This document shows positions 1 to 64,000 of a stretch of DNA of 64,000 bases, in pieces (the first letter of the stretch is position 1; every line of letters starts with the position of its first letter). The stretch spans positions 1 to 64,000 of the forward strand of contig JBAXJR010000006.1 of NCBI GenBank assembly GCA_037137755.1. The letters are read 5' to 3'. The DNA comes from Methanomicrobiales archaeon. GTDB lineage: Archaea > Halobacteriota > Methanomicrobia > Methanomicrobiales > Methanospirillaceae. Below the pieces are notes generated by a model. The model did no database searches, had not been told where the DNA came from, and was given only the letters and a program-made list of their open reading frames with translations. Both the position numbers and the translations under genes were made by a program.

Positions 1-2
1 CC

Positions 3-755
3 AACAGCAATGGAGTCCATGCATCCACCTCCGGCCCCTCCAGCGATGGAGTCTATGCACATACCATGGGCTCCACCAGCCATGGCGTCATTGCAGTCAC
101 CAATGGCCCCAACTCATATGGACTGTATGGAGCTACCAGCGGAGACGGCAGCGATGGAGACATTGCAGTCACCACCGGAGCCAACGCCTTTGGACTTGTT
201 GGATATACCTACGGCCCCGGAGCATGGGGAGTCTATGCAAACAGCAACCAATCATACGGATTATATGCCAGTACCAATGTTCCCAATGGGTACGGTATCT
301 ACACTCCCAACTATATCTATGCGAAGGGCACAAAGATTCCCAACTCAGACGTCGCCGAATATATGCCGGTAACTGAGAACGTCACACCCGGTACTGTTAT
401 GGTTATCGGTAAAGGCGGGGTGCTCCATCCATCCTCGATCGCAAACGATACCCATGTAGCAGGGATTGTTTCTACGGAACCGGGAGTCTCGCTCGGTGCT
501 AAAGAGGGCGGGAATCCGGGAGAAGCGATTATTGCGGTTGCCGGCAGGGTGCCATGCAAGGTGGATGCAACCAATGGGCCGATTGAAGAGGGTGATCTTC
601 TGACCACTTCCAATAACCCCGGGTATGCGATGAAAGCAATTCCGAAAATTATTGATGGTCAAGGGTTTTATCCAAATGGAATTGTCCTTGGCAAGGCCAT
701 GGGAGCACTGGAGAGCGGCACTGGGACGATTGAGGTACTGGTCACACTGCAGTGA
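3..755 (+). CDS. C-terminal part of a Gly-rich repeat (beta-helix-like) protein ending in a Peptidase_G2/intramolecular-chaperone-like domain; 5' end lies outside the window
   Basis: Frame is open from base 3. 12-aa repeats (SNGVHASTSGPS/SDGVYAHTMGST/SHGVIAVTNGPN) are followed by DVAEYM...GIVSTEPG...AGRVPCKV...GDLLTTS...GYAMKA...VLGKAM. Confidence 0.75.
   Translation, partial: NSNGVHASTSGPSSDGVYAHTMGSTSHGVIAVTNGPNSYGLYGATSGDGSDGDIAVTTGANAFGLVGYTYGPGAWGVYANSNQSYGLYASTNVPNGYGIYTPNYIYAKGTKIPNSDVAEYMPVTENVTPGTVMVIGKGGVLHPSSIANDTHVAGIVSTEPGVSLGAKEGGNPGEAIIAVAGRVPCKVDATNGPIEEGDLLTTSNNPGYAMKAIPKIIDGQGFYPNGIVLGKAMGALESGTGTIEVLVTLQ
6..242 (+). repeat. Degenerate 36-bp coding tandem repeat (~6.5 units)
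   Basis: Units start at 6, 42, 78, 114, 150, 186 and 222 (e.g. agcaatggagtccatgca / agcgatggagtctatgca / agcgatggagacattgca). Confidence 0.8.
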
Positions 756-1580
756 ATACAATAACCATTATATCTCCTTTTTTATCCCCCTGACCCGGAT
801 TCAAGGCAGCACCGTGGTTTCAATGTTTATACATTGAAAAGTGAATTTAAAAATGGAGTAGAATCTATACTACTCATCTGAAAGCCACAACCTGAAATTA
901 GCCTTACCAGAAACGCTTAGGGTAATAGAAATACACACCAATAATAGTGTAATATTTAAAAAATCACATATCTTTCAAAAATAACATTAAAATTTAAAAA
1001 ACTTGGGCATCATGTATGGAGCATTAAGTGCAAATAAATGTCCGAGTATGTATCATTAAGATCAGCTAAAGGTGAAGGTGTGGAGCCTTAATGCTACATT
1101 ATGCTTAACATGTAAAGTATTATCAAAACAAACATGCCAATATGTTTATATACTTTTAACTTATGATGGTCCATTTTAACAATAAATTGACACGGAATTC
1201 AAGAAAGAGCCAACGGAATAACCCGGATTTATGTTTAAAAAAAATGTAGAAATATGCCGTGACACCACGGCATCTTGATATGATGATACCAGTCAACCGG
1301 ACCATATCAATTTCAGTACATCTTTTGTCTATTTCAGATAATATAAGATTTTCGATGATACGCTGCAGATTTCTCCCGGTACCTGGCATTTTCTTTCACA
1401 ATAAGGTGTTTTACCGGCTGTTCCTGATGCACTGCAGCTGCAATGAGACGGAGAAATGTGGAATCGCGCAGTCAGCCAATCAAGGAATATGAATTAATAT
1501 ATAAGTACGGTAACAATTTACATCAGGAGGGGATATCCCATGGGACGATCAGGGACAAACATACTACAGGATGGAGTGTC

Positions 1581-2942
1581 ATGATATCAGTCCTGTTCGT
1601 TGATGATGAGCCGGCCCTGCTGGAAATCACACGGCTGTACCTTGAGAAATCAGGGTCAATCACAGTAGAAACCTGCCGGTCTGCGCTTGAAGCGCTGGGG
1701 ATATTAAAAAACCGGCAGTTTGATGTCATTGTGTCAGATTACGAGATGCCACTGATGGATGGGATCATGTTCCTCAAGATCCTCCGGGCTGAAGGCAATG
1801 ACACACCATTCCTGATATTCACCGGAAAAGGACGGGAACATGTTGTGATTGAAGCTCTGAATAACGGGGCTGATTATTACCTCCAGAAAGGGGGTGATCC
1901 GAAGGCCCAGTTCACCGAACTGTCCCACATGATCGAACAGGCATTCCAGCGGCGGAATGTTGAGCAGAACCTGCAGGCCTCCGAGAAATTGCTCGTAGAA
2001 ATAATTAATTTCCTGCCTGATGCAACATTTGCGATTGATACCAGCGGGACGGTAATCTCATGGAACAAGGCCATGGAGGAGATGACTGGTGTACAGGCAG
2101 AGGCGATCATGGGAAAGGGAAATCATGAGTATGCACTTCCCTTTTATGGGGCACGACGTCCGATCCTTATTGACCTGATTATCAAACCTGATGAAGAAGC
2201 CAGGCGGAAATTTTACTCGATTATTAAACATGAGGGTGATATGTTGATAGCAGAAACCGAAAAGGCAAGGCCCGGGGGAAAGCCATCGGTTCTCTGGGCA
2301 AAAGCTACCCCCCTATATAATCCTAAAGGTGAGATCGTTGGAGCTATTGAATCGATCAGAGATATCACAGAATTCAGGAAATCCCAAAAACCCGATATGA
2401 TCCCTGTTGAAGTTGCGCCTGAAAAGGCTGTAAATACCCCTGATTCAGCATCACCTGGCATATTTGATCGCATGTTTGGGAAAACGGCGAATTCATGGTA
2501 CCACAAGGGTGTTGACCTTTACTATAAACACGGGAAGTTCCAGGAATCTCTCCAGGCTTTCGACCGGGTACTTGAGATTGAACCTGATCATGTAGGTGCT
2601 TGGAATGGACGAGGTATCTGCCTAAAGGAACTCGGAAGATACGAAGAGGCAATCCAGTGCTTCAATAAAGTTATTGCAATAAATCCCGGCGATGAGGAAG
2701 TCTATTACAACAGGGGTGAAGCACTTGAAAAACTTGGCAAGAACAACGGGGATTTAAAATTATTTGAAGAGGCGATAAAAAGTTTCGATGCAGTGCTGAA
2801 CCTGAATCCTTATCATGTATACGCCTGGAATTACCGCGGCGTCTGCCTCAAGGAACTCGGGAGGTATGAAGAAGCGAAGCGCTGTTTTGATCATGCGCAA
2901 CTCCTAATCCGGCGTGGCCAGAACAAATCGGAAAGAAGGTGA
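1581..2942 (+). CDS. Response regulator receiver + PAS + TPR repeat protein
   Basis: VLFVDDE...VSDYEMP...YLQK receiver domain; PAS (LPDATFAID...WNKAMEEMTG); TPRs (AWNGRGICLKELGRYEEA, AWNYRGVCLKELGRYEEA). Start moved to ATG 1581, which follows ggag. Confidence 0.9.
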   Translation: MISVLFVDDEPALLEITRLYLEKSGSITVETCRSALEALGILKNRQFDVIVSDYEMPLMDGIMFLKILRAEGNDTPFLIFTGKGREHVVIEALNNGADYYLQKGGDPKAQFTELSHMIEQAFQRRNVEQNLQASEKLLVEIINFLPDATFAIDTSGTVISWNKAMEEMTGVQAEAIMGKGNHEYALPFYGARRPILIDLIIKPDEEARRKFYSIIKHEGDMLIAETEKARPGGKPSVLWAKATPLYNPKGEIVGAIESIRDITEFRKSQKPDMIPVEVAPEKAVNTPDSASPGIFDRMFGKTANSWYHKGVDLYYKHGKFQESLQAFDRVLEIEPDHVGAWNGRGICLKELGRYEEAIQCFNKVIAINPGDEEVYYNRGEALEKLGKNNGDLKLFEEAIKSFDAVLNLNPYHVYAWNYRGVCLKELGRYEEAKRCFDHAQLLIRRGQNKSERR

Positions 2943-3202
2943 TAATTTTTTTCTTGTATTTCGATTGGTTATAATTTCATGAACTTTCCACAGGTAATTT
3001 ATATCTGGATATTCGTCATATTCTAGTATCAAGATGAACTGCAGGTACCTGCCTCGTGACAGGATACCGTGACAGGGTAAAATTTATATTGCAAGGTTTA
3101 TTAAAAAACGAATGAATAGGTACGTTTGCATAATCTCTCCTGGAAACCCGGGAAATATGCAATTTTCCCAGGATAATTGAAATTTCCCGATTTAGGTGCA
3201 CC

Positions 3203-5047
3203 ATGAAGATAACCACTGAGCTGGTGGAAAAAAACAGTATCAAACTCTTTCTTATTGGAATCACCACTATCGGGGCAGTTTTATTTGATATTTTTGGCCA
3301 GGTAAACGGAGTATCAATTTTTGCACCGCTCCTTTTCTTCCTACCCATCATCCTTGCCGCGTACTGGTACCCCCAGAAAGGTGTACTGTATGCCGTTGGT
3401 ATCGGGATCCTGCAACTGGTTCTCGTTTCACAATTTACCTACCTGGATCTTGCCCCACTGACATATGCGACTGCTACAGCGAGTTTTTATGTCCTTGTCG
3501 CGGTTTCAGTGGTCGTATCGGCCCTGTCAGGGAACCTGAACGAGCAGGCTGCACGCTACCAGGCTATCTTTAACAGCTCCCAGGCTGGTGTGATCCTGGT
3601 AGCGAAACAGGAAGATGAGCTGGTAATTGAGGAAGTTAATAAAAGTGCGGGTGCAAGCCTTGGGTACCTGCCGAAAGACATTATCGGTATCCCCCTGAAT
3701 TCTGTCTGGGATGATTCCCAGAAGGTCCAGAAAACAATTGACTGTCTGGAAAAGGCGTACCGTATTTCTGATGTTGAATCTTCCTTCAGGACCCGCCAGG
3801 GCATATTATTTCCTGTACTGGTGACTGCAGCACGCCTGCCGGAGCACCACCTGGTCATTACATTCATGGACATAACCTCAATCCGTAAAGCTGAAGAAGG
3901 ATTAAAACGCCGGAATAACCAGCTTACCACGGTAAATGAAGTAATTACCATCACGTCAAATTCGGAGAGTGTTTATGACCTCCTGGAAAGATCGTTTGGG
4001 AGAATAAAAAAACTGCTGCCGATTACTTCCGGGGCAATCTATCTTCTGGATGGAGACCGGCAACTCCTGGAGGCATACTACCGGTCAGGGGAAGAACATT
4101 GTGTCTCATCATTACCCTTGAATATACCGATCGCAACACCACCGTTTAATGATATCGTGGTCCAGGGAAATGCACTTTATACCACATTCTCTTCGTGTGG
4201 AAATGAATCACATAAACACCAGCTGAGTGCAATTATCCCCATCTGTTGCGAATCGAGGGTGATCGGTCTAGTGTGCCTTGTAAGTCCTGGTAATGAGCAA
4301 TTTGCAGAGGATGACCGGGTTGTACTTGAATCCATAGGAAAAGAGATTGGTTGTGCGGTCCTGAAAATCCGGCTTTCCGATAACCTGATCGAGGCAAACA
4401 GGAAGGCCAACCTGTACCTCGATATCCTGGTACACGATATTAACAATGCAAACCTTGCCTCCCTTGGTTATGGTGAGCTGCTGATGGAAATGTTGTCCGG
4501 GAAAGAGAAAGAAGTGGCAGGGAAATTAATCGAAGGTGTTCTGAAAAGTCGTGAAGTCATACGGAACCTTGATACTATTCGCCATATTCAGGAGAGGAAA
4601 TTAGATTTTAAGGCTATTTATCTTGATAACATAATCAAACAGGAAATCCGGCATTACCCTTCGGCATTGATTGACTTCCCTGGGTGCAATACCCTCGTAA
4701 TGGCGGATGACCTGCTTGCAGAAGTCCTTACCAACCTTATTGGGAATAGTGCAAAATTCGGTGGACCCGGTGTGCATATCGCCATTGACGTGCAGGACAT
4801 TCCTGATAACTTTGTAAAAGTCACTATAACTGACGAAGGCCCTGGTGTACCGGATGAACTGAAATCGGTAATATTCGTACGGTTCCAGACCGGGGAGGAA
4901 AAGGGCAGCGGGAAAGGACTGGGCCTTTTTATCTCAAAAACCCTGGTTGAACGGTATGGAGGAAAAATCTGGGTCGAGGACCGTATCAAGGGTGGTTCAA
5001 GCGGTGGAGCCGCATTCGTGTTTACACTGCCAAAAGCAAATCCCTGA
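3203..5047 (+). CDS. Membrane-bound PAS/GAF sensor histidine kinase
   Basis: N-terminal hydrophobic helices, then PAS and GAF; H-box LVHDINN, N-box NLIGNSAKF, G-boxes DEGPGV and GKGLGL. Confidence 0.92.
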   Translation: MKITTELVEKNSIKLFLIGITTIGAVLFDIFGQVNGVSIFAPLLFFLPIILAAYWYPQKGVLYAVGIGILQLVLVSQFTYLDLAPLTYATATASFYVLVAVSVVVSALSGNLNEQAARYQAIFNSSQAGVILVAKQEDELVIEEVNKSAGASLGYLPKDIIGIPLNSVWDDSQKVQKTIDCLEKAYRISDVESSFRTRQGILFPVLVTAARLPEHHLVITFMDITSIRKAEEGLKRRNNQLTTVNEVITITSNSESVYDLLERSFGRIKKLLPITSGAIYLLDGDRQLLEAYYRSGEEHCVSSLPLNIPIATPPFNDIVVQGNALYTTFSSCGNESHKHQLSAIIPICCESRVIGLVCLVSPGNEQFAEDDRVVLESIGKEIGCAVLKIRLSDNLIEANRKANLYLDILVHDINNANLASLGYGELLMEMLSGKEKEVAGKLIEGVLKSREVIRNLDTIRHIQERKLDFKAIYLDNIIKQEIRHYPSALIDFPGCNTLVMADDLLAEVLTNLIGNSAKFGGPGVHIAIDVQDIPDNFVKVTITDEGPGVPDELKSVIFVRFQTGEEKGSGKGLGLFISKTLVERYGGKIWVEDRIKGGSSGGAAFVFTLPKANP

Positions 5048-5159
5048 TTGTACAGTTTTCAATTTACAAATATTCACAGGTGTTTCTTATAAACCCCGAT
5101 TTTTCTTTATTTATAATTTATCCTGCGATTAATCAGGATTACGTGTTCTCTTTGGTTCA

Positions 5160-5936
5160 TCACCATGGGGGGTGGAGAAGCAGGATGATAACCGGCTGGT
5201 GCAGGATATAAATTGCAAGAGAGTGCCTGCCGAGAAATGCGAGTGCCTTTCCTGGAAATTGTGGCAGTTTAAATAAATTTGGGAATTCCGGGAGTGAAAA
5301 ACCTCTCATGCCGCCCGGATAAAGTAATTCCCCCAGATATATTCCAATAAGAACGAGGCCGAACCAGGGAAATATGGGTGTATAATCGACACTGTAAAAG
5401 GACACCGGATGAACTCCAAGTGGGAGAAGGAAAAATGGCCCCCTGACTGACTGGAGAAGGGCACCGACAACGATGAACAGTATACCCCCATATAACGATA
5501 GCACCTTCCGGTGTAAAAAAAAGGGGGCGATAATAATGGAAATTCCGATCAGGTGCAGGATTCCAAAAATAATATAGCCTTCCCCGAGGTACCACCAGGT
5601 TACGATGGTAATAAGGGCTGCAATAAGCAGGATCCCTATCCCTCGTTTCAGGTATTTCATAAAAAAATCCGGTCTGTTCAAGGTCACTTCTGCTCTTGCA
5701 GCACTGACCGTAAACGAAATCCCTACTAATAGCAGGAAAAGAGAAGCCGTTATCATGGCAAAAAGCTTCCAGAATCCGGTTGAAACGTCAACCGGGTAGA
5801 TATTAAAAAAATAGATATCGAAGAGGACATGATAAAGGACCATCATGATGACCGCAAGGCCTCTCATGATGTCTATTTCCACGAACCGCCGTGCAAGATC
5901 TTTTTCTGCCATAGTAACCTGGGTAAGGGTCTTCAT
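5160..5936 (-). CDS. DUF1624 / heparan-alpha-glucosaminide N-acetyltransferase-like membrane protein
   Basis: RRFVEIDIMRGLAV, FGILHLIG, DYTPIFPW and GRHSLAIYILHQP motifs. Confidence 0.85.
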   Translation of the reverse strand: MKTLTQVTMAEKDLARRFVEIDIMRGLAVIMMVLYHVLFDIYFFNIYPVDVSTGFWKLFAMITASLFLLLVGISFTVSAARAEVTLNRPDFFMKYLKRGIGILLIAALITIVTWWYLGEGYIIFGILHLIGISIIIAPFFLHRKVLSLYGGILFIVVGALLQSVRGPFFLLPLGVHPVSFYSVDYTPIFPWFGLVLIGIYLGELLYPGGMRGFSLPEFPNLFKLPQFPGKALAFLGRHSLAIYILHQPVIILLLHPPW

Positions 5937-6113
5937 TAAATGGATTATCTGATCGTTATAAATTGAACAGATTTGATCGATTTCTTTTCTTCACTGTTGA
6001 TGATGATTTTCGCAGACACAAAACTCTATTGATATTTCATTCGCTGCACAAAACAAATAATATAAATACGATTTTTTTGATAGTGAAAACAATTATTAAA
6101 TTAGGGGATTAAA

Positions 6114-6698
6114 ATGACGATTGAAGATCTATTATCCGGGAATGAACAATTTAGGACTGTACAGTTTGAGAAATTTATCGATGTGTATCACGAGCTTGCA
6201 AAAGGGCAGAAACCCCAGGTACTATGGATTGGGTGTTCGGATTCACGATTACAGACAGGGCATATTACTGATTCAATGCCGGGAACCCTGTTTATCCACA
6301 GAAATATCGGGAATATTGCGGCCTTCAATGACTGGAATCTTTCGACCGTGCTTGAGTACGGGATCAAGCATCTTAAAGTCAAGCATATCGTGATCTGCGG
6401 GCATTCCGACTGCGGGGCAATAAAAGCCCTCGATAAGGACCTTGATGATGCCTATATTCCTCACTGGCTCAACAATGCAATGGATGCAAAAAAGCGTGTG
6501 GATGCGAAGATCCCAAAGCCCGTTACGCCAGCAGAATTAAAGGAACGTTCACGGATGATCGAACAGGAGAATGTAAGGCTGCAGATCGAGCATTTAAAAT
6601 CTTATCCCCTTGTCATCAATGCAATAGAAAAAGAGGGTGTCCTGATACACGGTCTTTATTATGATCTGGAGACCGGGTTGCTTACAAAAATTGTATAA
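6114..6698 (+). CDS. Beta-class carbonic anhydrase
   Basis: Zn motifs IGCSDSR and CGHSDCGA; HRNIGN. Confidence 0.95.
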   Translation: MTIEDLLSGNEQFRTVQFEKFIDVYHELAKGQKPQVLWIGCSDSRLQTGHITDSMPGTLFIHRNIGNIAAFNDWNLSTVLEYGIKHLKVKHIVICGHSDCGAIKALDKDLDDAYIPHWLNNAMDAKKRVDAKIPKPVTPAELKERSRMIEQENVRLQIEHLKSYPLVINAIEKEGVLIHGLYYDLETGLLTKIV

Positions 6699-7040
6699 TC
6701 AGGCCTGACACTTTTCAATCTCTTTTTTTATTAAAGGTAGTGAAATCCGCCCGATGGGTGTAATCTTCCCATTCACAAGTATAATTGGGATAGGGGGGAA
6801 GCGTTCTGAAATAATTTTTTCGACATACGGGGGGACTTCATCGTCAATAAGGGTCAGTTTCAAGGATATGGTGTCCCCGTATTCTTTCCGGAGTGTTGTT
6901 TCGAGTACCTCAAATGCCCTGACCAGAGTTCCCATTGGATAACAGTCCGTCAGACCACAACTCCTTTCATCATCACATGGAAAAGGTGAACAGTAGGAGT
7001 CGCGGAGTCCAATCACCTCGATGGTGATACTATTTGCCAT
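6699..7040 (-). CDS. Small Cys-rich hypothetical protein, possibly thioredoxin-like fold
   Basis: CSPFPCDDERSCGLTDC cluster and a C-terminal PIPIILVNGK segment resembling a cis-Pro motif. Confidence 0.7.
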   Translation of the reverse strand: MANSITIEVIGLRDSYCSPFPCDDERSCGLTDCYPMGTLVRAFEVLETTLRKEYGDTISLKLTLIDDEVPPYVEKIISERFPPIPIILVNGKITPIGRISLPLIKKEIEKCQA

Positions 7041-7701
7041 AATAAATCATTGAAGAGGGAGTATTTGATGGTTCATATATCCGCAGTCATATCGAAAAAA
7101 GTTCCAATGATATCGTATCAAGCGCGCATTTACAACAATCACCTGAACGATCACCTTAAAATGAAAATTATCGGACTATTTATAATTTTAACTTATATCT
7201 TCCTGTATTTCAAAAAATTCCTGGTAAGTGACACATATACTAGTTGTTGCCTATAGATACTCACCCGGTCATGAAAATACCTATATATACCCTTTAATGA
7301 GGAATATGCAGGTAAAACGAGGTAATAAAAAATATTTTCCGGGATACATCTTATTGTTGTTATATAAGATATGTATAAATATCAGTCGTGGTTAAATGTA
7401 TAGTCGAAGTTTGCAATACAGGTCCTGGGAGGAACAGGACAATTTTTCATTTCGGCAGCGGAGTTTCATTTAATTATTATTGCACTAGTCAGGTACCGGT
7501 AATCCACACAAAGGAATCTATCAGATCCTTCATCCGTACCATTCAATTACACCCCTCAAAAAAATCCAAAACCCGGAAAAACCGGCTTTATACATTTTTT
7601 TACGTGATTTGTGTACAATTATCCCCTGGGAAAATTTAGAAACCGGGAAAAAAGAGGCGTCAAATTTTTCCCTTCAATGCAATACTATGCCCCGGCCATC
7701 T

Positions 7702-8208
7702 CTACATAAATCTTTCAAACCTGTCTTTTTTAGCTTTACAAACCGGGCAGACCAGGGGGGCTTCATCCCTGGCGCAGAGATAGCCGCAAACCCTGCAGCG
7801 CCAGACCGGGAATGACAGGGATCCTGTCTGGGTTGTATGAATCGTTTTCCTGCTGTTTCTTTCACACCTCGGGGGCCTTCGTTCAGGCACGGACGAAAGG
7901 GACTGTTTATTCGACAGGATAGCATCAGAAACATACAATGCGCAGTAGCAGGCACCATACTGGTCAAGATCCGGGTCCCGGTAATCGCAGGGACATATGA
8001 TATCGAGATCTTCAGCTTTTATTCCCCTTGAGAGGCGGCAGGGACACGCTGGATAGCCATACCGGGCTTCGTTTCTAAGCAATCCACGGACAAGTTTTAT
8101 TGTGAACTCCTTGTCCGGGCCAAGGTGGTAACCGCCATCTCTTGCTTCGCGGTCAAGGAGCTGGTACTTTTTCTCAACGTCCTCTTCACTGATATCCGCC
8201 AGGTTCAT
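7702..8208 (-). CDS. Ferredoxin:thioredoxin reductase catalytic domain fused to a C-terminal rubredoxin (FDR-type ferredoxin:disulfide reductase)
   Basis: CPCR, ICPC and CYC motifs, plus C-terminal CRVC...CPVC. Confidence 0.9.
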
Positions 8209-8486
8209 ATCCTGAATGCACCCCTGATCTCTTCCTCCCTGAACCCTACTACCACTTTTTTGTCATCGATGATAAGGGTAGGAAACGATCCGGCCGGGTT
8301 ATTTTTCTCAATAAGTGCAATCGCCGCATCAATTTCTTCAGGTGGGAGGAGATCGACATAAACAAAATCAAAGGCTATTCCGAGTTCTTTCAATAATTCC
8401 CTGGTCTTCCCACACCACCCGCACGTTGAGAGTGCAAACAGTACGACCTTTCCTGCATTTTTTCCATCAACATGTTCCATTTTCAT
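8205..8486 (-). CDS. Glutaredoxin/NrdH-like redoxin (methanoredoxin-like)
   Basis: LSTCGWC active site and SFPTLII; overlaps the FDR start by 4 nt. Confidence 0.88.
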
Positions 8487-8673
8487 AACATTCACCACGC
8501 CATAAGGTGTTCTTGCCAATTAGCATTGATAGAAGTAGTATATAAGGATTCATTGAGTGACTTGTAGTGCAGCTTTCGTGCTCATAGTTTTAAAATCGGA
8601 TTTGTGACCATTTATACCCTCATTATCATGGGATGGGGGTCATTACGGTAACATGCAGTATTGTTCAGATTAC

Positions 8674-8748
8674 TATTCCGGATAATCCCGTGTAAAATAA
8701 GTTCAGCCTGATTACAGGCACCCAAATAGATTGGGATTATCCGAAATA
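8674..8748 (+). promoter_or_regulatory. Inverted repeat / candidate structured leader upstream of the acs operon
   Basis: tattccggataatccc (8674-8689) pairs with gggattatccgaaata (8733-8748) at 15/16 positions; inner hairpin gcctg-atta-caggc (8706-8719). Confidence 0.55.
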
Positions 8749-8787
8749 ATTTACCATATGGCGATGGAATACTTGTAACAGAGGAAA

Positions 8788-10824
8788 ATGCCGATGACCG
8801 ATATAAAGACCGCTATAACGCTTGGCAATGCAAGCCTGAAGAAAAAGTTGAATACTATCCAGGGGCCGCTTGCGTATGAAGAGACTGCCTATCACCTGCC
8901 TGTTGCCTATGCCCTGACCGGTCGCCCGGTACATTCGTCACAGGAAGCACTCGAGGTATACCAGCTCACCAGTGAGAATCCTTTTGTTGCATGTGAGTCA
9001 TTAATGGCCTTTTCTGAACAGGGTCCCGGTCGCGAACCTTCCCCCTATTCCGGGTTTATCGGGGATGCAGTGCTCAGGAAACTCGGGTATTCCCTTGTCG
9101 ACGGGAGTATACTTGGTCTTGCCCTTGTCATCGGAACTCCAGGTAACGCCGATACGGCCTCGCGGATATGTCGTGAACTTCAGGAGAAATATATGCTCAC
9201 CTTCCTTGCAGGAGACGTGGTGGCCTCTCTCTCGTCAGCATCTGTGAAACTTGGACTTGAATACAGGCTTATTCCTCTCGGTTCAACATCGGTCCATGGT
9301 GTGCATTTTGTAGATATCATTACCCGTGTTGCCCTGATGTTCGGCGGGGTAGTCCCCGGAGACCCGGGCAGGCTGCTTGCCTATGCAAACCAGCGTGCAA
9401 AGGCGGTTGCCATAGTATTTCCGGGTCTCGATAATGAAGGCATTGCATTGGTTGACGCTCTCCGCCTCCTTGGTATCCCTATCATTTCTCTTGGTGGATA
9501 TGAGGGTGGCGAGTGGATCACTGCAGTCCCCCAGGACGCAGTCAGGGAAGGGATGGAAAGAAAAGGGATCAAGGTCACGGTCACGGCTATTCCGATCCCA
9601 ATGTCCTGCTCCCCGGCATTTGAAGGCAAGAGCATAAGAAAAGAAGAGATGTATGTGGAATTCGGCGGGGGACGTTCTCCGGCCTTTGAGTTACTTCGTG
9701 TAAAACCAGCATCTGAAGTCACGGATGGCCTGATCCGTGTAGTCGGTCCGGAAATCGAATCTGTTAAGGAGGGTTCGGCTGTCCCGCTTGGTATTATCGT
9801 TGAGGTCGCCGGAAAATCAATGAAAAAGGACTTCGAACCTGTTTTAGAGCGGCGGATCCATAATTTTGTCAATTATGGTGAAGGTTCCTGGCATGTTGCA
9901 CAACGTGATCTCATCTGGGTGCGGATATCAAAAGAAGCAGTTAAGAATGGAATAAAAATCGAGCATATCGGTAAGCTGATCGCGACCAAGTTCAGGATCG
10001 ATTTCCCGGACCTCCTGGACGCCGTCCAGGTAACCATGGTGACAGATCTTAAGGCGGTTGAGGCAGGCAAAAAGGAAGCGGAGGCGATGTACGAGGAACG
10101 CGACAGGCGAATCCAGGGAATGAAAGATACCGATGTTGACTTATTCTATTCCTGCACGCTCTGCCAGACCTTTGCACCAAACCATGTCTGTATTATCACA
10201 CCTGAAAGGCCCGCATTATGTGGTGCAATATCCTGGCTGGACGGAAAAATTGCCTATGAAATATCCCCTTCGGGAGCAAACCAGCCGGTAGAGAAAGGGG
10301 GTGTCATTGACCGGGATAAGGGCGAATTTGAAGGGGTGAACCGCTTTGTAAAGAAAGCCTCGCATGGCGAGGTTGAACGGTGTTCCCTTTACAGCATCAT
10401 GGAATACCCTATGACCTGCTGCGGGTGCTTTGAGTGTATTGCGCTGATGCTCCCAGAAGTGAATGGTATCATGGTCGTGAACCGTGAATACAAGGGGGAC
10501 ACACCATCCGGGATGTCATTTTCCACGCTGGCCGGGACAATCGGGGGTGGAGCCCAGACACCGGGTTTTGCCGGAATCTCTAAAAATTACATCCTTTCTG
10601 ACCGGTTTTTGCAGGATGAAGGGGGAATTGAACGACTTGTCTGGCTCCCCTCCCTGGTAAAAGAGGAACTGAAAGATCGGCTCGTTAAGAAACTGAATGA
10701 ACTAGGTCATCCTGACCTGTTTGAAAAAATTGCCGATGATACGAAGGCGACGACCTTAGAGGAACTGATTGCATTTCTTGACGAAGTTCAGCACCCGTCG
10801 CTCACGATGAAACCGTTACTCTGA
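8788..10824 (+). CDS. acsB: Acetyl-CoA synthase, long bacterial-type AcsB (CdhC homolog with the N-terminal domain)
   Basis: A-cluster motifs SCTLCQTFAPNHVC...LCGA and PMTCCGCFE; N-terminal ETAYHLP and PYSGFIGDAVLRKLG segments; 678 aa. Confidence 0.95.
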   Translation: MPMTDIKTAITLGNASLKKKLNTIQGPLAYEETAYHLPVAYALTGRPVHSSQEALEVYQLTSENPFVACESLMAFSEQGPGREPSPYSGFIGDAVLRKLGYSLVDGSILGLALVIGTPGNADTASRICRELQEKYMLTFLAGDVVASLSSASVKLGLEYRLIPLGSTSVHGVHFVDIITRVALMFGGVVPGDPGRLLAYANQRAKAVAIVFPGLDNEGIALVDALRLLGIPIISLGGYEGGEWITAVPQDAVREGMERKGIKVTVTAIPIPMSCSPAFEGKSIRKEEMYVEFGGGRSPAFELLRVKPASEVTDGLIRVVGPEIESVKEGSAVPLGIIVEVAGKSMKKDFEPVLERRIHNFVNYGEGSWHVAQRDLIWVRISKEAVKNGIKIEHIGKLIATKFRIDFPDLLDAVQVTMVTDLKAVEAGKKEAEAMYEERDRRIQGMKDTDVDLFYSCTLCQTFAPNHVCIITPERPALCGAISWLDGKIAYEISPSGANQPVEKGGVIDRDKGEFEGVNRFVKKASHGEVERCSLYSIMEYPMTCCGCFECIALMLPEVNGIMVVNREYKGDTPSGMSFSTLAGTIGGGAQTPGFAGISKNYILSDRFLQDEGGIERLVWLPSLVKEELKDRLVKKLNELGHPDLFEKIADDTKATTLEELIAFLDEVQHPSLTMKPLL

Positions 10825-10835
10825 GGTGGTTGTTG

Positions 10836-11789
10836 ATGGCAGAAAACAGCCCGGATCAGGGCGGAAAAATTGAATATATCGTCCTTGGTGCAACAAAGGC
10901 AGAAGGCGGAACAAGGTCGGTTTCATACCGTATAGGCGGTGAATCAGATCTTCCATTCATAGGGATGAAAACCGGGCAGGGCTCGATCCCTCTTGTGGCG
11001 TTTGAAATTTGTGATGACCCTGCATACTGGTCCACGATAGTGACTTCCTATGCTGGCGATCTCGTCACTGCTACCCAGGAATGGGCGGGGGCAGCTGAAA
11101 AACAATATGGGGCTGACCTTGTCCGGCTATACCTGACCAGTACAAAACGTCGCGGATTTGACGACTTCCCCTCAATTACCAAGGTAACTGAAGAAGTATT
11201 ATCCAGTTCCGGACTTCCACTGATCATTGAAGGGAGCAATGAACCATCGATCGACTCAGAAGTATTCCAGAGGTGTGGTGAGGCCGGGCAGGGGGAACTC
11301 CTGCTCCTTGGTACAGCCGAGGCAGGGAGGTACCGTAGTGTTGCCGCTGCAGCGATGGCGTATAACCATTCCGTTGTAGCACAATCCCCAATTGACATCA
11401 ATCTTGCAAAACAACTCAACATACTTCTCCGTGAAATCGGTGTTAAATCGGACCATATTATGATTGATCCGTATACAGGGTCGCTCGGATATGGGTTTGA
11501 GTATTCCTACTCCGTGATGGAACGGATCCGCTATGCCGCGTTAAAGGGGGATACAGATCTTGCCATGCCTATGATAACCTCTGCCAGCGACTCCCTCAGC
11601 GTTAAGGAAGTCAGGGAGGCAGATCCTGCTATCAGGGATGATGTTGCGGTAGCATGGGAATTTTATGCAGCGCTTTCCTCGGCTGTTGCGGGGTCTTCCA
11701 TTGTGTGTGTGCGGCACCCGAAGACCGTTCCCCTGCTAAAAAAAGCGTTTCGTGAATTATGGGCAGGAAAAATGCCCGGGGAGGCCTGA
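10836..11789 (+). CDS. acsD: Corrinoid Fe-S protein small subunit (AcsD/CdhD)
   Basis: QSPIDINLAKQLN and DPYTGSLGYGFEYSYSVMERIR motifs. Confidence 0.93.
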   Translation: MAENSPDQGGKIEYIVLGATKAEGGTRSVSYRIGGESDLPFIGMKTGQGSIPLVAFEICDDPAYWSTIVTSYAGDLVTATQEWAGAAEKQYGADLVRLYLTSTKRRGFDDFPSITKVTEEVLSSSGLPLIIEGSNEPSIDSEVFQRCGEAGQGELLLLGTAEAGRYRSVAAAAMAYNHSVVAQSPIDINLAKQLNILLREIGVKSDHIMIDPYTGSLGYGFEYSYSVMERIRYAALKGDTDLAMPMITSASDSLSVKEVREADPAIRDDVAVAWEFYAALSSAVAGSSIVCVRHPKTVPLLKKAFRELWAGKMPGEA

Positions 11790-11793
11790 AATC

Positions 11794-13131
11794 ATGGCAT
11801 TGAAAGCCCTTGATATCTATAAACTTCTGCCTAAAAAGAACTGCAAAGAGTGCGGGGACCCGACATGCCTGACATTTGCAATGAAACTTGCCAGCGGTAA
11901 GGGAGACGTGGAGAAATGCCCGTACCTCGATCTCAATGCAAAAAATATTCTCGGTGCATCAACACGTCCCCCCATCCAGCTGGTGAAAATCGGCGTTGGA
12001 GAACGGAGGTTTGCTGTAGGTGAGGAATTCGTGGTTTTCCGTCATGAAAAGACATTTTACCACCCGCCTGGCATCATGTTCCAGGTATCTGACCTCTGGC
12101 CGGCTGAAGCGATAGAATCCGTGACACGGAGAGTTGGATCAGAACATTTTGTGAGGGTAGGGACAGATCTAACCTTCTCCGGGGTTGCAATCACGAATGA
12201 AAGCGGAAACCCGGATATATTTGCGAAAGCGGTAGGTGTTGTTGAGGCAACAGGGACGCATATCCCCGAGGTATTAATGGCGTCCAACCCTGATGTGCAG
12301 GAAGAAGGCTTAAAAAAGTGCGGGAATTTCCGCCCTCTTATTTACTCCGCCACAAAAGAGACGTACAAACCGATGTGTGCCCTTGCAAAAAAATTCGGGT
12401 CTCCGCTTGTTGTGAGTGCAAAAGACCTTGAATCCCTGGGTGAGATGACGAAACTCTGTAACGCAGAGGGTATAACCGACCTCCTTCTTGACCTTTCGTT
12501 CCCGTCGCTCCGTGATTATATCCCTGCAGCAACCGAAATCCGGCAGAAATCGATCTCCCGTTCAGCACCTGAACTGGGTTATCCTGTCTTCCTTGATACT
12601 ACACGGTACGAAATGCAGGATACGGCGCTCATTCTTGGAATTGACAAATATGCAGGCGTGATCGTTACCCCGGCACTCCCACCTGCGTCATCAGTGGCCG
12701 CCCTCACACTCCGCCAGAACATTTACACGGATCCGCAGAAACCGATCCAGATGAACCCCGGGATCTACCCGGTTGGTATCCCCGGAAAAGAATCCCCGGT
12801 ACTGCTTACCGTAAATTTTTCCCTGACGTATTTCACCGTGCAGGGCTATCTGGAATCGAGCCGGGTTCCATGTTACATGCTCATCGTCGACACTGAGGGT
12901 TTGTCTGTTCTTACAGCGGTTGCAGCGGGGAAACTAAACGAAACCCTCGTCCGGGATTCGATTAAAAAATTCGATCTCGAAAATCTCGTATCGCACCGTA
13001 AGCTGATTATTCCTGGCTATGCATCGCCGCTTTCTGGTAAAATAGAAGAAGAGACCGGCTGGAAAGTCATGGTAGGGCCCCGGGATGCAGCGGAAATCGG
13101 TGATTACCTGGTAAAGGAGTGGAAAATCTAG
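11794..13131 (+). CDS. acsC: Corrinoid Fe-S protein large subunit (AcsC/CdhE)
   Basis: LPKKNCKECGDPTCLTFA...C [4Fe-4S] motif; RQNIYTDPQKP; NFSLTYF; VGPRDA. Confidence 0.95.
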   Translation: MALKALDIYKLLPKKNCKECGDPTCLTFAMKLASGKGDVEKCPYLDLNAKNILGASTRPPIQLVKIGVGERRFAVGEEFVVFRHEKTFYHPPGIMFQVSDLWPAEAIESVTRRVGSEHFVRVGTDLTFSGVAITNESGNPDIFAKAVGVVEATGTHIPEVLMASNPDVQEEGLKKCGNFRPLIYSATKETYKPMCALAKKFGSPLVVSAKDLESLGEMTKLCNAEGITDLLLDLSFPSLRDYIPAATEIRQKSISRSAPELGYPVFLDTTRYEMQDTALILGIDKYAGVIVTPALPPASSVAALTLRQNIYTDPQKPIQMNPGIYPVGIPGKESPVLLTVNFSLTYFTVQGYLESSRVPCYMLIVDTEGLSVLTAVAAGKLNETLVRDSIKKFDLENLVSHRKLIIPGYASPLSGKIEEETGWKVMVGPRDAAEIGDYLVKEWKI

Positions 13132-15048
13132 ATGCCATCAATCACATTCCTTCCAAGTTACCGGAAGATCACCGTGGATTCAGGGAGTACCATTCTCGAT
13201 GCAATCCAGCGTGCCCAGATCCAGATGAATGTCGTCTGCGGCGGGCAGGGCAAGTGCGGGAAATGTATTGTCTATATAAAAAACGGCTCGGTGGAATTTG
13301 ATCGTGAAAAATTTGGTAAATTTTTTACGGTAGCTGAACTTAACCTGGGTGCCTGTCTCGCCTGCCAGGCGGTTGTCAGGGATGACCTCCAGGTCATGAT
13401 CCCGGAAAGTTCACTCATCCAGCAGCAGAAAATCCTGATGGAGTCCCTTGGGATCGAGACTCCCTTCCAGCCTTCTGTATGGAAATATTATGTGGAACTC
13501 TCCCCCCCGACACTGGAAGACCCGTCTCCTGACCTTACAAGGCTTGTGTGGGGGATCCAGAAGCAGGGTGGACCCGAGGCAGAAAAAATGTATGCACCAC
13601 TGGACGTCCTCAGGGGGATGCCACGTGTCCTCCGTAACAGCGGGTGGCGGGTAACCGCAACACTTGCCCTTGTACCGGGCGGGTACCGGATCATTGACCT
13701 CGAGAAAGGAGACACAAGGTCGGAACTTTACGGTGTTGCCGTTGATCTGGGTACCACCACGGTAGTTGCGTATATCCGCAGCCTCGTAGATGGGCATGTT
13801 GTTGGTATCGCGTCAAATTATAACCGTCAGATCAGCTGTGGTGAGGACATCCTCTCGCGTGTGAATTTTGCAAGAAAGAACGGGCTTCCTAAACTGCAGG
13901 CGCTTGCTGCCGAGAGCATCAACCTCGCCATCACCTCTGCGGCAAATGGAGCCGGAATCGACAGGGAGGACATCTACGAGGTCGTCGTGGCAGGGAACAC
14001 AATTATGACCCATATTCTGTTGGGTATTGACCCTGCGTACATGATCGAGGAGCCCTATGTTCCGGTGGTCCGGCGCTACCTGACTACCGCAGCACCAAGG
14101 CTGGGAATTGAAGTTGCGCAGGATGCGGCAGTTTTCTTATTCCCCGCCGTTTCTGATTTCATAGGTGGTGATATCATTGCTGATATCCTGGCATCCGGCA
14201 TGGGTGAACGGGATGAAGTATCCCTTCTTGTGGATATCGGAACGAATTTTGAGGTGGTACTGGGGAACCGGGACTGGATGTTCTCGTGTGCCGGTGCTGC
14301 AGGGCCTGCCCTCGAGGGTGGGGAGGTCCTCTTTGGGATGAGAGCGAACCCTGGTGCGATTGAACGTATCACGATTGATCCGGTAACGCTGGAGCCCGAA
14401 TTCCAGACCATAAACAGTGTTACACCGGTTGGGATATGCGGCTCCGGTTTGATCGATCTCCTTGCCGGCCTTCTTCAGGCCTGTGTAGTGGACAGGACCG
14501 GGCGTATCAATACCGGGATTATCCATCCCCGTATCAGGCAGGGCATCCATTACCCGGAATATGTTATTGCATGGAAAAAGGAAAGCGGTAATGACAAGGA
14601 TATTGTCATTACCGAGAATGATATCAAGAACCTGATCATGAGTAAGGCATCGGTGCTTGCGGCATGCATTACCCTGATGAAAGAGGCCGGGATTACAAGA
14701 ACCGAGATATCTACTATCTATTTTTCAGGGGCATTCGGGAATTATATCCACAAGGAAAATGCGATAATGATTGGGCTTATTCCTGAAGTCCCCATTGAGC
14801 AGATTAAAAATATCGGGAACGGGGCCGTTGAGGGCGCAAATATGGCATTGATCAACCGGAAAAAAAGAAAAACACTGGATGAAATTGCAAAGAATATCGC
14901 CTATATTGAATTGAACGCCGAGTCATCCTTTATGGACGAGTATACGGGCAGCGCGTTCCTGCCCCATACAGACCTCTCGTTATTCCCCCGTGTCCAGAAA
15001 ATGCTCGAAGAGTGCCGCCTTAAAAAAATCCCCACGGGAGTGCCATAA
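13132..15048 (+). CDS. acsV: ASKHA-domain reductive activator of corrinoid protein (RACo/AcsV) with N-terminal [2Fe-2S]
   Basis: CGGQGKCGKC...LAC; VDLGTTT; VDIGTNFE; GPALEG; GICGSG; SGAFG; IGNGA. Confidence 0.9.
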   Translation: MPSITFLPSYRKITVDSGSTILDAIQRAQIQMNVVCGGQGKCGKCIVYIKNGSVEFDREKFGKFFTVAELNLGACLACQAVVRDDLQVMIPESSLIQQQKILMESLGIETPFQPSVWKYYVELSPPTLEDPSPDLTRLVWGIQKQGGPEAEKMYAPLDVLRGMPRVLRNSGWRVTATLALVPGGYRIIDLEKGDTRSELYGVAVDLGTTTVVAYIRSLVDGHVVGIASNYNRQISCGEDILSRVNFARKNGLPKLQALAAESINLAITSAANGAGIDREDIYEVVVAGNTIMTHILLGIDPAYMIEEPYVPVVRRYLTTAAPRLGIEVAQDAAVFLFPAVSDFIGGDIIADILASGMGERDEVSLLVDIGTNFEVVLGNRDWMFSCAGAAGPALEGGEVLFGMRANPGAIERITIDPVTLEPEFQTINSVTPVGICGSGLIDLLAGLLQACVVDRTGRINTGIIHPRIRQGIHYPEYVIAWKKESGNDKDIVITENDIKNLIMSKASVLAACITLMKEAGITRTEISTIYFSGAFGNYIHKENAIMIGLIPEVPIEQIKNIGNGAVEGANMALINRKKRKTLDEIAKNIAYIELNAESSFMDEYTGSAFLPHTDLSLFPRVQKMLEECRLKKIPTGVP

Positions 15049-16082
15049 TGGCTGTTCACCTACCCTCACCGCGGAGTCTTGCGACCGGAGTCGGGAGCGT
15101 TCCCCATTCAGACCCTGTAAAAGCCTGTGATGAGGTAATCAGGATATTCCCGCAGTTACCGTATGCGCCTACCCTTCCGAACCGGGGACTCCTGGAAAAT
15201 ATCGTATTTTGTGATTCGGAACGCCTGCCCGGAAGCGTAATCCGGGAGGGGCGGCTCTTTGTTGACCGTGAGGCTGATCTTCCGGGTGAAATGGAACAGA
15301 TTTACCTTGATTACATTGAGGAGAATTATTCCCCCTATGCTGTTGCACCGGAATATGCATCAGGCTTTCATGAATTTAAAAAGAGGTCGTTTCATTCACC
15401 CTTCGCACTGAAATGCCAGGTAACCGGACCCGTAACATTTGGTATGCAGGTGGTGGACGCAGAGAAACGTCCGGTGTATTACGACAGCCAGTATGCCGAT
15501 GTCCTCTCGAAACTAATCGCTCTCCGTGCCCGTTGGCTTGAACAGTCACTTACCGGGATAGCTGGTGGAACTCATACCCTGGTGATGGTGAACGAACCGT
15601 ACCTCGCAGCCCTTGGGTCATCGGTAGTACCGATAGACATGGATACAGTCAAATCAGGATGGCATGATATCGCTGTTCTGCTCAAGGGGAGCATCGGTAT
15701 TCATTGCTGCAGTAATACAGACTGGAGTTTTATCTTTTCCCTTGACCCGGGTGTCGTATCATTCGATGCCTACGCGACGACGAAGGAATTTCTCCTGTAT
15801 AAGGACGACCTTTTTACCTATCTCGAACATGGCGGGGTGGTCGCATGGGGTGTTGTGCCTGCAGACAACCGGGTTTTTTCCGGGGAAACCCCGGAATCAC
15901 TGTATGAACGCTACATTCGCATCAGGAAAGAAGTGACCTCGTATATCCCTGAAAAATTATTCGATGCCCAGTCAATGATAACTCCCAGTTGTGGCATACG
16001 ATTTGCCACTGAATCAGAATCGTGTAAAATTATGGAAACTGCCGCAATGATATCAGCCCGTGTAAGAGGGGAATCCAATTGA
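15048..16082 (+). CDS. Core (folate-independent) methionine synthase, MesB-like single-barrel MetE homolog
   Basis: TGVGSVPH, KCQVTGPVTF, NEPYL, Zn site GIHCC, SFDAY, AWGVVP, ITPSCG; 344 aa; start overlaps the acsV stop (TAATG). Confidence 0.8.
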   Translation: MAVHLPSPRSLATGVGSVPHSDPVKACDEVIRIFPQLPYAPTLPNRGLLENIVFCDSERLPGSVIREGRLFVDREADLPGEMEQIYLDYIEENYSPYAVAPEYASGFHEFKKRSFHSPFALKCQVTGPVTFGMQVVDAEKRPVYYDSQYADVLSKLIALRARWLEQSLTGIAGGTHTLVMVNEPYLAALGSSVVPIDMDTVKSGWHDIAVLLKGSIGIHCCSNTDWSFIFSLDPGVVSFDAYATTKEFLLYKDDLFTYLEHGGVVAWGVVPADNRVFSGETPESLYERYIRIRKEVTSYIPEKLFDAQSMITPSCGIRFATESESCKIMETAAMISARVRGESN

Positions 16083-16128
16083 TAAAAGGAGATAGAAGTG
16101 AATTTTTAGACCGTCCTGGCAGTTACGG

Positions 16129-16911
16129 GTGGTACCTGTGATCGTCCCGTATACCATTGCTGTCGTCGGGAAAGGGGGTACCGGGAAGACGACAATTAGT
16201 TCACTTCTTGTGCGGGCCCTTATCGGGCTTGGAAAATCTCCGGTCCTTGCCGTGGATGCTGACCCGAATGCAAATTTCAACGAGGCACTTGGAGTGGAGG
16301 TCCTTGAAAACCTGGGCGGGATGCGTGAGGATGCTTTTTCGAAGAGTATTCCTGCCGGGATGACCCGCATCGATTATATAAAGTTCCGGTTTTACCAGGT
16401 CCTTGTTGAGGACGACGGGTTTGACCTGATAGCGATGGGCCGGCCTGAGGGGACCGGGTGTTATTGCTTTGCAAATGACCTCCTCAAAACCTGTATGCGT
16501 CTTCTTGAGCGGGATTACCAGTTTATTATTATTGATTCTGAGGCGGGGATGGAACATATCAGCAGGGGCACTATCGGCATCCCTGACCTTCTCCTTATCG
16601 TGAGTGACCCTGGTGCACGAGGGCTCCGTACAGCCTCACGGATTATCGATATTGCCCTTGACCTTGGGATAAACCGCTCCGCCATGCACCTGGTTTTCAA
16701 CAGGTATAAAAGTGGTGTTGCCCCGGCAGGGGTTTTTGAGGTTACCCCCCTCGCGGTAATCCCCTACGATCCTGCGGTAGAGGCTGCAGACCTTGCGGCG
16801 ACACCAGTCTCCCAGATCCCGGACGGGAGTCCTGCGAGGGAAGCGGTAACGGAAATTGCAATGAAACTGGTCGGATTTGCCGATGAAAAAGAAAAGGAAC
16901 GGGTAAAATAA
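16129..16911 (+). CDS. CooC/AcsF-type nickel-insertion ATPase
   Basis: GKGGTGKTT, VDADP, GTGCYC and EAGMEHISRG motifs. Exact start is uncertain. Confidence 0.9.
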   Translation: MVPVIVPYTIAVVGKGGTGKTTISSLLVRALIGLGKSPVLAVDADPNANFNEALGVEVLENLGGMREDAFSKSIPAGMTRIDYIKFRFYQVLVEDDGFDLIAMGRPEGTGCYCFANDLLKTCMRLLERDYQFIIIDSEAGMEHISRGTIGIPDLLLIVSDPGARGLRTASRIIDIALDLGINRSAMHLVFNRYKSGVAPAGVFEVTPLAVIPYDPAVEAADLAATPVSQIPDGSPAREAVTEIAMKLVGFADEKEKERVK

Positions 16912-17060
16912 TTTCTAATTACATACCCTGACAGATCACATCCTCTTTCCAACCTTGATAAATCCGGGGTAGGTACGGATCATCCCTCCTATATTACCCT
17001 GTGATAATGGTATGGTGAACCGGGCATATCCATAAAATAGAACGGAATCATACGATTGGT

Positions 17061-17786
17061 ATGGAATCCTCTGAACGGGAAGATTATCTCGAAGCAGTAC
17101 TGGTGAGGCATCTTGCTGCCCGGATCCCACCTTCCGTCAAAGATGTCGCGGAAGACCTGTCATTGGGGGAGAATACCGTATCCGCGGACTTAAAAAGTCT
17201 TGAAAATCTGGGGGACCTTGTTTTCGATGAAAAAGGGACTATCCGCCTCACGGTTCATGGACAAAGTACAGCAGAGCGTGTACTGAAAAAACATCGTGTC
17301 CTCCAATGCTTTCTAGGGGAGATCCTTGGGATGGAGGAGCATGCTGCCTCTGATGAGGCGTGTGTACTAGAGCACACCATATCCGATAGTGCTATCAACA
17401 GGATAGGCAACTACGTGAAAAAAGCCGGGTCCCGTAGAGGCCGGTATAGGAAAAATACCCCCCTTTCCAGGCTAACGAACAATACTAATCCGAAACCCCC
17501 CGACCTATGCTTAATGCCTGGAATACATAAGGCACCCCCCACGGGACCAAATACCGGTCTGATGTTTGGTTCTCTTATCGATGCGACGGAATCCATACCC
17601 CTGACCGTCATGGGGATCACGGGAGGTGAATATCTTCACCGCTTAATCGACCTCGGGGTGATTCCCGGGGAAGTGGTTATTTTAAAGAGGAAACTGCATA
17701 ACAACGCAGTAGTCCTCCAGGTTAAGGAGTGCGATATCGCGTTATCACCTGAGATTGCAGGGACCATTCTTGTGGAGAAAATATAA
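17061..17786 (+). CDS. DtxR/MntR-family metal-dependent regulator with C-terminal FeoA domain
   Basis: EDYLEAV; KKHRVLQCFL...EACVLEH; C-terminal HRLIDLGVIPG...IALSPEIA. Confidence 0.9.
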   Translation: MESSEREDYLEAVLVRHLAARIPPSVKDVAEDLSLGENTVSADLKSLENLGDLVFDEKGTIRLTVHGQSTAERVLKKHRVLQCFLGEILGMEEHAASDEACVLEHTISDSAINRIGNYVKKAGSRRGRYRKNTPLSRLTNNTNPKPPDLCLMPGIHKAPPTGPNTGLMFGSLIDATESIPLTVMGITGGEYLHRLIDLGVIPGEVVILKRKLHNNAVVLQVKECDIALSPEIAGTILVEKI

Positions 17787-19637
17787 ATGAAGATCGGGCT
17801 TATCGGAAATCCGAATGTCGGGAAATCCCTGATCTTCAACCAGTTAACCGGGCTCGGTGTAGAGGTAAGTAATTATCCCGGTACGACGGTCGGGGTCGAA
17901 AAGGGACATGTCTGTTACCAGCGTGAAAAATTTGAAATCTGCGACCTTCCAGGCATTTATTCGCTGGACGGGGATTCAGGCGAAGAGAAACTTGTTAATG
18001 GCATGCTGGAGCGTCATGAACTTGACCTGGTAATTGCAATACTGGATGCTGTCCACCTTGAAAGAAACCTGTACCTGTTTCTGCAGGTGGCGGAATATAA
18101 CCTGCCGCTGCTTGTTGTCCTGAACATGGTGGACGAGGCAGAAAAATTCGGTATATCTGTAGACTCCACAGAATTATCGAAAATTCTTGGTTGCCCGGTC
18201 ATTATGACCGCTGCTATTCACGGGAGAGGGACTGGCCTGATTCTCCCTTCTGCACTCAGTTCTGCATGCCCTGCAACCGTTACCGTTGCATACGACCACC
18301 ATATCGAGGCTGCTGTCAGAAGCATTATGGGGAATTTCCCTGTCTCAAGACCGGCAGCCATCCGGTCACTCGAAGGAATTGGGACTGACCAGGAAATACT
18401 TGACACATCTGCCGCAATTGCGAACGAGATTGAAAACCGGCACAAGATGTCCCCGCGCCAGATAATCTCTGCAAACCGTCACCATTTTGCGGAACAGGTA
18501 GCAGACCGTGTGATTACCATCCGGCAGAAAAAGCCCGGATATGACCTTGACCAGCTCCTCACAAAGGGGATCCCGGGTATCCCTATCATGGTGGCCATAC
18601 TTATCGGAATACTGCTCGTTGTTTTCACCCTTGGGTCATGGCTTGAAGGGATTATTGTTGCCCTTTTCACAACCTACCTAGTTGAGCCGCTCCTCACACT
18701 CGGTCTGCCGCCTCTCCTGCAGCAGGTGTCAATATCTGTACTACTTGGACTCCAGGCAGGTATTGGGATCGCATTCCCCTTTATTTTCACATTCTATATT
18801 TTCATATCTGTTTTAGAGGACTCTGGTTACCTGACAAGGGCCGCATTCCTGGCAGACCAGGCAATGCATAGGGTCGGCCTGCACGGCCAGGCAATAATCC
18901 CCATGATTCTCGGATTTGGTTGCACTGTGCCGGCAGTGATGAGCCTCCGATTGCTGGCATCACGACGTGAGCGTTTTATCGCCTCCTTTCTCGTGACCAT
19001 GATTCCCTGCTCTGCAAGGACCGTGATTATCGCCGGGGTAGTCGCAACATTTGTGGGTATTTGGTGGGCCCTTTCAATTTACCTGATAGTGTTCATCCTG
19101 GTAGTACTTACCGGGCTGTTTCTCTCCCGGATTACACCCGGAGAGCGATTTGGTATGATAATGGAAATGGCGCCTCTAAGGGCGCCACAGGCAGCGAATG
19201 TAGTAAAAAAGTCCTGGATGAAAATCTCTGAATTTCTCACCATTGCGATGCCACTCCTGATAATAAGCAGTATTATTCTCGGTTTGCTTCAGTATTTCGG
19301 AATAATAACCGCATTTCAGAATTTTATTGCGCCGTTTTCAACCATGGTACTGGGACTTCCCGCGTATGCAACGACGGCCCTTATGTTCGGGATCCTTCGG
19401 AAGGAGATGGCACTTGGCGCATTGGTTGTCCTTGCCGGTACCCCTGCACTGAATACGGTAATGACGCAGGTACAGCTGTATACCTGGGCAATAATCAGTG
19501 TCCTTTTTGTTCCATGTATATCAACGATTGCCGTGCTTTACCGACAGGTGGGGTTAAAGACCGTTGTCTTTGTGACGACCTACACGGTGATTCTCGGGAT
19601 AGCCATTGGTGCATGTATCAACCTGGCCTTTCCCTGA
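17787..19637 (+). CDS. feoB: Ferrous iron transport protein B
   Basis: GNPNVGKS, NYPGTTV, DLPGIYSL, NMVD, LEDSGYL, GFGC and PCSAR motifs. Confidence 0.96.
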   Translation: MKIGLIGNPNVGKSLIFNQLTGLGVEVSNYPGTTVGVEKGHVCYQREKFEICDLPGIYSLDGDSGEEKLVNGMLERHELDLVIAILDAVHLERNLYLFLQVAEYNLPLLVVLNMVDEAEKFGISVDSTELSKILGCPVIMTAAIHGRGTGLILPSALSSACPATVTVAYDHHIEAAVRSIMGNFPVSRPAAIRSLEGIGTDQEILDTSAAIANEIENRHKMSPRQIISANRHHFAEQVADRVITIRQKKPGYDLDQLLTKGIPGIPIMVAILIGILLVVFTLGSWLEGIIVALFTTYLVEPLLTLGLPPLLQQVSISVLLGLQAGIGIAFPFIFTFYIFISVLEDSGYLTRAAFLADQAMHRVGLHGQAIIPMILGFGCTVPAVMSLRLLASRRERFIASFLVTMIPCSARTVIIAGVVATFVGIWWALSIYLIVFILVVLTGLFLSRITPGERFGMIMEMAPLRAPQAANVVKKSWMKISEFLTIAMPLLIISSIILGLLQYFGIITAFQNFIAPFSTMVLGLPAYATTALMFGILRKEMALGALVVLAGTPALNTVMTQVQLYTWAIISVLFVPCISTIAVLYRQVGLKTVVFVTTYTVILGIAIGACINLAFP

Positions 19638-20039
19638 TCACCGGGGACATCACCATCCTGTTTTTTTATCTGTATACCCCGCAGCTTGCTGCGGGGAGAA
19701 GGAAGACGATCTAGGATTACGGTGAACCAATGACGATGCAGTCAAAAGAACAACCAGGCGGCTGTCCGAATCATGCCCTGTTGTTTGCAGCGGGGTGCAC
19801 TGACGCATTTTGACTACCATAAATTTTAAACCCCATTGTGCGGAGGGTATCCGGTATATCGTTCCAATCCGGCTCCTTCCTGGAAATTGAAAAATAATCC
19901 GATCATACAATATCCGGCTGATTACATGCAAGCTGGACACGGGTGTCTGTCTTCCAGAGGATAATCTCATTGACGAACCTGTATTGAGGCCTTTCTTCTT
20001 CCGTAATCCATGGCTGCAAAGAGTTTTTTTCGGGTGATT

Positions 20040-21305
20040 TTATCCCTGCTCTTTATCGTTATCCGGACTCATTTTATTCCGGGAAAAAACCCTGATAAAT
20101 TTCCCAGTCCTGTCAATTATCCAAAGCCCGCATTTTAAGACTGTCACTTTCGCACCCAGGGTTCCCCCTTCCAGTGATTCGGAAACTTCTTTCAATCCTG
20201 CCCGGACCGGCAGGTTCTGGGGGCAGATTTTTTCACATTTTCCACAATCCATGCAGAGTCCTGCATATGATCGGTCCCCGGTTATTCCTCCATGCCGGGT
20301 GAGATAACGGAATGCGTATTCACGACGGTTTCCAAACATTGAAGCCGCGTTATAGAGGGCAAAACATTCAGGTATATTTACACCGGCGGGGCATGGCAGA
20401 CAATAACCGCAACCGGTGCATCCAACCTTCATCAGCCGGGTGTATGTATCCCTGACCCTTGCAATAAGGGCAAGCTCTCCGGGAGCCAGGGAACATGGTT
20501 CTGCCTCACCTGCAATCTTTACATTCTCCTTGATGTGGGACTCCTGGTTCATTCCCGAAAGGACAACGGTCACCTCCGGGTGGTCCCAGACAAACCTGAG
20601 CCCCCATTCCACAGGAGTCCGCCGGACCGGAGCTTCTTTCCAGATCTCCTCTACCTGGGTCGGGACCTGTCCTGCAAGGTTGCCACCGCGGAGAGGCTCC
20701 ATGACCATCACGGCAAGGCGTTTTGATGCAGCATATTTCAGCCCTTTTGTCCCTGCCTGGTTCAGCTCGTCGAGGTAATTATATTGGACCTGGCAGAATT
20801 CCCAGTCATATGCATCTACAATTGTCCGGAAGGTATCCAGATTGCCATGAAATGAAAATCCAGCGTTCATAATTTTACCTGACTGTTTTGCATGATCAAG
20901 AAATTCAAGCACTCCAAGATGAAGCATGGCCTCCCAGTTCTCCTTTGCAAGGCTGTGAAGGAGATAATAATCAATATGACTCGTTTTGAGTTTCACCAGC
21001 TGGCCATCAAGAATATGGTCCATGTCCTTTCTGTTTATGACAGACCAGGGTGGTAACTTGGTAGCAATCCGGACTTTCTCACGGTACCCGTCAGCAAGCG
21101 CACGAGCAAGCAGGTGCTCACTCCGGCCGAGGTGGTATGCAGGTGCTGTATCAAGATAATTGACCCCGTTATCAATCGCGTAACGTATCTGGCGGATTGC
21201 CCGTTCTTCATCGATACCATGGGTCCGGGTCAAAGGCAGGCGCATACAGCCAAAGCCAAGTATCGATAAGGTATCGCCGGTCTTTGGAACAGTCCGGTAC
21301 AGCAT
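20040..21305 (-). CDS. Aldo/keto reductase family protein with C-terminal 4Fe-4S domain
   Basis: LGFGCMRLP, DTAPAY, IDYYLLH, VMEPLRGG; CTGCGYCLPCP and CMDCGKCEKICP. Confidence 0.9.
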   Translation of the reverse strand: MLYRTVPKTGDTLSILGFGCMRLPLTRTHGIDEERAIRQIRYAIDNGVNYLDTAPAYHLGRSEHLLARALADGYREKVRIATKLPPWSVINRKDMDHILDGQLVKLKTSHIDYYLLHSLAKENWEAMLHLGVLEFLDHAKQSGKIMNAGFSFHGNLDTFRTIVDAYDWEFCQVQYNYLDELNQAGTKGLKYAASKRLAVMVMEPLRGGNLAGQVPTQVEEIWKEAPVRRTPVEWGLRFVWDHPEVTVVLSGMNQESHIKENVKIAGEAEPCSLAPGELALIARVRDTYTRLMKVGCTGCGYCLPCPAGVNIPECFALYNAASMFGNRREYAFRYLTRHGGITGDRSYAGLCMDCGKCEKICPQNLPVRAGLKEVSESLEGGTLGAKVTVLKCGLWIIDRTGKFIRVFSRNKMSPDNDKEQG

Positions 21306-21461
21306 TGTTTCTCCCTTTTTTCGTTTTTCGTGAATATTCAGGCAAATCTCTTTGACGACCTGCAATAACAATGAATCCCTGTAAACCTGTTGCCGCTGTA
21401 TCGTACCATTGCTATGTTCTTTAAAAAAGATACGGCGGTGGAAGCCTGAGGTTCCAGGAAA

Positions 21462-22700
21462 TCATGCGAACATAGCACCGAACGTGCTAATCATCCGCTG
21501 CCGGTCAAAGTCGGCTTCAACTTTTTCAATGGCTGCCAGGAGGTCCTCCTGGGTAACGTGATCATGTTCTTTCCGTATGGCAAACATCCCTGCTTCCATC
21601 ACAACGGCCCTGAGGTCAGCCCCGTTTTTACCCTCAGTCAGCCGGGCTACTTCAGAAAGTCTCACCGATTCATCGAGATTCATATCGCGTACATGGACAT
21701 TCAGGATCGCGAGTCTTCCGGTAGCGTCCGGGAGTGGGATCTCGATTATGCGATCGAAACGACCGGGCCTGAGCAGTGCACGGTCAAGGATGTCAATCCT
21801 GTTCGTCGCCCCGATGATCTTTACATCACCCCGGCGTTCAAAACCATCCATCCCTGCCAGGAGTTGCATAAGTGTCCGTTGCACCTCGCGGTCTCCTGAT
21901 GTTGTTGCCTCTGTCCGGGATGCCCCGATTGCGTCGATCTCATCGATAAAGATGATTGTCGGTGACTTTTGTTTCGCCAGTTCGAACAACTCGCGGACAA
22001 GCCTGGCCCCTTCACCAATGTACTTCTGTACAAGCTCTGAACCGACAACACGCAGGAAATGGGCATTCGTTTCATGTGCAACTGCACGTGCAAGAAGAGT
22101 TTTTCCTGTCCCCGGCGGTCCATGGAGAAGAACTCCTTTTGGCGGATCTATCCCTATTTTCTCGAACAGGTCGGGTCGTTTCAGGGGAAGTTCAACGGCT
22201 TCCTTGATCTCAGTAATCTGTTGCTCAAGGCCCCCGATATCGCCGTAACTTTCCGTCGGGGTCTCCACGATTTCCATCCCGTAAACCTGCGAATCGAAGC
22301 TGCTTGGCAGGATATCGACGACTGCAAGTGACTGCTGGTTGAGGGTGCATCTCGAACCCGGCTTGAGTTTTTCCTGGTCGATGCACAACGAGCTCCTTAC
22401 AAGAAAACGAGGGCCTGCACTGCTCCGCACGATTACCCTGTTATTATCAATTATATCGGTAATTGTCCCGACGACAAGCGGAGGGCTCCGGAGTTGCTCA
22501 ATCTCGCTCTTTAATTTCCTGACCTCCCGCTCGTATCGGATTTTCTGGGTCTCAATATATCGTTTATCTGATTCAATCTGGCGCAACTGCTCGCGTAGCT
22601 CAAGGTTGCGTGATTCCATGCTTGTTACCCGTTCCAGCAGGTACCGGTATAATTCTTCCGGGTTTTGCGGCTCCGGCGGCTGGCGGGCAGTCTCTGCCAT
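21462..22700 (-). CDS. pan: Proteasome-activating nucleotidase
   Basis: N-terminal coiled coil; GPPGTGKT; IFIDEID; SGDREVQRT; RPGRFDR. Confidence 0.96.
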
Positions 22701-22755
22701 CTGTTTGCCTCAAATAGATATATAGGGAAAAATGACTATAAAGATGTTTGCGACT

Positions 22756-23259
22756 ATGCAGTGCGAATTATGTGGTGCAAATGCACGCGCTTTGAAAAAT
22801 GTAAGGATCGAGAGCGCGGAGCTCAGGGTATGTCCCCAGTGCGAACATTATGGTGTTGAAGTCCAGCAGCCTAACAGGACTACCCCAAGGCCGGGAACAG
22901 GACGCCGGCCGGCAAATGCTCCCCCGGTACCCCATCCCGTAACAAAGACACGACGTGATATGTTTGATATGATAGAGGGGGAAATTGTCGACGATTATGG
23001 CGAAAGGATTAAGCATGCCCGTATGCAGAGAGGCTGGTCCCAAAAAGATCTCGCCATGGAGCTGAAAGTCAGGGAACTTTTAATTAAAAAGATTGAAAAT
23101 GGAGACCTGATCCCTGAAGATGATGTGCGTCGGGCGCTTGAAAAAACACTTGAGATCCGCCTCCTTGATATCCCGGAAGATGAGAGTGAAAGGAAAAAAA
23201 CCGGGAATATCGTACCTACGCTGGGGGATGTCATCTCTATAAAAAAGGGTAAAAAATAA
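22756..23259 (+). CDS. Archaeal multiprotein bridging factor aMBF1
   Basis: CELC...CPQC Zn ribbon, HTH (WSQKDLA...KIENG) and C-terminal TLGDV; divergent from pan. Confidence 0.92.
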   Translation: MQCELCGANARALKNVRIESAELRVCPQCEHYGVEVQQPNRTTPRPGTGRRPANAPPVPHPVTKTRRDMFDMIEGEIVDDYGERIKHARMQRGWSQKDLAMELKVRELLIKKIENGDLIPEDDVRRALEKTLEIRLLDIPEDESERKKTGNIVPTLGDVISIKKGKK

Positions 23260-23465
23260 GCCTGTTTTCATTTTTTTGATAAATGGTTGCGGGGACCAGG
23301 CAAATCCCCATTCAGAACCGGACTTCAAACAATTTCCCGGAAATTTTCAATATTCTAACCACTTTATTTAAATACTGGTAATGCTCATCTAAAATGTAAT
23401 GTGTGGTGAATGTTTTTTTGCCCGTGAATGTTTTTATCACGACCAGCAGAGCACATACACGATGC

Positions 23466-23597
23466 ATGAAATCCTGTAGTCCTGTGCAGGGACTCTGTTT
23501 TAACCAAGTTATTCAACGAGCAGCTGCTGTAAACAACACATCAGCAGTTCCTGGTTATTATCGTTATATCTTTAGTTTTAGGTATCTCCCATACTGA
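23466..23597 (+). other. Candidate Tyr/Phe-rich leader peptide (uORF) upstream of the aro operon
   Basis: 43-aa ORF ending GYYRYIFSFRYLPY; stop lies 42 nt before the aroA' start. An in-frame GTG at 23403 is an alternative start. Confidence 0.35.
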
Positions 23598-23639
23598 ACG
23601 GACAATCTTTAACCGTTTGGGCAGGGGAGGAGGATTACT

Positions 23640-24428
23640 ATGAGAGGGAAAGATATTCGTCTTGAACGCATCATGAACCGTAACACAAGGAAGACCATCA
23701 TAGTCCCGATGGACCATGGTGTCACGAACGGGCCGATAGATGGCCTGATCGATCTTGGCAACGCAGTCGACCAGGTAGCGGAAGGGGGGGCCAATGCGGT
23801 GCTGGGGCATATGGGCCTTGCATTATACGGCCACCGGAAAACCGGCCGTGATATCGGGCTCATCCTGCATCTCTCGGCAAGCACGTCGATCGGACCTGAC
23901 CCCAATGAAAAAGTGCTGATCAATACGGTCCAGAACGCGTTGAAAATGGGGGCCGATGCAGTATCAATGCATGTTAACATCGGGGCCGATTCAGAGGCCG
24001 TAATGCTTTCAGACCTTGGAAAAATTGCAGTGGACTGCATGGAATGGGGTATGCCGCTTCTGGCAATGATGTACCCGAGGGGAAGGAAGATCACCGATGA
24101 ACATGATGTGGACCAGGTAAAGCTTGCAGCAAGGGTGGCTGCTGAGCTTGGGGCAGATATTGTAAAAACCGTTTACACGGGAGACCCTGACAGCTTCCGT
24201 GAAGTTACCCGGGGTTGCCCGGTGCCCGTTGTAGTTGCGGGCGGTCAGAAAACCGACGACCGTGCAACACTAGAACTGATTGAGGGTGCAATGGAAGGTG
24301 GTGCAGCAGGTCTCTCGATAGGCAGGAACGCGTTCCAGCACCGGACCCCCGCCCGTTTTGTCTACGCGGCTGCGTTAATCGTCCACGAACGGAAAAGCGT
24401 TGATGAAGCCCTGAAGTCACTTGTTTAA
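23640..24428 (+). CDS. aroA': 2-amino-3,7-dideoxy-D-threo-hept-6-ulosonate synthase (class I aldolase family), copy 1
   Basis: [22 protein letters not shown] and GRNAFQ motifs; strong GGAGG SD. Confidence 0.85.
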
Positions 24429-24517
24429 GTGAAAAACCGGGTGTGCATAAAAAGAGGAAAATTCCAAAAAACAGGCTGGAATCAGTAACTGAAAATTAAA
24501 AGGAGTGAAAAGACATC

Positions 24518-25303
24518 ATGATTGGCAAGGATATCAGGATAGAAAGGATAATGGACAGGAATACCGGAAGGGCGGTCATTGTACCGATGGACCACGGGTT
24601 TACCCTCGGGCAGATTGACGGGCTTCTTGACATGACGAAGATAATATCCGAGGTCTCGGAGGGCGGGGCGAATGCTATCGTACTTCATAAAGGCCTTGTA
24701 AAACGTGGTCACCGGAAACGAGGGCGGGATATCGGGCTTATTGTTCATCTCTCGGCAAGTACTTCCTTAAATCCTGATCCGAATGATAAGGTCCTCGTCT
24801 GCACCGTGGAAGAGGCTGTAGCCCTTGGGGCTGACGGGGTATCGATCCACATTAACCTCGGGGCCCCACAGGAATCGAGAATGATCGAGTCTGCAGGAAA
24901 GATCGTAAAAGACTGTAACCGCTGGGGTATGCCCCTGCTCGTCATGATTTACCCAAGAGGGAAGGGTATCGATCCCAATTCACCGCAGGCTATCGGGCAC
25001 TGTGTCCGGGTAGCTGAAGAACTCGGGGCAGACCTGATCAAGACAAATTACCCCGGAGACCCTGTCTCATTCAAAAAAATCACCGATGCCTGCTCAGTCC
25101 CGGTACTGGTTGCAGGTGGTGAGAAGATGGGTGACCTTGAGTCCCTCCGGATGATCCGTGAATCGATCCATGCAGGCGGTGCTGGTGTTTGTGTCGGCCG
25201 TAATGCGTTCCAGAGGGAGTCACCAGGAGCTTTCGTGAAAGCACTTGGACTTGTAGTCCATGGTAACCTGGAACCCGGCCTCGCACTGGAGCGTTCCGGA
25301 TGA
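24518..25303 (+). CDS. aroA': ADH synthase / class I aldolase paralog, copy 2
   Basis: Same motifs as copy 1 (PMDHG, YPRG, GADLIKT, GRNAFQ). Confidence 0.8.
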   Translation: MIGKDIRIERIMDRNTGRAVIVPMDHGFTLGQIDGLLDMTKIISEVSEGGANAIVLHKGLVKRGHRKRGRDIGLIVHLSASTSLNPDPNDKVLVCTVEEAVALGADGVSIHINLGAPQESRMIESAGKIVKDCNRWGMPLLVMIYPRGKGIDPNSPQAIGHCVRVAEELGADLIKTNYPGDPVSFKKITDACSVPVLVAGGEKMGDLESLRMIRESIHAGGAGVCVGRNAFQRESPGAFVKALGLVVHGNLEPGLALERSG

Positions 25304-26286
25304 AAGAGTTCTGGGTGGACTGCAGGCCCTGGAACAAAGGTATTGCTACAACGGCAATTGAAAGCGGGGCTGACACCCTTGTTCTTGACCATGCCAAATC
25401 CGGTCGCGAACTGGGGAGGGTCCGCACCGCCGCACCGGACGGGGATCTTGTCCCCGAAAGGGATGTATTCACCTGCAGGATAAGGGATAAGGCGAGTGAA
25501 ACCGAGGCAGTTACCCTCTCAAAAAAAGGATACGTCATTGTTGAAACCGAAGACTGGAATGTAATCCCGCTCGAGAACCTTGTTTCGATGTCAGATCGCA
25601 TCATTGCACTTGTGGATGACCTTGATTCAGCAGAAATAGCCCTGAACGTACTTGAAAAGGGGGTCTGCGGGATTCTTCTATCCACAACGGACCCTGCTGT
25701 AGTCAGGAAGGTCGCATCACTTCTCACATCCGGCACTCCCCCGGTTGAAATAGTTCCCCTGGCAATCACCAGGATAATCCCTGCCGGTATGGGTGACCGC
25801 GTCTGTGTCGATACCTGCTCGTTATTGTCTGACAGTGAAGGGATGCTTATTGGCAATACTTCAGCTGGTGCATTCCTGGTCCACGCAGAAACGCTTGAAA
25901 ACCCATATGTTGCACCACGACCATTCCGTGTAAATGCCGGGGCGGTTCATGCCTATGCCACAATGCCCGGCGGAAAAACCGCATACCTGTCTGACTTAAA
26001 GGCCGGAGACCGGGTACTTATTTCGGATTCTCGGGGAAATACCAAAGAAGCAACAGTAGGGAGAGTAAAAATTGAACTCCGTCCGCTCCTGCTCATCGAA
26101 GCCGAGTACCAGGGAAGAAAAGTGAGCGCAGTCCTTCAGAATGCTGAAACAATCCGCCTCGTGCGCGAAGATGGAAGTGCCTGCTCTGTTGCGGCCTTAA
26201 AAACCGGTGATGTTGTGATGGGATCTGTCACAGATAGTGGTCGTCATTTCGGTGTTGCCGTGAAAGAACATATTATTGAAAAATGA
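25300..26286 (+). CDS. aroB': 3-dehydroquinate synthase II
   Basis: DWNVIPLEN, GDRVCVDTC, RPFRVNAG, QNAETIRL and GRHFG motifs. Confidence 0.95.
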   Translation: MKEFWVDCRPWNKGIATTAIESGADTLVLDHAKSGRELGRVRTAAPDGDLVPERDVFTCRIRDKASETEAVTLSKKGYVIVETEDWNVIPLENLVSMSDRIIALVDDLDSAEIALNVLEKGVCGILLSTTDPAVVRKVASLLTSGTPPVEIVPLAITRIIPAGMGDRVCVDTCSLLSDSEGMLIGNTSAGAFLVHAETLENPYVAPRPFRVNAGAVHAYATMPGGKTAYLSDLKAGDRVLISDSRGNTKEATVGRVKIELRPLLLIEAEYQGRKVSAVLQNAETIRLVREDGSACSVAALKTGDVVMGSVTDSGRHFGVAVKEHIIEK

Positions 26287-26359
26287 ATATGGGATGTACC
26301 ATGGTTATGAAAGAAAACCTGTTTTGTTGTTCCGGGAATAAATCACGGGGCCCGCAACG

Positions 26360-27184
26360 ATGAAGGCAGGTATTATCGGGGGGACCGGAAAGATGGGGCA
26401 CCTGTTTTCCGGGGTGTTTGAACGGGCAGGATACGAGGTGGCATGTTCCGGGAGGAATACGCGGGTTACCGCCATGGATATCGTAGCGGAATCTCACCTG
26501 GTTATCGTATCTGTTCCCATCCATAGTACTGCAGAAGTTATCCGGACTATCTCCCCATACCTTAAGGCATCACAGGTTGTTTGCGATCTTACCTCGCTTA
26601 AGGTATTCCCTGTCAGGGAGATGCTCTGTTCAAAGGCGGAAGTCATCGGGCTTCACCCGATGTTCGGCCCATCTGTCAGGACCATGGAACAACAAACAAT
26701 AATTGTTACTCCTGCACGTTGCAGCAATGAGAATCTCATCCGGCTGACCGGTATCTTTGAGCGCGAAGGCGCAAGGATTACGATAACCACTCCTGAGGCA
26801 CATGACCGGATGATGGCGGTTGTCCAGGGGCTTACCCATTTCGTCACCCTCAGCATGGCAGAGACCATGCGGAGAATCGGTATTACACCAGCCGATACCG
26901 AACCGTTTATGAGTCCGGTTTACCAGATAGAGTCGTGCCTGGCGGGACGGCTCCTGTCGCAGGACCCGGAGTTATATGCAGATATGCTCAGGATGAACCC
27001 CTACGTGCCAGCAGTTCTCGAAGCATGTGAGCAGGCAGTCCGCGATGTGAAAAATACCGTGTTATCCGGAGAAACTGGCTTGTTTGAACAGCTTTTTACC
27101 CGTGATAGTGAACATTTCGGGGATTATTGCAGCGCTGCATCATCCCTATCCGATTCCCTGATCGAAGCGATGGTGAAACGATGA
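26360..27184 (+). CDS. tyrA: Prephenate dehydrogenase
   Basis: GGTGKMG, DLTSLK, HPMFGP and HDRMMAVVQGLTH motifs. Confidence 0.93.
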   Translation: MKAGIIGGTGKMGHLFSGVFERAGYEVACSGRNTRVTAMDIVAESHLVIVSVPIHSTAEVIRTISPYLKASQVVCDLTSLKVFPVREMLCSKAEVIGLHPMFGPSVRTMEQQTIIVTPARCSNENLIRLTGIFEREGARITITTPEAHDRMMAVVQGLTHFVTLSMAETMRRIGITPADTEPFMSPVYQIESCLAGRLLSQDPELYADMLRMNPYVPAVLEACEQAVRDVKNTVLSGETGLFEQLFTRDSEHFGDYCSAASSLSDSLIEAMVKR

Positions 27185-27975
27185 CCTTTTTTGCACTTGG
27201 TCCGGAGGGGACGTTCAGCCATGAACTTGCATGTAAATTAGTACCACCTGGAGAAGTCCGGCTTCTCCCAGCCATCGGTACGGTACTTTCAACCGTAGAA
27301 CAGGGCCTGGGAGACGGGGTAATCCCTGTTGAGAATAGCGAAGCAGGCGGGGTTGGGCCGGCGCTGGACGGGCTTTTACGGTACAATGTTTTCGTAACGG
27401 GGGAAATATATATTGAAGTCCACCATTTGCTCGCATCCTTTCTTCCTGTGGATAAGATTTCGGTGATCTATGCCCATCCCCAGACCAGCGAGCAATGCAG
27501 CGAATTTCTCGATAACCTTGGTATCGAGATAATCCCGACAAAAAGTAATGCAGCGAGTGCCATCGAACTGCTGGATAACCGGAGGGGTGCGGCCATTGTA
27601 TCAAAAAAGATTTCAGAGATCTATAATCTTCCTGTAATTCACTCCAATATAGAGAATAACCCTCACAATGTCACCCGGTTTTTCAGGATTTCAGACCAGG
27701 CGCTGCATGAATCCAATCCGGAAAAGTGCAGTATCGTTGTTGATCCGGCAACCGACCGCCCCGGACTTCTCTACGAACTGCTTGGGGTGTTCGGAAGACG
27801 TAACATTAACCTCTGCAGGATCGAGTCCCGTCCATCGAAACGAGGTATGGGAAGCTATGTTTTTTTCATTGACATAACGACCTCCCCCGGTTACCGGGAA
27901 TCCCTTGCTGAGCTCGAAGGGTTGACGGAAATAAGGCGGCTTGGCTGTTATAACCGGCTGGAGGTGAACCTGTGA
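27181..27975 (+). CDS. pheA: Prephenate dehydratase with ACT domain
   Basis: LGPEGTFS, PVENS, AHPQ, NVTRF, DRPGLL and IESRP motifs. Confidence 0.94.
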   Translation: MTFFALGPEGTFSHELACKLVPPGEVRLLPAIGTVLSTVEQGLGDGVIPVENSEAGGVGPALDGLLRYNVFVTGEIYIEVHHLLASFLPVDKISVIYAHPQTSEQCSEFLDNLGIEIIPTKSNAASAIELLDNRRGAAIVSKKISEIYNLPVIHSNIENNPHNVTRFFRISDQALHESNPEKCSIVVDPATDRPGLLYELLGVFGRRNINLCRIESRPSKRGMGSYVFFIDITTSPGYRESLAELEGLTEIRRLGCYNRLEVNL

Positions 27976-29240
27976 ATATTACCCTTCCGAAGATGAAGGA
28001 GTGCGAGTTCCGTGTTGCTGCCCCACCTTCAAAAAGTTATACCCACAGGGCCCTCATTATTGCGGCAATGGCTCATGGCGTTTCTGAGATAAAAAATCCC
28101 CTTGATTCAGGAGATACCCGGGTCACCTGCCGGGCACTCCGGGCACTGGGAGTAGAAATAAGCGAGCTACCGGGACTAATCAGGGTCAGTGGTTGTTCTG
28201 GTGAGTTCTCCTCCGAAAAAATGATGACCCTCGATATGGAAAACTCTGGTACCAGTTTCCGGCTCCTGATGGCATCTGCATTGTTATGCGACCAACCGGT
28301 AATTCTTACCGGCAGTTCCCGGATGCAGGAGCGCCCCGTCGGTCATCTTGTGGAAGCACTCAATTCTATTGGTGGCCGTATCAGGTATCTTTCAAATACA
28401 GGGTACCCTCCGGTCCTCATTGAAGGTACGATCCAGGGCGGGGCGGTTTCGATACCAGGCTCTATCAGCAGCCAATTTATTTCGGCACTTATGATCCCGG
28501 CGCCTTATGCCGCATCTGATCTCGAAGTCAGGGTTACCGGGGAGATAGCATCACGGTCATACCTGGATATTACTGCCGACTGCATGGAAGGATTCGGTGT
28601 GAAACCTGGAAGGGAGGGATACCACCGGTTCATGATCAGGTCAGGAAACGGCTACGAAGGCCGGAACTATACCATCGAAGGGGATTATTCGTCAGCATCA
28701 TATTTCTTTGCAATTGCTGCAGTTACCGGGGGTAGGGTTGAAGTATCGGGTCTTAATCCCGGATCTGTGCAGGGTGACCGGATGTTTGTCGAAGCGCTGG
28801 GCGGAATGGGGTGCACGGTTTCGTACCAGGCAGATAGTATCCGGGTTGAGAGGACCGGAGATCTTACGGGAATTACGATGGATATGTCTTCATCTCCTGA
28901 CACGGTACAGACACTTTGTATGGTTGCAGCCATTGCGTCAACGCCGTCAAAAATCACGGGGATCTCCCACCTGAAGTACAAGGAGAGTGACCGACTCAAG
29001 ACAACGGTTGACCTCCTGAACGGGCTCGGGGGTAACGCACACATGACCGACAACGGGATTAGTATCATACCGGTTCCGCTTCATGGCGGAGTTATTGACC
29101 CGGGTGATGACCACCGGACTGCAATGAGTGCTGCAGTACTGGCACTTTCACGCGGGGATATCACTATTAAAAATGCAGAATGTGTGGACAAGTCGTTTCC
29201 CCATTTTTTTGACATTATCAGGGGGATTGTTCCGGAATGA
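27972..29240 (+). CDS. aroA: EPSP synthase
   Basis: SKSYTHR, NSGTSFR, SSQFIS, KESDRL, DDHRTAM and KSFP motifs. Confidence 0.96.
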   Translation: MNITLPKMKECEFRVAAPPSKSYTHRALIIAAMAHGVSEIKNPLDSGDTRVTCRALRALGVEISELPGLIRVSGCSGEFSSEKMMTLDMENSGTSFRLLMASALLCDQPVILTGSSRMQERPVGHLVEALNSIGGRIRYLSNTGYPPVLIEGTIQGGAVSIPGSISSQFISALMIPAPYAASDLEVRVTGEIASRSYLDITADCMEGFGVKPGREGYHRFMIRSGNGYEGRNYTIEGDYSSASYFFAIAAVTGGRVEVSGLNPGSVQGDRMFVEALGGMGCTVSYQADSIRVERTGDLTGITMDMSSSPDTVQTLCMVAAIASTPSKITGISHLKYKESDRLKTTVDLLNGLGGNAHMTDNGISIIPVPLHGGVIDPGDDHRTAMSAAVLALSRGDITIKNAECVDKSFPHFFDIIRGIVPE

Positions 29241-29274
29241 TGAGGTATGAGATATCGATGAGGAAGAGATCTGC

Positions 29275-30663
29275 ATGGTAAGAATTATTCTCACGGGGTT
29301 CCGGGGGACAGGTAAGACAAGGGTGGGGGAACTCCTTGCCCATATGCTCAATGTTCCGTTTCTTGATACTGATACCCTGATCGAGAAACGTGTAGGAATG
29401 ACAATATATGAGATATTCCAGAAGTACGGGGAGGAATATTTCCGGAAGAAGGAATGTGAAACCATCGCCTCTCTTGTTCTGACCGATTCTGTGGTCAGTA
29501 CTGGCGGAGGGGCAATAATGGACCCGTCAAACGTGGCCGCCCTCAGGCAGGGAAGCACGATATTCCTTCTCACAGCTGATGACCGTACCATTGAACAGAG
29601 GATCGCGCGCACGGAACGTCCTGCCCTGACCCGGCTTCCACTCAGGGAAGAAATCCATGAGCTCCAGGCAATCAGGAGGCCTTCTTACATCGCAGCAGCA
29701 GACTTTTGCATCAATACAACGCGTAAAAATGCAAATGAGACAGCACTGGTCATACGGCATATCCTGGCAGAGGGGACCACCACCGGCAAGGATGCTGCCG
29801 GGTTCCTGTCATTTGTTCGGAAAACAGAAATTTCCCGGGATGAAACTGAGGCGCTTGAAAGCGCTCTTATCTCTCCCGGCCACGACCCCCTCACGCGGGT
29901 CTATGCAGTTGCGGGAAACCCCTGCAACCATAGTCTGTCCCCTGTCCTGTTCAACCGGCTGTTCTCCCAATATCGCATGAATTGCCATTACACAAGGTTA
30001 TGCTGGCCGGATTTCGGGGAAATCATCCGGGAGGCAAAAAAAACCGACATCAGGGGTCTATCCGTTACCATCCCCTATAAAACCGAAGCCCTGGTCAGTC
30101 TCGATGAAGCTGATGAGCACGTAAAAGCAATCGGGGCGGTAAACACTCTCGTTATGTGCGAAGACACTACCTTTGGGTTTAATACTGACTGGATCGGAAT
30201 TCGTGACCCGTTAAGTCACATGGCAGGGTCACGGGCAGCCGTGATTGGGGCAGGGGGAGCCGCCGCTGCAGCTGTATATGCATTACAATCCCTCGACATG
30301 GATGTTACGATCCTTGCCCGGACACCTGCGAAAGCAAATGAACTATCAGAAAGGTTTTCCGTCCCGGTCAAACCTTTGTCGGGATTTTCAGAAGTGGATC
30401 CTGATGTTGTCATCAACGCAACCCCCGTAGGGATGGGGGATGACTCGCGTTCACCCGTCAACGTGTCCCTGCTGAAACGAGGTATGACCGTTTATGATCT
30501 CGTCTATACCCCGGCAGACACCCCTCTCCTCGTAGCAGCCCGCAAAGCAGGTTGTATAACAATACCCGGGACAGAAATGTTTGTGCGCCAGGCCTGTGCC
30601 CAGTTCCGCTGTTTCACCGGTATTGAGGTGCTCCCAGCGGTGGTCCGGGGGTATGTTATATGA
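29275..30663 (+). CDS. Fused P-loop shikimate kinase (AroK/AroL type) and shikimate dehydrogenase (AroE)
   Basis: N-terminal GFRGTGKT, DTD, GEEYFR, STGGG; C-terminal HSLSP, SVTIPYK, GAVNT, NTDW, GAGGAA, NATPVG, DLVYTP. Confidence 0.92.
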   Translation: MVRIILTGFRGTGKTRVGELLAHMLNVPFLDTDTLIEKRVGMTIYEIFQKYGEEYFRKKECETIASLVLTDSVVSTGGGAIMDPSNVAALRQGSTIFLLTADDRTIEQRIARTERPALTRLPLREEIHELQAIRRPSYIAAADFCINTTRKNANETALVIRHILAEGTTTGKDAAGFLSFVRKTEISRDETEALESALISPGHDPLTRVYAVAGNPCNHSLSPVLFNRLFSQYRMNCHYTRLCWPDFGEIIREAKKTDIRGLSVTIPYKTEALVSLDEADEHVKAIGAVNTLVMCEDTTFGFNTDWIGIRDPLSHMAGSRAAVIGAGGAAAAAVYALQSLDMDVTILARTPAKANELSERFSVPVKPLSGFSEVDPDVVINATPVGMGDDSRSPVNVSLLKRGMTVYDLVYTPADTPLLVAARKAGCITIPGTEMFVRQACAQFRCFTGIEVLPAVVRGYVI

Positions 30664-30724
30664 ACCGGGTAACTGGATTTTCTTCCTCTGCAGGGTGTAT
30701 CGGCCCGGGTAAGAGGTGTTTTAG

Positions 30725-31744
30725 GTGAACACATTTGGTAATAATTTCCGCTGCACTACGTTCGGCGAAAGCCATGGGAAAGCGCTTGGTGTTATAATCG
30801 ATGGATGTCCGCCAGGGATCCCGCTGGCCGAATCAGATATCCAGCCACTCCTTGACAGGCGACGTCCCGGCCAGTCTGACCTGACAACGCAGAGAAAGGA
30901 GGAGGACCGCGTCGAGATACTTTCCGGGTTATTCGAGGGAAAGACTACCGGCACACCGATTGCCCTTGTCATCCGGAACAAGGATATGAAAAATGAAGAC
31001 TATCTTCACCTGAAAGATGTGTTCAGGCCCGGGCATGCAGATTTTACCTACCAGGTAAAATATGGCATCCGGGATTTCAGGGGCGGTGGACGGAGTTCCG
31101 GGAGAGAGACAATTTCCCGCGTGGCGGCGGGTGCCGTCGCAATGAAATTGCTTGGATATGCCGGGGTATCTATAACAGGGCGGGTCATTGAAGTCCATGG
31201 AAAAAATATTCCTGCTGAAATGGAAGCAGAGATCAGGGCTGCCAGGGACTCAGGAAATTCCGTTGGGGGAATTGTCGAGGTCGTTGCCAAAGGTACACCT
31301 CCGGGTATCGGGGACCCGGTATCAGGGAAACTTGATGCTGCAATTGCCCATGCCATGATGGGTATCGGATCAGTGAAAGGTGTTGAGATTGGTGAAGGGT
31401 TCCGTGCAGCTGGGTTGTTAGGGAGTGAAAATAACGATGAAATGACCACTGAAGGGTTTTCAACCAACCATGCAGGTGGTATTCTTGGTGGTATCAGCAC
31501 GGGGGCAGATATTATCGTCCGCATCGCTGTAAAACCGACACCGTCAATTTCCAGGGAACAAAAGACAGTAACGGTAACCGGCACGCCTGCAACGATTTCG
31601 GTTCAGGGGAGGCACGATCCCTGTATAGCGCCACGGATTGTCCCGGTTGCAGAGGCGATGATCGCGCTGGTGCTTGTAGACTGCCTCCTTGAACAGCTGA
31701 AGTATTCAGGATTCCAGGCCTTCATGAAGAATAACCATGCCTGA
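30725..31744 (+). CDS. aroC: Chorismate synthase
   Basis: [21 protein letters not shown] and GRHDPC motifs. Confidence 0.96.
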
Positions 31745-31831
31745 TTATCCTTCTTTTTGGTTAATCCAGAAATGGAAATTCATCGAAAACTGGACTGGGA
31801 TGGCAGAATGTGCCATTCCTGCGTGTTTTAT

Positions 31832-32497
31832 TTATGGCATAGGTTGATGATTTACCGTCCCGTTTACAGTTAGAAGACGGGCATAAATTTCCCGAAGGTC
31901 GCTGATATGATACTGGCCCGCTGCTGTAGGTTCACCTGCATGCGCGAATATCCAATCTGAACCAAATAGAGGGAGAACAGGGCGCATATGCCGGAACTGT
32001 TCGCCCATGATGCTCGTGATAACAGGTTTTGTTGCATGGAGCGTGAAAGAAAGGAATATGATCATATCATGTTCATCCGATGGTGTAACGACAATTTTTG
32101 GGATGTCTCCGTATTCGCGAAGTGCGTCATCAACTGCAGCCAGTTCCTGGATTGACGGCATACTTTTCATGTGATATGAGGCGATGATGCCAATCCCCTG
32201 CTCTCTGACAGACCGGGCATGAGTGGAGAACTGTTGTTCAATATCTATATAGGACGCATAGGGGAGAAGCGGCGCTATCATTTCGATCCAGCGGTCACAA
32301 GAGCCGAAAAATGACCCTCCTTCCTGTTCACTCCGAAGAGTCAGGATTAATGGAATTTCTGTCTTCGTATACCATTCCTGGACGGTTCCGGGGATGTCCC
32401 CTTGCAACAGGTCAAGACGTACTTCAATCAGGTCTGGATTATACTGGAGCAGATTAGTCTCCCCAGGTCGCTTACCGGTTGATACAACAATTTTCAT
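31832..32497 (-). CDS. aroD: Type I 3-dehydroquinate dehydratase
   Basis: EVRLDL, TLRSEQEGG, IDIE, SYH, Schiff-base IPKIV, SIMG, AAGQ. Confidence 0.85.
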   Translation of the reverse strand: MKIVVSTGKRPGETNLLQYNPDLIEVRLDLLQGDIPGTVQEWYTKTEIPLILTLRSEQEGGSFFGSCDRWIEMIAPLLPYASYIDIEQQFSTHARSVREQGIGIIASYHMKSMPSIQELAAVDDALREYGDIPKIVVTPSDEHDMIIFLSFTLHATKPVITSIMGEQFRHMRPVLPLFGSDWIFAHAGEPTAAGQYHISDLREIYARLLTVNGTVNHQPMP

Positions 32498-32555
32498 CGT
32501 CCGGGTACCTCCCGATAACATATTCCCCCGAAGTTCTTATATCTTAATAGCCAGC

Positions 32556-33095
32556 ATGACCGGACCGGGCGCTTCTACAGGGATCCTATTCAGGGACTGC
32601 GTTATAGCGCTGTTCATCGGAGGGATAGCGCCGTTTATTGCCGGATTTTTCTTCACGGTCCCACCAGGGGCAGTCCTGGCCCTGATGTCTGCGACGTTGA
32701 TACTTGAGTATGGGGCCGTGTTCATCGGTACTGCGCTTGGGATGGATAATGCCATTACATTTATCATTGTTTCACTGGTAGCTACCGGAATGATCTTCTT
32801 CCAGTTATCGTTATTTGACCATGTAGGAAAAAGTTCTCCACGGGTGGCGCGGTTTCTTGAACGGGTACGCAGCAAATACGGGTCATCACCGGTTATTAAA
32901 AAATACGGTGTCTTTGCCCTTGTCCCCGGGATGCTGGTTGTCGGGTTTTATGCCTGCCCTGCAGTAACCTGGCTTCTAGGATGGGAGCGAAAGATCGCAT
33001 TCAGTGTAATGGTGGGGACATTCTGTGCAGCTTCAGCGTTCCTGCTCCCGGTAAGTGAAGGATTCATTCACTGGATAGCAGGACTTGCCAGTTGA
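32556..33095 (+). CDS. Small multi-drug export family membrane protein
   Basis: Several hydrophobic helices; KKYGVFALVPG...GFYA...WLLG. Confidence 0.7.
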   Translation: MTGPGASTGILFRDCVIALFIGGIAPFIAGFFFTVPPGAVLALMSATLILEYGAVFIGTALGMDNAITFIIVSLVATGMIFFQLSLFDHVGKSSPRVARFLERVRSKYGSSPVIKKYGVFALVPGMLVVGFYACPAVTWLLGWERKIAFSVMVGTFCAASAFLLPVSEGFIHWIAGLAS

Positions 33096-33247
33096 TCTCT
33101 ATCGTAACAGGTGAGGGGTACCACATGAAAAAACAGCATTAAGAACACGGTTTACCTAATTCTTATCTCAGGTGCACAATGTTCTCGGAGACCGGATGCT
33201 ATGTTATTACCTGATTCACCAGGGTTGAAGGGGCCGGGGTTTGGCAG

Positions 33248-35863
33248 ATGAAGGTCCCGGAACTCCTGGCTCCCGCAGGGTCGCCAGAATCACTCGTAGC
33301 CGCAATCGATGCAGGTGCTGACGCTGTATATCTTGGCGGGAACCGTTTCAGTGCCAGGAATTATGCCGAAAATTTTAACCCTGCAACAATTGCAGATGCG
33401 GTCCGGTATGCACATCTACGCGGTGTTAAGGTCTATGTCACGGTCAATACGCTGGTCCATGACTCCGAACTTACCGATACGGCTGCATTTATATTGTCTT
33501 TGTATCAGGCAGGCATCGATGCCATTCTTGTACAGGACACCGGGGTCGCTTCAGTTGCCCGGGAGGTAGCTCCCGGACTTCCTCTGCATGCCTCAACACA
33601 AATGACTATCCATAACCGTGAGGGGGTGTCATGGGCACGGGAACAGGGTTTTTCAAGGGTAGTACTTGCGAGAGAACTTTCCCTGGAAGAGATTTCAGAG
33701 ATCGCATCAGCTCCTGAGTGCCAGGGGGTAGGACTTGAAATATTTGTTCACGGTGCCCTGTGTTATTCGTACTCAGGACAATGTCTCCTTTCATCAATGA
33801 TTGGAGGTAGGAGTGGAAACCGGGGGATGTGTGCGCAGCCCTGCCGGAAACCTTATGCCTGTGTAAGCGGGCCTAAAGACCTGTATGGACGGCCGGGTAA
33901 TCTCTCTAAAACCCGGTGGGAAGAGGAGTACCTCATGTCCACAAAAGATCTCTGCAGTTACCGGGACCTCGAATCCATTGTCCGCGCTCCTGTTGAGAGC
34001 TTGAAGATCGAGGGCCGGATGAGGTCCCCCCGCTATGTGTCAACCGTGGTCTCTGTCTACCGTAAGGCGATTGATGCCATCGCGATGGAGGACTGGAGTC
34101 CCCGGGATGATGATGTGGAGAAACTTGCGCTTGCCTTCAACAGGGGTTTTACCCGGGGGTACCTCAAAAATGCATGTCACCGTGAGATAATGGGCAGGGA
34201 CCGCCCCGATCACAGGGGTATTCCGGTAGGAACAGTCATATCGTATAATTCCCGGGTACATCAGGCCCTGATCAGGCTTTCCGGGGCTACATTACCTTTT
34301 AAAGGGGATGGGGTAGTGTTCCAGGACCCCCGGAACGGTAAGGAAACCGGCATGATCCTGTATGGAACGCCAGTAAAAGATGCGGATACTCTGCAGGTCC
34401 CGGTTTCAACTGCAGTAATCCCCGGGGATATCCTCTATCTTACCCGGCGAAGGGACCCCGGAACGGCAGGAAAAAAATATAAAACAGAATATCAAGGGAA
34501 GCAATTCCAGGTTCCCATTGATCTCATCATTACCTGGGATGAAGAACGACGCCCCGTGATTAACGCATTAATGTCTGGAAAAAATGGAATTCCGGTCAGG
34601 TACAGCCATATCGGCGAGCCAATGCAAATTGCAGAAACAGCACCTCTTACCATAAGCCAGATTGCCCAGCAGGTCCGCAGGACAGGTGGTACACCATTCG
34701 TTGTCCGTGAACTGGTTCTTGATTATCCCGGTGGACTCTACGCACCTGTATCCATTCTGAACCAGCTCAGAAGAGATCTCCTTCTGGGAGCCGAATCGGC
34801 AATTGCTTCTTCATGGATGCCTGGTCCCACCGATATATCCTGTGCAATGGAGAAGGTTGAATCGTTAATCATGTCCCTGTCGGTAAGAACCACTTCCTCC
34901 CAAGGCCTGTCTTCCGGGCCCATGAAGATGTCTGTATATGCAAATTCGGCGGAAGTAGCAACTGCAGCCCTGGATGCAGGATGTGACCGTATATATTTTG
35001 AACCGGAGACTGGTTCGAAAGCCTGCCGGTGTCGTGATATGGATATCGGTTCGCCGGGACAGGATCCGTTTCCGGAAATTTCCGGCCAGATCAGGGATTT
35101 ATTAGTCCTTCTCACAGAAAGTAGCCGGCAAATATTCTGGAAATGGCCGTCAATCCCTGAAAGGGATTATATCGACGCGTCAGTTACGGTCCTTCCTGAA
35201 CTAGTTGAAATGGGAATCGGCGGTATCATGGTGGACAGCGCCGGTCTTGCTAAGGCGGTCCGTCGCTTATTTCCTGCCCTGAAGATCTGTGGTGGGGCTG
35301 GTCTGAATATTTTCAACCATGTTTCAGCCGCATCAGTACCTGGATTTTTTAGCCTGACCCTGTCTCCTGAGCTATCCAGTGATGATATATCTGCACTGAC
35401 TACGTGGCATTACCACGGTGGAACCCCCGCGTTTGAAGTTATCGTCCAGGGTAATCTTGAAGTCCTCAATAGCAGGGACTGCATTCCTGCCGGCATGCCA
35501 CATGGGAAGGGCGACTGCGGTGGGTTGGATGAAAGTCGTTTCTCCGGTCTGCAGGATGGAACCGGGAGGACTTTTCCATTCAATGTTGATCCCTGGTGTC
35601 ATACCCACATCAGGAACTCAAGCGAAACATGCCTGATAGACAGTATCCCGGGACTAATTGATGCAGGCGTTTCATCGGTTGCCATCGATGCACGCCATAA
35701 GACACCTGCCTATGTGAAAGAAATGGTATCGCTGTACAGGGAAGCAATCCGGCGTTCTCTGAAGTCCTCAAGCCAGGAACAATTTACCGACCTGCTTACT
35801 GCGGTGAAAAAGATCTCGCTCGGGGGTATCACATCCGCCTCCTTCCGTGGAAATCTTCTCTGA
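33248..35863 (+). CDS. U32 family Fe-S protein with DUF3656-like region (RlhA-like RNA hydroxylase)
   Basis: ELLAPAG, GADAVYLG, HASTQM, HGALCYSYSGQC...RGMCAQPCR and LKIEGR motifs; 871 aa. Confidence 0.88.
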   Translation: MKVPELLAPAGSPESLVAAIDAGADAVYLGGNRFSARNYAENFNPATIADAVRYAHLRGVKVYVTVNTLVHDSELTDTAAFILSLYQAGIDAILVQDTGVASVAREVAPGLPLHASTQMTIHNREGVSWAREQGFSRVVLARELSLEEISEIASAPECQGVGLEIFVHGALCYSYSGQCLLSSMIGGRSGNRGMCAQPCRKPYACVSGPKDLYGRPGNLSKTRWEEEYLMSTKDLCSYRDLESIVRAPVESLKIEGRMRSPRYVSTVVSVYRKAIDAIAMEDWSPRDDDVEKLALAFNRGFTRGYLKNACHREIMGRDRPDHRGIPVGTVISYNSRVHQALIRLSGATLPFKGDGVVFQDPRNGKETGMILYGTPVKDADTLQVPVSTAVIPGDILYLTRRRDPGTAGKKYKTEYQGKQFQVPIDLIITWDEERRPVINALMSGKNGIPVRYSHIGEPMQIAETAPLTISQIAQQVRRTGGTPFVVRELVLDYPGGLYAPVSILNQLRRDLLLGAESAIASSWMPGPTDISCAMEKVESLIMSLSVRTTSSQGLSSGPMKMSVYANSAEVATAALDAGCDRIYFEPETGSKACRCRDMDIGSPGQDPFPEISGQIRDLLVLLTESSRQIFWKWPSIPERDYIDASVTVLPELVEMGIGGIMVDSAGLAKAVRRLFPALKICGGAGLNIFNHVSAASVPGFFSLTLSPELSSDDISALTTWHYHGGTPAFEVIVQGNLEVLNSRDCIPAGMPHGKGDCGGLDESRFSGLQDGTGRTFPFNVDPWCHTHIRNSSETCLIDSIPGLIDAGVSSVAIDARHKTPAYVKEMVSLYREAIRRSLKSSSQEQFTDLLTAVKKISLGGITSASFRGNLL

Positions 35864-35919
35864 TATTTCCGAAGCGTGCAGTTCTTTATCGAATAATGCA
35901 TATATGGGGGTGAGACAAC

Positions 35920-36588
35920 ATGGCAGCCCCATTCATCCTGATTAACTTAAAGACATACCGGGAAAGTATCGGGCAGCATGCGCACCGGATTGCCTCTGTT
36001 GCGCAGGCTGTCAGCGCCGACAGCGGAATATCAATAGGTATCGCGCCCTCTTATCTCGATATCCACCCAATATCGCGGCATTTTGAAATCCCTGTATTTG
36101 CCCAGCATGTTGATGGGATTGAACCAGGGGCCCACACCGGAACAATTACGGCAGAGGCACTGAAACAGGCAGGCGCGAAGGGTTCCCTGGTAAATCATTC
36201 AGAACGAAGACTCACCCTCGTCGATATTGATGCCGCGGTATCTGCCCTTCGTGCAGCGCACATGGTATCTGTTGTCTGTACAAATAACGAAGCGGCCAGC
36301 GCGGCCGCTGCAGCCCTTTCGCCTGATTATGTGGCAGTTGAACCACCTGAATTAATCGGGAGTGGTGTATCGGTTGCGAAGGCAAACCCCGATATTATAA
36401 GAAAGACCGTGGAAGCCGTCCGGCTGGTAAATCCAAAGGTTATGGTATTAACCGGGGCAGGGATACAGACAGGCGAGTGCGTCAGGACTGCTATCGATCT
36501 CGGAACTGACGGAGTCCTTCTTGCCTCAGGCGTGGTCAAGGCAAAAGATCCCGAAGCGGTCCTGCGTGACCTCGTTTCAAAAATCTGA
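35920..36588 (+). CDS. tpiA: Triosephosphate isomerase (archaeal type)
   Basis: [20 protein letters not shown] and GVLLASG motifs. Confidence 0.95.
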
Positions 36589-36652
36589 TAACGTTACCTG
36601 AATGACGGTGATAATTTCACCCATTTTTCCGATTGATCCCCACCCTTCTTTC

Positions 36653-37213
36653 CTATGGGTGGACTATCAGGGAGATCAGGTCATGTTTCGTTATAACCCC
36701 CTGCACACGTCCGCCTTCGAGGACAAGCACTGCATGGTGGTGCTGCAGGATTGACACTACTGTTTCCACATCGGTATCCGGAGGGACCGTGGGAAACCCG
36801 GACTCCATGAAGTCGTTTGCCGAATAGATATGACTTTTATGGAGCCGCTGTTCTTCAATTGCATTTACAATAGCGGTTTCTGAAATACATCCGACAGGTA
36901 CACCGTTTTCTATTACCGGTAACTGGGAGATATTGTTCTTGTCCATTATCTCGACAGCTGCGGTGATTGGGTCGAGTGGTTTCACCGCGAAAACTGGTGT
37001 ATGCATTACATCTGACGCAGTTACACGGTGCCTGACCGCACTGTTCAGCACGTTAAGTATCCGGGTTAAGGTACTAACACGGGGGTCCACGCTTCCGGCT
37101 TCGATACGGGCGATCATCGACTGGCTGACTCCTGCTCTCCGGGCAAGTTCAGTCTGCCGCATCTGGAGCTCTTCCCTTCGTGACCTGATCTCTTCGGGAG
37201 TAGGAATATGCAT
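36653..37213 (-). CDS. XRE-HTH + CBS-pair transcriptional regulator
   Basis: QTELARRAGVSQSMIARIE followed by CBS motifs (ISQLPV, GVITKHDL). Confidence 0.9.
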   Translation of the reverse strand: MHIPTPEEIRSRREELQMRQTELARRAGVSQSMIARIEAGSVDPRVSTLTRILNVLNSAVRHRVTASDVMHTPVFAVKPLDPITAAVEIMDKNNISQLPVIENGVPVGCISETAIVNAIEEQRLHKSHIYSANDFMESGFPTVPPDTDVETVVSILQHHHAVLVLEGGRVQGVITKHDLISLIVHP

Positions 37214-37271
37214 AATTATTACTGATAGTGATATTTCCTTAAATTATCTTCCCATATCACCGATAGAAGAA

Positions 37272-37627
37272 ATGAGTGGGAGGAGTAAGCCCCCTTCTGT
37301 TCATTGCGGCATTCAGCTACGCGCCTTACCTGGGCAGGCACTGAGCTACCCATTTGCCCTGTTCCGGCTTGCACCCGCAGGGATTCACCGTTTCATCGTA
37401 TCCTGTCCCTACGCTCTGCGAGTTATCTCGTGCGTGACGCACTTCTCGCACGGGGGGATTTTGAACCCCCTTTGCTCGGTCGCATCATTGCTAATGACAG
37501 GCCGTGCCGTTTCTGTGCCATTGCCGTGACTCTCGCCACCCATACTTGCATATGGCTGCGTGCTCAGTCGGTGGGGGGACTTTCCTCAGCAGCATAAAGC
37601 CACCGTCGGCCGCACTCTCCCTCTCAT
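37272..37627 (-). ncRNA. rnpB: RNase P RNA (archaeal)
   Basis: Minus strand contains GAGGAAAGTCC, ACAGAAAC, GAAACGG and AACAGAAGGGGGCTTAC. The ends pair as P1 (ATGAGAGGGAGAGT / ACTCCTCCCACTCAT). Confidence 0.95.
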
Positions 37628-37660
37628 ATTATTATGGGGAGAGCGCATTATTTACTCTTA

Positions 37661-38227
37661 ATGGATATGCTAACCGCTGATGAAGGAGCGATGGCCATTA
37701 AAATGGCCCGGAATACAATAGAGGCCGCTGTTCGCGGCAGCCCGGTCCCTTCAACCCGTTTACCCCCGGTATTTTCTGAAAAGCGTGGGGTATTCGTTAC
37801 AATTACCCGTTCTGGTGAATTAAGGGGCTGTATCGGGTATCCCTATCCGGTCCTCCCGCTCATGGAGGCGATACCATCCGCCGCGAAAGGGGCCGCCCTT
37901 GAAGACCCTCGTTTTCCCCCGGTGAACGTATCAGAACTGCAACAGATCCGGATTGAAGTGACGGTGCTCACACCGCCCGAACCACTTGTCGTGGAACCCG
38001 GGCAGAGGCCAGGTGCCGTGATAATCGGGAAACACGGGTTAATTGCACGTGGTGCAGGGAGGAGCGGGCTCCTGTTGCCACAGGTCGCAACTGAATATTC
38101 GTGGAGTTGCGAAGAATTCCTGGCTCACACCTGCATGAAGGCCGGGTTACCTGCCAATTGCTGGAAACGATCAGAAACCGAAATCCTTACGTTTGAAGGG
38201 CAGATTTTTCACGAGCAGGTTTCCTAA
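37661..38227 (+). CDS. AMMECR1-domain protein (TIGR00296 family)
   Basis: [23 protein letters not shown] and CMKAGL motifs. Confidence 0.92.
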
Positions 38228-39684
38228 TGGCAATCGAATTTGAAATACTTGAAGAGGATATTTTTGGCCGTATTGGGCGGTTGAAAGTCGGGGATAAAAT
38301 ACTGAAAACTCCTGCACTACTCCCTGTTGTAAATCCTCACCTGCCGTTGATAACCCCCGCCGAGATGAAATCTCTTGGTGCAGGGGCCCTGATCACCAAT
38401 GCCTACATTTTCTACCGTAGCAAGGAGTTCCGCGAGCCTGCCCTGGCACGGGGGCTCCACGATCTCCTCGGGTTTGACGGGATAATTATGACCGACTCGG
38501 GATCCTTCCAGCTCTCGGTATACGGGGATGTTGAGGTATCCAACTCCGATACGCTCCTGTTCCAGCGATCCATAGGGAGCGATATCATCGTGCCCCTGGA
38601 TATCCCAACGCACCCTGACACAAGCCGGGAACAGGCTGAAAAAGAACTGGATATTACCATGGAGCGGCTCCGTGAGGCCGGACAAATCCTCGGTCCTGGT
38701 GCCCCGCTGGCAGCCCCCATCCAGGGAGGGTCTTTTCCGGACCTCCGTGAACAGGCCGGACGCATGGCAGGGGAGATGGGTTTCACCTTCACACCGATTG
38801 GAGCGGTGGTCCCGTTAATGGAATCGTACCGGTACGAGGACCTTGTCCGGGTTGTTATGGCTGCAAAAAAAGGTATTCCCTCATCAGCGTGTGTTCACCT
38901 GTTTGGTGCAGGACACCCGGTGATGTTTGCACTGGCTGTAGCAATGGGTTGTGACCTGTTTGATTCGGCGGCATACGCGTTATACGCGAAAGAGGGGCGT
39001 TACCTCACGACGCACGGGAGTAAAAAACTGGCGGAATTATCGGAATTACCCTGCAGTTGTGAAGTGTGCAGGAGCCATTCTGCTGATGAAATGCGGCAGT
39101 CACCTGAAAAAACCCGGCTTCTTGCACGGCATAACCTGATTGTGACGCTCACGGAAATCTCCCGGATCCGCCAGGCCATTTCTGACGGTGTCCTCTGGGA
39201 ACTCGTCGACGAACGCTGCCGGAGTCACCCCCGGCTCCTCCGAGGTTACCGGATAATGCTTTCGTACGCCGGAGAACTTGCTACAAGGGACCGGATCTCA
39301 AAACGCCGCTTTTTCTACCGTGGTGACGAAAGTTGCCAGCGGACTGAGGTCCTGCGGTACCAGAAGATGATTTCAAGGTTTTCTGTCGGTCCGCGGGTCC
39401 TTGTTACATTTGACCGTATCCCCCCGGCGGGAGTGCCGGAATATGATACGGTCCTCCTGTTCAGGCCCCCGTTTGGCCCGTATCCTGTTGAATTAAAGGA
39501 AACATTTCCAATCGGGCAGTGCGAACTTCCGGAATGGGACGAACAGATGGTCGTGAACGGGTGCAGGGGGATAAAAGCATTAATCGATGCGAATCCAGGC
39601 ACCGATGTTACCGTCCGTTGTGGCCAGGAATGGGTAGGCAATGTTGGCAGGGAATTACCGGAGGTTCAGATTGAGCAGCGTTGA
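38227..39684 (+). CDS. tgtA: Archaeosine tRNA-guanine(15) transglycosylase, lacking the C-terminal PUA domain
   Basis: [27 protein letters not shown] and Zn site CSCEVC...HNL. Confidence 0.93.
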
Positions 39685-41311
39685 AGTAAAACGAAGGGAC
39701 GGACTGGCCAGGTCCGGCATCTATGTGTCCGAAGGTATGAGTATTGAATTCCCCGCCGCAGTTGATCCGGGAACGATATTTCCTGATCTTAACCATGCGG
39801 CATTATCAAACATTCCTCTTTCAGCCGGGGTGGAATTCGTAGGGAACAACTGGCCTGACGGAGCGCATAACCCGGTGATGATTCACCCTCACCATACAGC
39901 CGGGCCCGTTTCCGGGGATTGTGTCATGGTACCCGGGTGGCATACCGTTCTTAATAATCCGCGGAATTATGTGAACTGGCTTACCGCGATGAAAGCCGCG
40001 GTACCCCCTGATACCCTCTGGTACGCCCCAGCCGCTGCAGTCCCTTCGAATATCCATATTCTCAGCTATTCCGGGTTAGACCTGTTTGATTTCATAGCAT
40101 GCGACCTGGCAGCAGCGCGGGGTGTCTTCCTCCTTCCCGAAGGGGAGTTTGACCTGAAATGGATGGAGGCCGGGGTATGTAATTGTGAAGGTTGCAGGTC
40201 AGCCAACCTGAAATTGCATAACCGCATTGCATTAGGAAAAGAACTTGCACTGGTGTCCCGATTTATCGGGGCGTCCCGTATAAGGGAACTTGTTGAGTCG
40301 AGGTGCAGGATGCATTCAGCCCATGTTGCCATCATGCGGCACCTCGATTCGATGTACGACCTTATGGAGCAGGTCGTACCGGTTGCGCGAGATGTCCCAT
40401 TCGGTGCGACAACGGGTGAAACCCTCAACCGTGTCGAGATCCGACGCTTCGCACGACGCGTTGTCGATCGTTACAGGCCACCTCTGGCGGATACAGCGGT
40501 GCTGTTACCGTGTTCTGCGAGGAAACCCTATTCCCAGTCCCAGAGTCACAACAAATTTACCCGTGCGATACAGGGGAGGGCCCACGAGTTGATCGTGACT
40601 TCCCCGGTAGGTCTTGTTCCGAGAGAGCTTGAACTTGTATATCCTGCCGCTCACTACGACGTCCCGGTGACAGGGTACTGGGACCGGGAAGAGAAAGCCT
40701 TCATATCCGGAGTCATTGGGGAATACCTGCAGAAAAATTGCTACCGCCGTGTCATTGCCCACCTGGATGGCGGGGCCCTCGACGTTGCAAAATCGGGTGC
40801 AGAAATTGCAGGGATCGATCTTGAATATACCTGTCCCGGTCGGAGACCTACCGATACTGCCTCCCTGTTAGCCCTCGATACTGCACTTGAAGGGTGCCGC
40901 AGGATGAAGCAGGACCTCATCAAGGGAATTTGCTCCTGGCAGTTCGGCACTGTTCCGGACATCGCAGGGCTGGTGTTAAGGGGAAGGTACCCGGCGGTAA
41001 AGTATTCACGCAACCGTGTGCAGATGTTCTCGCTCGACACCGGAACGGGGTTGATAAGACCCACATTCGAAGGGTGGAAACTCCTTGGTGAAGGGTACAG
41101 GGTACAGATATCTGATTTTGTCCCACAGGGCGACATCCTCGCGCCAGGTATCGTGAGTGCTGATCCGGCTATCCGCGAAGGGGATGAGGTGCTTGTTGTC
41201 GGGCCCCGGGTTTTGGGCACTGGCAGGGCTGCGATGGGTGCCCGTGAGATGACCCGCTCGAAACGTGGCGTTGCGGTACGGGTGCGTAAAATAAAGATGT
41301 GTTCCGACTAA
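39671..41311 (+). CDS. arcS: Archaeosine synthase subunit alpha
   Basis: [35 protein letters not shown] and a C-terminal PUA domain; probable TTG start. Confidence 0.9.
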
Positions 41312-41371
41312 TAAGTACGATACTCGGAGACCGGGATGATTGTTCCGGCAGTACCAGAAGGTGTAATATCG

Positions 41372-42211
41372 TTGTACAGGGTTTTAAAGGCGACACAACT
41401 TGCTGAACGGGTCAACCAGATGTGGGTATTTGCCCCGCATGTGGCCCACCACGCAAAAGCCGGCCAGTTTTTAATTGTCAGGGTTAATGAGTCCGGGGAG
41501 CGGATCCCCCTGACTATTTCTGCCGTTGACGGAGATACGGTAAGGATAATTTTCATGACCGTGGGTAAGACCACTGAACTTCTTGCATCTCTCCGGCAGG
41601 GGGACATGATCCGGGATATTGCCGGCCCTCTTGGCCGCCCGAGTGAAGTATCGAAGTACGGTACCTGTGTAGTCATCGGGGGTGGTGTCGGTATCGCCAG
41701 TGCCCCGATTATTGCGAAAGCTGCCAAAGCCGCTGGAAATTATGTTATTGGGATCATTGGGGCGAGAAATGCAGGTCTCCTTATCTTAGAGGACGAGATG
41801 AGGAAAAGTTGCGATGAGCTTTTTATCACGACTGATGATGGCAGTAAGGGGATCCATGGGTTTGCAGCAGATGTGCTGAAGGCAGAGCTTGAAAAACGTT
41901 CAATCGACTGTGTATGGATTATCGGTCCGGCGATAATGATGAAGGTCACCTCAGGGATTACGCGGCCCTACAAGGTGAAAACGTTCGTTTCATTGAACCC
42001 GATCATGGTGGACGGTACTGGTATGTGCGGGTCATGCCGCGTCCAGGTTGGGGGGGTAACCCGGTTTGCCTGCGTGGACGGGCCGGAGTTTGATGCCCAT
42101 CTTGTTGATTTTGACCTTCTGATGCAGCGGCAGCGGACATACCAGCCCGAAGAACGTGAGGCGCTGGAATATCATCATGAACACTCCTGTAACTGCAAAG
42201 GGGGGACATGA
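41372..42211 (+). CDS. nfnA: NfnA/SudB-type FAD/[2Fe-2S] oxidoreductase subunit
   Basis: ERIPLTI, GPLG, GGGVG and VDGTGMCGSC...CVDGPEF motifs; probable TTG start. Confidence 0.85.
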   Translation: MYRVLKATQLAERVNQMWVFAPHVAHHAKAGQFLIVRVNESGERIPLTISAVDGDTVRIIFMTVGKTTELLASLRQGDMIRDIAGPLGRPSEVSKYGTCVVIGGGVGIASAPIIAKAAKAAGNYVIGIIGARNAGLLILEDEMRKSCDELFITTDDGSKGIHGFAADVLKAELEKRSIDCVWIIGPAIMMKVTSGITRPYKVKTFVSLNPIMVDGTGMCGSCRVQVGGVTRFACVDGPEFDAHLVDFDLLMQRQRTYQPEEREALEYHHEHSCNCKGGT

Positions 42212-43557
42212 TCATGGAAGACCGTCCGGCCGGGCAGAGAGTACATGATTTCTTTGAGGTTTCACCTGGCCTGTCACCGGATGAAGCCATGCTGGAAGCA
42301 GAAAGGTGCCTGCAGTGCAAGAAGCCGAAATGCGTGAACGGGTGTCCGGTTTGCATCGACATCCCCGCGTTTATCGCAGAGATAGCCCTTGGAAATTTCC
42401 GGAACGCTGCAGTGATTATCAAGGCTGAAAATATGCTCCCTGCTGTCTGCGGCCGTGTCTGTCCACAGGAGACACAATGTGAAGGGCAATGTGTGCTGTC
42501 CGGCAAGGAGAAGCCCATCACGATTGGGTCGCTTGAACGGTTTATTGCAGACTGGGAGCGTGCTCATGGTACAAGCGTGCCGGAAAAACAGGCATCTACC
42601 GGCCACCATGTTGCCGTGGTAGGTTCTGGTCCTGCCGGTTTGACCGCGGCAGCAGAACTGTCCCGGCTCGGGCATAAGGTCACCCTGTTTGAGTCCCTGC
42701 ATGAAGCCGGGGGTGTCCTGATGTACGGGATCCCTGAATTCCGGCTGCCGAAGGAGATTGTGAGGGCAGAAGTGGAACAGGTGCTTGCGATGGGTGTCGA
42801 AATCCGGCTCAACCATCTTGCAGGACGGAGTATAACAGTCCCGGAACTGCAGAAATTTGATGCAGTGTTTCTTGCTACCGGCGCTGGTCTTCCCAACTTC
42901 ATGGGTATTCCCGGGGAACAACTTAACGGGGTCTATTCAGCAAATGAATTTCTGACACGGGTGAATTTTATGCATGCTGACCAGTTCCCTGCTTTCGATA
43001 CCCCGGTAAAAAGGGGCAGTCGCGTAGTGGTTGCAGGTGGCGGGAATGTCGCAATGGATGCGGCTAGGGTGGCCAGGCGTCTAGGTGCCAGGGTAACGCT
43101 TGTATATCGTCGCCGCGAGGAGGACCTTCCGGCAAGAATTGACGAGGTAATCCATGCCAAAGAAGAAGGCGTTGAGATCCTTGCCTGTGCAAATCCTGTC
43201 CGTATTACTGGGGAATCGTGTGTAACCGGCGTCGAATGCGTACAGATGGAGATGTGCGCGCTGGATGAAACCGGGAGGCCATCGGCCCGTCCGGTGGACG
43301 GATCGATCTTCACTATCGATGCAGACATGTTCATCGAGGCAATCGGCCAGGGGCCAAACCCGCTCCTGATTTCTGAAATAAAGGGTCTGAAGCGGGAAAA
43401 TAAGGGGAATGTCGTTGTGGACGGAGACGGAAAGACGACTATCCCCCGTATCTTCGCAGCAGGGGATGTGGCAACAGGTGCGGCAACTGTAATTCTGGCG
43501 ATGGGTACTGCTAAAACGGCGGCCAGGGCAATAGACCGGATGTTACGGGAAGATTAA
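42208..43557 (+). CDS. nfnB: NfnB/SudA-type (GltD-like) flavoprotein with two 4Fe-4S clusters
   Basis: RCLQC...C...CP, CGRVCPQETQCEGQC, GSGPAG, GGGNVAMD and YRR motifs; overlaps the nfnA stop. Confidence 0.85.
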   Translation: MIMEDRPAGQRVHDFFEVSPGLSPDEAMLEAERCLQCKKPKCVNGCPVCIDIPAFIAEIALGNFRNAAVIIKAENMLPAVCGRVCPQETQCEGQCVLSGKEKPITIGSLERFIADWERAHGTSVPEKQASTGHHVAVVGSGPAGLTAAAELSRLGHKVTLFESLHEAGGVLMYGIPEFRLPKEIVRAEVEQVLAMGVEIRLNHLAGRSITVPELQKFDAVFLATGAGLPNFMGIPGEQLNGVYSANEFLTRVNFMHADQFPAFDTPVKRGSRVVVAGGGNVAMDAARVARRLGARVTLVYRRREEDLPARIDEVIHAKEEGVEILACANPVRITGESCVTGVECVQMEMCALDETGRPSARPVDGSIFTIDADMFIEAIGQGPNPLLISEIKGLKRENKGNVVVDGDGKTTIPRIFAAGDVATGAATVILAMGTAKTAARAIDRMLRED

Positions 43558-43744
43558 GAACCTTTAAATTTTTCCGGTCTTTTATCAACCCCTTCTCAAA
43601 AAGAAAACGTGAATCAAACCGTAATTGCCTTTTCCGGGGAATTTCGCATTTTCATTGGTGCGGGTTATATCGAACCTGTTTTAAGCCGGATATGAAGACG
43701 ATAATTTTTTTTTTTTTAAATTCGATTGTATTAAATATGTGATA

Positions 43745-44923
43745 TCAGTCATAATCCGTCTTGAAATTCCTGATTATACCTTCAAAGATCCCGGTAGCTT
43801 TCCCCAGTGCTTCAACGGAAACTCTTTCGTTCACCGCATGGAGGGATGTAATTTCCCCCGGTCCATATTCAACAACCCGAAACCCCTCGGTCCGGAGATA
43901 CCTCGCATCACTCGCTGCCCACATGACAATCGGCTGGGCGGGTAATCCATAAGCACGTGAGATCTCCTGGCAGGTGACTTCGACGAGTCTGCAATCAGGG
44001 CTGGTCATCGAGGGGTCGCTGATACTTACCTGCTCGATGGATGCCCCCGGTGAATGCCTGGCAATATCAGTGATAAGATCGGGGATTGAGCACCCCCACG
44101 GGACCCTGATATCAAGCTGAAGGTCACAATGCTGGGCGACGATATTGGCTTTCTCTCCCCCTTCGATCCTGCCCGGGTTGAACATGACCCGTCGCAATAC
44201 ATGTTTTGCTTCATCGATGGCCAGGATATCACGGAGGACTGTGGAAGACTGCTCAATTATGACGTCCACCTCACCCCCCACGTGATATTCATGCCGGTGA
44301 ATTTTACGTAAATACTCGAGGGTCTGGTACGCCTCCATCACGGCACTGACACCGCGGGTCGGGTATAGTGAACCATGGCCTGGCTCTCCACGGAAATGCA
44401 AATCAATTCTGCATAGCCCTTTTTCCCCGATATTCGGGTTAAGCTCCGGGCATGGTTCTGCGATAATAACGTCGCAGGGGCGGAGGAGATCCTTGGAAAG
44501 AACACACCTGATCCCGTAGGTGCCGCTCGTTTCTTCATCACACACGAAAAGGAAGTCCGCATCAGGTTCAATTCCCTTGTCGAGGAGGCGTTGGTACGAA
44601 GACAGGAGTGCCGCACATCCACCTTTCATATCCGTGGAACCTCTCCCGTAGAGGTATCCCTCATCTATCTCCCCTGAGAACGGCGGGTGACCCCAACCCT
44701 CAGCCATCGCCGGTACCACGTCAACATGGCCACAGAGAAGCAGGTGATGGTTCAGGTGTTTGCTTATAAGGTTGTCCCGGCCTCCACGGTTCCTGATTAT
44801 ATCTGTACGGACACCGAGGCTGTCAAGAAATCCCTTGATGTAATGAATTACTTCCTCGGTATTTCCTGGTGGGTTTTCACTTTTGATCTTCACCAGTTCC
44901 CTGGTGAGGTGCACAACATCCAT
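43745..44923 (-). CDS. M20 family metallopeptidase (ArgE/DapE-like)
   Basis: GHVDVV, GRGSTDMKGG, DEE, AEP and LHAVNE motifs. Confidence 0.9.
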   Translation of the reverse strand: MDVVHLTRELVKIKSENPPGNTEEVIHYIKGFLDSLGVRTDIIRNRGGRDNLISKHLNHHLLLCGHVDVVPAMAEGWGHPPFSGEIDEGYLYGRGSTDMKGGCAALLSSYQRLLDKGIEPDADFLFVCDEETSGTYGIRCVLSKDLLRPCDVIIAEPCPELNPNIGEKGLCRIDLHFRGEPGHGSLYPTRGVSAVMEAYQTLEYLRKIHRHEYHVGGEVDVIIEQSSTVLRDILAIDEAKHVLRRVMFNPGRIEGGEKANIVAQHCDLQLDIRVPWGCSIPDLITDIARHSPGASIEQVSISDPSMTSPDCRLVEVTCQEISRAYGLPAQPIVMWAASDARYLRTEGFRVVEYGPGEITSLHAVNERVSVEALGKATGIFEGIIRNFKTDYD

Positions 44924-44924
44924 G

Positions 44925-45443
44925 TCATTTCCCGGTGGTGATGGTGTCCCGTTTAAATTCTTCAAAGAGCACGCTGAGCGAGGCATCGCTGTAAATGCTC
45001 TTTAAAAAGTCATTATTAAAAAATTCATCGACAGCCTTCGCAAAGAATGCGGCAGGCAGCGGACTGGTCTGGTCAGGGTCGATAACAATCCGGAAACTCC
45101 GGTAATCCGCCCTGGTTTCACGGTCATAGATTACCTGCCAGAGAAAAGGAAGCCGGTCAAACCTTTCGGGGTGAAATTCTTTTAACCAGTTGATGAAGCT
45201 CCTGAAATGGGCCCGGTCACCTTTCTTTTCTTCGTCTATCCTCCAGCGAAGGTATTCTCCTGACATGACATTCCTGGGTGACGTATAGGTATAGGTCAGG
45301 AGGCCGAGGGTATAGTCGATATGGGCCAGGGCATCAATAAAATAAAATTTCAGGACCGGGTGGAACATTGCGGTATCATGAAGGACCAGGCTCTTATTGT
45401 AGAGGTATTCCATGATATTTGCATATTCTTTTACATCACTCAT
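44925..45443 (-). CDS. Hypothetical protein
   Basis: 172-aa ORF tightly coupled to the M20 gene; no recognised motif. Confidence 0.7.
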   Translation of the reverse strand: MSDVKEYANIMEYLYNKSLVLHDTAMFHPVLKFYFIDALAHIDYTLGLLTYTYTSPRNVMSGEYLRWRIDEEKKGDRAHFRSFINWLKEFHPERFDRLPFLWQVIYDRETRADYRSFRIVIDPDQTSPLPAAFFAKAVDEFFNNDFLKSIYSDASLSVLFEEFKRDTITTGK

Positions 45444-45554
45444 ACGCTTGCTATTAGCCCGTGAAATCGTATAAAAATTCCGGATATTCCCTTGCAGACT
45501 GGATTAACTGCAGGTACCCTGCAGGCAGAATGCCCCCTTGTGCGGGTATATCCC

Positions 45555-46433
45555 TCACTGATAAAAAGGGGCCCGCCTTTTAACTGCCTCTATGAAGGCA
45601 TTCTCCAGGTCGATCCCTGTTTTACCCCTGATATTGACATGGTTGTCAGCCCTCAGGAGGCATGGTTTGAGGTTCCCGTCCGATGTGACTCGCAACCTGT
45701 TGCAGAATGCGCAGAATTCGGTATTGTGGAGGGGCCTTACCACTTCAATCTCTGCCCCGTCCAGGCAGTATTTTTTCCGGTGATGCATTCTGCGGGTCAG
45801 GATAACTTTTGATCTGCCGGCCAGGTCCTCTTCCAGGGCTGCCAGATCAGAATGACATTCGCAACCCCCGAGGCTCATAAGTTCTATCAACTGGAGGATC
45901 AGGTTGCGGTTGTTCCGGATATACGCGTAAAAATCCTCAAGCTCGTGATCATTGATCCCCCGGAGCATGACCATGTTTAATTTGACAGGGGTGAGACCTG
46001 CCTCGAGTGCGGCATCAATACCGGACAATACATCCGACAACCTGTCACTGCCGGTGATTTTTTTATAGGTCTCCGGGTTCAGACTGTCAAGTGAAATATT
46101 TACCCGTGACATACCTGCATCTTTTAATTCCCCTGCATGATCCGCCAGGAGAATCCCGTTCGTCGTAATAGAACTCTCCATTGAATCCGGTACCAGCCGC
46201 ACGATATCAACAAGGTCTTCCCGTAATAATGGTTCCCCACCCGTGAATTTTACACTTCTGATATCAAATTTTGCAGCGGTTGAAAGGACATCGCCAATTT
46301 CCCTAGTACTAAGCGGCTGCTGTGGTGCCTGCTCCCCCTCCCGGTGGCAATAGATGCAGGAAAGGTTGCATTCCGGGGTCACACTAACGCGAAGGTTGCT
46401 GACCGGCCTGTTATATGGGTCCTTCAGTTTCAT
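45555..46433 (-). CDS. moaA: GTP 3',8-cyclase
   Basis: CNLSCIYC, TGGEP, NISLDSL and FCAFCNRLR...KPCL motifs. Confidence 0.93.
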   Translation of the reverse strand: MKLKDPYNRPVSNLRVSVTPECNLSCIYCHREGEQAPQQPLSTREIGDVLSTAAKFDIRSVKFTGGEPLLREDLVDIVRLVPDSMESSITTNGILLADHAGELKDAGMSRVNISLDSLNPETYKKITGSDRLSDVLSGIDAALEAGLTPVKLNMVMLRGINDHELEDFYAYIRNNRNLILQLIELMSLGGCECHSDLAALEEDLAGRSKVILTRRMHHRKKYCLDGAEIEVVRPLHNTEFCAFCNRLRVTSDGNLKPCLLRADNHVNIRGKTGIDLENAFIEAVKRRAPFYQ

Positions 46434-47049
46434 TTGAGCCGTTATTCAGGGTTTCGCTGTTCCATTCGCGTCCAATAAAGTTTTTTGCCACGATATAGAT
46501 CTCAGTACTGCCTTTTCGTGAGGATTTGGGACGGAACGTCCTCACAGAGAGAAAATGATCCCGCACCTGGTAGAGGAGGGTGTTAAAGTCCTGTCCCTGG
46601 AATGACTTGACAACAAAATTACCGCCAGGTTTTAAGATCTTTTCTGCGAATAAAAGAGCGTGCTCTCCGAGCTCAATGGCCCGCGCCTGGTCGTATGTTT
46701 TCTGGCCTGACAATTTTGGTGAGGCATCGGACAACACAACGCTTGTAAATGGCAGGTATGGCCTTATTTCTTCAATTATATTAGGGTTCGTAAAATCCCC
46801 GGTAAATGTCATGACATTTTCTATCGGTGGGACGTACGAGAGATCAATACCCACAACAATCCCATCCGTGAGTTCACGTTCTACCTGGAGCCAGCTTCCT
46901 GGTGATGCCCCAAGGTCTACGACATTGTCTGTCTCCCGGATAATGTGATACTTCTCCTGTATCTCCCGTAATTTGTACGCTGCACGGGAGCGGTAACCCT
47001 CTTTTAATGCCCGCACATAGACCTTGTCCCTTCCCCATTGTGAACCCAT
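46411..47049 (-). CDS. rlmE: 23S rRNA 2'-O-methyltransferase
   Basis: YRSRAAYKL, DLGASPGSW, SDASP and SSRKGSTE motifs. Confidence 0.93.
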   Translation of the reverse strand: MGSQWGRDKVYVRALKEGYRSRAAYKLREIQEKYHIIRETDNVVDLGASPGSWLQVERELTDGIVVGIDLSYVPPIENVMTFTGDFTNPNIIEEIRPYLPFTSVVLSDASPKLSGQKTYDQARAIELGEHALLFAEKILKPGGNFVVKSFQGQDFNTLLYQVRDHFLSVRTFRPKSSRKGSTEIYIVAKNFIGREWNSETLNNGSNETEGPI

Positions 47050-47146
47050 AGTGCCCGTCCATGCCTGCCCTCTTTAAGGGCTTAAAACTAAATCAGATAT
47101 TATTAAAAATATGAGCGATAGTTTATATTAGTGATATTCGGGGTGC

Positions 47147-47893
47147 GTGATGTTAAAAGCAACGATTGATGCAGATGTCCTAAAAGAATCTATAGATGCC
47201 ATCTCGGCACTGGTTACCGAGTGCAGGCTCCATACTGATGAGAATGGGATCAGCACACGCGCGGTTGATACAGCAAACGTCGCAATGATCTCCTTACTTC
47301 TGAAAAAAGAAGCATTTTCATCGTTTGCAGCGACAAGGAGCGAGCTTGGGATCGATATTGCCAAGATGAAAAATATTTTCGGGATGATGGCCAAGAACGA
47401 TCTGATTACCCTCGAACTGACCGATGATATCCATAAGTTGAAGGTCAGTTTCCAGGGGTACAAATATTCTATTACCCTCCTCGATGAGAATACAATACGA
47501 AAAGACCCGAATCCTCCAACGATAGAACTTCCAGGAAAGGTCGCAATCCCGGGAGCTGATCTCAATTCAGCAATTAAGGCTGCGGCAGTTGTTTCCGATA
47601 AGCTGGCGCTCGGCATCGATGCTGCGAAACAGATCTTCTTCATGGCAGCTGAGGGGGACACGGATCACATCAGGCGTGAATTCGGAAAAGATGAAGTCAG
47701 CTTCATTAACGGTGTGGAAGCCAAATCTCTCTTTTCTCTGGATTATTTAAAAGATATGGGGAAAGTTATGAGCCGTGCAGACGAAGTTGAGATCCACCTT
47801 GGAGTCGATCATCCTGTCAAGTTCTCCTTCAATATCGCGGGTGGTAACGGTCATGTCGAGTACCTCCTCGCACCACGGATTGAGGCCGACTAA
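47147..47893 (+). CDS. pcn: DNA polymerase sliding clamp (PCNA)
   Basis: AVDTANVAM, FSLDYL and C-terminal YLLAPRIE. Confidence 0.96.
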   Translation: MMLKATIDADVLKESIDAISALVTECRLHTDENGISTRAVDTANVAMISLLLKKEAFSSFAATRSELGIDIAKMKNIFGMMAKNDLITLELTDDIHKLKVSFQGYKYSITLLDENTIRKDPNPPTIELPGKVAIPGADLNSAIKAAAVVSDKLALGIDAAKQIFFMAAEGDTDHIRREFGKDEVSFINGVEAKSLFSLDYLKDMGKVMSRADEVEIHLGVDHPVKFSFNIAGGNGHVEYLLAPRIEAD

Positions 47894-49060
47894 ATGCGGG
47901 TCCGAATCGATGAAAAAGATTTTATTAACTATCCATTTTTAAAAGAGTCACAAAATTTTGTGAGTAGTTACGCGGGTTCTCCCGAACACTTTCTTGGTAC
48001 CTCTATGGGGAATGTTGCCCTTACCCAGGCAAAAGACCGAATTCTCTCTGCTATTTCCGGAAGGTCTGGCCAAAAGCCTGCTGCTCTTCCGGCATTTCCA
48101 ACAGATAGTGAAGGTATCAAAGTGGTAGTTTCCGGTTATGCTCTTGCCCGGGTGATCATCTCCTGCATGAAAGACCGGATGATTATTGATCGCTTCACCC
48201 GCAACGAGGCTCAAAAAGCTTACGAGTGCCTCATTGACGAGGAGCCTGGGAAAAAATTATTTATCGCAACAAGTCTTGGATTAGATATAGGCACTGATGA
48301 AGTGCCACTTGTACCCTATGTTGAACTATCGGCAGGGATGCGGGAAGAACGCTGGAGACTTGTGAACCGGGATATTGACAACGGGATGGTGAAGATAAAA
48401 AAAAATGAGACAGACGAGATACTGCGTGAATCTATCCGGGTTACTATCAGCAGGAATCTCCCGCTACCAATCCCCGCAGGAATCTGTGAGGTACTTGCAC
48501 CTGTCGTAAAAGAAATCAGCGCTGCTGAACAACAACACCTGCTGGAACAGTTTGGGTCTGTGGAAGAGCCCTGTTTTCCCCCGTGCATGCAGGCCTTGAT
48601 TACGGCCCTTTCTGCCGGAACAAATATCTCGCACCCCGGACGGTTCGCACTTACGGCGTTTCTTCACAATATCGGCATGAACTCTTCTGATATTATCGGC
48701 CTTTATTGCAGGGCCCCGGATTTCGATCTCAGCCGGACTATGTACCAGGTTGAGCATATTTCCGGGCGGGGTGGAACAGAATATACTGCACCCTCCTGTG
48801 CGGCCATGAGGACGACTGGTGTCTGTGTGAAAAAGGACCTGCTTTGTGAACGCATAAGTCATCCGTTGAATTATTACAAGCAAAAGAAGAGAAGAGACCG
48901 GAAACCTGCTCCTGTTTTATCAGGTGATATGCTTGTTGATCGTAACCCCGGCGGCGCTCATCGCGAGAAGGAAGCAGGCAATAGCGAGAATATACGCGAT
49001 TCCCGCGGGCATCAGCAGGGGGAGCATGATCAGGAGTACAATAAAAAAAACCAGGCCTGA
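47894..49060 (+). CDS. priL: DNA primase large subunit
   Basis: YPFL, FPPCM, HPGRF, YQVEHI, PSC...C...C...HPLNYY; low-complexity C-terminal tail. Confidence 0.92.
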   Translation: MRVRIDEKDFINYPFLKESQNFVSSYAGSPEHFLGTSMGNVALTQAKDRILSAISGRSGQKPAALPAFPTDSEGIKVVVSGYALARVIISCMKDRMIIDRFTRNEAQKAYECLIDEEPGKKLFIATSLGLDIGTDEVPLVPYVELSAGMREERWRLVNRDIDNGMVKIKKNETDEILRESIRVTISRNLPLPIPAGICEVLAPVVKEISAAEQQHLLEQFGSVEEPCFPPCMQALITALSAGTNISHPGRFALTAFLHNIGMNSSDIIGLYCRAPDFDLSRTMYQVEHISGRGGTEYTAPSCAAMRTTGVCVKKDLLCERISHPLNYYKQKKRRDRKPAPVLSGDMLVDRNPGGAHREKEAGNSENIRDSRGHQQGEHDQEYNKKNQA

Positions 49061-49096
49061 TAAGCCCACGAGTATATCAAGAAGTCTTAAGTCCAT
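48920..49096 (-). CDS. Small two-TM membrane protein (58 aa), absent from the ORF track
   Basis: Translated by hand: MDLRLLDILVGLSGLVFFIVLLIMLPLLMPAGIAYILAIACFLLAMSAAGVTINKHIT*. Confidence 0.65.
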   Translation of the reverse strand: MDLRLLDILVGLSGLVFFIVLLIMLPLLMPAGIAYILAIACFLLAMSAAGVTINKHIT

Positions 49097-49202
49097 ATAT
49101 GATATTCAACCGGGCGTCCTATATCTTTAACCATGGACTCTTGGTATGCATCATGGATTTGGTGGTATCCTGCCGGTTGACAGGGTGCAAGGGGGTTGAA
49201 AT

Positions 49203-49730
49203 GTGCTAAGCGATGAAAGATCCGCCATACTTGAGAACTTATTATCCGTCGCGGCGCGTCTTCAGTACAATATTTCCCAAAATCTCGTCCCGCCAGGTGG
49301 TGTGCAGCTGGCGTATGCCCGGAAAGGTGCAAGGGACGATTCGGGTATAGCCTGCGTGCGGGGTGGGCTATGCATGGAAAATAAAAAGTCTGACCCCCCA
49401 TCAGCCGGATTTGGTGATGGTGGCATGATTGCAACGGTCCTTCTCACCGCAATGAAATTTGACCCCGGTATCAGGAGCGCAGCGATAATTGCATGCACAC
49501 CCGCCGCGTTGAAAATGATGGAAGGGAGATTTCTGGAGATTTGTTCCTTTGATCACCGCAAGGAACCCCCCGGAATAAGCACGATGGACTGGGGTGTTGC
49601 CCAGTGTTGCCGCGATGGTGTACCGGATGCGATTTTCAGCCGGCGCACCGGGGATACCCCGGCGATTATCAGGCTTTTTGGAGAAGATCCACAGGGAATT
49701 GCAAATAATATTCTTATGCTATCAGTGTGA
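49203..49730 (+). CDS. Stand-alone ThiN (thiamine-phosphate synthase)-like domain protein
   Basis: AMKFDPGIRSA, SFDHRKEP, TMDWGV, PDAIF and IRLFGEDP motifs. Confidence 0.75.
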   Translation: MLSDERSAILENLLSVAARLQYNISQNLVPPGGVQLAYARKGARDDSGIACVRGGLCMENKKSDPPSAGFGDGGMIATVLLTAMKFDPGIRSAAIIACTPAALKMMEGRFLEICSFDHRKEPPGISTMDWGVAQCCRDGVPDAIFSRRTGDTPAIIRLFGEDPQGIANNILMLSV

Positions 49731-49762
49731 CTAATATTAGCACAAACCTGAGGAATGTCAAC

Positions 49763-49954
49763 ATGGGAATCAAGCCATCATATATTAAATCAACCGGAGC
49801 CGAGCTTATTACGAGATTCGGCGATAAAATGTCCAATAATTTTGATGAGAACAAGCAGGTCGTTACCGATATGACTTCAATATCAAGTAAACGTGTAAGA
49901 AACCGGGTGGCCGGGTACATTACACGGAAAATAAATACCGGAAGACACTCATAA
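49763..49954 (+). CDS. rps17e: 30S ribosomal protein S17e
   Basis: MGIKPSYIK...FDENK...SKRVRNRVAGYIT. Confidence 0.95.
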   Translation: MGIKPSYIKSTGAELITRFGDKMSNNFDENKQVVTDMTSISSKRVRNRVAGYITRKINTGRHS

Positions 49955-49962
49955 AACTTATT

Positions 49963-50862
49963 ATGTTTGAGGGAGTTCTTCCTGCGATTATAACCCCTTT
50001 TAAAAGAAATTCCACGATGGATCTGGACCTTGAGGGTCTGAGATCAAACATCGCATTTCTCCTGGAGCAGGGTGTACATGGTATCGTACCTTGTGGTTCG
50101 ACTGGTGAATCAGCCACGCTCAGCTTTGAAGAGCATGAGCAGGTAATCGAGGTCACGATAGATGAAGTTGATGGCAGGGTTCCGGTTCTTGCAGGTACCG
50201 GGTCAAATAACACTGCCGAAGCGATCAGGTTTACGGAAGCTGCCAAGGACCTCGGGGCAGATGGCGCACTTGTCATAAGCCCGTATTACAACAAGCCGAA
50301 CCGTTCAGGGTTGATCAAGCATTACACGAGGATTGCCGATATCGAAATCCCTATTGTAATGTATAACGTCCCTGGACGGACCGGACAGAACCTTCCCGCA
50401 GACCTTGTCATTGAACTTGCCCAACACCCCAATATCGTTGGGATCAAGGAAGCAAGCCAAGGGTACTGTGGATCATCAGATTCCGGTATTACCCAGGTTT
50501 CCCGGATTATCGAAGGGACCCTCGATGAAGACTTCATGGTAATTTCTGGTGATGACGGTCTTACTTTCCCGGTCCTCTGCCTTGGCGGGGGAGGGGTAAT
50601 ATCAGTCGCAGCTAATGTTGAGCCGGCCCTGATGGTCAAAATGTTTGACCATTTCTGTGAAGGGGAGCTCGCAGAAGCACTCGACCTTCATTACGCATTA
50701 TCCCCATTGTTCAGGGGAATGTTTATTGATACCAACCCGATCCCGGTGAAAAAGGCGGTCCAGCTCTGCGGCATGGCCGGTGGCCCGGTACGACCGCCCC
50801 TTGATGACCTTGATGTGGCACGAACCGCAAAACTCCAGGAGGTCCTCGATATTTATGCCTAG
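49963..50862 (+). CDS. dapA: 4-hydroxy-tetrahydrodipicolinate synthase
   Basis: GSTGE, PYYNKP, YNVPGRTG, IKEAS, SGDD and NPIPVK motifs. Confidence 0.95.
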   Translation: MFEGVLPAIITPFKRNSTMDLDLEGLRSNIAFLLEQGVHGIVPCGSTGESATLSFEEHEQVIEVTIDEVDGRVPVLAGTGSNNTAEAIRFTEAAKDLGADGALVISPYYNKPNRSGLIKHYTRIADIEIPIVMYNVPGRTGQNLPADLVIELAQHPNIVGIKEASQGYCGSSDSGITQVSRIIEGTLDEDFMVISGDDGLTFPVLCLGGGGVISVAANVEPALMVKMFDHFCEGELAEALDLHYALSPLFRGMFIDTNPIPVKKAVQLCGMAGGPVRPPLDDLDVARTAKLQEVLDIYA

Positions 50863-51634
50863 TGTTGTTGTATGCGGGGCGCTCGGGCGAATGGGGATGA
50901 CAATCGGGCGGATGGTGAATGAATCGGAAGACCTTGACCTCGTGGGGGGCATCGATATCAAACCCGGGTCATTTTTCGGAGCCGAGGTTGTCGAATCCTC
51001 GCAGTTATCAAGGCTTCTTGAAGAGAAGCGGCCTGATATATTAATAGATTTCACCGTTGCAGATGCTGCAGTCCAGAATGTGAAGATGGGTGTCAAAGCC
51101 GGCACTGCCCTTGTTATCGGTACTACCGGTTTTACTCTCACCCAGCGTGCTGAAATGGCCGCCGCAATAAACGGGAATGTCCCGGCGGTTATCTCAAGCA
51201 ATTATAGCATCGGGGTGAACATATTCTGGCAGCTCATCCGTGATGCGGCGCCGCTACTCGCCGATTATGACATAGAGGTAACGGAGGCGCATCACCGGTA
51301 TAAGAAGGACTCGCCGAGTGGCACAGCCCGCACAATCCTTCAGATCCTTGATGAGGAACTCGGTGAACGCAGGAAACAATATGGCCGCGAAGGAATGAAG
51401 GAGAGGGAAAAATCCGAGATCGGGGTCCATGTTATCAGGGGCGGGGATATTGTTGGTGACCATTCAGTGATGTTTTCCGGTAATTTCGAAACGATTACAC
51501 TCTCCCATCGTGCGTACGACCGCTCGGTATTTGCACAGGGAGCGCTGCGGGCGGCACGCTGGGTCGTCTCCCGGGATCCGGGTATCTACGGGATGGACGA
51601 AGTCCTCAACCTCAAAAGAAAAACAGCCAGTTAA
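50855..51634 (+). CDS. dapB: 4-hydroxy-tetrahydrodipicolinate reductase
   Basis: GALGRMG, IDFT, GTTG and EAHHRYKKDSPSGTA motifs. Confidence 0.95.
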   Translation: MPSVVVCGALGRMGMTIGRMVNESEDLDLVGGIDIKPGSFFGAEVVESSQLSRLLEEKRPDILIDFTVADAAVQNVKMGVKAGTALVIGTTGFTLTQRAEMAAAINGNVPAVISSNYSIGVNIFWQLIRDAAPLLADYDIEVTEAHHRYKKDSPSGTARTILQILDEELGERRKQYGREGMKEREKSEIGVHVIRGGDIVGDHSVMFSGNFETITLSHRAYDRSVFAQGALRAARWVVSRDPGIYGMDEVLNLKRKTAS

Positions 51635-51709
51635 TCGTATTTTTTTGGTAATACCGATACGTTATTTATATTTTTGAGGTTCATATTAATGGACAAAGTG
51701 ATACTATCC

Positions 51710-51883
51710 ATGACTGCAATTGTTGACGAAGGAAAATGCACCGCCTGTGAGACATGTGTCGATGAGTGCCCGGCCCAGGCAATTTTAATGAATAATGAAA
51801 AGGCAAAGGTTGACAAGGAACTGTGTGTTGATTGCGGCTCCTGTGTCGATGTATGTCCATCTGAGGCAATCCACCTCGAATAA
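51710..51883 (+). CDS. 2[4Fe-4S] ferredoxin
   Basis: CTACETCVDECP and CVDCGSCVDVCP. Confidence 0.93.
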   Translation: MTAIVDEGKCTACETCVDECPAQAILMNNEKAKVDKELCVDCGSCVDVCPSEAIHLE

Positions 51884-51929
51884 AAATCAAACGATTTAAT
51901 TACTCCTATGCTATAGCTATTTTCTATCT

Positions 51930-52946
51930 ATGATCAATGTAGGAGTATTAGGCGCGACGGGCGCTGTAGGCCAGCGATTTGTACAACTTCTCGCTGACCA
52001 TCCCTGGTTTCACCTCAAGACCCTCACTGCCTCAGACAGGAGTGCAGGAAAGTTATACCGGGACGTTGTAAACTGGCGGCTGGATGTGCCATTTCCGGAT
52101 AAATTCGGCGATATCCGCATAAGCCCGACTACCACCGAGAGCCTGAAGGGTGTTGACCTGGTCTTCTCCGCATTGCCTGCAGAGATCGCAGGTAGTGTAG
52201 AGACCATGTGCGCTGATGCGGGTATCGGAGTCTGCAGCAATGCAAGCTCACACCGCATGGAGAAGGATATCCCGCTTGTCGTCCCCGAGGTAAACCCTGA
52301 TCACCTTGGACTTATTGATGTCCAGCGGGACAATGGAAGGGACGGGTTCATCGTAACAAATCCAAACTGTTCGACCATTATGCTTGTCATGTCTCTTGCA
52401 CCCCTCAGGTCCTATGCATTCTCAGATGTAAGGGTAGCGACCATGCAGGCCATATCAGGTGCCGGTTTCCAGGGCGTTGCGGCTATGGCGATCTATGACA
52501 ATGTAATCCCCTACATCGGCGGGGAAGAACAGAAAATGGAGGCCGAATCCTTAAAGATTATGGGAGTTCTTGACGGTTCCATAGTGAAGGATGCTCCTTT
52601 CACTGTGAGCGCAAGCTGTCACCGCGTGCCGGTTATCGATGGTCATACCATGGCAGTATGGGTTGATATTAAGGAGAAGGTAGAGAACATCATCGAATCG
52701 TACAAGCTCTATACACCCCCTATCAGTGGTCTTCCTTCACAGCCGTTCAAATCAGTCCACCTGTTTGACGAGCCTGACCGCCCCCAGCCGAGACTTGACC
52801 GGCTTCGCGGGGATGGAATGACCGTATCGGTAGGAAGAGTCCGTGAAGGGCTTCGGTACGTCACAATGGGGCATAATACGATCCGGGGAGCTGCCGGAGC
52901 TTCTGTCCTTAATGCTGAACTCATATACACGAAAAAATACCTCTGA
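51930..52946 (+). CDS. asd: Aspartate-semialdehyde dehydrogenase
   Basis: GATGAVG, NPNCST, QAISGAG and HNTIRGAAG motifs. Confidence 0.96.
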
Positions 52947-52959
52947 CGAGGCCATTGAC

Positions 52960-53253
52960 ATGATCAAAGATAATACCGTATTCGTTGGAAACAAACCCGT
53001 CATGAACTACGTTCTGGCGGTCGTCACTCAGTTCAACAACGGAGCACAGGAGGTTGCCATCAAGGCGAGGGGGAAGGCGATATCACGGGCGGTGGACACG
53101 GCTGAGATTTCACTAAACCGGTTCCTGGAAGGAGTCACTAAAAAAGAGATTATTACCTGTACGGAGGTGATCGATACCGATAGCGGAAAGACAAATGTCT
53201 CAAGTATCGAGATCATCCTCTGCTCACAGTGCAGCGAATTAAAAAATCAATAA
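52960..53253 (+). CDS. albA: DNA/RNA-binding protein Alba
   Basis: [12 protein letters not shown] and [15 protein letters not shown]. Confidence 0.95.
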
Positions 53254-53390
53254 TAAATTTTACCATTCTGTGACATTTTTAGGATATAATCCGTATTCTG
53301 TGGTTATTATTGAAATTGGCAGGGAATTTTGGGTTTTAATGTCCAAATTCACCAGAAAGGATATAAGATTTGCACTGAAATATAGTACTG

Positions 53391-53837
53391 ATGAGAATAA
53401 GTGCCATCGCCGTACTGAGTATAGTTATTATTGGTATGGTGGTGCCGGTCGTTGCAACTAATGATGAGCGTTATAGTTACATCACGATTAATGATATGAC
53501 GATTAATCTCGACAAGGGCCAGGCTAATATCAAGGTGAATTATACAATTGACCCCGGAACCCAGCTGATTGTGTACCTCCTTGGTAAACAGGACCTGAAA
53601 ATCAAGTTATTAAAAGTTTTAAATTATGAAGATGCCACGGTAAAAAATGTCGAAATGAATAGTGCAGAGATTCAGGTCAATGATATTTCCTATGATTATG
53701 GGAAAGGGATCTACTGGTTCCCTGAACACGAATTTAACGTTGTGATCCCAAGTCTTCGGGTTGTATCCCCACAGGCCGCTCGTGAATACCGTAATACCAG
53801 CAAATTCTCTGATGGTATGGGTTTTTTTGATCGGTAA
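53391..53837 (+). CDS. Secreted or membrane-anchored hypothetical protein
   Basis: 148-aa ORF with an N-terminal signal-peptide-like segment. Confidence 0.75.
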   Translation: MRISAIAVLSIVIIGMVVPVVATNDERYSYITINDMTINLDKGQANIKVNYTIDPGTQLIVYLLGKQDLKIKLLKVLNYEDATVKNVEMNSAEIQVNDISYDYGKGIYWFPEHEFNVVIPSLRVVSPQAAREYRNTSKFSDGMGFFDR

Positions 53838-54199
53838 AAAAAATTATCTGCCTGCACCAGGTACCCGGAAATGTAACCGTTCCCAATAAGAACAGACCCG
53901 GTATTGTAAAAAACTGGAAAGGGATTTAACCCGTTGTGACAACCAGGTTTTTCAATCACTCCAACATTTGTAATACCCTACAGACTCCACGGGTTTACAA
54001 TATCCTTTCCGGGTGTAGACAGGGTGCTATATTGATCAGGCCTCGTCACGAATTTATTTTTCGTCATTTTTATTCCAGATTGGGCTTTTGGATATTTCAT
54101 TAGCCCTGTTGTCGTCACAGTAAATGTGCGGAAAAATTTCTTCCCTTAACGATCAGAATACAAAAAGAGAAATATTCCGGTATACAGGATTATCAGAAC

Positions 54200-55336
54200 C
54201 TAAATCACTTCGATAAACTCTTCCACTGGTTGCTGACCTGATATCCAGCGGTTGATGTAACGCTGAATGCCCACTCCGGCAAATATGCAGGCAAAACCTC
54301 CTATAACCCCAAAGAATATAAACTGGAGTGCCGTCTCGGACGTATAGGGGAAATCGGCGACGGTTGATACCGACATGACGTAAATGCTGGCTCCATAGGC
54401 GATCAAACCGACCGCACTGATGAAGAAAGGAAATACGATGACCTTTGCAAGTCCTTCCCGCTCGTAAAAGAAATTATCGATGATAATCCCAGCGGATGAA
54501 ACTACACCCCCAAGGGTGATCCAGAGTACCGAACCATAGATAAATGTCACCAGGTACAGGAGAATCCCAAAAGATCCGTCAGATGAATAGTGCTCAAGAA
54601 TACTCATCAGCCCTAAAACTATTCCCACGATGAGGAGCAGGATACCTACGATGTAGGTGACAAAGGAAAACCGGGCCCTTTTTAATGAAGTCTTGAGGGC
54701 GTTCACAAACCCCCTGAATGCATCATCAATACCAAATCCACGGTACAGGAGATAGACGCCAATAACCCCGACAACAATAATTGTCGCGATTTGTGGATAC
54801 CCGAGAAGGTTAGCCACAGCATACAGGAGCATCGCGAGCCCAAGTGGGACCAGAAAAATCCTTGCAATTTTCGGGTCGTTTAAGAGTTTTTTGATAATAT
54901 AATAGGTGCCTTCAAGGTTTGGGATCTGCGATACAACGACACGACGGATACTCGCCACCGGCAACTTGGACTGGATGATCGGGATGACAAATTCATCCTC
55001 CGCACCATCGGCCACCATGATGCAGCTTGTTACCCCGGTCTGTTTGACCACCATTTCCAGGTGTTCAGCAATGCGGCGGTCGCCTTCAATCATATGCATA
55101 TGGTTGCCGGAAATGAGTGCTACCTCGACGTCCTCACCCGCGGTTTTTAGCTCATCGTAGGTCTTTACTGCCTGGAAAATAGCATTCAAATCAGAATCTT
55201 CAGGATCGGCGAGCCCGAGACTTACTGCAGCATTGAGGCATTCTTCACGACCGATTACCGGGCTGACTATCCCTGCCTTGTAGCCGATATCATCGTCCCG
55301 GTCCACGGATAGGACCAGTGTTCGCCCCTGTGCCAT
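54200..55336 (-). CDS. DUF373 family membrane protein
   Basis: LVLSVDRDDDIG, DPEDSD and DGAEDE motifs, followed by several TM helices. Confidence 0.9.
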   Translation of the reverse strand: MAQGRTLVLSVDRDDDIGYKAGIVSPVIGREECLNAAVSLGLADPEDSDLNAIFQAVKTYDELKTAGEDVEVALISGNHMHMIEGDRRIAEHLEMVVKQTGVTSCIMVADGAEDEFVIPIIQSKLPVASIRRVVVSQIPNLEGTYYIIKKLLNDPKIARIFLVPLGLAMLLYAVANLLGYPQIATIIVVGVIGVYLLYRGFGIDDAFRGFVNALKTSLKRARFSFVTYIVGILLLIVGIVLGLMSILEHYSSDGSFGILLYLVTFIYGSVLWITLGGVVSSAGIIIDNFFYEREGLAKVIVFPFFISAVGLIAYGASIYVMSVSTVADFPYTSETALQFIFFGVIGGFACIFAGVGIQRYINRWISGQQPVEEFIEVI

Positions 55337-55407
55337 TTCAGTATAGAAATAGACCACGAATCTATTAAATAATTGCCCGTGCAGGGAAAAAATGGGTATA
55401 TTTACAA

Positions 55408-56268
55408 TTATAGCATTTTTGAACGCTGGAGGAGCAGGAGATCATCGGTGGTAAGTTTCTCACCGGAACGGAACATCTTGAATATATGTTCTGCCTCTTT
55501 CCTGACGGCTTTCTGCTCTTTGGTAACTTTAACTTTCTTGGTCTTCTTGCGGAGCCCGGAGATGACCTTATCATAGTCACGAAGTTCCTTCTGGCATGCA
55601 ATGAAGAATTTATGTTCAGCATCGGCGGCTTCCTGTGCCTCAACAAAGAGCCTGTGTTGTGCATCAGCCTCTTCACGCGACTTGTCAGCTTTCCGGTAGA
55701 ATTCCACCATCAGGTCGTGGTGTTTCTGGGCAAGCTCCGCCATCTCGGTGACTTTTGCATGAATGTCGGATGCCTCTTTCCGGTATTCCCGTGCAGAGGT
55801 GATCTTGGTTTTGATCTCCTTATTCTGCTCTAATTCGGCCTCCTGTTCCCGTACGGAGGATTTCATCTGCTTAATCTTGTCGATCAGCTCGCGTTCCTTA
55901 TCGGTGCTGATAACCTCGGTCTGCTGGCGGAATTCAAGGTGCTCGATCTGTTTCTGGATCTCCTTGATGCCCCGGTTTTTTACACCGCCATGCTCCTTTT
56001 TGAAGGACTCAATTTCATCAAAAAATTCGTTGGCCTTCTCATTCAGGTCATTCCGGCGGTCTTTAAATGACTGGACTTCATTGTTGAATTTATCCCGGAG
56101 GTCCTTGTTGGTCTGCGCCTCTTCAACATACTCCCGTGTCTTATTGTTTAAGGCGTTCCGCTCTTTTGCATACTTGCTTGCAGCTGCGTTCAGCTCATTT
56201 CTTCGGTTTTTATGCTGTTCAGACTCGGCGAGAATCTTTTTTCTCTTCTCAATTAATTCGTTCAACAT
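55408..56268 (-). CDS. Conserved archaeal coiled-coil protein (COG1340-like)
   Basis: Long heptad-rich helix, LEFRQQT and C-terminal GEKLTTDDLLLLQ. Confidence 0.85.
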   Translation of the reverse strand: MLNELIEKRKKILAESEQHKNRRNELNAAASKYAKERNALNNKTREYVEEAQTNKDLRDKFNNEVQSFKDRRNDLNEKANEFFDEIESFKKEHGGVKNRGIKEIQKQIEHLEFRQQTEVISTDKERELIDKIKQMKSSVREQEAELEQNKEIKTKITSAREYRKEASDIHAKVTEMAELAQKHHDLMVEFYRKADKSREEADAQHRLFVEAQEAADAEHKFFIACQKELRDYDKVISGLRKKTKKVKVTKEQKAVRKEAEHIFKMFRSGEKLTTDDLLLLQRSKML

Positions 56269-56469
56269 GCAATACTCATCCTCGATAATCGATTCCGGTA
56301 ATACCCTCGGACAGGAAAGAAAAATTGTTGTGATAGCGGTGTGGCAGGATGAGGGAGGAAAGGACAACCACGGCTAAAAATCACGTCGTTTTCCGGTAGA
56401 ACTGTTGTAGGTGAAATTAACCCTGAAGCAATCCGGAGAAACGGTAATTTTTGAGCGCAACCTGCGTTG

Positions 56470-56576
56470 CCCTTGTTCATCTGACGGTTCATGATGTTCA
56501 ACTCCCGATACCTATCTGCTGTTTGAGTCCCCGTGGCGGTTGACTCCGGGCAGACACACAGTATTCCAGATGAGGG
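56470..56576 (-). ncRNA. Candidate structured RNA or 5' leader
   Basis: Nested stems TCATCTG/CAGATGA, TCTGC/GCAGA and GAGTC/GACTC lie just downstream of a TATA-like TTTTAAATA (56598-56606, minus strand). Confidence 0.45.
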
Positions 56577-56884
56577 ATTATCTGAAAGACTTTCTATTAT
56601 TTAAAAGACATCGGAATTATTAAGGGTTTCGCCGTACATGCGAACACCGGGTTAGATTACGGGGCCCGGATTTTTTCACCATGGTAATCGCAGGGGCAGA
56701 AAACCAAAAAGGAAGATAATTCATGGAAATTAAAAAGTATTTCAGTCGTACAGATTATAGAAGATCACTCAATATCTGGTAAGAGAAAAAGAAATCAGGC
56801 AAAGCGACTACAATTTTACTAAAAAACCCGGAAAATGCAAAATTACTCAAAAGTGGAAGAGTTGTGGTGTAACAGAATTTTTGG

Positions 56885-58039
56885 TTACCCTACCCATTCC
56901 AGAAGACTTCCGCCGCTTGTCATGTCGCGGGATTTCCTGTTTTTTGGCAGTTCTACCATCTTTGGATTTGCTTTTTTCTGGTCCATCTCCTCGATCATTG
57001 ACTTGTATGTCTGGCGGTTTCCAAGGAGTGCTCCTTTTTCCACACCGGTCATGATAGCAAGGACCCGCACTTTACCTTCCATATCGTTCCGAACACGGGC
57101 ACCCCAGATAACGTCTGCATGGGGATCGAGTTCGTACGTAAGCGATGTGGCGATTTCCTCGGCGTCCTGAAGTGTAAGGTCGCTTCCTCCCGTGATATGA
57201 ATCAGGCTTCCTGTCGCCCCACGGTAATCGATATCAAGCATCGGGTTTGAGAGGCATTCCCTGACTACGCTCTCTGATTTGTTCTGCTGCTTGCTTTCAC
57301 CCACCAGCATAACTGCTACTCCGCCCTTGCTCATAATCGCGCGCACATCTGCGTAATCGATATTAATCAATGACGGCTCTGTGATGGTTTCGCTGATGCC
57401 TTTTACGGTCTCCCCGATTAACTGGTCCATTACCGAGAAGGCCTGTCCGAGTGGCAGGTTAGGTACGAAGTTCTTAAGCCTGTTGTTGTCAAGGACAATT
57501 ACTGAGTCCGATGCAGCAGATAATGCCTCAAGACCTTCTTCGGCCCGGATAAGGCGTGCTTTTTCCACCTGGAACGGGTAACTTACCATTCCTACAACAA
57601 TTGCACCCTGTTCTTTTGCGATCTGGGCAACAACCGGTGCTGAACCGGTTCCTGTACCCCCACCCATACCGGCTGTAATGAAACAGAGATCTGCGGATTC
57701 AAGGAGTGCTTCGAGAGTCGGCCGTGCCATCTCTGCCGCACGTTTGCCTACATCCGGGTAGCCGCCGGCACCAAGTCCCCTGGTGAGTGATTTACCGATA
57801 AGGACTCTTTTGTCTGCCTGGACCATGTCAAGGTGCTGTTTATCGGTATTGATCGCGATAGTTTCAGCACCGTTTACCCCCATGTGGTGTAACCGGTTGA
57901 CGGTGTTGTTTCCCGCGCCACCGCATCCGATGATCACAATACGCGGCTGCCCGACAAAATCATCGTCAATTGCACCCCCGTTTTTCATCTCCTTTTCAAT
58001 CTCTGAATTTTTCAATGCCTCGTTGATAATAGTCTGCAT
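56885..58039 (-). CDS. ftsZ: Cell division protein FtsZ (FtsZ2-type context)
   Basis: [15 protein letters not shown] tubulin signature and INIDYAD. Confidence 0.97.
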
Positions 58040-58053
58040 CTTTACATACCCTC

Positions 58054-58233
58054 CTAAACCTTGAATGAAACCTGGTCGCTGTCTCTGATTATACGGCCTG
58101 ATCGCCGTTCGATGAGCTGACGAACCGCATCCCGCACCGCTTCTGAGACTGTGGGGAACTCTCCGGCATCTACCATCTGCTCTAGCAATTCAATTTGTTG
58201 TTCGGGTAACCGGAGTGTGATTCGTTTCATCAT
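58054..58233 (-). CDS. cdrS: Ribbon-helix-helix cell division regulator (CdrS-like)
   Basis: MKRITLRLP...[15 protein letters not shown], directly upstream of ftsZ. Confidence 0.85.
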
Positions 58234-58245
58234 AGTTTTCACCCT

Positions 58246-58309
58246 TTTCTGACAATTGGCTGACATATGTCAGACAATTGACAGACGGATAGATCCTATA
58301 CGTCTGACT
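58246..58309. promoter_or_regulatory. Array of TGTCWGACA-like sites at 11-bp spacing (candidate RHH operator)
   Basis: tttctgaca 58246, tggctgaca 58257, tgtcagaca 58268, tgacagacg 58279, cgtctgact 58301; perfect palindrome ctgacatatgtcag at 58260-58273. Confidence 0.6.
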
Positions 58310-58442
58310 AACCAGATAAACCACAATATTACGTTTATCTATTTAAACCTTTTTAGATCTCCCAGGGTCAGTTTAAAGAGGGCAGACTCGCAACGAATTT
58401 AAACCCTTATACTCAACATAAATCAATAATTGAGGCGAAATT

Positions 58443-59441
58443 GTGGGTTGGGAACTTCCGGTTAAAGTAAGGCACGGGGGGAAGATAAAACAACACCTCG
58501 AGAAGACAGGGCACCCTGCCATAGATTTCAGTGCGAGCCTGAATCCTTTCCCACCTGCCATGGAATGGGATTTTCCCCCCTCTCTTCTTGACCATTACCC
58601 TGACGATGATTATATCCGGTTAAAGGAAATAATCGGCCACCTGTTCCACCGGGACGTAGAAGAAATTGCAGTGGGTAACGGGTCAATAGAATTAATACGT
58701 TCATTTTGCCAGGTGATATTCCGAAAGAAAGGCGCGGCAAAGATAGGTACTCCAACGTTTGGGGAATATCTCCTGTCTGTGCAGCTGGCAGGCGGACACC
58801 CGGTGAAGGAAGGAGAAATTCCCTCAGCCGCATTCCTCTGCAATCCGAATAACCCGACAGGACAACTCGTAAACAAAAAAGATGTTTCCAAGCTCCTCAA
58901 ATCGTACGCAGACCGGGGTACTTACCTGTTCCTTGACGAAGCATTTATTGAACTGTCAGATCCCGCGGAGAGTCTTATTGGTACGAGGGATAATCACCTG
59001 TGTATCCTTCGTTCACTGACAAAGTGTTTTTCAGTACCTGGTCTCCGGTTTGGGTACGCATTTGCCGACCCCGACCTGGTATGCGCCCTGGAAGTAATGC
59101 GTTCTCCCTGGAGTGTGAATGCATTTGCAGAATATTTTGCAATCCAGGCTTTCAATAAATACCAAGAACTTGAAGAATCACGAAGAAAAATCAGGATCGA
59201 GTGCAATTATCTTGTAAAATCTCTCCGTGACCTCGGGTTTTCCGTAACCCCGCCCACTGCCAATTTTATCCTGGCTGACACCGGAAAAGATTCCGGGGCC
59301 CTGTGTGATTCACTGGCCTGCCATGGAATACTTGTCCGCGACTGCGCATCTTTTGGCCTCCCTCATTCAATCAGGATATCAGTCCGGACCAGATCAGAGA
59401 ATAAATCTCTCATCGAGGCTTTAAACGAATGCGTGCACTGA
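58443..59441 (+). CDS. cobD: PLP-dependent threonine-phosphate decarboxylase (CobD/HisC family)
   Basis: HGG, DFSASLNP, GNGSIE, CNPNNPTG, DEAF and RSLTK...GLRFG; adjacent to cobY. Confidence 0.8.
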   Translation: MGWELPVKVRHGGKIKQHLEKTGHPAIDFSASLNPFPPAMEWDFPPSLLDHYPDDDYIRLKEIIGHLFHRDVEEIAVGNGSIELIRSFCQVIFRKKGAAKIGTPTFGEYLLSVQLAGGHPVKEGEIPSAAFLCNPNNPTGQLVNKKDVSKLLKSYADRGTYLFLDEAFIELSDPAESLIGTRDNHLCILRSLTKCFSVPGLRFGYAFADPDLVCALEVMRSPWSVNAFAEYFAIQAFNKYQELEESRRKIRIECNYLVKSLRDLGFSVTPPTANFILADTGKDSGALCDSLACHGILVRDCASFGLPHSIRISVRTRSENKSLIEALNECVH

Positions 59442-60031
59442 TAATGGCTGGTGGTGCCGGCACACGCCTCATGCTTGGGGAAAAACCGCTGGTGACAATA
59501 AACGGGACACCTATGATATCTCTGGTCCTGTCTGCGTTTCAAAAGACAGGGTACGATCCGATAATTGTTACATCCCCAAGGACACCCTTCACCATGAACT
59601 GGGCAAGAGCGAATAGAATTGAATACTTCAGGGGAGCCGGGCATGGATACATACGGGACCTGCAGGAGGCGGTGAAATCTATTGAAGAAACCGGCCCGTT
59701 TTTTACCTGTGTGGCAGATCTCCCCTGTCTTTCCGCGAGTCATATAATTGAAATACGAACCGCATACGAATCTTCGGGAAAAGAGGCTCTTTCCGCCTGG
59801 GTGCCTGCCCGATGCCCCGCAGAAGCGGTTGAAATGCCTTATACCGAGTGTATCTGCGGCGTTGATGCCTGTCCCGCTGGAATTAATATCCTCATGGGTG
59901 ACCGCATGGATCGCCCACAGGAGGAAGAAAAATTTCTCCTGGTGGACCGTCACCTTGCATATAATATCAATACCAGGAGCGATCTGGAACGGGTACGCCG
60001 TTTTTTTTCACGTTCACTACTACAGAAGTAA
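59429..60031 (+). CDS. cobY: Adenosylcobinamide-phosphate guanylyltransferase
   Basis: LIMAGGAGTRL...EKPL, GYIRDL, ADLP and NINT motifs. Confidence 0.82.
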   Translation: MRALIMAGGAGTRLMLGEKPLVTINGTPMISLVLSAFQKTGYDPIIVTSPRTPFTMNWARANRIEYFRGAGHGYIRDLQEAVKSIEETGPFFTCVADLPCLSASHIIEIRTAYESSGKEALSAWVPARCPAEAVEMPYTECICGVDACPAGINILMGDRMDRPQEEEKFLLVDRHLAYNINTRSDLERVRRFFSRSLLQK

Positions 60032-60309
60032 AACAATCCTGGTAACTGCAAGGATAAATTACGTTTTTTTTAAATCCATAAAAACAGACTTCAAGCTGGA
60101 TTTGATAAAAATATTTTTGAAAACAAACGAATGGTATTTCAGTATTCGGGGAAGCAAGGTCTGCGCATGATTTAGGGAAATTCCTGGGACACAATGTAAT
60201 TGATCCAGGTATTTTAGCTCCCGGATTATACATTGAATTACAAGAAAAAAAATTACGACCGGATTAAAGCAAAAATAAAATAAAATAGCAGCAGAGCCCA
60301 TATTCTATT

Positions 60310-61548
60310 ATGGAAGCCTCGCGGGAGATCGAGCTTGAAGGCCATATTATCGACTCGGGCATCATGACTCAGATCTTTGATAAGATAATGGATATGGGGG
60401 GTAATTTTGAGATCCTCGTATTTGATGTAGGAAAGCAGAAGACAGACCCCAGCTATGCGCGCCTGAAAGTAAATGCCGCGAATGATGAACGAGTCGATGC
60501 CATCATCTCCGAGCTTCACCGCTATGGAGCCCGTCTCCTTGCAATCGCTGATGTCAACGTAATACCTGCCGAGGCTGACCGTGTTGTTCCAAAAGGCTTC
60601 TATTCAACAACCAACTACCCGACATCGGTGAAATACCGTGAGTCATGGATCCCTGTCCAGGCAATAGAGATGGATTGCCTGGTTGTGCTTGATACAGAGA
60701 GGCTCGTTGCAAGGAGCACCCCCCTGTCAAAACTAAAGAAAAATGATATGGTTGTGGTCGGTGAGCAGGGTGTAAGGATTGTCCCCCCGGAACGGCCAAG
60801 GGAAAAGACCAACTTCGAATTCATGCATGGGACGGTATCTTCAGAACGTCCCAGTGAAACGATAATCGCGAGGGTTGCGAAAGAGATCCTCGAGGTACAC
60901 AGGAAAGGTGGAAAAATTGCCCTCGTGGGTGGGCCTGCAATCATTCATACCGGTGCTGACATGGCACTGGCGGAGATTATCAGGAAAGGTTACATCAACG
61001 TCCTTTTTGCAGGGAATGCGCTTGCCACTCATGATATAGAGTATAACCTGTTTGGGACCTCGCTGGGGATGGACCTGTCAACGGGTAAGCCCGTTACCGG
61101 TGGGCACAAAAACCACCTGTATGCAATAAGTGAGATCATGAGGGCAGGGTCAATTAAAAAGGCGGTTGAACAGGGCATTATCACGGGAGGGATCATGTAC
61201 GAATGTGTGAAGAACGATGTGCCTTTCGTACTGGCAGGTTCCATCAGGGATGACGGTCCCCTCCCCGATGTGATTACTGACATCCTTGAGGCACAGGACC
61301 GGATGCGAGATTATACCCAGTCATGCAGCATGGTCCTGATGGTGGCAACGCTGCTCCATTCAATCGCGGTGGGAAACTGTCTCCCCTCGTATGTCAAGAC
61401 CGTATGTGTTGACATCAATCCGTCGTCCGTGACAAAATTAATGGACAGGGGGACTATGCAGGCAATAGGGGTGGTAAGTGATGCCGGAACATTCCTGCCC
61501 CTCCTGGCAAAACAACTTGATATCCAGAGTGGATGCAGCGAAATCTGA
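60310..61548 (+). CDS. TIGR00300 family protein (homolog of the AgrE/ArgZ C-terminal region; probable ornithine cyclodeaminase)
   Basis: GHIIDS, FYSTTN, EMDC, GNALATHDIE, AGSIRDDGPLP and TKLMDRG motifs. Confidence 0.85.
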   Translation: MEASREIELEGHIIDSGIMTQIFDKIMDMGGNFEILVFDVGKQKTDPSYARLKVNAANDERVDAIISELHRYGARLLAIADVNVIPAEADRVVPKGFYSTTNYPTSVKYRESWIPVQAIEMDCLVVLDTERLVARSTPLSKLKKNDMVVVGEQGVRIVPPERPREKTNFEFMHGTVSSERPSETIIARVAKEILEVHRKGGKIALVGGPAIIHTGADMALAEIIRKGYINVLFAGNALATHDIEYNLFGTSLGMDLSTGKPVTGGHKNHLYAISEIMRAGSIKKAVEQGIITGGIMYECVKNDVPFVLAGSIRDDGPLPDVITDILEAQDRMRDYTQSCSMVLMVATLLHSIAVGNCLPSYVKTVCVDINPSSVTKLMDRGTMQAIGVVSDAGTFLPLLAKQLDIQSGCSEI

Positions 61549-61641
61549 CGCATATATCCGGACACTTTTTTCTATAGAGTTGCACCGACCTCTTCGTTAT
61601 GCGCTGGGAGCGTTTACAATAGTAATGCCAGATAAACTTCT

Positions 61642-62628
61642 CTACCGTGTAAGTGGCATGCACCAGGGCATTTCCTGTGACATTACAAGCTCCCACTCAT
61701 CCCTGCAGGGGCACTCCATGTTAGAAATAGCCTGAATCACCGACCGATCGCCTGACATGGAGTAAAATTTTATTGCATCAATAATATCCCTGTCACACTC
61801 ACCACAGTTATGCGCCCCTCGTGATTGTCCGCCCCCAAGTGGATCGCACAGAACTTCCATTGGTGCAGTTGCAAGAACATCCGCCACGCTCCAGAGATAT
61901 GGTGGGCGATAGGCCCCCTGTCTCCAGTAACGTTCCATATCAGTACCCCGTTGTACCGTGCAGGTATTCATCGAGATGATATCCGCATTGCCTGAAAGGT
62001 CGGCCAGTGACTGCTTCATATCAGTCAAAGCTTCTTTTTCTGTCAGGAAAAGAGGTTTCATAAGGAGGTATGCTTTTACTCCCACCCCGGCAACCCTCGC
62101 TGCCCGGACCGCCTGGTTATAATCATCGAAGGAAAAACCCTTGTCAATGGATTTTTCCCTTATCTGGTCGTTCGTTGTTTCGAGCCCGATAGCGACATAC
62201 AGCGGTTTTGCGTTTGTCCCATCATCGATACGCGATATGAAATCTCCGAGTATTTCCTCATTCACGTATTCCGGCCGGGTTTCCGCGATGATTATTTTAC
62301 CCCTGAATAAGACACCTGCTTCTTCAAGCACGGCATGTGGGACTTCGTCGGGATCAAAGAAACTGCCGGAAGTATACAATTTTATTATTTCAATGTCATC
62401 TATCGGAATAGCATGTGTTACAAACCGGAGTTGCCGGATGAGGCGGTCCGCAAGCTCTTTCTTTGAAAGTCCCACATACCGTTCATGCCGGTAACTGCAC
62501 ATCAGGCAACGATTCCAGGAACACCCGCCGGACTTTAAAATTATTGTCAGTGTTTTTTGTTCCCGGCCTTCATGTCGATCGGTCCCCTGCCAGAAGGCAA
62601 GCGGCTTTTCCTCCTCATTAGCAAGCAT
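61642..62628 (-). CDS. Radical SAM protein of archaeosine synthesis (RaSEA, TIGR01210-like)
   Basis: GCSWNRCLMC, YTSGSF, ETRPE, IGLET, LMKP, YRPPYLWS and RGAHNC motifs. Confidence 0.85.
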   Translation of the reverse strand: MLANEEEKPLAFWQGTDRHEGREQKTLTIILKSGGCSWNRCLMCSYRHERYVGLSKKELADRLIRQLRFVTHAIPIDDIEIIKLYTSGSFFDPDEVPHAVLEEAGVLFRGKIIIAETRPEYVNEEILGDFISRIDDGTNAKPLYVAIGLETTNDQIREKSIDKGFSFDDYNQAVRAARVAGVGVKAYLLMKPLFLTEKEALTDMKQSLADLSGNADIISMNTCTVQRGTDMERYWRQGAYRPPYLWSVADVLATAPMEVLCDPLGGGQSRGAHNCGECDRDIIDAIKFYSMSGDRSVIQAISNMECPCRDEWELVMSQEMPWCMPLTR

Positions 62629-62653
62629 TAACAGCTTACTAGTTGAACGTTAT

Positions 62654-63772
62654 ATGATGAAAAAGATCATCATCTTCGCAATATTCTGCCTTCTCCTCAC
62701 CGGGGTTGCATCCGCATATGAAATACGGATTGATGCACCCCAGTCCCTTAAATTGGGTGAGACTATTGTGGTGAACGGGACCACGAGCCTTCCGGCCGGG
62801 ATTTCATTTGATATCATGCTCACGCGCTCAGAATATACGAGCGAGGTGAAAGCAACTAAGCACGTAACGGTCCAGGGTGACAAGAATTTCACCGTGGAAT
62901 TCCCCACCACCGGCTATACACGGGGCTTCTATAAAGTTGAGATACTGCCGACCGGGGAGTTCCGGTACCTTGGAGATTCTATCACCATGAGGGTTGTGAC
63001 CCTTGTAGACCGATCGGACGAGGTAAAAATCACCTCATTGCCAAGACAATACTTAAACGGTGTGCTTCATGTGACCGGCTACGCAAATAATGTCAGGAAT
63101 GATGCTGTTGAGGTTCAGGTCGATAATCCGGATGGGACTCGTCTCTTCGGCCCGTCATTTATCCCAACCAATCTTGATGGAATGTTCTCAAAAGATTTTG
63201 AAATAGAAAAAAACGGTGTTTACCAGGTCAAGCTCAGCGACCGGAAAGGTTTTATCGGGTCCTATAATATCAGTGTCCTTGATCAGGACGTCAGTGCCGT
63301 TCCGGTTGTAACTTCTCCACCTGCCAGCCAGACTCCTGATACAACGTCATCAATCCAGTCAGCATCGATTTTTTCAACCCGCGATCAACCTGCTTATTTT
63401 TCTGTGGCGACCCGTGTAGGACCTGTAAGGGTATACACGTCTTCTGGTACTGACTGGGTCATCGAGTACACTGACCCGTCGGGGCAGCGAGTGAAAACAA
63501 ATACCAAGGGAGCAGGTTTCCCCGAGGAGCTTACTATCCAGGGTAACGGGGAGACACAATACTTCATGGTCTACCCGAATAAGTATTCAGATAAGGCAAA
63601 CGTCACCTTTTTTGGAGAGAATACAAACAATATCGGTGCAAGCCTGATCCCACCCACAGGTTTTGTCCCTTCTGCCACGGTTCCGCAGGTCCCCACAACA
63701 AAGGCAACGTTCCCTACCATAATCGTAATCATTTCCCTGGGCCTTTTCGCGCTCATCTGGCAGAGGAAATAA
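62654..63772 (+). CDS. Cell-surface protein with signal peptide, Thr/Pro-rich linkers and C-terminal TM anchor
   Basis: Signal peptide MMKKIIIFAIFCLLLTGVASA; C-terminus PTTKATFP + hydrophobic helix + RK. Confidence 0.8.
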   Translation: MMKKIIIFAIFCLLLTGVASAYEIRIDAPQSLKLGETIVVNGTTSLPAGISFDIMLTRSEYTSEVKATKHVTVQGDKNFTVEFPTTGYTRGFYKVEILPTGEFRYLGDSITMRVVTLVDRSDEVKITSLPRQYLNGVLHVTGYANNVRNDAVEVQVDNPDGTRLFGPSFIPTNLDGMFSKDFEIEKNGVYQVKLSDRKGFIGSYNISVLDQDVSAVPVVTSPPASQTPDTTSSIQSASIFSTRDQPAYFSVATRVGPVRVYTSSGTDWVIEYTDPSGQRVKTNTKGAGFPEELTIQGNGETQYFMVYPNKYSDKANVTFFGENTNNIGASLIPPTGFVPSATVPQVPTTKATFPTIIVIISLGLFALIWQRK

Positions 63773-63912
63773 TTTTTTTCTGACCGGAAGGATAAAAATT
63801 GATTTTTTTATAAGCTGGTCACGTTTAACAGTAACCGCAACTTTTCCCTATCAGTGTTAACCTGGTTATTTGGATACCTTTTTTACACCGAATCCCCAAT
63901 AGTATTGAGCGG

Positions 63913-63997
63913 GCCGAGGTAGTCTAGTCCGGAAAGGCGGTGGCCTTGAAAGCCACTGGTGCCTGGCACCTCAAGAGTTCAAATCTCTTCCTCGGCG
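63913..63997 (+). tRNA. tRNA-Ser (anticodon TGA)
   Basis: Acceptor stem GCCGAGG/CCTCGGC; anticodon arm GTGGC-CTTGAAA-GCCAC; long variable arm; T-arm AAGAG-TTCAAAT-CTCTT; no intron and no encoded CCA. Confidence 0.95.
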
Positions 63998-64000
63998 CTA

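Follow-up and report, generated by a model that had tools for sequence, protein, structure and literature searches.

Why a methanogen should carry a bacterial-type acetyl-CoA synthase in one operon with a predicted methionine-synthase-like enzyme is the question raised by the present locus. Within the window, i.e., the whole stretch of 64,000 nucleotides of a Methanomicrobiales genome analyzed here, six open reading frames (acsB, acsD, acsC, acsV, mes, and an acsF/cooC-type gene) lie on the forward strand as one operon at 8788-16911. A previous interpretation, referred to here as the sequence-only reading, described this operon as a candidate CODH-less module converting the methyl group of acetyl-CoA to that of methionine. 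Herein, the anatomy, genomic context, and distribution of the cassette are described, and the possible directions of methyl flow are weighed.

Related Systems

A comparable route has been proposed for Dehalococcoides mccartyi, in which, according to passages of Deobald 2020 (PMC7005905), the methionine methyl group originates from C2 of acetate, and CODH, acsE, and metF are missing. In that proposal (Zhuang 2014, as cited; sections of PMC7005905 and PMC7857596), the acetyl-CoA methyl group is passed to CoFeSP and on to homocysteine, with CO as a by-product; the passages of Deobald 2020 (PMC7005905) call direct transfer from CoFeSP to core-MetE "speculation" even for Dehalococcoides. The present system resembles the incomplete Wood-Ljungdahl pathway of D. 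mccartyi in having AcsB and AcsCD without acsE or metF, in its MetE-fold enzyme of approximately 345 aa with a His-x-Cys, Asp, Cys zinc site (core-MetE/MesB), and in the proposed flow. By contrast, core-MetE of D. mccartyi adjoins genes for SAM synthetase and SAH hydrolase rather than acs genes (sections of PMC7005905), whereas mes lies within the acs operon of the window, which unites all parts, including RACo and the presumed nickel-insertion ATPase. Furthermore, unlike D. mccartyi, the present organism makes methane, has a pool of CH3-H4MPT, and encodes MesA as well as a full ACDS and cooS, and its Mes carries Asn in place of the Asp contacting homocysteine.

In methanogens, mesB-acsC-acsD operons were noted by Price 2021 (PMC7857596, text to Fig 3B); mesB adjoins CoFeSP genes there as here, many of these methanogens also have MesA, and the loci are very probably the same as the present cassette. 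That portion of the text names acsC and acsD only; it does not take up the bacterial-type acsB, RACo, or acsF, the missing CODH, the twin cassette of bacteria, the altered substrate residues, or the link to acetate-requiring Methanomicrobiales. The idea is largely published: for Dehalococcoides in Zhuang 2014 and Deobald 2020, and for the methanogen mesB-acsCD operons in Price 2021. The cassette is a real and partly known observation. New here are its full anatomy, its occurrence in both domains, its independence of CODH, and the archaeal drift of both homocysteine-contact residues. Within the literature searched, the earlier statement that no archaeal example has been characterized still holds.

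Gene Organization of the Cassette

The features of the operon are as follows.

8741-8754, forward strand: putative archaeal promoter, with BRE-like CCGAAA and then TATA-like TAATTTAC, approximately 38 nt 5′ of the acsB ATG
8781-8784, forward strand: ribosome-binding site GAGG upstream of acsB
8788-10824, forward strand: acsB, acetyl-CoA synthase of the bacterial type, full-length (678 aa)
10830-11789, forward strand: acsD, CoFeSP small subunit, likely starting at the ATG at 10836
11794-13131, forward strand: acsC, CoFeSP large subunit, likely starting at the ATG at 11794 (reading frame open from 11752)
13132-15048, forward strand: acsV/RACo, ATP-dependent reductive corrinoid activator, Co(II) to Co(I)
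15048-16082, forward strand: mes, 344 aa, predicted MesB-type thiol methyltransferase with a MetE fold and a zinc site, proposed acceptor-side enzyme
16129-16911, forward strand: acsF/cooC-type P-loop ATPase, presumed to insert nickel into the A-cluster of AcsB

The names BRE-like and TATA-like presume the archaeal promoter consensus, and an AACGAAA-TATAT motif occupies a similar position upstream of acsB in Methanoregula loci. The acsC TAG (13129-13131) directly abuts the acsV ATG (13132), and the acsV TAA and mes ATG overlap as TAATG at 15046-15050; gene order, coordinates, shared strand, and tight coupling were thus described correctly in the sequence-only reading for all six reading frames and their junctions. 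Metatranscriptome contigs (two libraries of one study) map to the cassette, spanning its acsB/acsD, acsV/mes, and mes/acsF junctions; this is a weak hint of expression, with DNA carry-over as another possible source.

AcsB matches NF040764 with 895.5 bits in the NCBIfam profile search (cut-off 800), and its top PDB match is the acetyl-CoA synthase of C. hydrogenoformans (625 bits, residues 26-678). The N-terminal domain, which is absent from archaeal CdhC, is present, and the CdhC of the same genome aligns to the C-terminal two thirds of AcsB with 46% identity; identity to AcsB of four Dehalococcoidia genomes is 43-49%. Cysteines C456, C459, C468, C478, and C545-G-C547, which we take to be the equivalents of the Moorella A-cluster ligands, are present. 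AcsD scores 347 bits against NF003376 (cut-off 280), with the Moorella CoFeSP small subunit as its top PDB match (4djd_D, 207 bits). AcsC matches PF04060 and PF03599 (Pfam), with a [4Fe-4S] motif at its N-terminus and a corrinoid domain, scores 530 bits against NF003195, and, read from the ATG at 11794, aligns over residues 1-445 with residues 1-445 of PDB 2h9a_A (362 bits). Sequence comparison assigns both subunits to the bacterial type, bacterial CoFeSP being the top PDB match of each, whereas identity to CdhD and CdhE of the same genome is 39% for AcsD and 36% for AcsC.

All four RACo Pfam domains (Fer2, RACo_linker, Raco_middle, and RACo_C_ter) are found in AcsV, as in a corrinoid activase built of 2Fe-2S ferredoxin, linker, middle, and ASKHA ATPase domains; AcsV scores 553 bits against NF040756, under the cut-off of 800. 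The P-loop ATPase gene is the next after mes in all loci extending far enough; its product contains GKGGTGKT, a deviant Walker A P-loop, together with the C-x-C motif GCYC, has CooC1 (3kje, E 8e-19) as its top PDB match, and is presumably of the CooC/AcsF type, AcsF and CooC not being separable by profile or PDB comparison.

Structure and Active Site of Mes

Mes yields zero Pfam, NCBIfam, or PDB sequence matches, even at E = 10. Its AF2 model (pLDDT 95.6), compared with the PDB by Foldseek, matches MetE catalytic domains at ranks 1-25 (best 4l6h, E 5e-9), followed by MesD (3rpd), UroD, and MtaA. Length and fold are those of MesB, i.e., a MetE catalytic TIM-barrel of approximately 340 aa without the folate-binding N-terminal half, and AcsC and AcsD, which accompany MesB in the same genome, are both encoded in the mes operon. 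The score used by Price 2021, in the relevant portion of the text, is at least 130 bits to DET0516; relatives in the family of a Dehalococcoidaceae MAG stood in for DET0516 itself, and 21 of the 26 genomes had single-copy, full-length relatives at 180-244 bits and 32-38% identity to Mes. Relatives at 30-39% identity carry the name methionine synthase. The label "MesB-like" of the sequence-only reading is backed by the fold and these distant homologs, though no library model is matched, and Mes is predicted to be an enzyme of the methionine-synthase kind.

The zinc ligands of DET0516 are His-x-Cys, Asp/Glu, and Cys at residues 214, 216, 235, and 311 (Price 2021, PMC7857596, in part); with an offset of +4/+5, derived from the same text, they correspond to H219, C221, D240, and C315 of Mes. 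Across 85 sequences, H219, C221, and D240 never vary, and C315 is at least 90% conserved; the 35 archaeal sequences keep all four ligands without exception, and at least 110 of 111 bacterial ones keep them as well. Homocysteine is contacted in DET0516 by Ser 15 and Asp 177, as given in the same portion of Price 2021 (PMC7857596). The window's Mes keeps Ser17 and has Asn182 instead of Asp, the contact Asp being placed at the D of the DEP motif via the 3rpd alignment, assuming a 3-residue tag in the 3rpd chain. At position 17, the archaeal clade has Ser in 8/35, Ala in 21, and Gly in 6 sequences, against Ser in 107/111 bacterial sequences; at position 182, Asn is found in 28/35 and Asp in 4/35, against Asp in 110/111. 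The archaeal clade forms a long separate branch (SH-aLRT 100), and its Methanospirillum lacunae member is named methionine synthase by UniRef (annotation only).

The MesA-type methionine synthase of the same genome (contig C7), a methylcobalamin:homocysteine methyltransferase, is likewise a core methionine synthase that has the MetE fold and lacks a folate domain. It matches PF01717 (148.6 bits) and NF002119 (354 bits), whereas Mes matches no library model, and the genome search revealed no BLAST-level similarity of one to the other.

CODH and One-Carbon Enzymes in the Genome

The genome, which is 90.6% complete, encodes a complete archaeal cdhABCDE on contig C26 (cdhA, 1099 bits) and cooS on contig C5 (685 bits). 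Prismane-family matches are confined to contigs C5, C12, and C26, with none on the contig of the cassette. The sequence-only reading is therefore correct that cdhA, cdhB, cooS, and acsE are missing from the cluster and the window, which is true of the entire contig; the term CODH-less applies to operon and contig but not to the genome. It had also named as refuting a CODH encoded elsewhere that forms a normal autotrophic complex with this AcsB. Half of this applies: the genome does encode a CODH at another site, yet that CODH comes with a CdhC of its own, and the presence of cooS is unrelated to the cassette. The whole-genome search that was proposed with that reading found cdhABCDE, cooS, and MesA; within the 90.6% complete genome, acsE was not detected (the sole Pterin_bind PF00809 match is a dihydropteroate synthase on contig C35), and MetH, MTHFR, and full-length MetE were not found. 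Two AMP-forming acetyl-CoA synthetases score above cut-off, so that acetate activation is encoded, as is Mtr.

The cassette is not a bacterial CODH/ACS operon, in which acsA and acsE accompany acsB. The genome agrees with the Dehalococcoides type in having no acsE, MTHFR, MetH, or full-length MetE among its matches, yet it has MesA and, unlike that type, Ni-CODH. The archaeal ACDS on contig C26 shares with the cassette the chemistry at the A-cluster and corrinoid, but includes the CODH subunits CdhA and CdhB and has no Mes gene. Its gamma-delta subunits themselves exchange methyl groups with H4MPT.

Distribution of the Cassette

In the synteny survey across Methanomicrobiales, which the sequence-only reading had suggested, the six-gene order is identical in 25 of 37 loci, and the arrangement is therefore not due to chance; the remaining 12 comprise contig or locus ends or a fragmented acsV, and none has an alternative order. 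Among 30 bacterial metagenome contigs, 13 carry all six genes, 9 more carry truncated parts of identical order, and 8 have mes without acs neighbors. Because the same cassette exists in bacteria, an acceptor restricted to methanogens is ruled out for Mes. Clustering of mes with acs genes is not universal, as mes has no acs genes within 9 kb in any of 43 other bacterial loci, mostly of Chloroflexota.

Of 151 Methanomicrobiales genomes, 57 carry mes and 56 encode the AcsB N-domain (both in 55, either in 58), at a distance of approximately 6.2 kb on the same contig. A CODH gene is absent within 9 kb in 36/37 archaeal and 30/30 bacterial loci, and the same counts have no adjoining Prismane-family or Pterin_bind gene; at one archaeal locus (L026), cooS lies 2 kb downstream of the cassette. 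A complete archaeal ACDS occurs beside the cassette in 26/57 carriers; cdhA is missing in 31/57, of which 23 have cooS, and both cdhA and cooS are missing in 8/57. The frequency of cooS is 31/57 in carriers and 51/94 in non-carriers. Five carriers without cdhA and cooS were checked with PF03063: three (98, 98, and 96% complete) have no match and hold the complete cassette, and in the other two the sole match is a protein 69-81% identical to the Hcp of the window's genome, which confirms the lack of Ni-CODH in all five. The cassette is independent of CODH genes. Finally, all 122 good Methanomicrobiales genomes have MesA, and 47 of them have Mes; methionine synthesis is therefore independent of the cassette, which, since MesA is also present here, is accessory for methionine.

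Proposed Function and Alternatives

The operon offers only two methyl partners for CoFeSP, AcsB and Mes. Methyl transfer from a thioether to cobalt is unfavorable (MetE/MetH). Because of this, and since acsE was not found in the genome, loading of CoFeSP by AcsB and unloading by Mes would make a workable cycle, and a flow from acetyl-CoA via CH3-CoFeSP to a thiol is favored, with a probability of roughly 0.55. The six genes would then constitute a self-contained cassette in which acetyl-CoA synthase runs in reverse. AcsB, nickel-loaded via the CooC/AcsF ATPase, would split acetyl-CoA into CoA, CO, and a methyl group, which would move to Co(I) of AcsCD; the zinc enzyme Mes would transfer it from CH3-Co(III) to a thiolate, most likely that of homocysteine, releasing methionine and Co(I), and RACo/AcsV would spend ATP to re-reduce any Co(II). 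The CO by-product would be oxidized by CooS or CdhA, which are encoded separately, in genomes that have them, or else be lost. In this genome, the route would be accessory, alongside MesA and the normal archaeal ACDS. As a sole route to methionine, the module of the sequence-only reading does not stand, given MesA; as an acetyl-CoA-to-methionine module, it is supported by the gene identities, the coupling, the two partners, the failure to find acsE, MetH, or MTHFR in the genome, and the CODH-free carriers. The conserved six-gene order, the predicted MetE fold and zinc site of Mes, the encoded acetate activation, and the D. mccartyi precedent also speak for it.

Several observations run against this acetyl-CoA-cleaving route, among them the MesA of all good genomes, the bacterial loci in which mes has no acs neighbors, and the description of direct CoFeSP-to-core-MetE transfer as speculation. 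A hydrogenotroph rich in CH3-H4MPT has no evident motive to spend acetyl-CoA, and MtrH or another enzyme might load CoFeSP from that pool, with Mes drawing on it and AcsB not being the methyl source. This is the general reading of Price 2021 (PMC7857596), which, in the portion concerned, predicts that MesB of Wood-Ljungdahl organisms receives its methyl group from CoFeSP; Mtr is encoded in the genome, and methanogen methionine is stated to take its methyl group from methyl-H4MPT (Deobald 2020, PMC7005905, in a passage citing Thauer). Such loading is nevertheless unlikely: it would leave AcsB needless in CODH-less carriers, yet 55 of the 58 genomes with either have both mes and AcsB, and the two are still linked in those carriers. 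Bacterial CoFeSP requires AcsE for pterin transfer; AcsC and AcsD belong to this bacterial type, with 36-39% identity to CdhE and CdhD of the same genome, in which acsE was not found. AcsB could also obtain CO from the ACDS or cooS and run synthetically as a second ACS, combining CO from CooS/CdhA with the methyl group on CoFeSP to form acetyl-CoA, with Mes as a side tap. The genomic cooS and cdhA, the retained AcsB N-terminal domain and A-cluster cysteines, the frequent cooS in carriers without cdhA, and the cooS near one cassette are consistent with this direction, which is nonetheless rather improbable. The genome search found no enzyme to load CoFeSP from pterin, the whole cassette is retained in genomes without any Ni-CODH, a second synthase would be redundant in the carriers with a complete ACDS, and cooS is not commoner in carriers than in non-carriers. 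Furthermore, M. hungatei requires acetate though it is said to encode an ACS complex (PMC4704411, in part).

A different doubt concerns the acceptor. The archaeal drift at both homocysteine contacts of Price 2021, beside an invariant zinc site, speaks against homocysteine, and the long archaeal branch and the coverage of methionine synthesis by MesA would also suit an enzyme retargeted, with the same cleavage of acetyl-CoA, to a different thiol such as coenzyme M or some small sulfur-containing metabolite. Retargeting appears slightly less probable still, however, since Ser17 is retained in the window's Mes, Asn could still hydrogen-bond the amino group, Gln for Glu is accepted in MesA and MesC (passages of Price 2021, PMC7857596), and the M. 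lacunae protein is annotated as methionine synthase. In M. hungatei JF-1, according to parts of PMC11494345, label from 13CH3-acetate was negligible in methylmercury, and incorporation into methane equaled that into methylmercury; these results count against another acceptor only if JF-1 has the cassette.

Perspective

M. hungatei JF1 needs acetate, and for this reason a passage of PMC4704411 calls the role of its "Cdh, Mhun_0686-0690" undefined. If the flow from acetyl-CoA via CH3-CoFeSP to a thiol is true, it could explain why an acetyl-CoA synthase of undefined role is retained in acetate-dependent methanogens.

Organization of the Cassette

The source genome (2.64 Mb in 106 contigs, 90.6% complete) holds a cassette of six genes arranged head to tail on the forward strand at 8788–16911 of the window. 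The window is bases 1–64,000 of contig C6, and by the names of its nearest protein relatives the genome is placed in Methanoregulaceae. The cassette was proposed in an earlier, sequence-only reading of this DNA; its open reading frames have been confirmed, and the genes have been assigned by Pfam and NCBIfam matches.

Features of the cassette (window coordinates)
8741–8754, upstream of acsB: BRE/TATA-like element, from reading the sequence
8788–10824, + strand: acsB (NF040764, 895.5 bits, cut-off 800)
10830–11789, + strand: acsD (NF003376, 347 bits)
11794–13131, + strand: acsC (NF003195, 530 bits; Fe-S motif present)
13132–15048, + strand: acsV, encoding the activase RACo (four Pfam domains)
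15048–16082, + strand: mes (344-aa product, no library match)
16129–16911, + strand: acsF (P-loop ATPase)

The junctions described in that reading are also borne out: the TAG of acsC lies directly before the ATG of acsV (13131/13132), and acsV and mes overlap in TAATG at 15046–15050. The gaps between acsB, acsD, and acsC are just 5–11 nt. The BRE/TATA-like element resembles the archaeal promoter consensus, and Methanoregula loci display an AACGAAA-TATAT motif at a comparable place before acsB. An Rfam search of window 7500–17500 yielded no riboswitch or other RNA at E ≤ 0.1, and a bacterial promoter and terminator scan was uninformative, the host being an archaeon. The operon is matched at 99–100% by contigs of two metatranscriptome libraries from a single study; these contigs bridge three gene junctions, with DNA carry-over possible and a single transcript beyond what contigs can show. 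The lack of such contigs over most of acsV is not counted as a result because contigs cannot prove absence.

The encoded AcsB is of the bacterial kind, its residues 26–678 aligning to the Carboxydothermus ACS with 625 bits, and carries the cysteines expected for the A-cluster (C456, C459, C468, C478, and C545-G-C547); its identity to CdhC of the same genome is only 46%. Similarly, the best PDB matches of AcsC and AcsD, which form the corrinoid iron-sulfur protein (CoFeSP), are bacterial CoFeSP structures (362 and 207 bits, respectively), and their identity to CdhE and CdhD of the same genome is 36–39%. The acsF product has CooC1 as its best PDB match and contains the P-loop and a C-x-C motif.

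The genes on either side of the cassette have no relation to it and are not kept next to it in other loci. Directly 3′ of it (window 17061–19637) lie FeoB and a DtxR-family repressor fused to a FeoA domain; FeoB and DtxR also occur approximately 5 kb from mes in one locus of another archaeal family (L194). Divergent from acsB (window 7702–8519, − strand) are a glutaredoxin-like gene and a fusion of ferredoxin-thioredoxin-reductase catalytic and rubredoxin-like domains, and a beta-class carbonic anhydrase is encoded at 6114–6698.

Identity of the Mes Protein

The sequence of the 344-aa protein has no match in Pfam, NCBIfam, or PDB, even with E relaxed to 10; profile searching with 85 relatives yielded only a weak match to 3rpd (E 0.7), and PF01717 was matched by just eight of the 85. 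Among 1.84 billion representative sequences, 1454 relatives were found at E ≤ 0.001, many of them full-length and 30–39% identical; cluster members from Chloroflexota, Anaerolineae, and Thermodesulfobacteriota carry the name "methionine synthase II (cobalamin-independent)" or "methionine synthase." The AF2 model (pLDDT 95.6) has MetE catalytic domains as its best PDB matches throughout, followed by MesD, UroD, and MtaA. H219, C221, and D240 do not vary across the 85 sequences and C315 almost never does, in agreement with the zinc ligands that Price et al. (2021; PMC7857596) list for MesB. On the basis of the names of its relatives, the MetE fold, and the zinc-ligand positions, the protein is named Mes and assigned to the MesB kind. 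In the family of a Dehalococcoidaceae MAG, used as a stand-in for the characterized MesB DET0516, 21 of 26 genomes carry a single relative at 180–244 bits.

The archaeal cassette proteins group as a single clade (SH-aLRT 100) in a tree of 78 Mes sequences, which remained of 146 after thinning at 80% identity; a long branch separates this clade from every bacterial sequence. Positions 17 and 182 are taken as the equivalents of homocysteine contacts of MesB listed by Price et al. (2021; PMC7857596), and both have drifted among the archaeal proteins. Ser is kept at position 17 in eight of 35 archaeal sequences (Ala in 21, Gly in six) against 107 of 111 bacterial ones; at position 182, 28 of the 35 have Asn, including the protein of the window, and four have Asp, against 110 of 111 bacterial ones with Asp. 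The zinc ligands are unchanged despite this drift. Asn at position 182 can still bind an amine, but archaeal Mes may have changed its substrate. Nine further positions (42, 52, 53, 105, 133, 178, 207, 248, and 258) are fixed differently in archaea and bacteria.

Distribution in Methanomicrobiales

When species genomes were scanned with the Mes alignment, 80 loci were retained, comprising 43 bacterial loci (mostly Chloroflexota) and 37 from Methanomicrobiales, namely Methanoregula, Methanolinea, Methanosphaerula, Methanoculleus, Methanofollis, Methanospirillaceae, and unclassified MAGs. The synteny survey proposed in the sequence-only reading found 25 of the 37 archaeal loci to share the six-gene order seen here; of the remaining 12, L043 has a fragmented acsV and the others break off at a contig or locus end, with no different order in any. 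A CODH gene lies near the cassette in one archaeal locus of the 37 (L026). In the 43 bacterial loci, no acs gene lies within 9 kb of mes. Methanospirillum lacunae and Methanosphaerula subterraneus (L031) are candidate cultured carriers.

The operon tolerates insertions at acsC/acsV and acsV/mes because one to three unrelated genes are found there in some Methanoregula and Methanospirillaceae loci (L014 5768–7075, L018, L021 3835–4953, and L047 3532–6289). These genes encode thioredoxin-like, unknown, and PG-binding proteins, with no methyltransferase among them.

The order Methanomicrobiales was surveyed in 151 genomes, including the source genome; 122 of the 151 were rated good.

Occurrence of marker genes in the order survey
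Mes: 57 of 151 genomes; 47 of 122 good ones
AcsB N-domain: 56 of 151 genomes
Mes together with the AcsB N-domain: 55 genomes
cdhA: 35 of 151 genomes
cooS: 82 of 151 genomes
MesA: 146 of 151 genomes; 122 of 122 good ones

Each of the three genomes in which Mes or the AcsB N-domain stands alone is incomplete (62–89% complete). Among the 57 carriers, 26 have cdhA and 31 do not, and cooS is equally frequent in carriers (31 of 57) and non-carriers (51 of 94); since the surveyed genomes are related to one another, the counts of this survey are descriptive and do not amount to a statistical test. Eight of the 57 carriers have neither cdhA nor cooS. A PF03063 search of five of these left three without any match (98, 98, and 96% complete), all with the full cassette, and two with an Hcp-like gene only.

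In a second family of the same phylum, a lone Mes relative occurs in 15 of 24 genomes (251-genome sample), and no acs neighbors were seen in the four loci examined. In three genomes of one genus of that family (L193, at G239:C1:1030710–1031715; G232; G301), this relative spans two overlapping reading frames and includes a TGA, which could reflect a frameshift, splitting of the gene, or a recoded codon; in other genomes there, the gene is whole and likewise without acs neighbors.

A Bacterial Twin of the Cassette

Metagenomes were scanned with a bacterial relative (P0140) whose 90% cluster is named Candidatus Deferrimicrobium and Thermodesulfobacteriota, and 30 of 80 loci, those of at least 7 kb and all metagenome contigs, were examined. 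The same six genes occur in the same order in 13 of the 30; nine contain truncated parts of this order and eight contain mes alone. No CODH was seen in the 30 contigs. One of them (L128, region 14281–18612) carries a PAS histidine kinase and, approximately 3.5 kb downstream of the twin cassette, cbb3-type oxidase genes (CcoN and CcoO/P-like) and a polyferredoxin; these surroundings are unexpected for acetyl-CoA synthase genes, and the oxidase genes do not suggest an acetogen host.

Related Genes in the Source Genome

The operon had been described as CODH-less, which applies to the operon and not to the organism, because a genome-wide search located a complete archaeal cdhA-B-C-D-E on contig C26 (cdhA 1099 bits) and a lone cooS on C5 (685 bits). 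A third Prismane-family gene, on C12, is Hcp. Furthermore, a MesA-type methionine synthase is encoded on C7 (NF002119, 354 bits; PF01717, 148.6 bits), so that the cassette is not the sole methionine route. No acsE-like gene was found, the sole Pterin_bind gene being a dihydropteroate synthase (DHPS) beside FolD, and no MetH or MTHFR was found in this 90.6% complete genome. Two AMP-forming acetyl-CoA synthetases score above cut-off, and MtrA is encoded; one TAA is flagged inside each of the synthetase matches at C32:5507–7321 and C50:9939–11756 and may be either the gene's stop or a true interruption. FolD, DHPS, and a CofE-like glutamate ligase are encoded consecutively on C35 (L010 557–3038), an arrangement suggestive of a folate-like branch in the methanogen. 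In the C26 locus (L007 70–10523), the cdh operon is followed by three more genes.

Genes after the cdh operon on C26 (L007 coordinates)
2666–3331: MtgC/MtaC-like corrinoid protein
1737–2696: DUF166 protein
70–1701, other strand: second RACo-type activase, 543 aa

As a RACo-type activase stands beside the cdh operon as well, the genome has two corrinoid activases, one per ACS system.

Proposed Mechanism and Alternative Readings

The cassette is probably an acetyl-CoA-to-thiol methyl route that bypasses pterins, a reading that we place somewhat above even odds (about 0.55). AcsB would cleave acetyl-CoA to CH3-Co(III)FeSP, CO, and CoA; Mes would move the methyl group from CH3-Co(III) to a thiolate, giving a methyl thioether and Co(I); RACo would repair oxidized cobalt, and the CooC/AcsF ATPase would mature AcsB. 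A corrinoid protein needs a loader and an unloader, for which the cassette offers AcsB and Mes alone and the genome no acsE-like enzyme, so that the cleavage cycle would close. Since the methyl group of a thioether is not returned to cobalt physiologically, as established for MetE and MetH, the path from acetyl-CoA through CoFeSP to the thiol would be a closing cycle. The direction of flow, direct CoFeSP–Mes contact, and the identity of the acceptor are what we infer; a complex prediction for Mes with the AcsC corrinoid domain (residues 318–445) scored 0.00 against a mark of 0.32 and speaks neither for nor against binding. The sequence-only interpretation is partly supported: the module is probably such a route, but the genome has CODH and MesA and the route is accessory.

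Alternatively, AcsB could work with CO fed by CooS or CdhA, both of which are encoded in the source genome. Cleavage over synthesis is favored by the strict AcsB–Mes linkage, the CODH-free carriers, the redundancy with the archaeal cdhABCDE complex (ACDS) in 26 carriers, and the lack of association with cooS. The presence of MesA, which makes the cassette route dispensable, and the spending of acetyl-CoA on methyl groups by a hydrogenotroph count against the proposed route. CO supply for hydrogenase maturation was considered as the purpose of the cassette, with evidence neither way.

Regarding the acceptor, the bacterial twin favors one common to both domains and thereby points to homocysteine. 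Given that MesA occurs throughout the order and that the two homocysteine contacts have changed in archaeal Mes, this protein might methylate another thiol, e.g., coenzyme M; as a general acceptor, coenzyme M is rated low because bacteria carry the same cassette. In the labeling passages of PMC11494345, Methanospirillum hungatei JF-1 displayed negligible methylmercury label from 13CH3-acetate, methane label matched methylmercury label, and acetate C2 was the source of purine C1 units. This labeling speaks against acetate methyl groups reaching methyl-CoM in large amounts, a point relevant only if JF-1 carries the cassette. It is very unlikely that the cassette is an ancient mobile unit common to bacteria and Methanomicrobiales whose archaeal Mes no longer serves methionine.

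Relation to Published Work and Perspective

The route resembles that of Dehalococcoides, in which acetate C2 reaches the methionine methyl group without CODH, acsE, or metF (PMC7005905); in the account of Deobald et al. (2020; PMC7005905), core-MetE uses methylcobalamin in vitro and the CoFeSP-to-MetE step is termed speculation. Price et al. (2021; PMC7857596) defined MesA to MesD, predicted CoFeSP as the MesB donor, and called for biochemical tests. The core idea and the operon link are thus already in print, and the present analysis extends a published idea and does not overturn current views. The whole cassette, its CODH independence, and its bacterial twin were found in no paper, and on the cassette in methanogens the only papers located were Price et al. 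(2021) and the JF1 genome paper, in a search that covered main texts, largely of open-access journals. The relevant passage of PMC4704411 calls the role of "Cdh" (Mhun_0686–0690) in M. hungatei JF1 undefined because the organism needs acetate, and Anderson et al. (2009; PMC2686161) likewise credit M. hungatei with the enzyme. We infer that this "Cdh" is the cassette because cdhA occurs in none and the cassette in four of 12 sampled genomes of a family taken, as a guess, to be Methanospirillaceae.

The interest lies in a complete cassette in both domains, its CODH-free carriers, and the question of the archaeal acceptor. As methyl transfer from CoFeSP to a core methionine synthase has so far only been predicted, the cassette is the most convenient material for its reconstitution because the compact operon holds every part, including the activase and the nickel chaperone. 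Its occurrence in bacteria and archaea provides a clean case of a metabolic module crossing domains. It also suggests a specific reason why M. hungatei and other Methanomicrobiales that need acetate keep an acetyl-CoA synthase whose role PMC4704411 terms "undefined." CODH-free carriers should release CO and, if so, this would matter for cross-feeding in methanogenic communities, as in Dehalococcoides.
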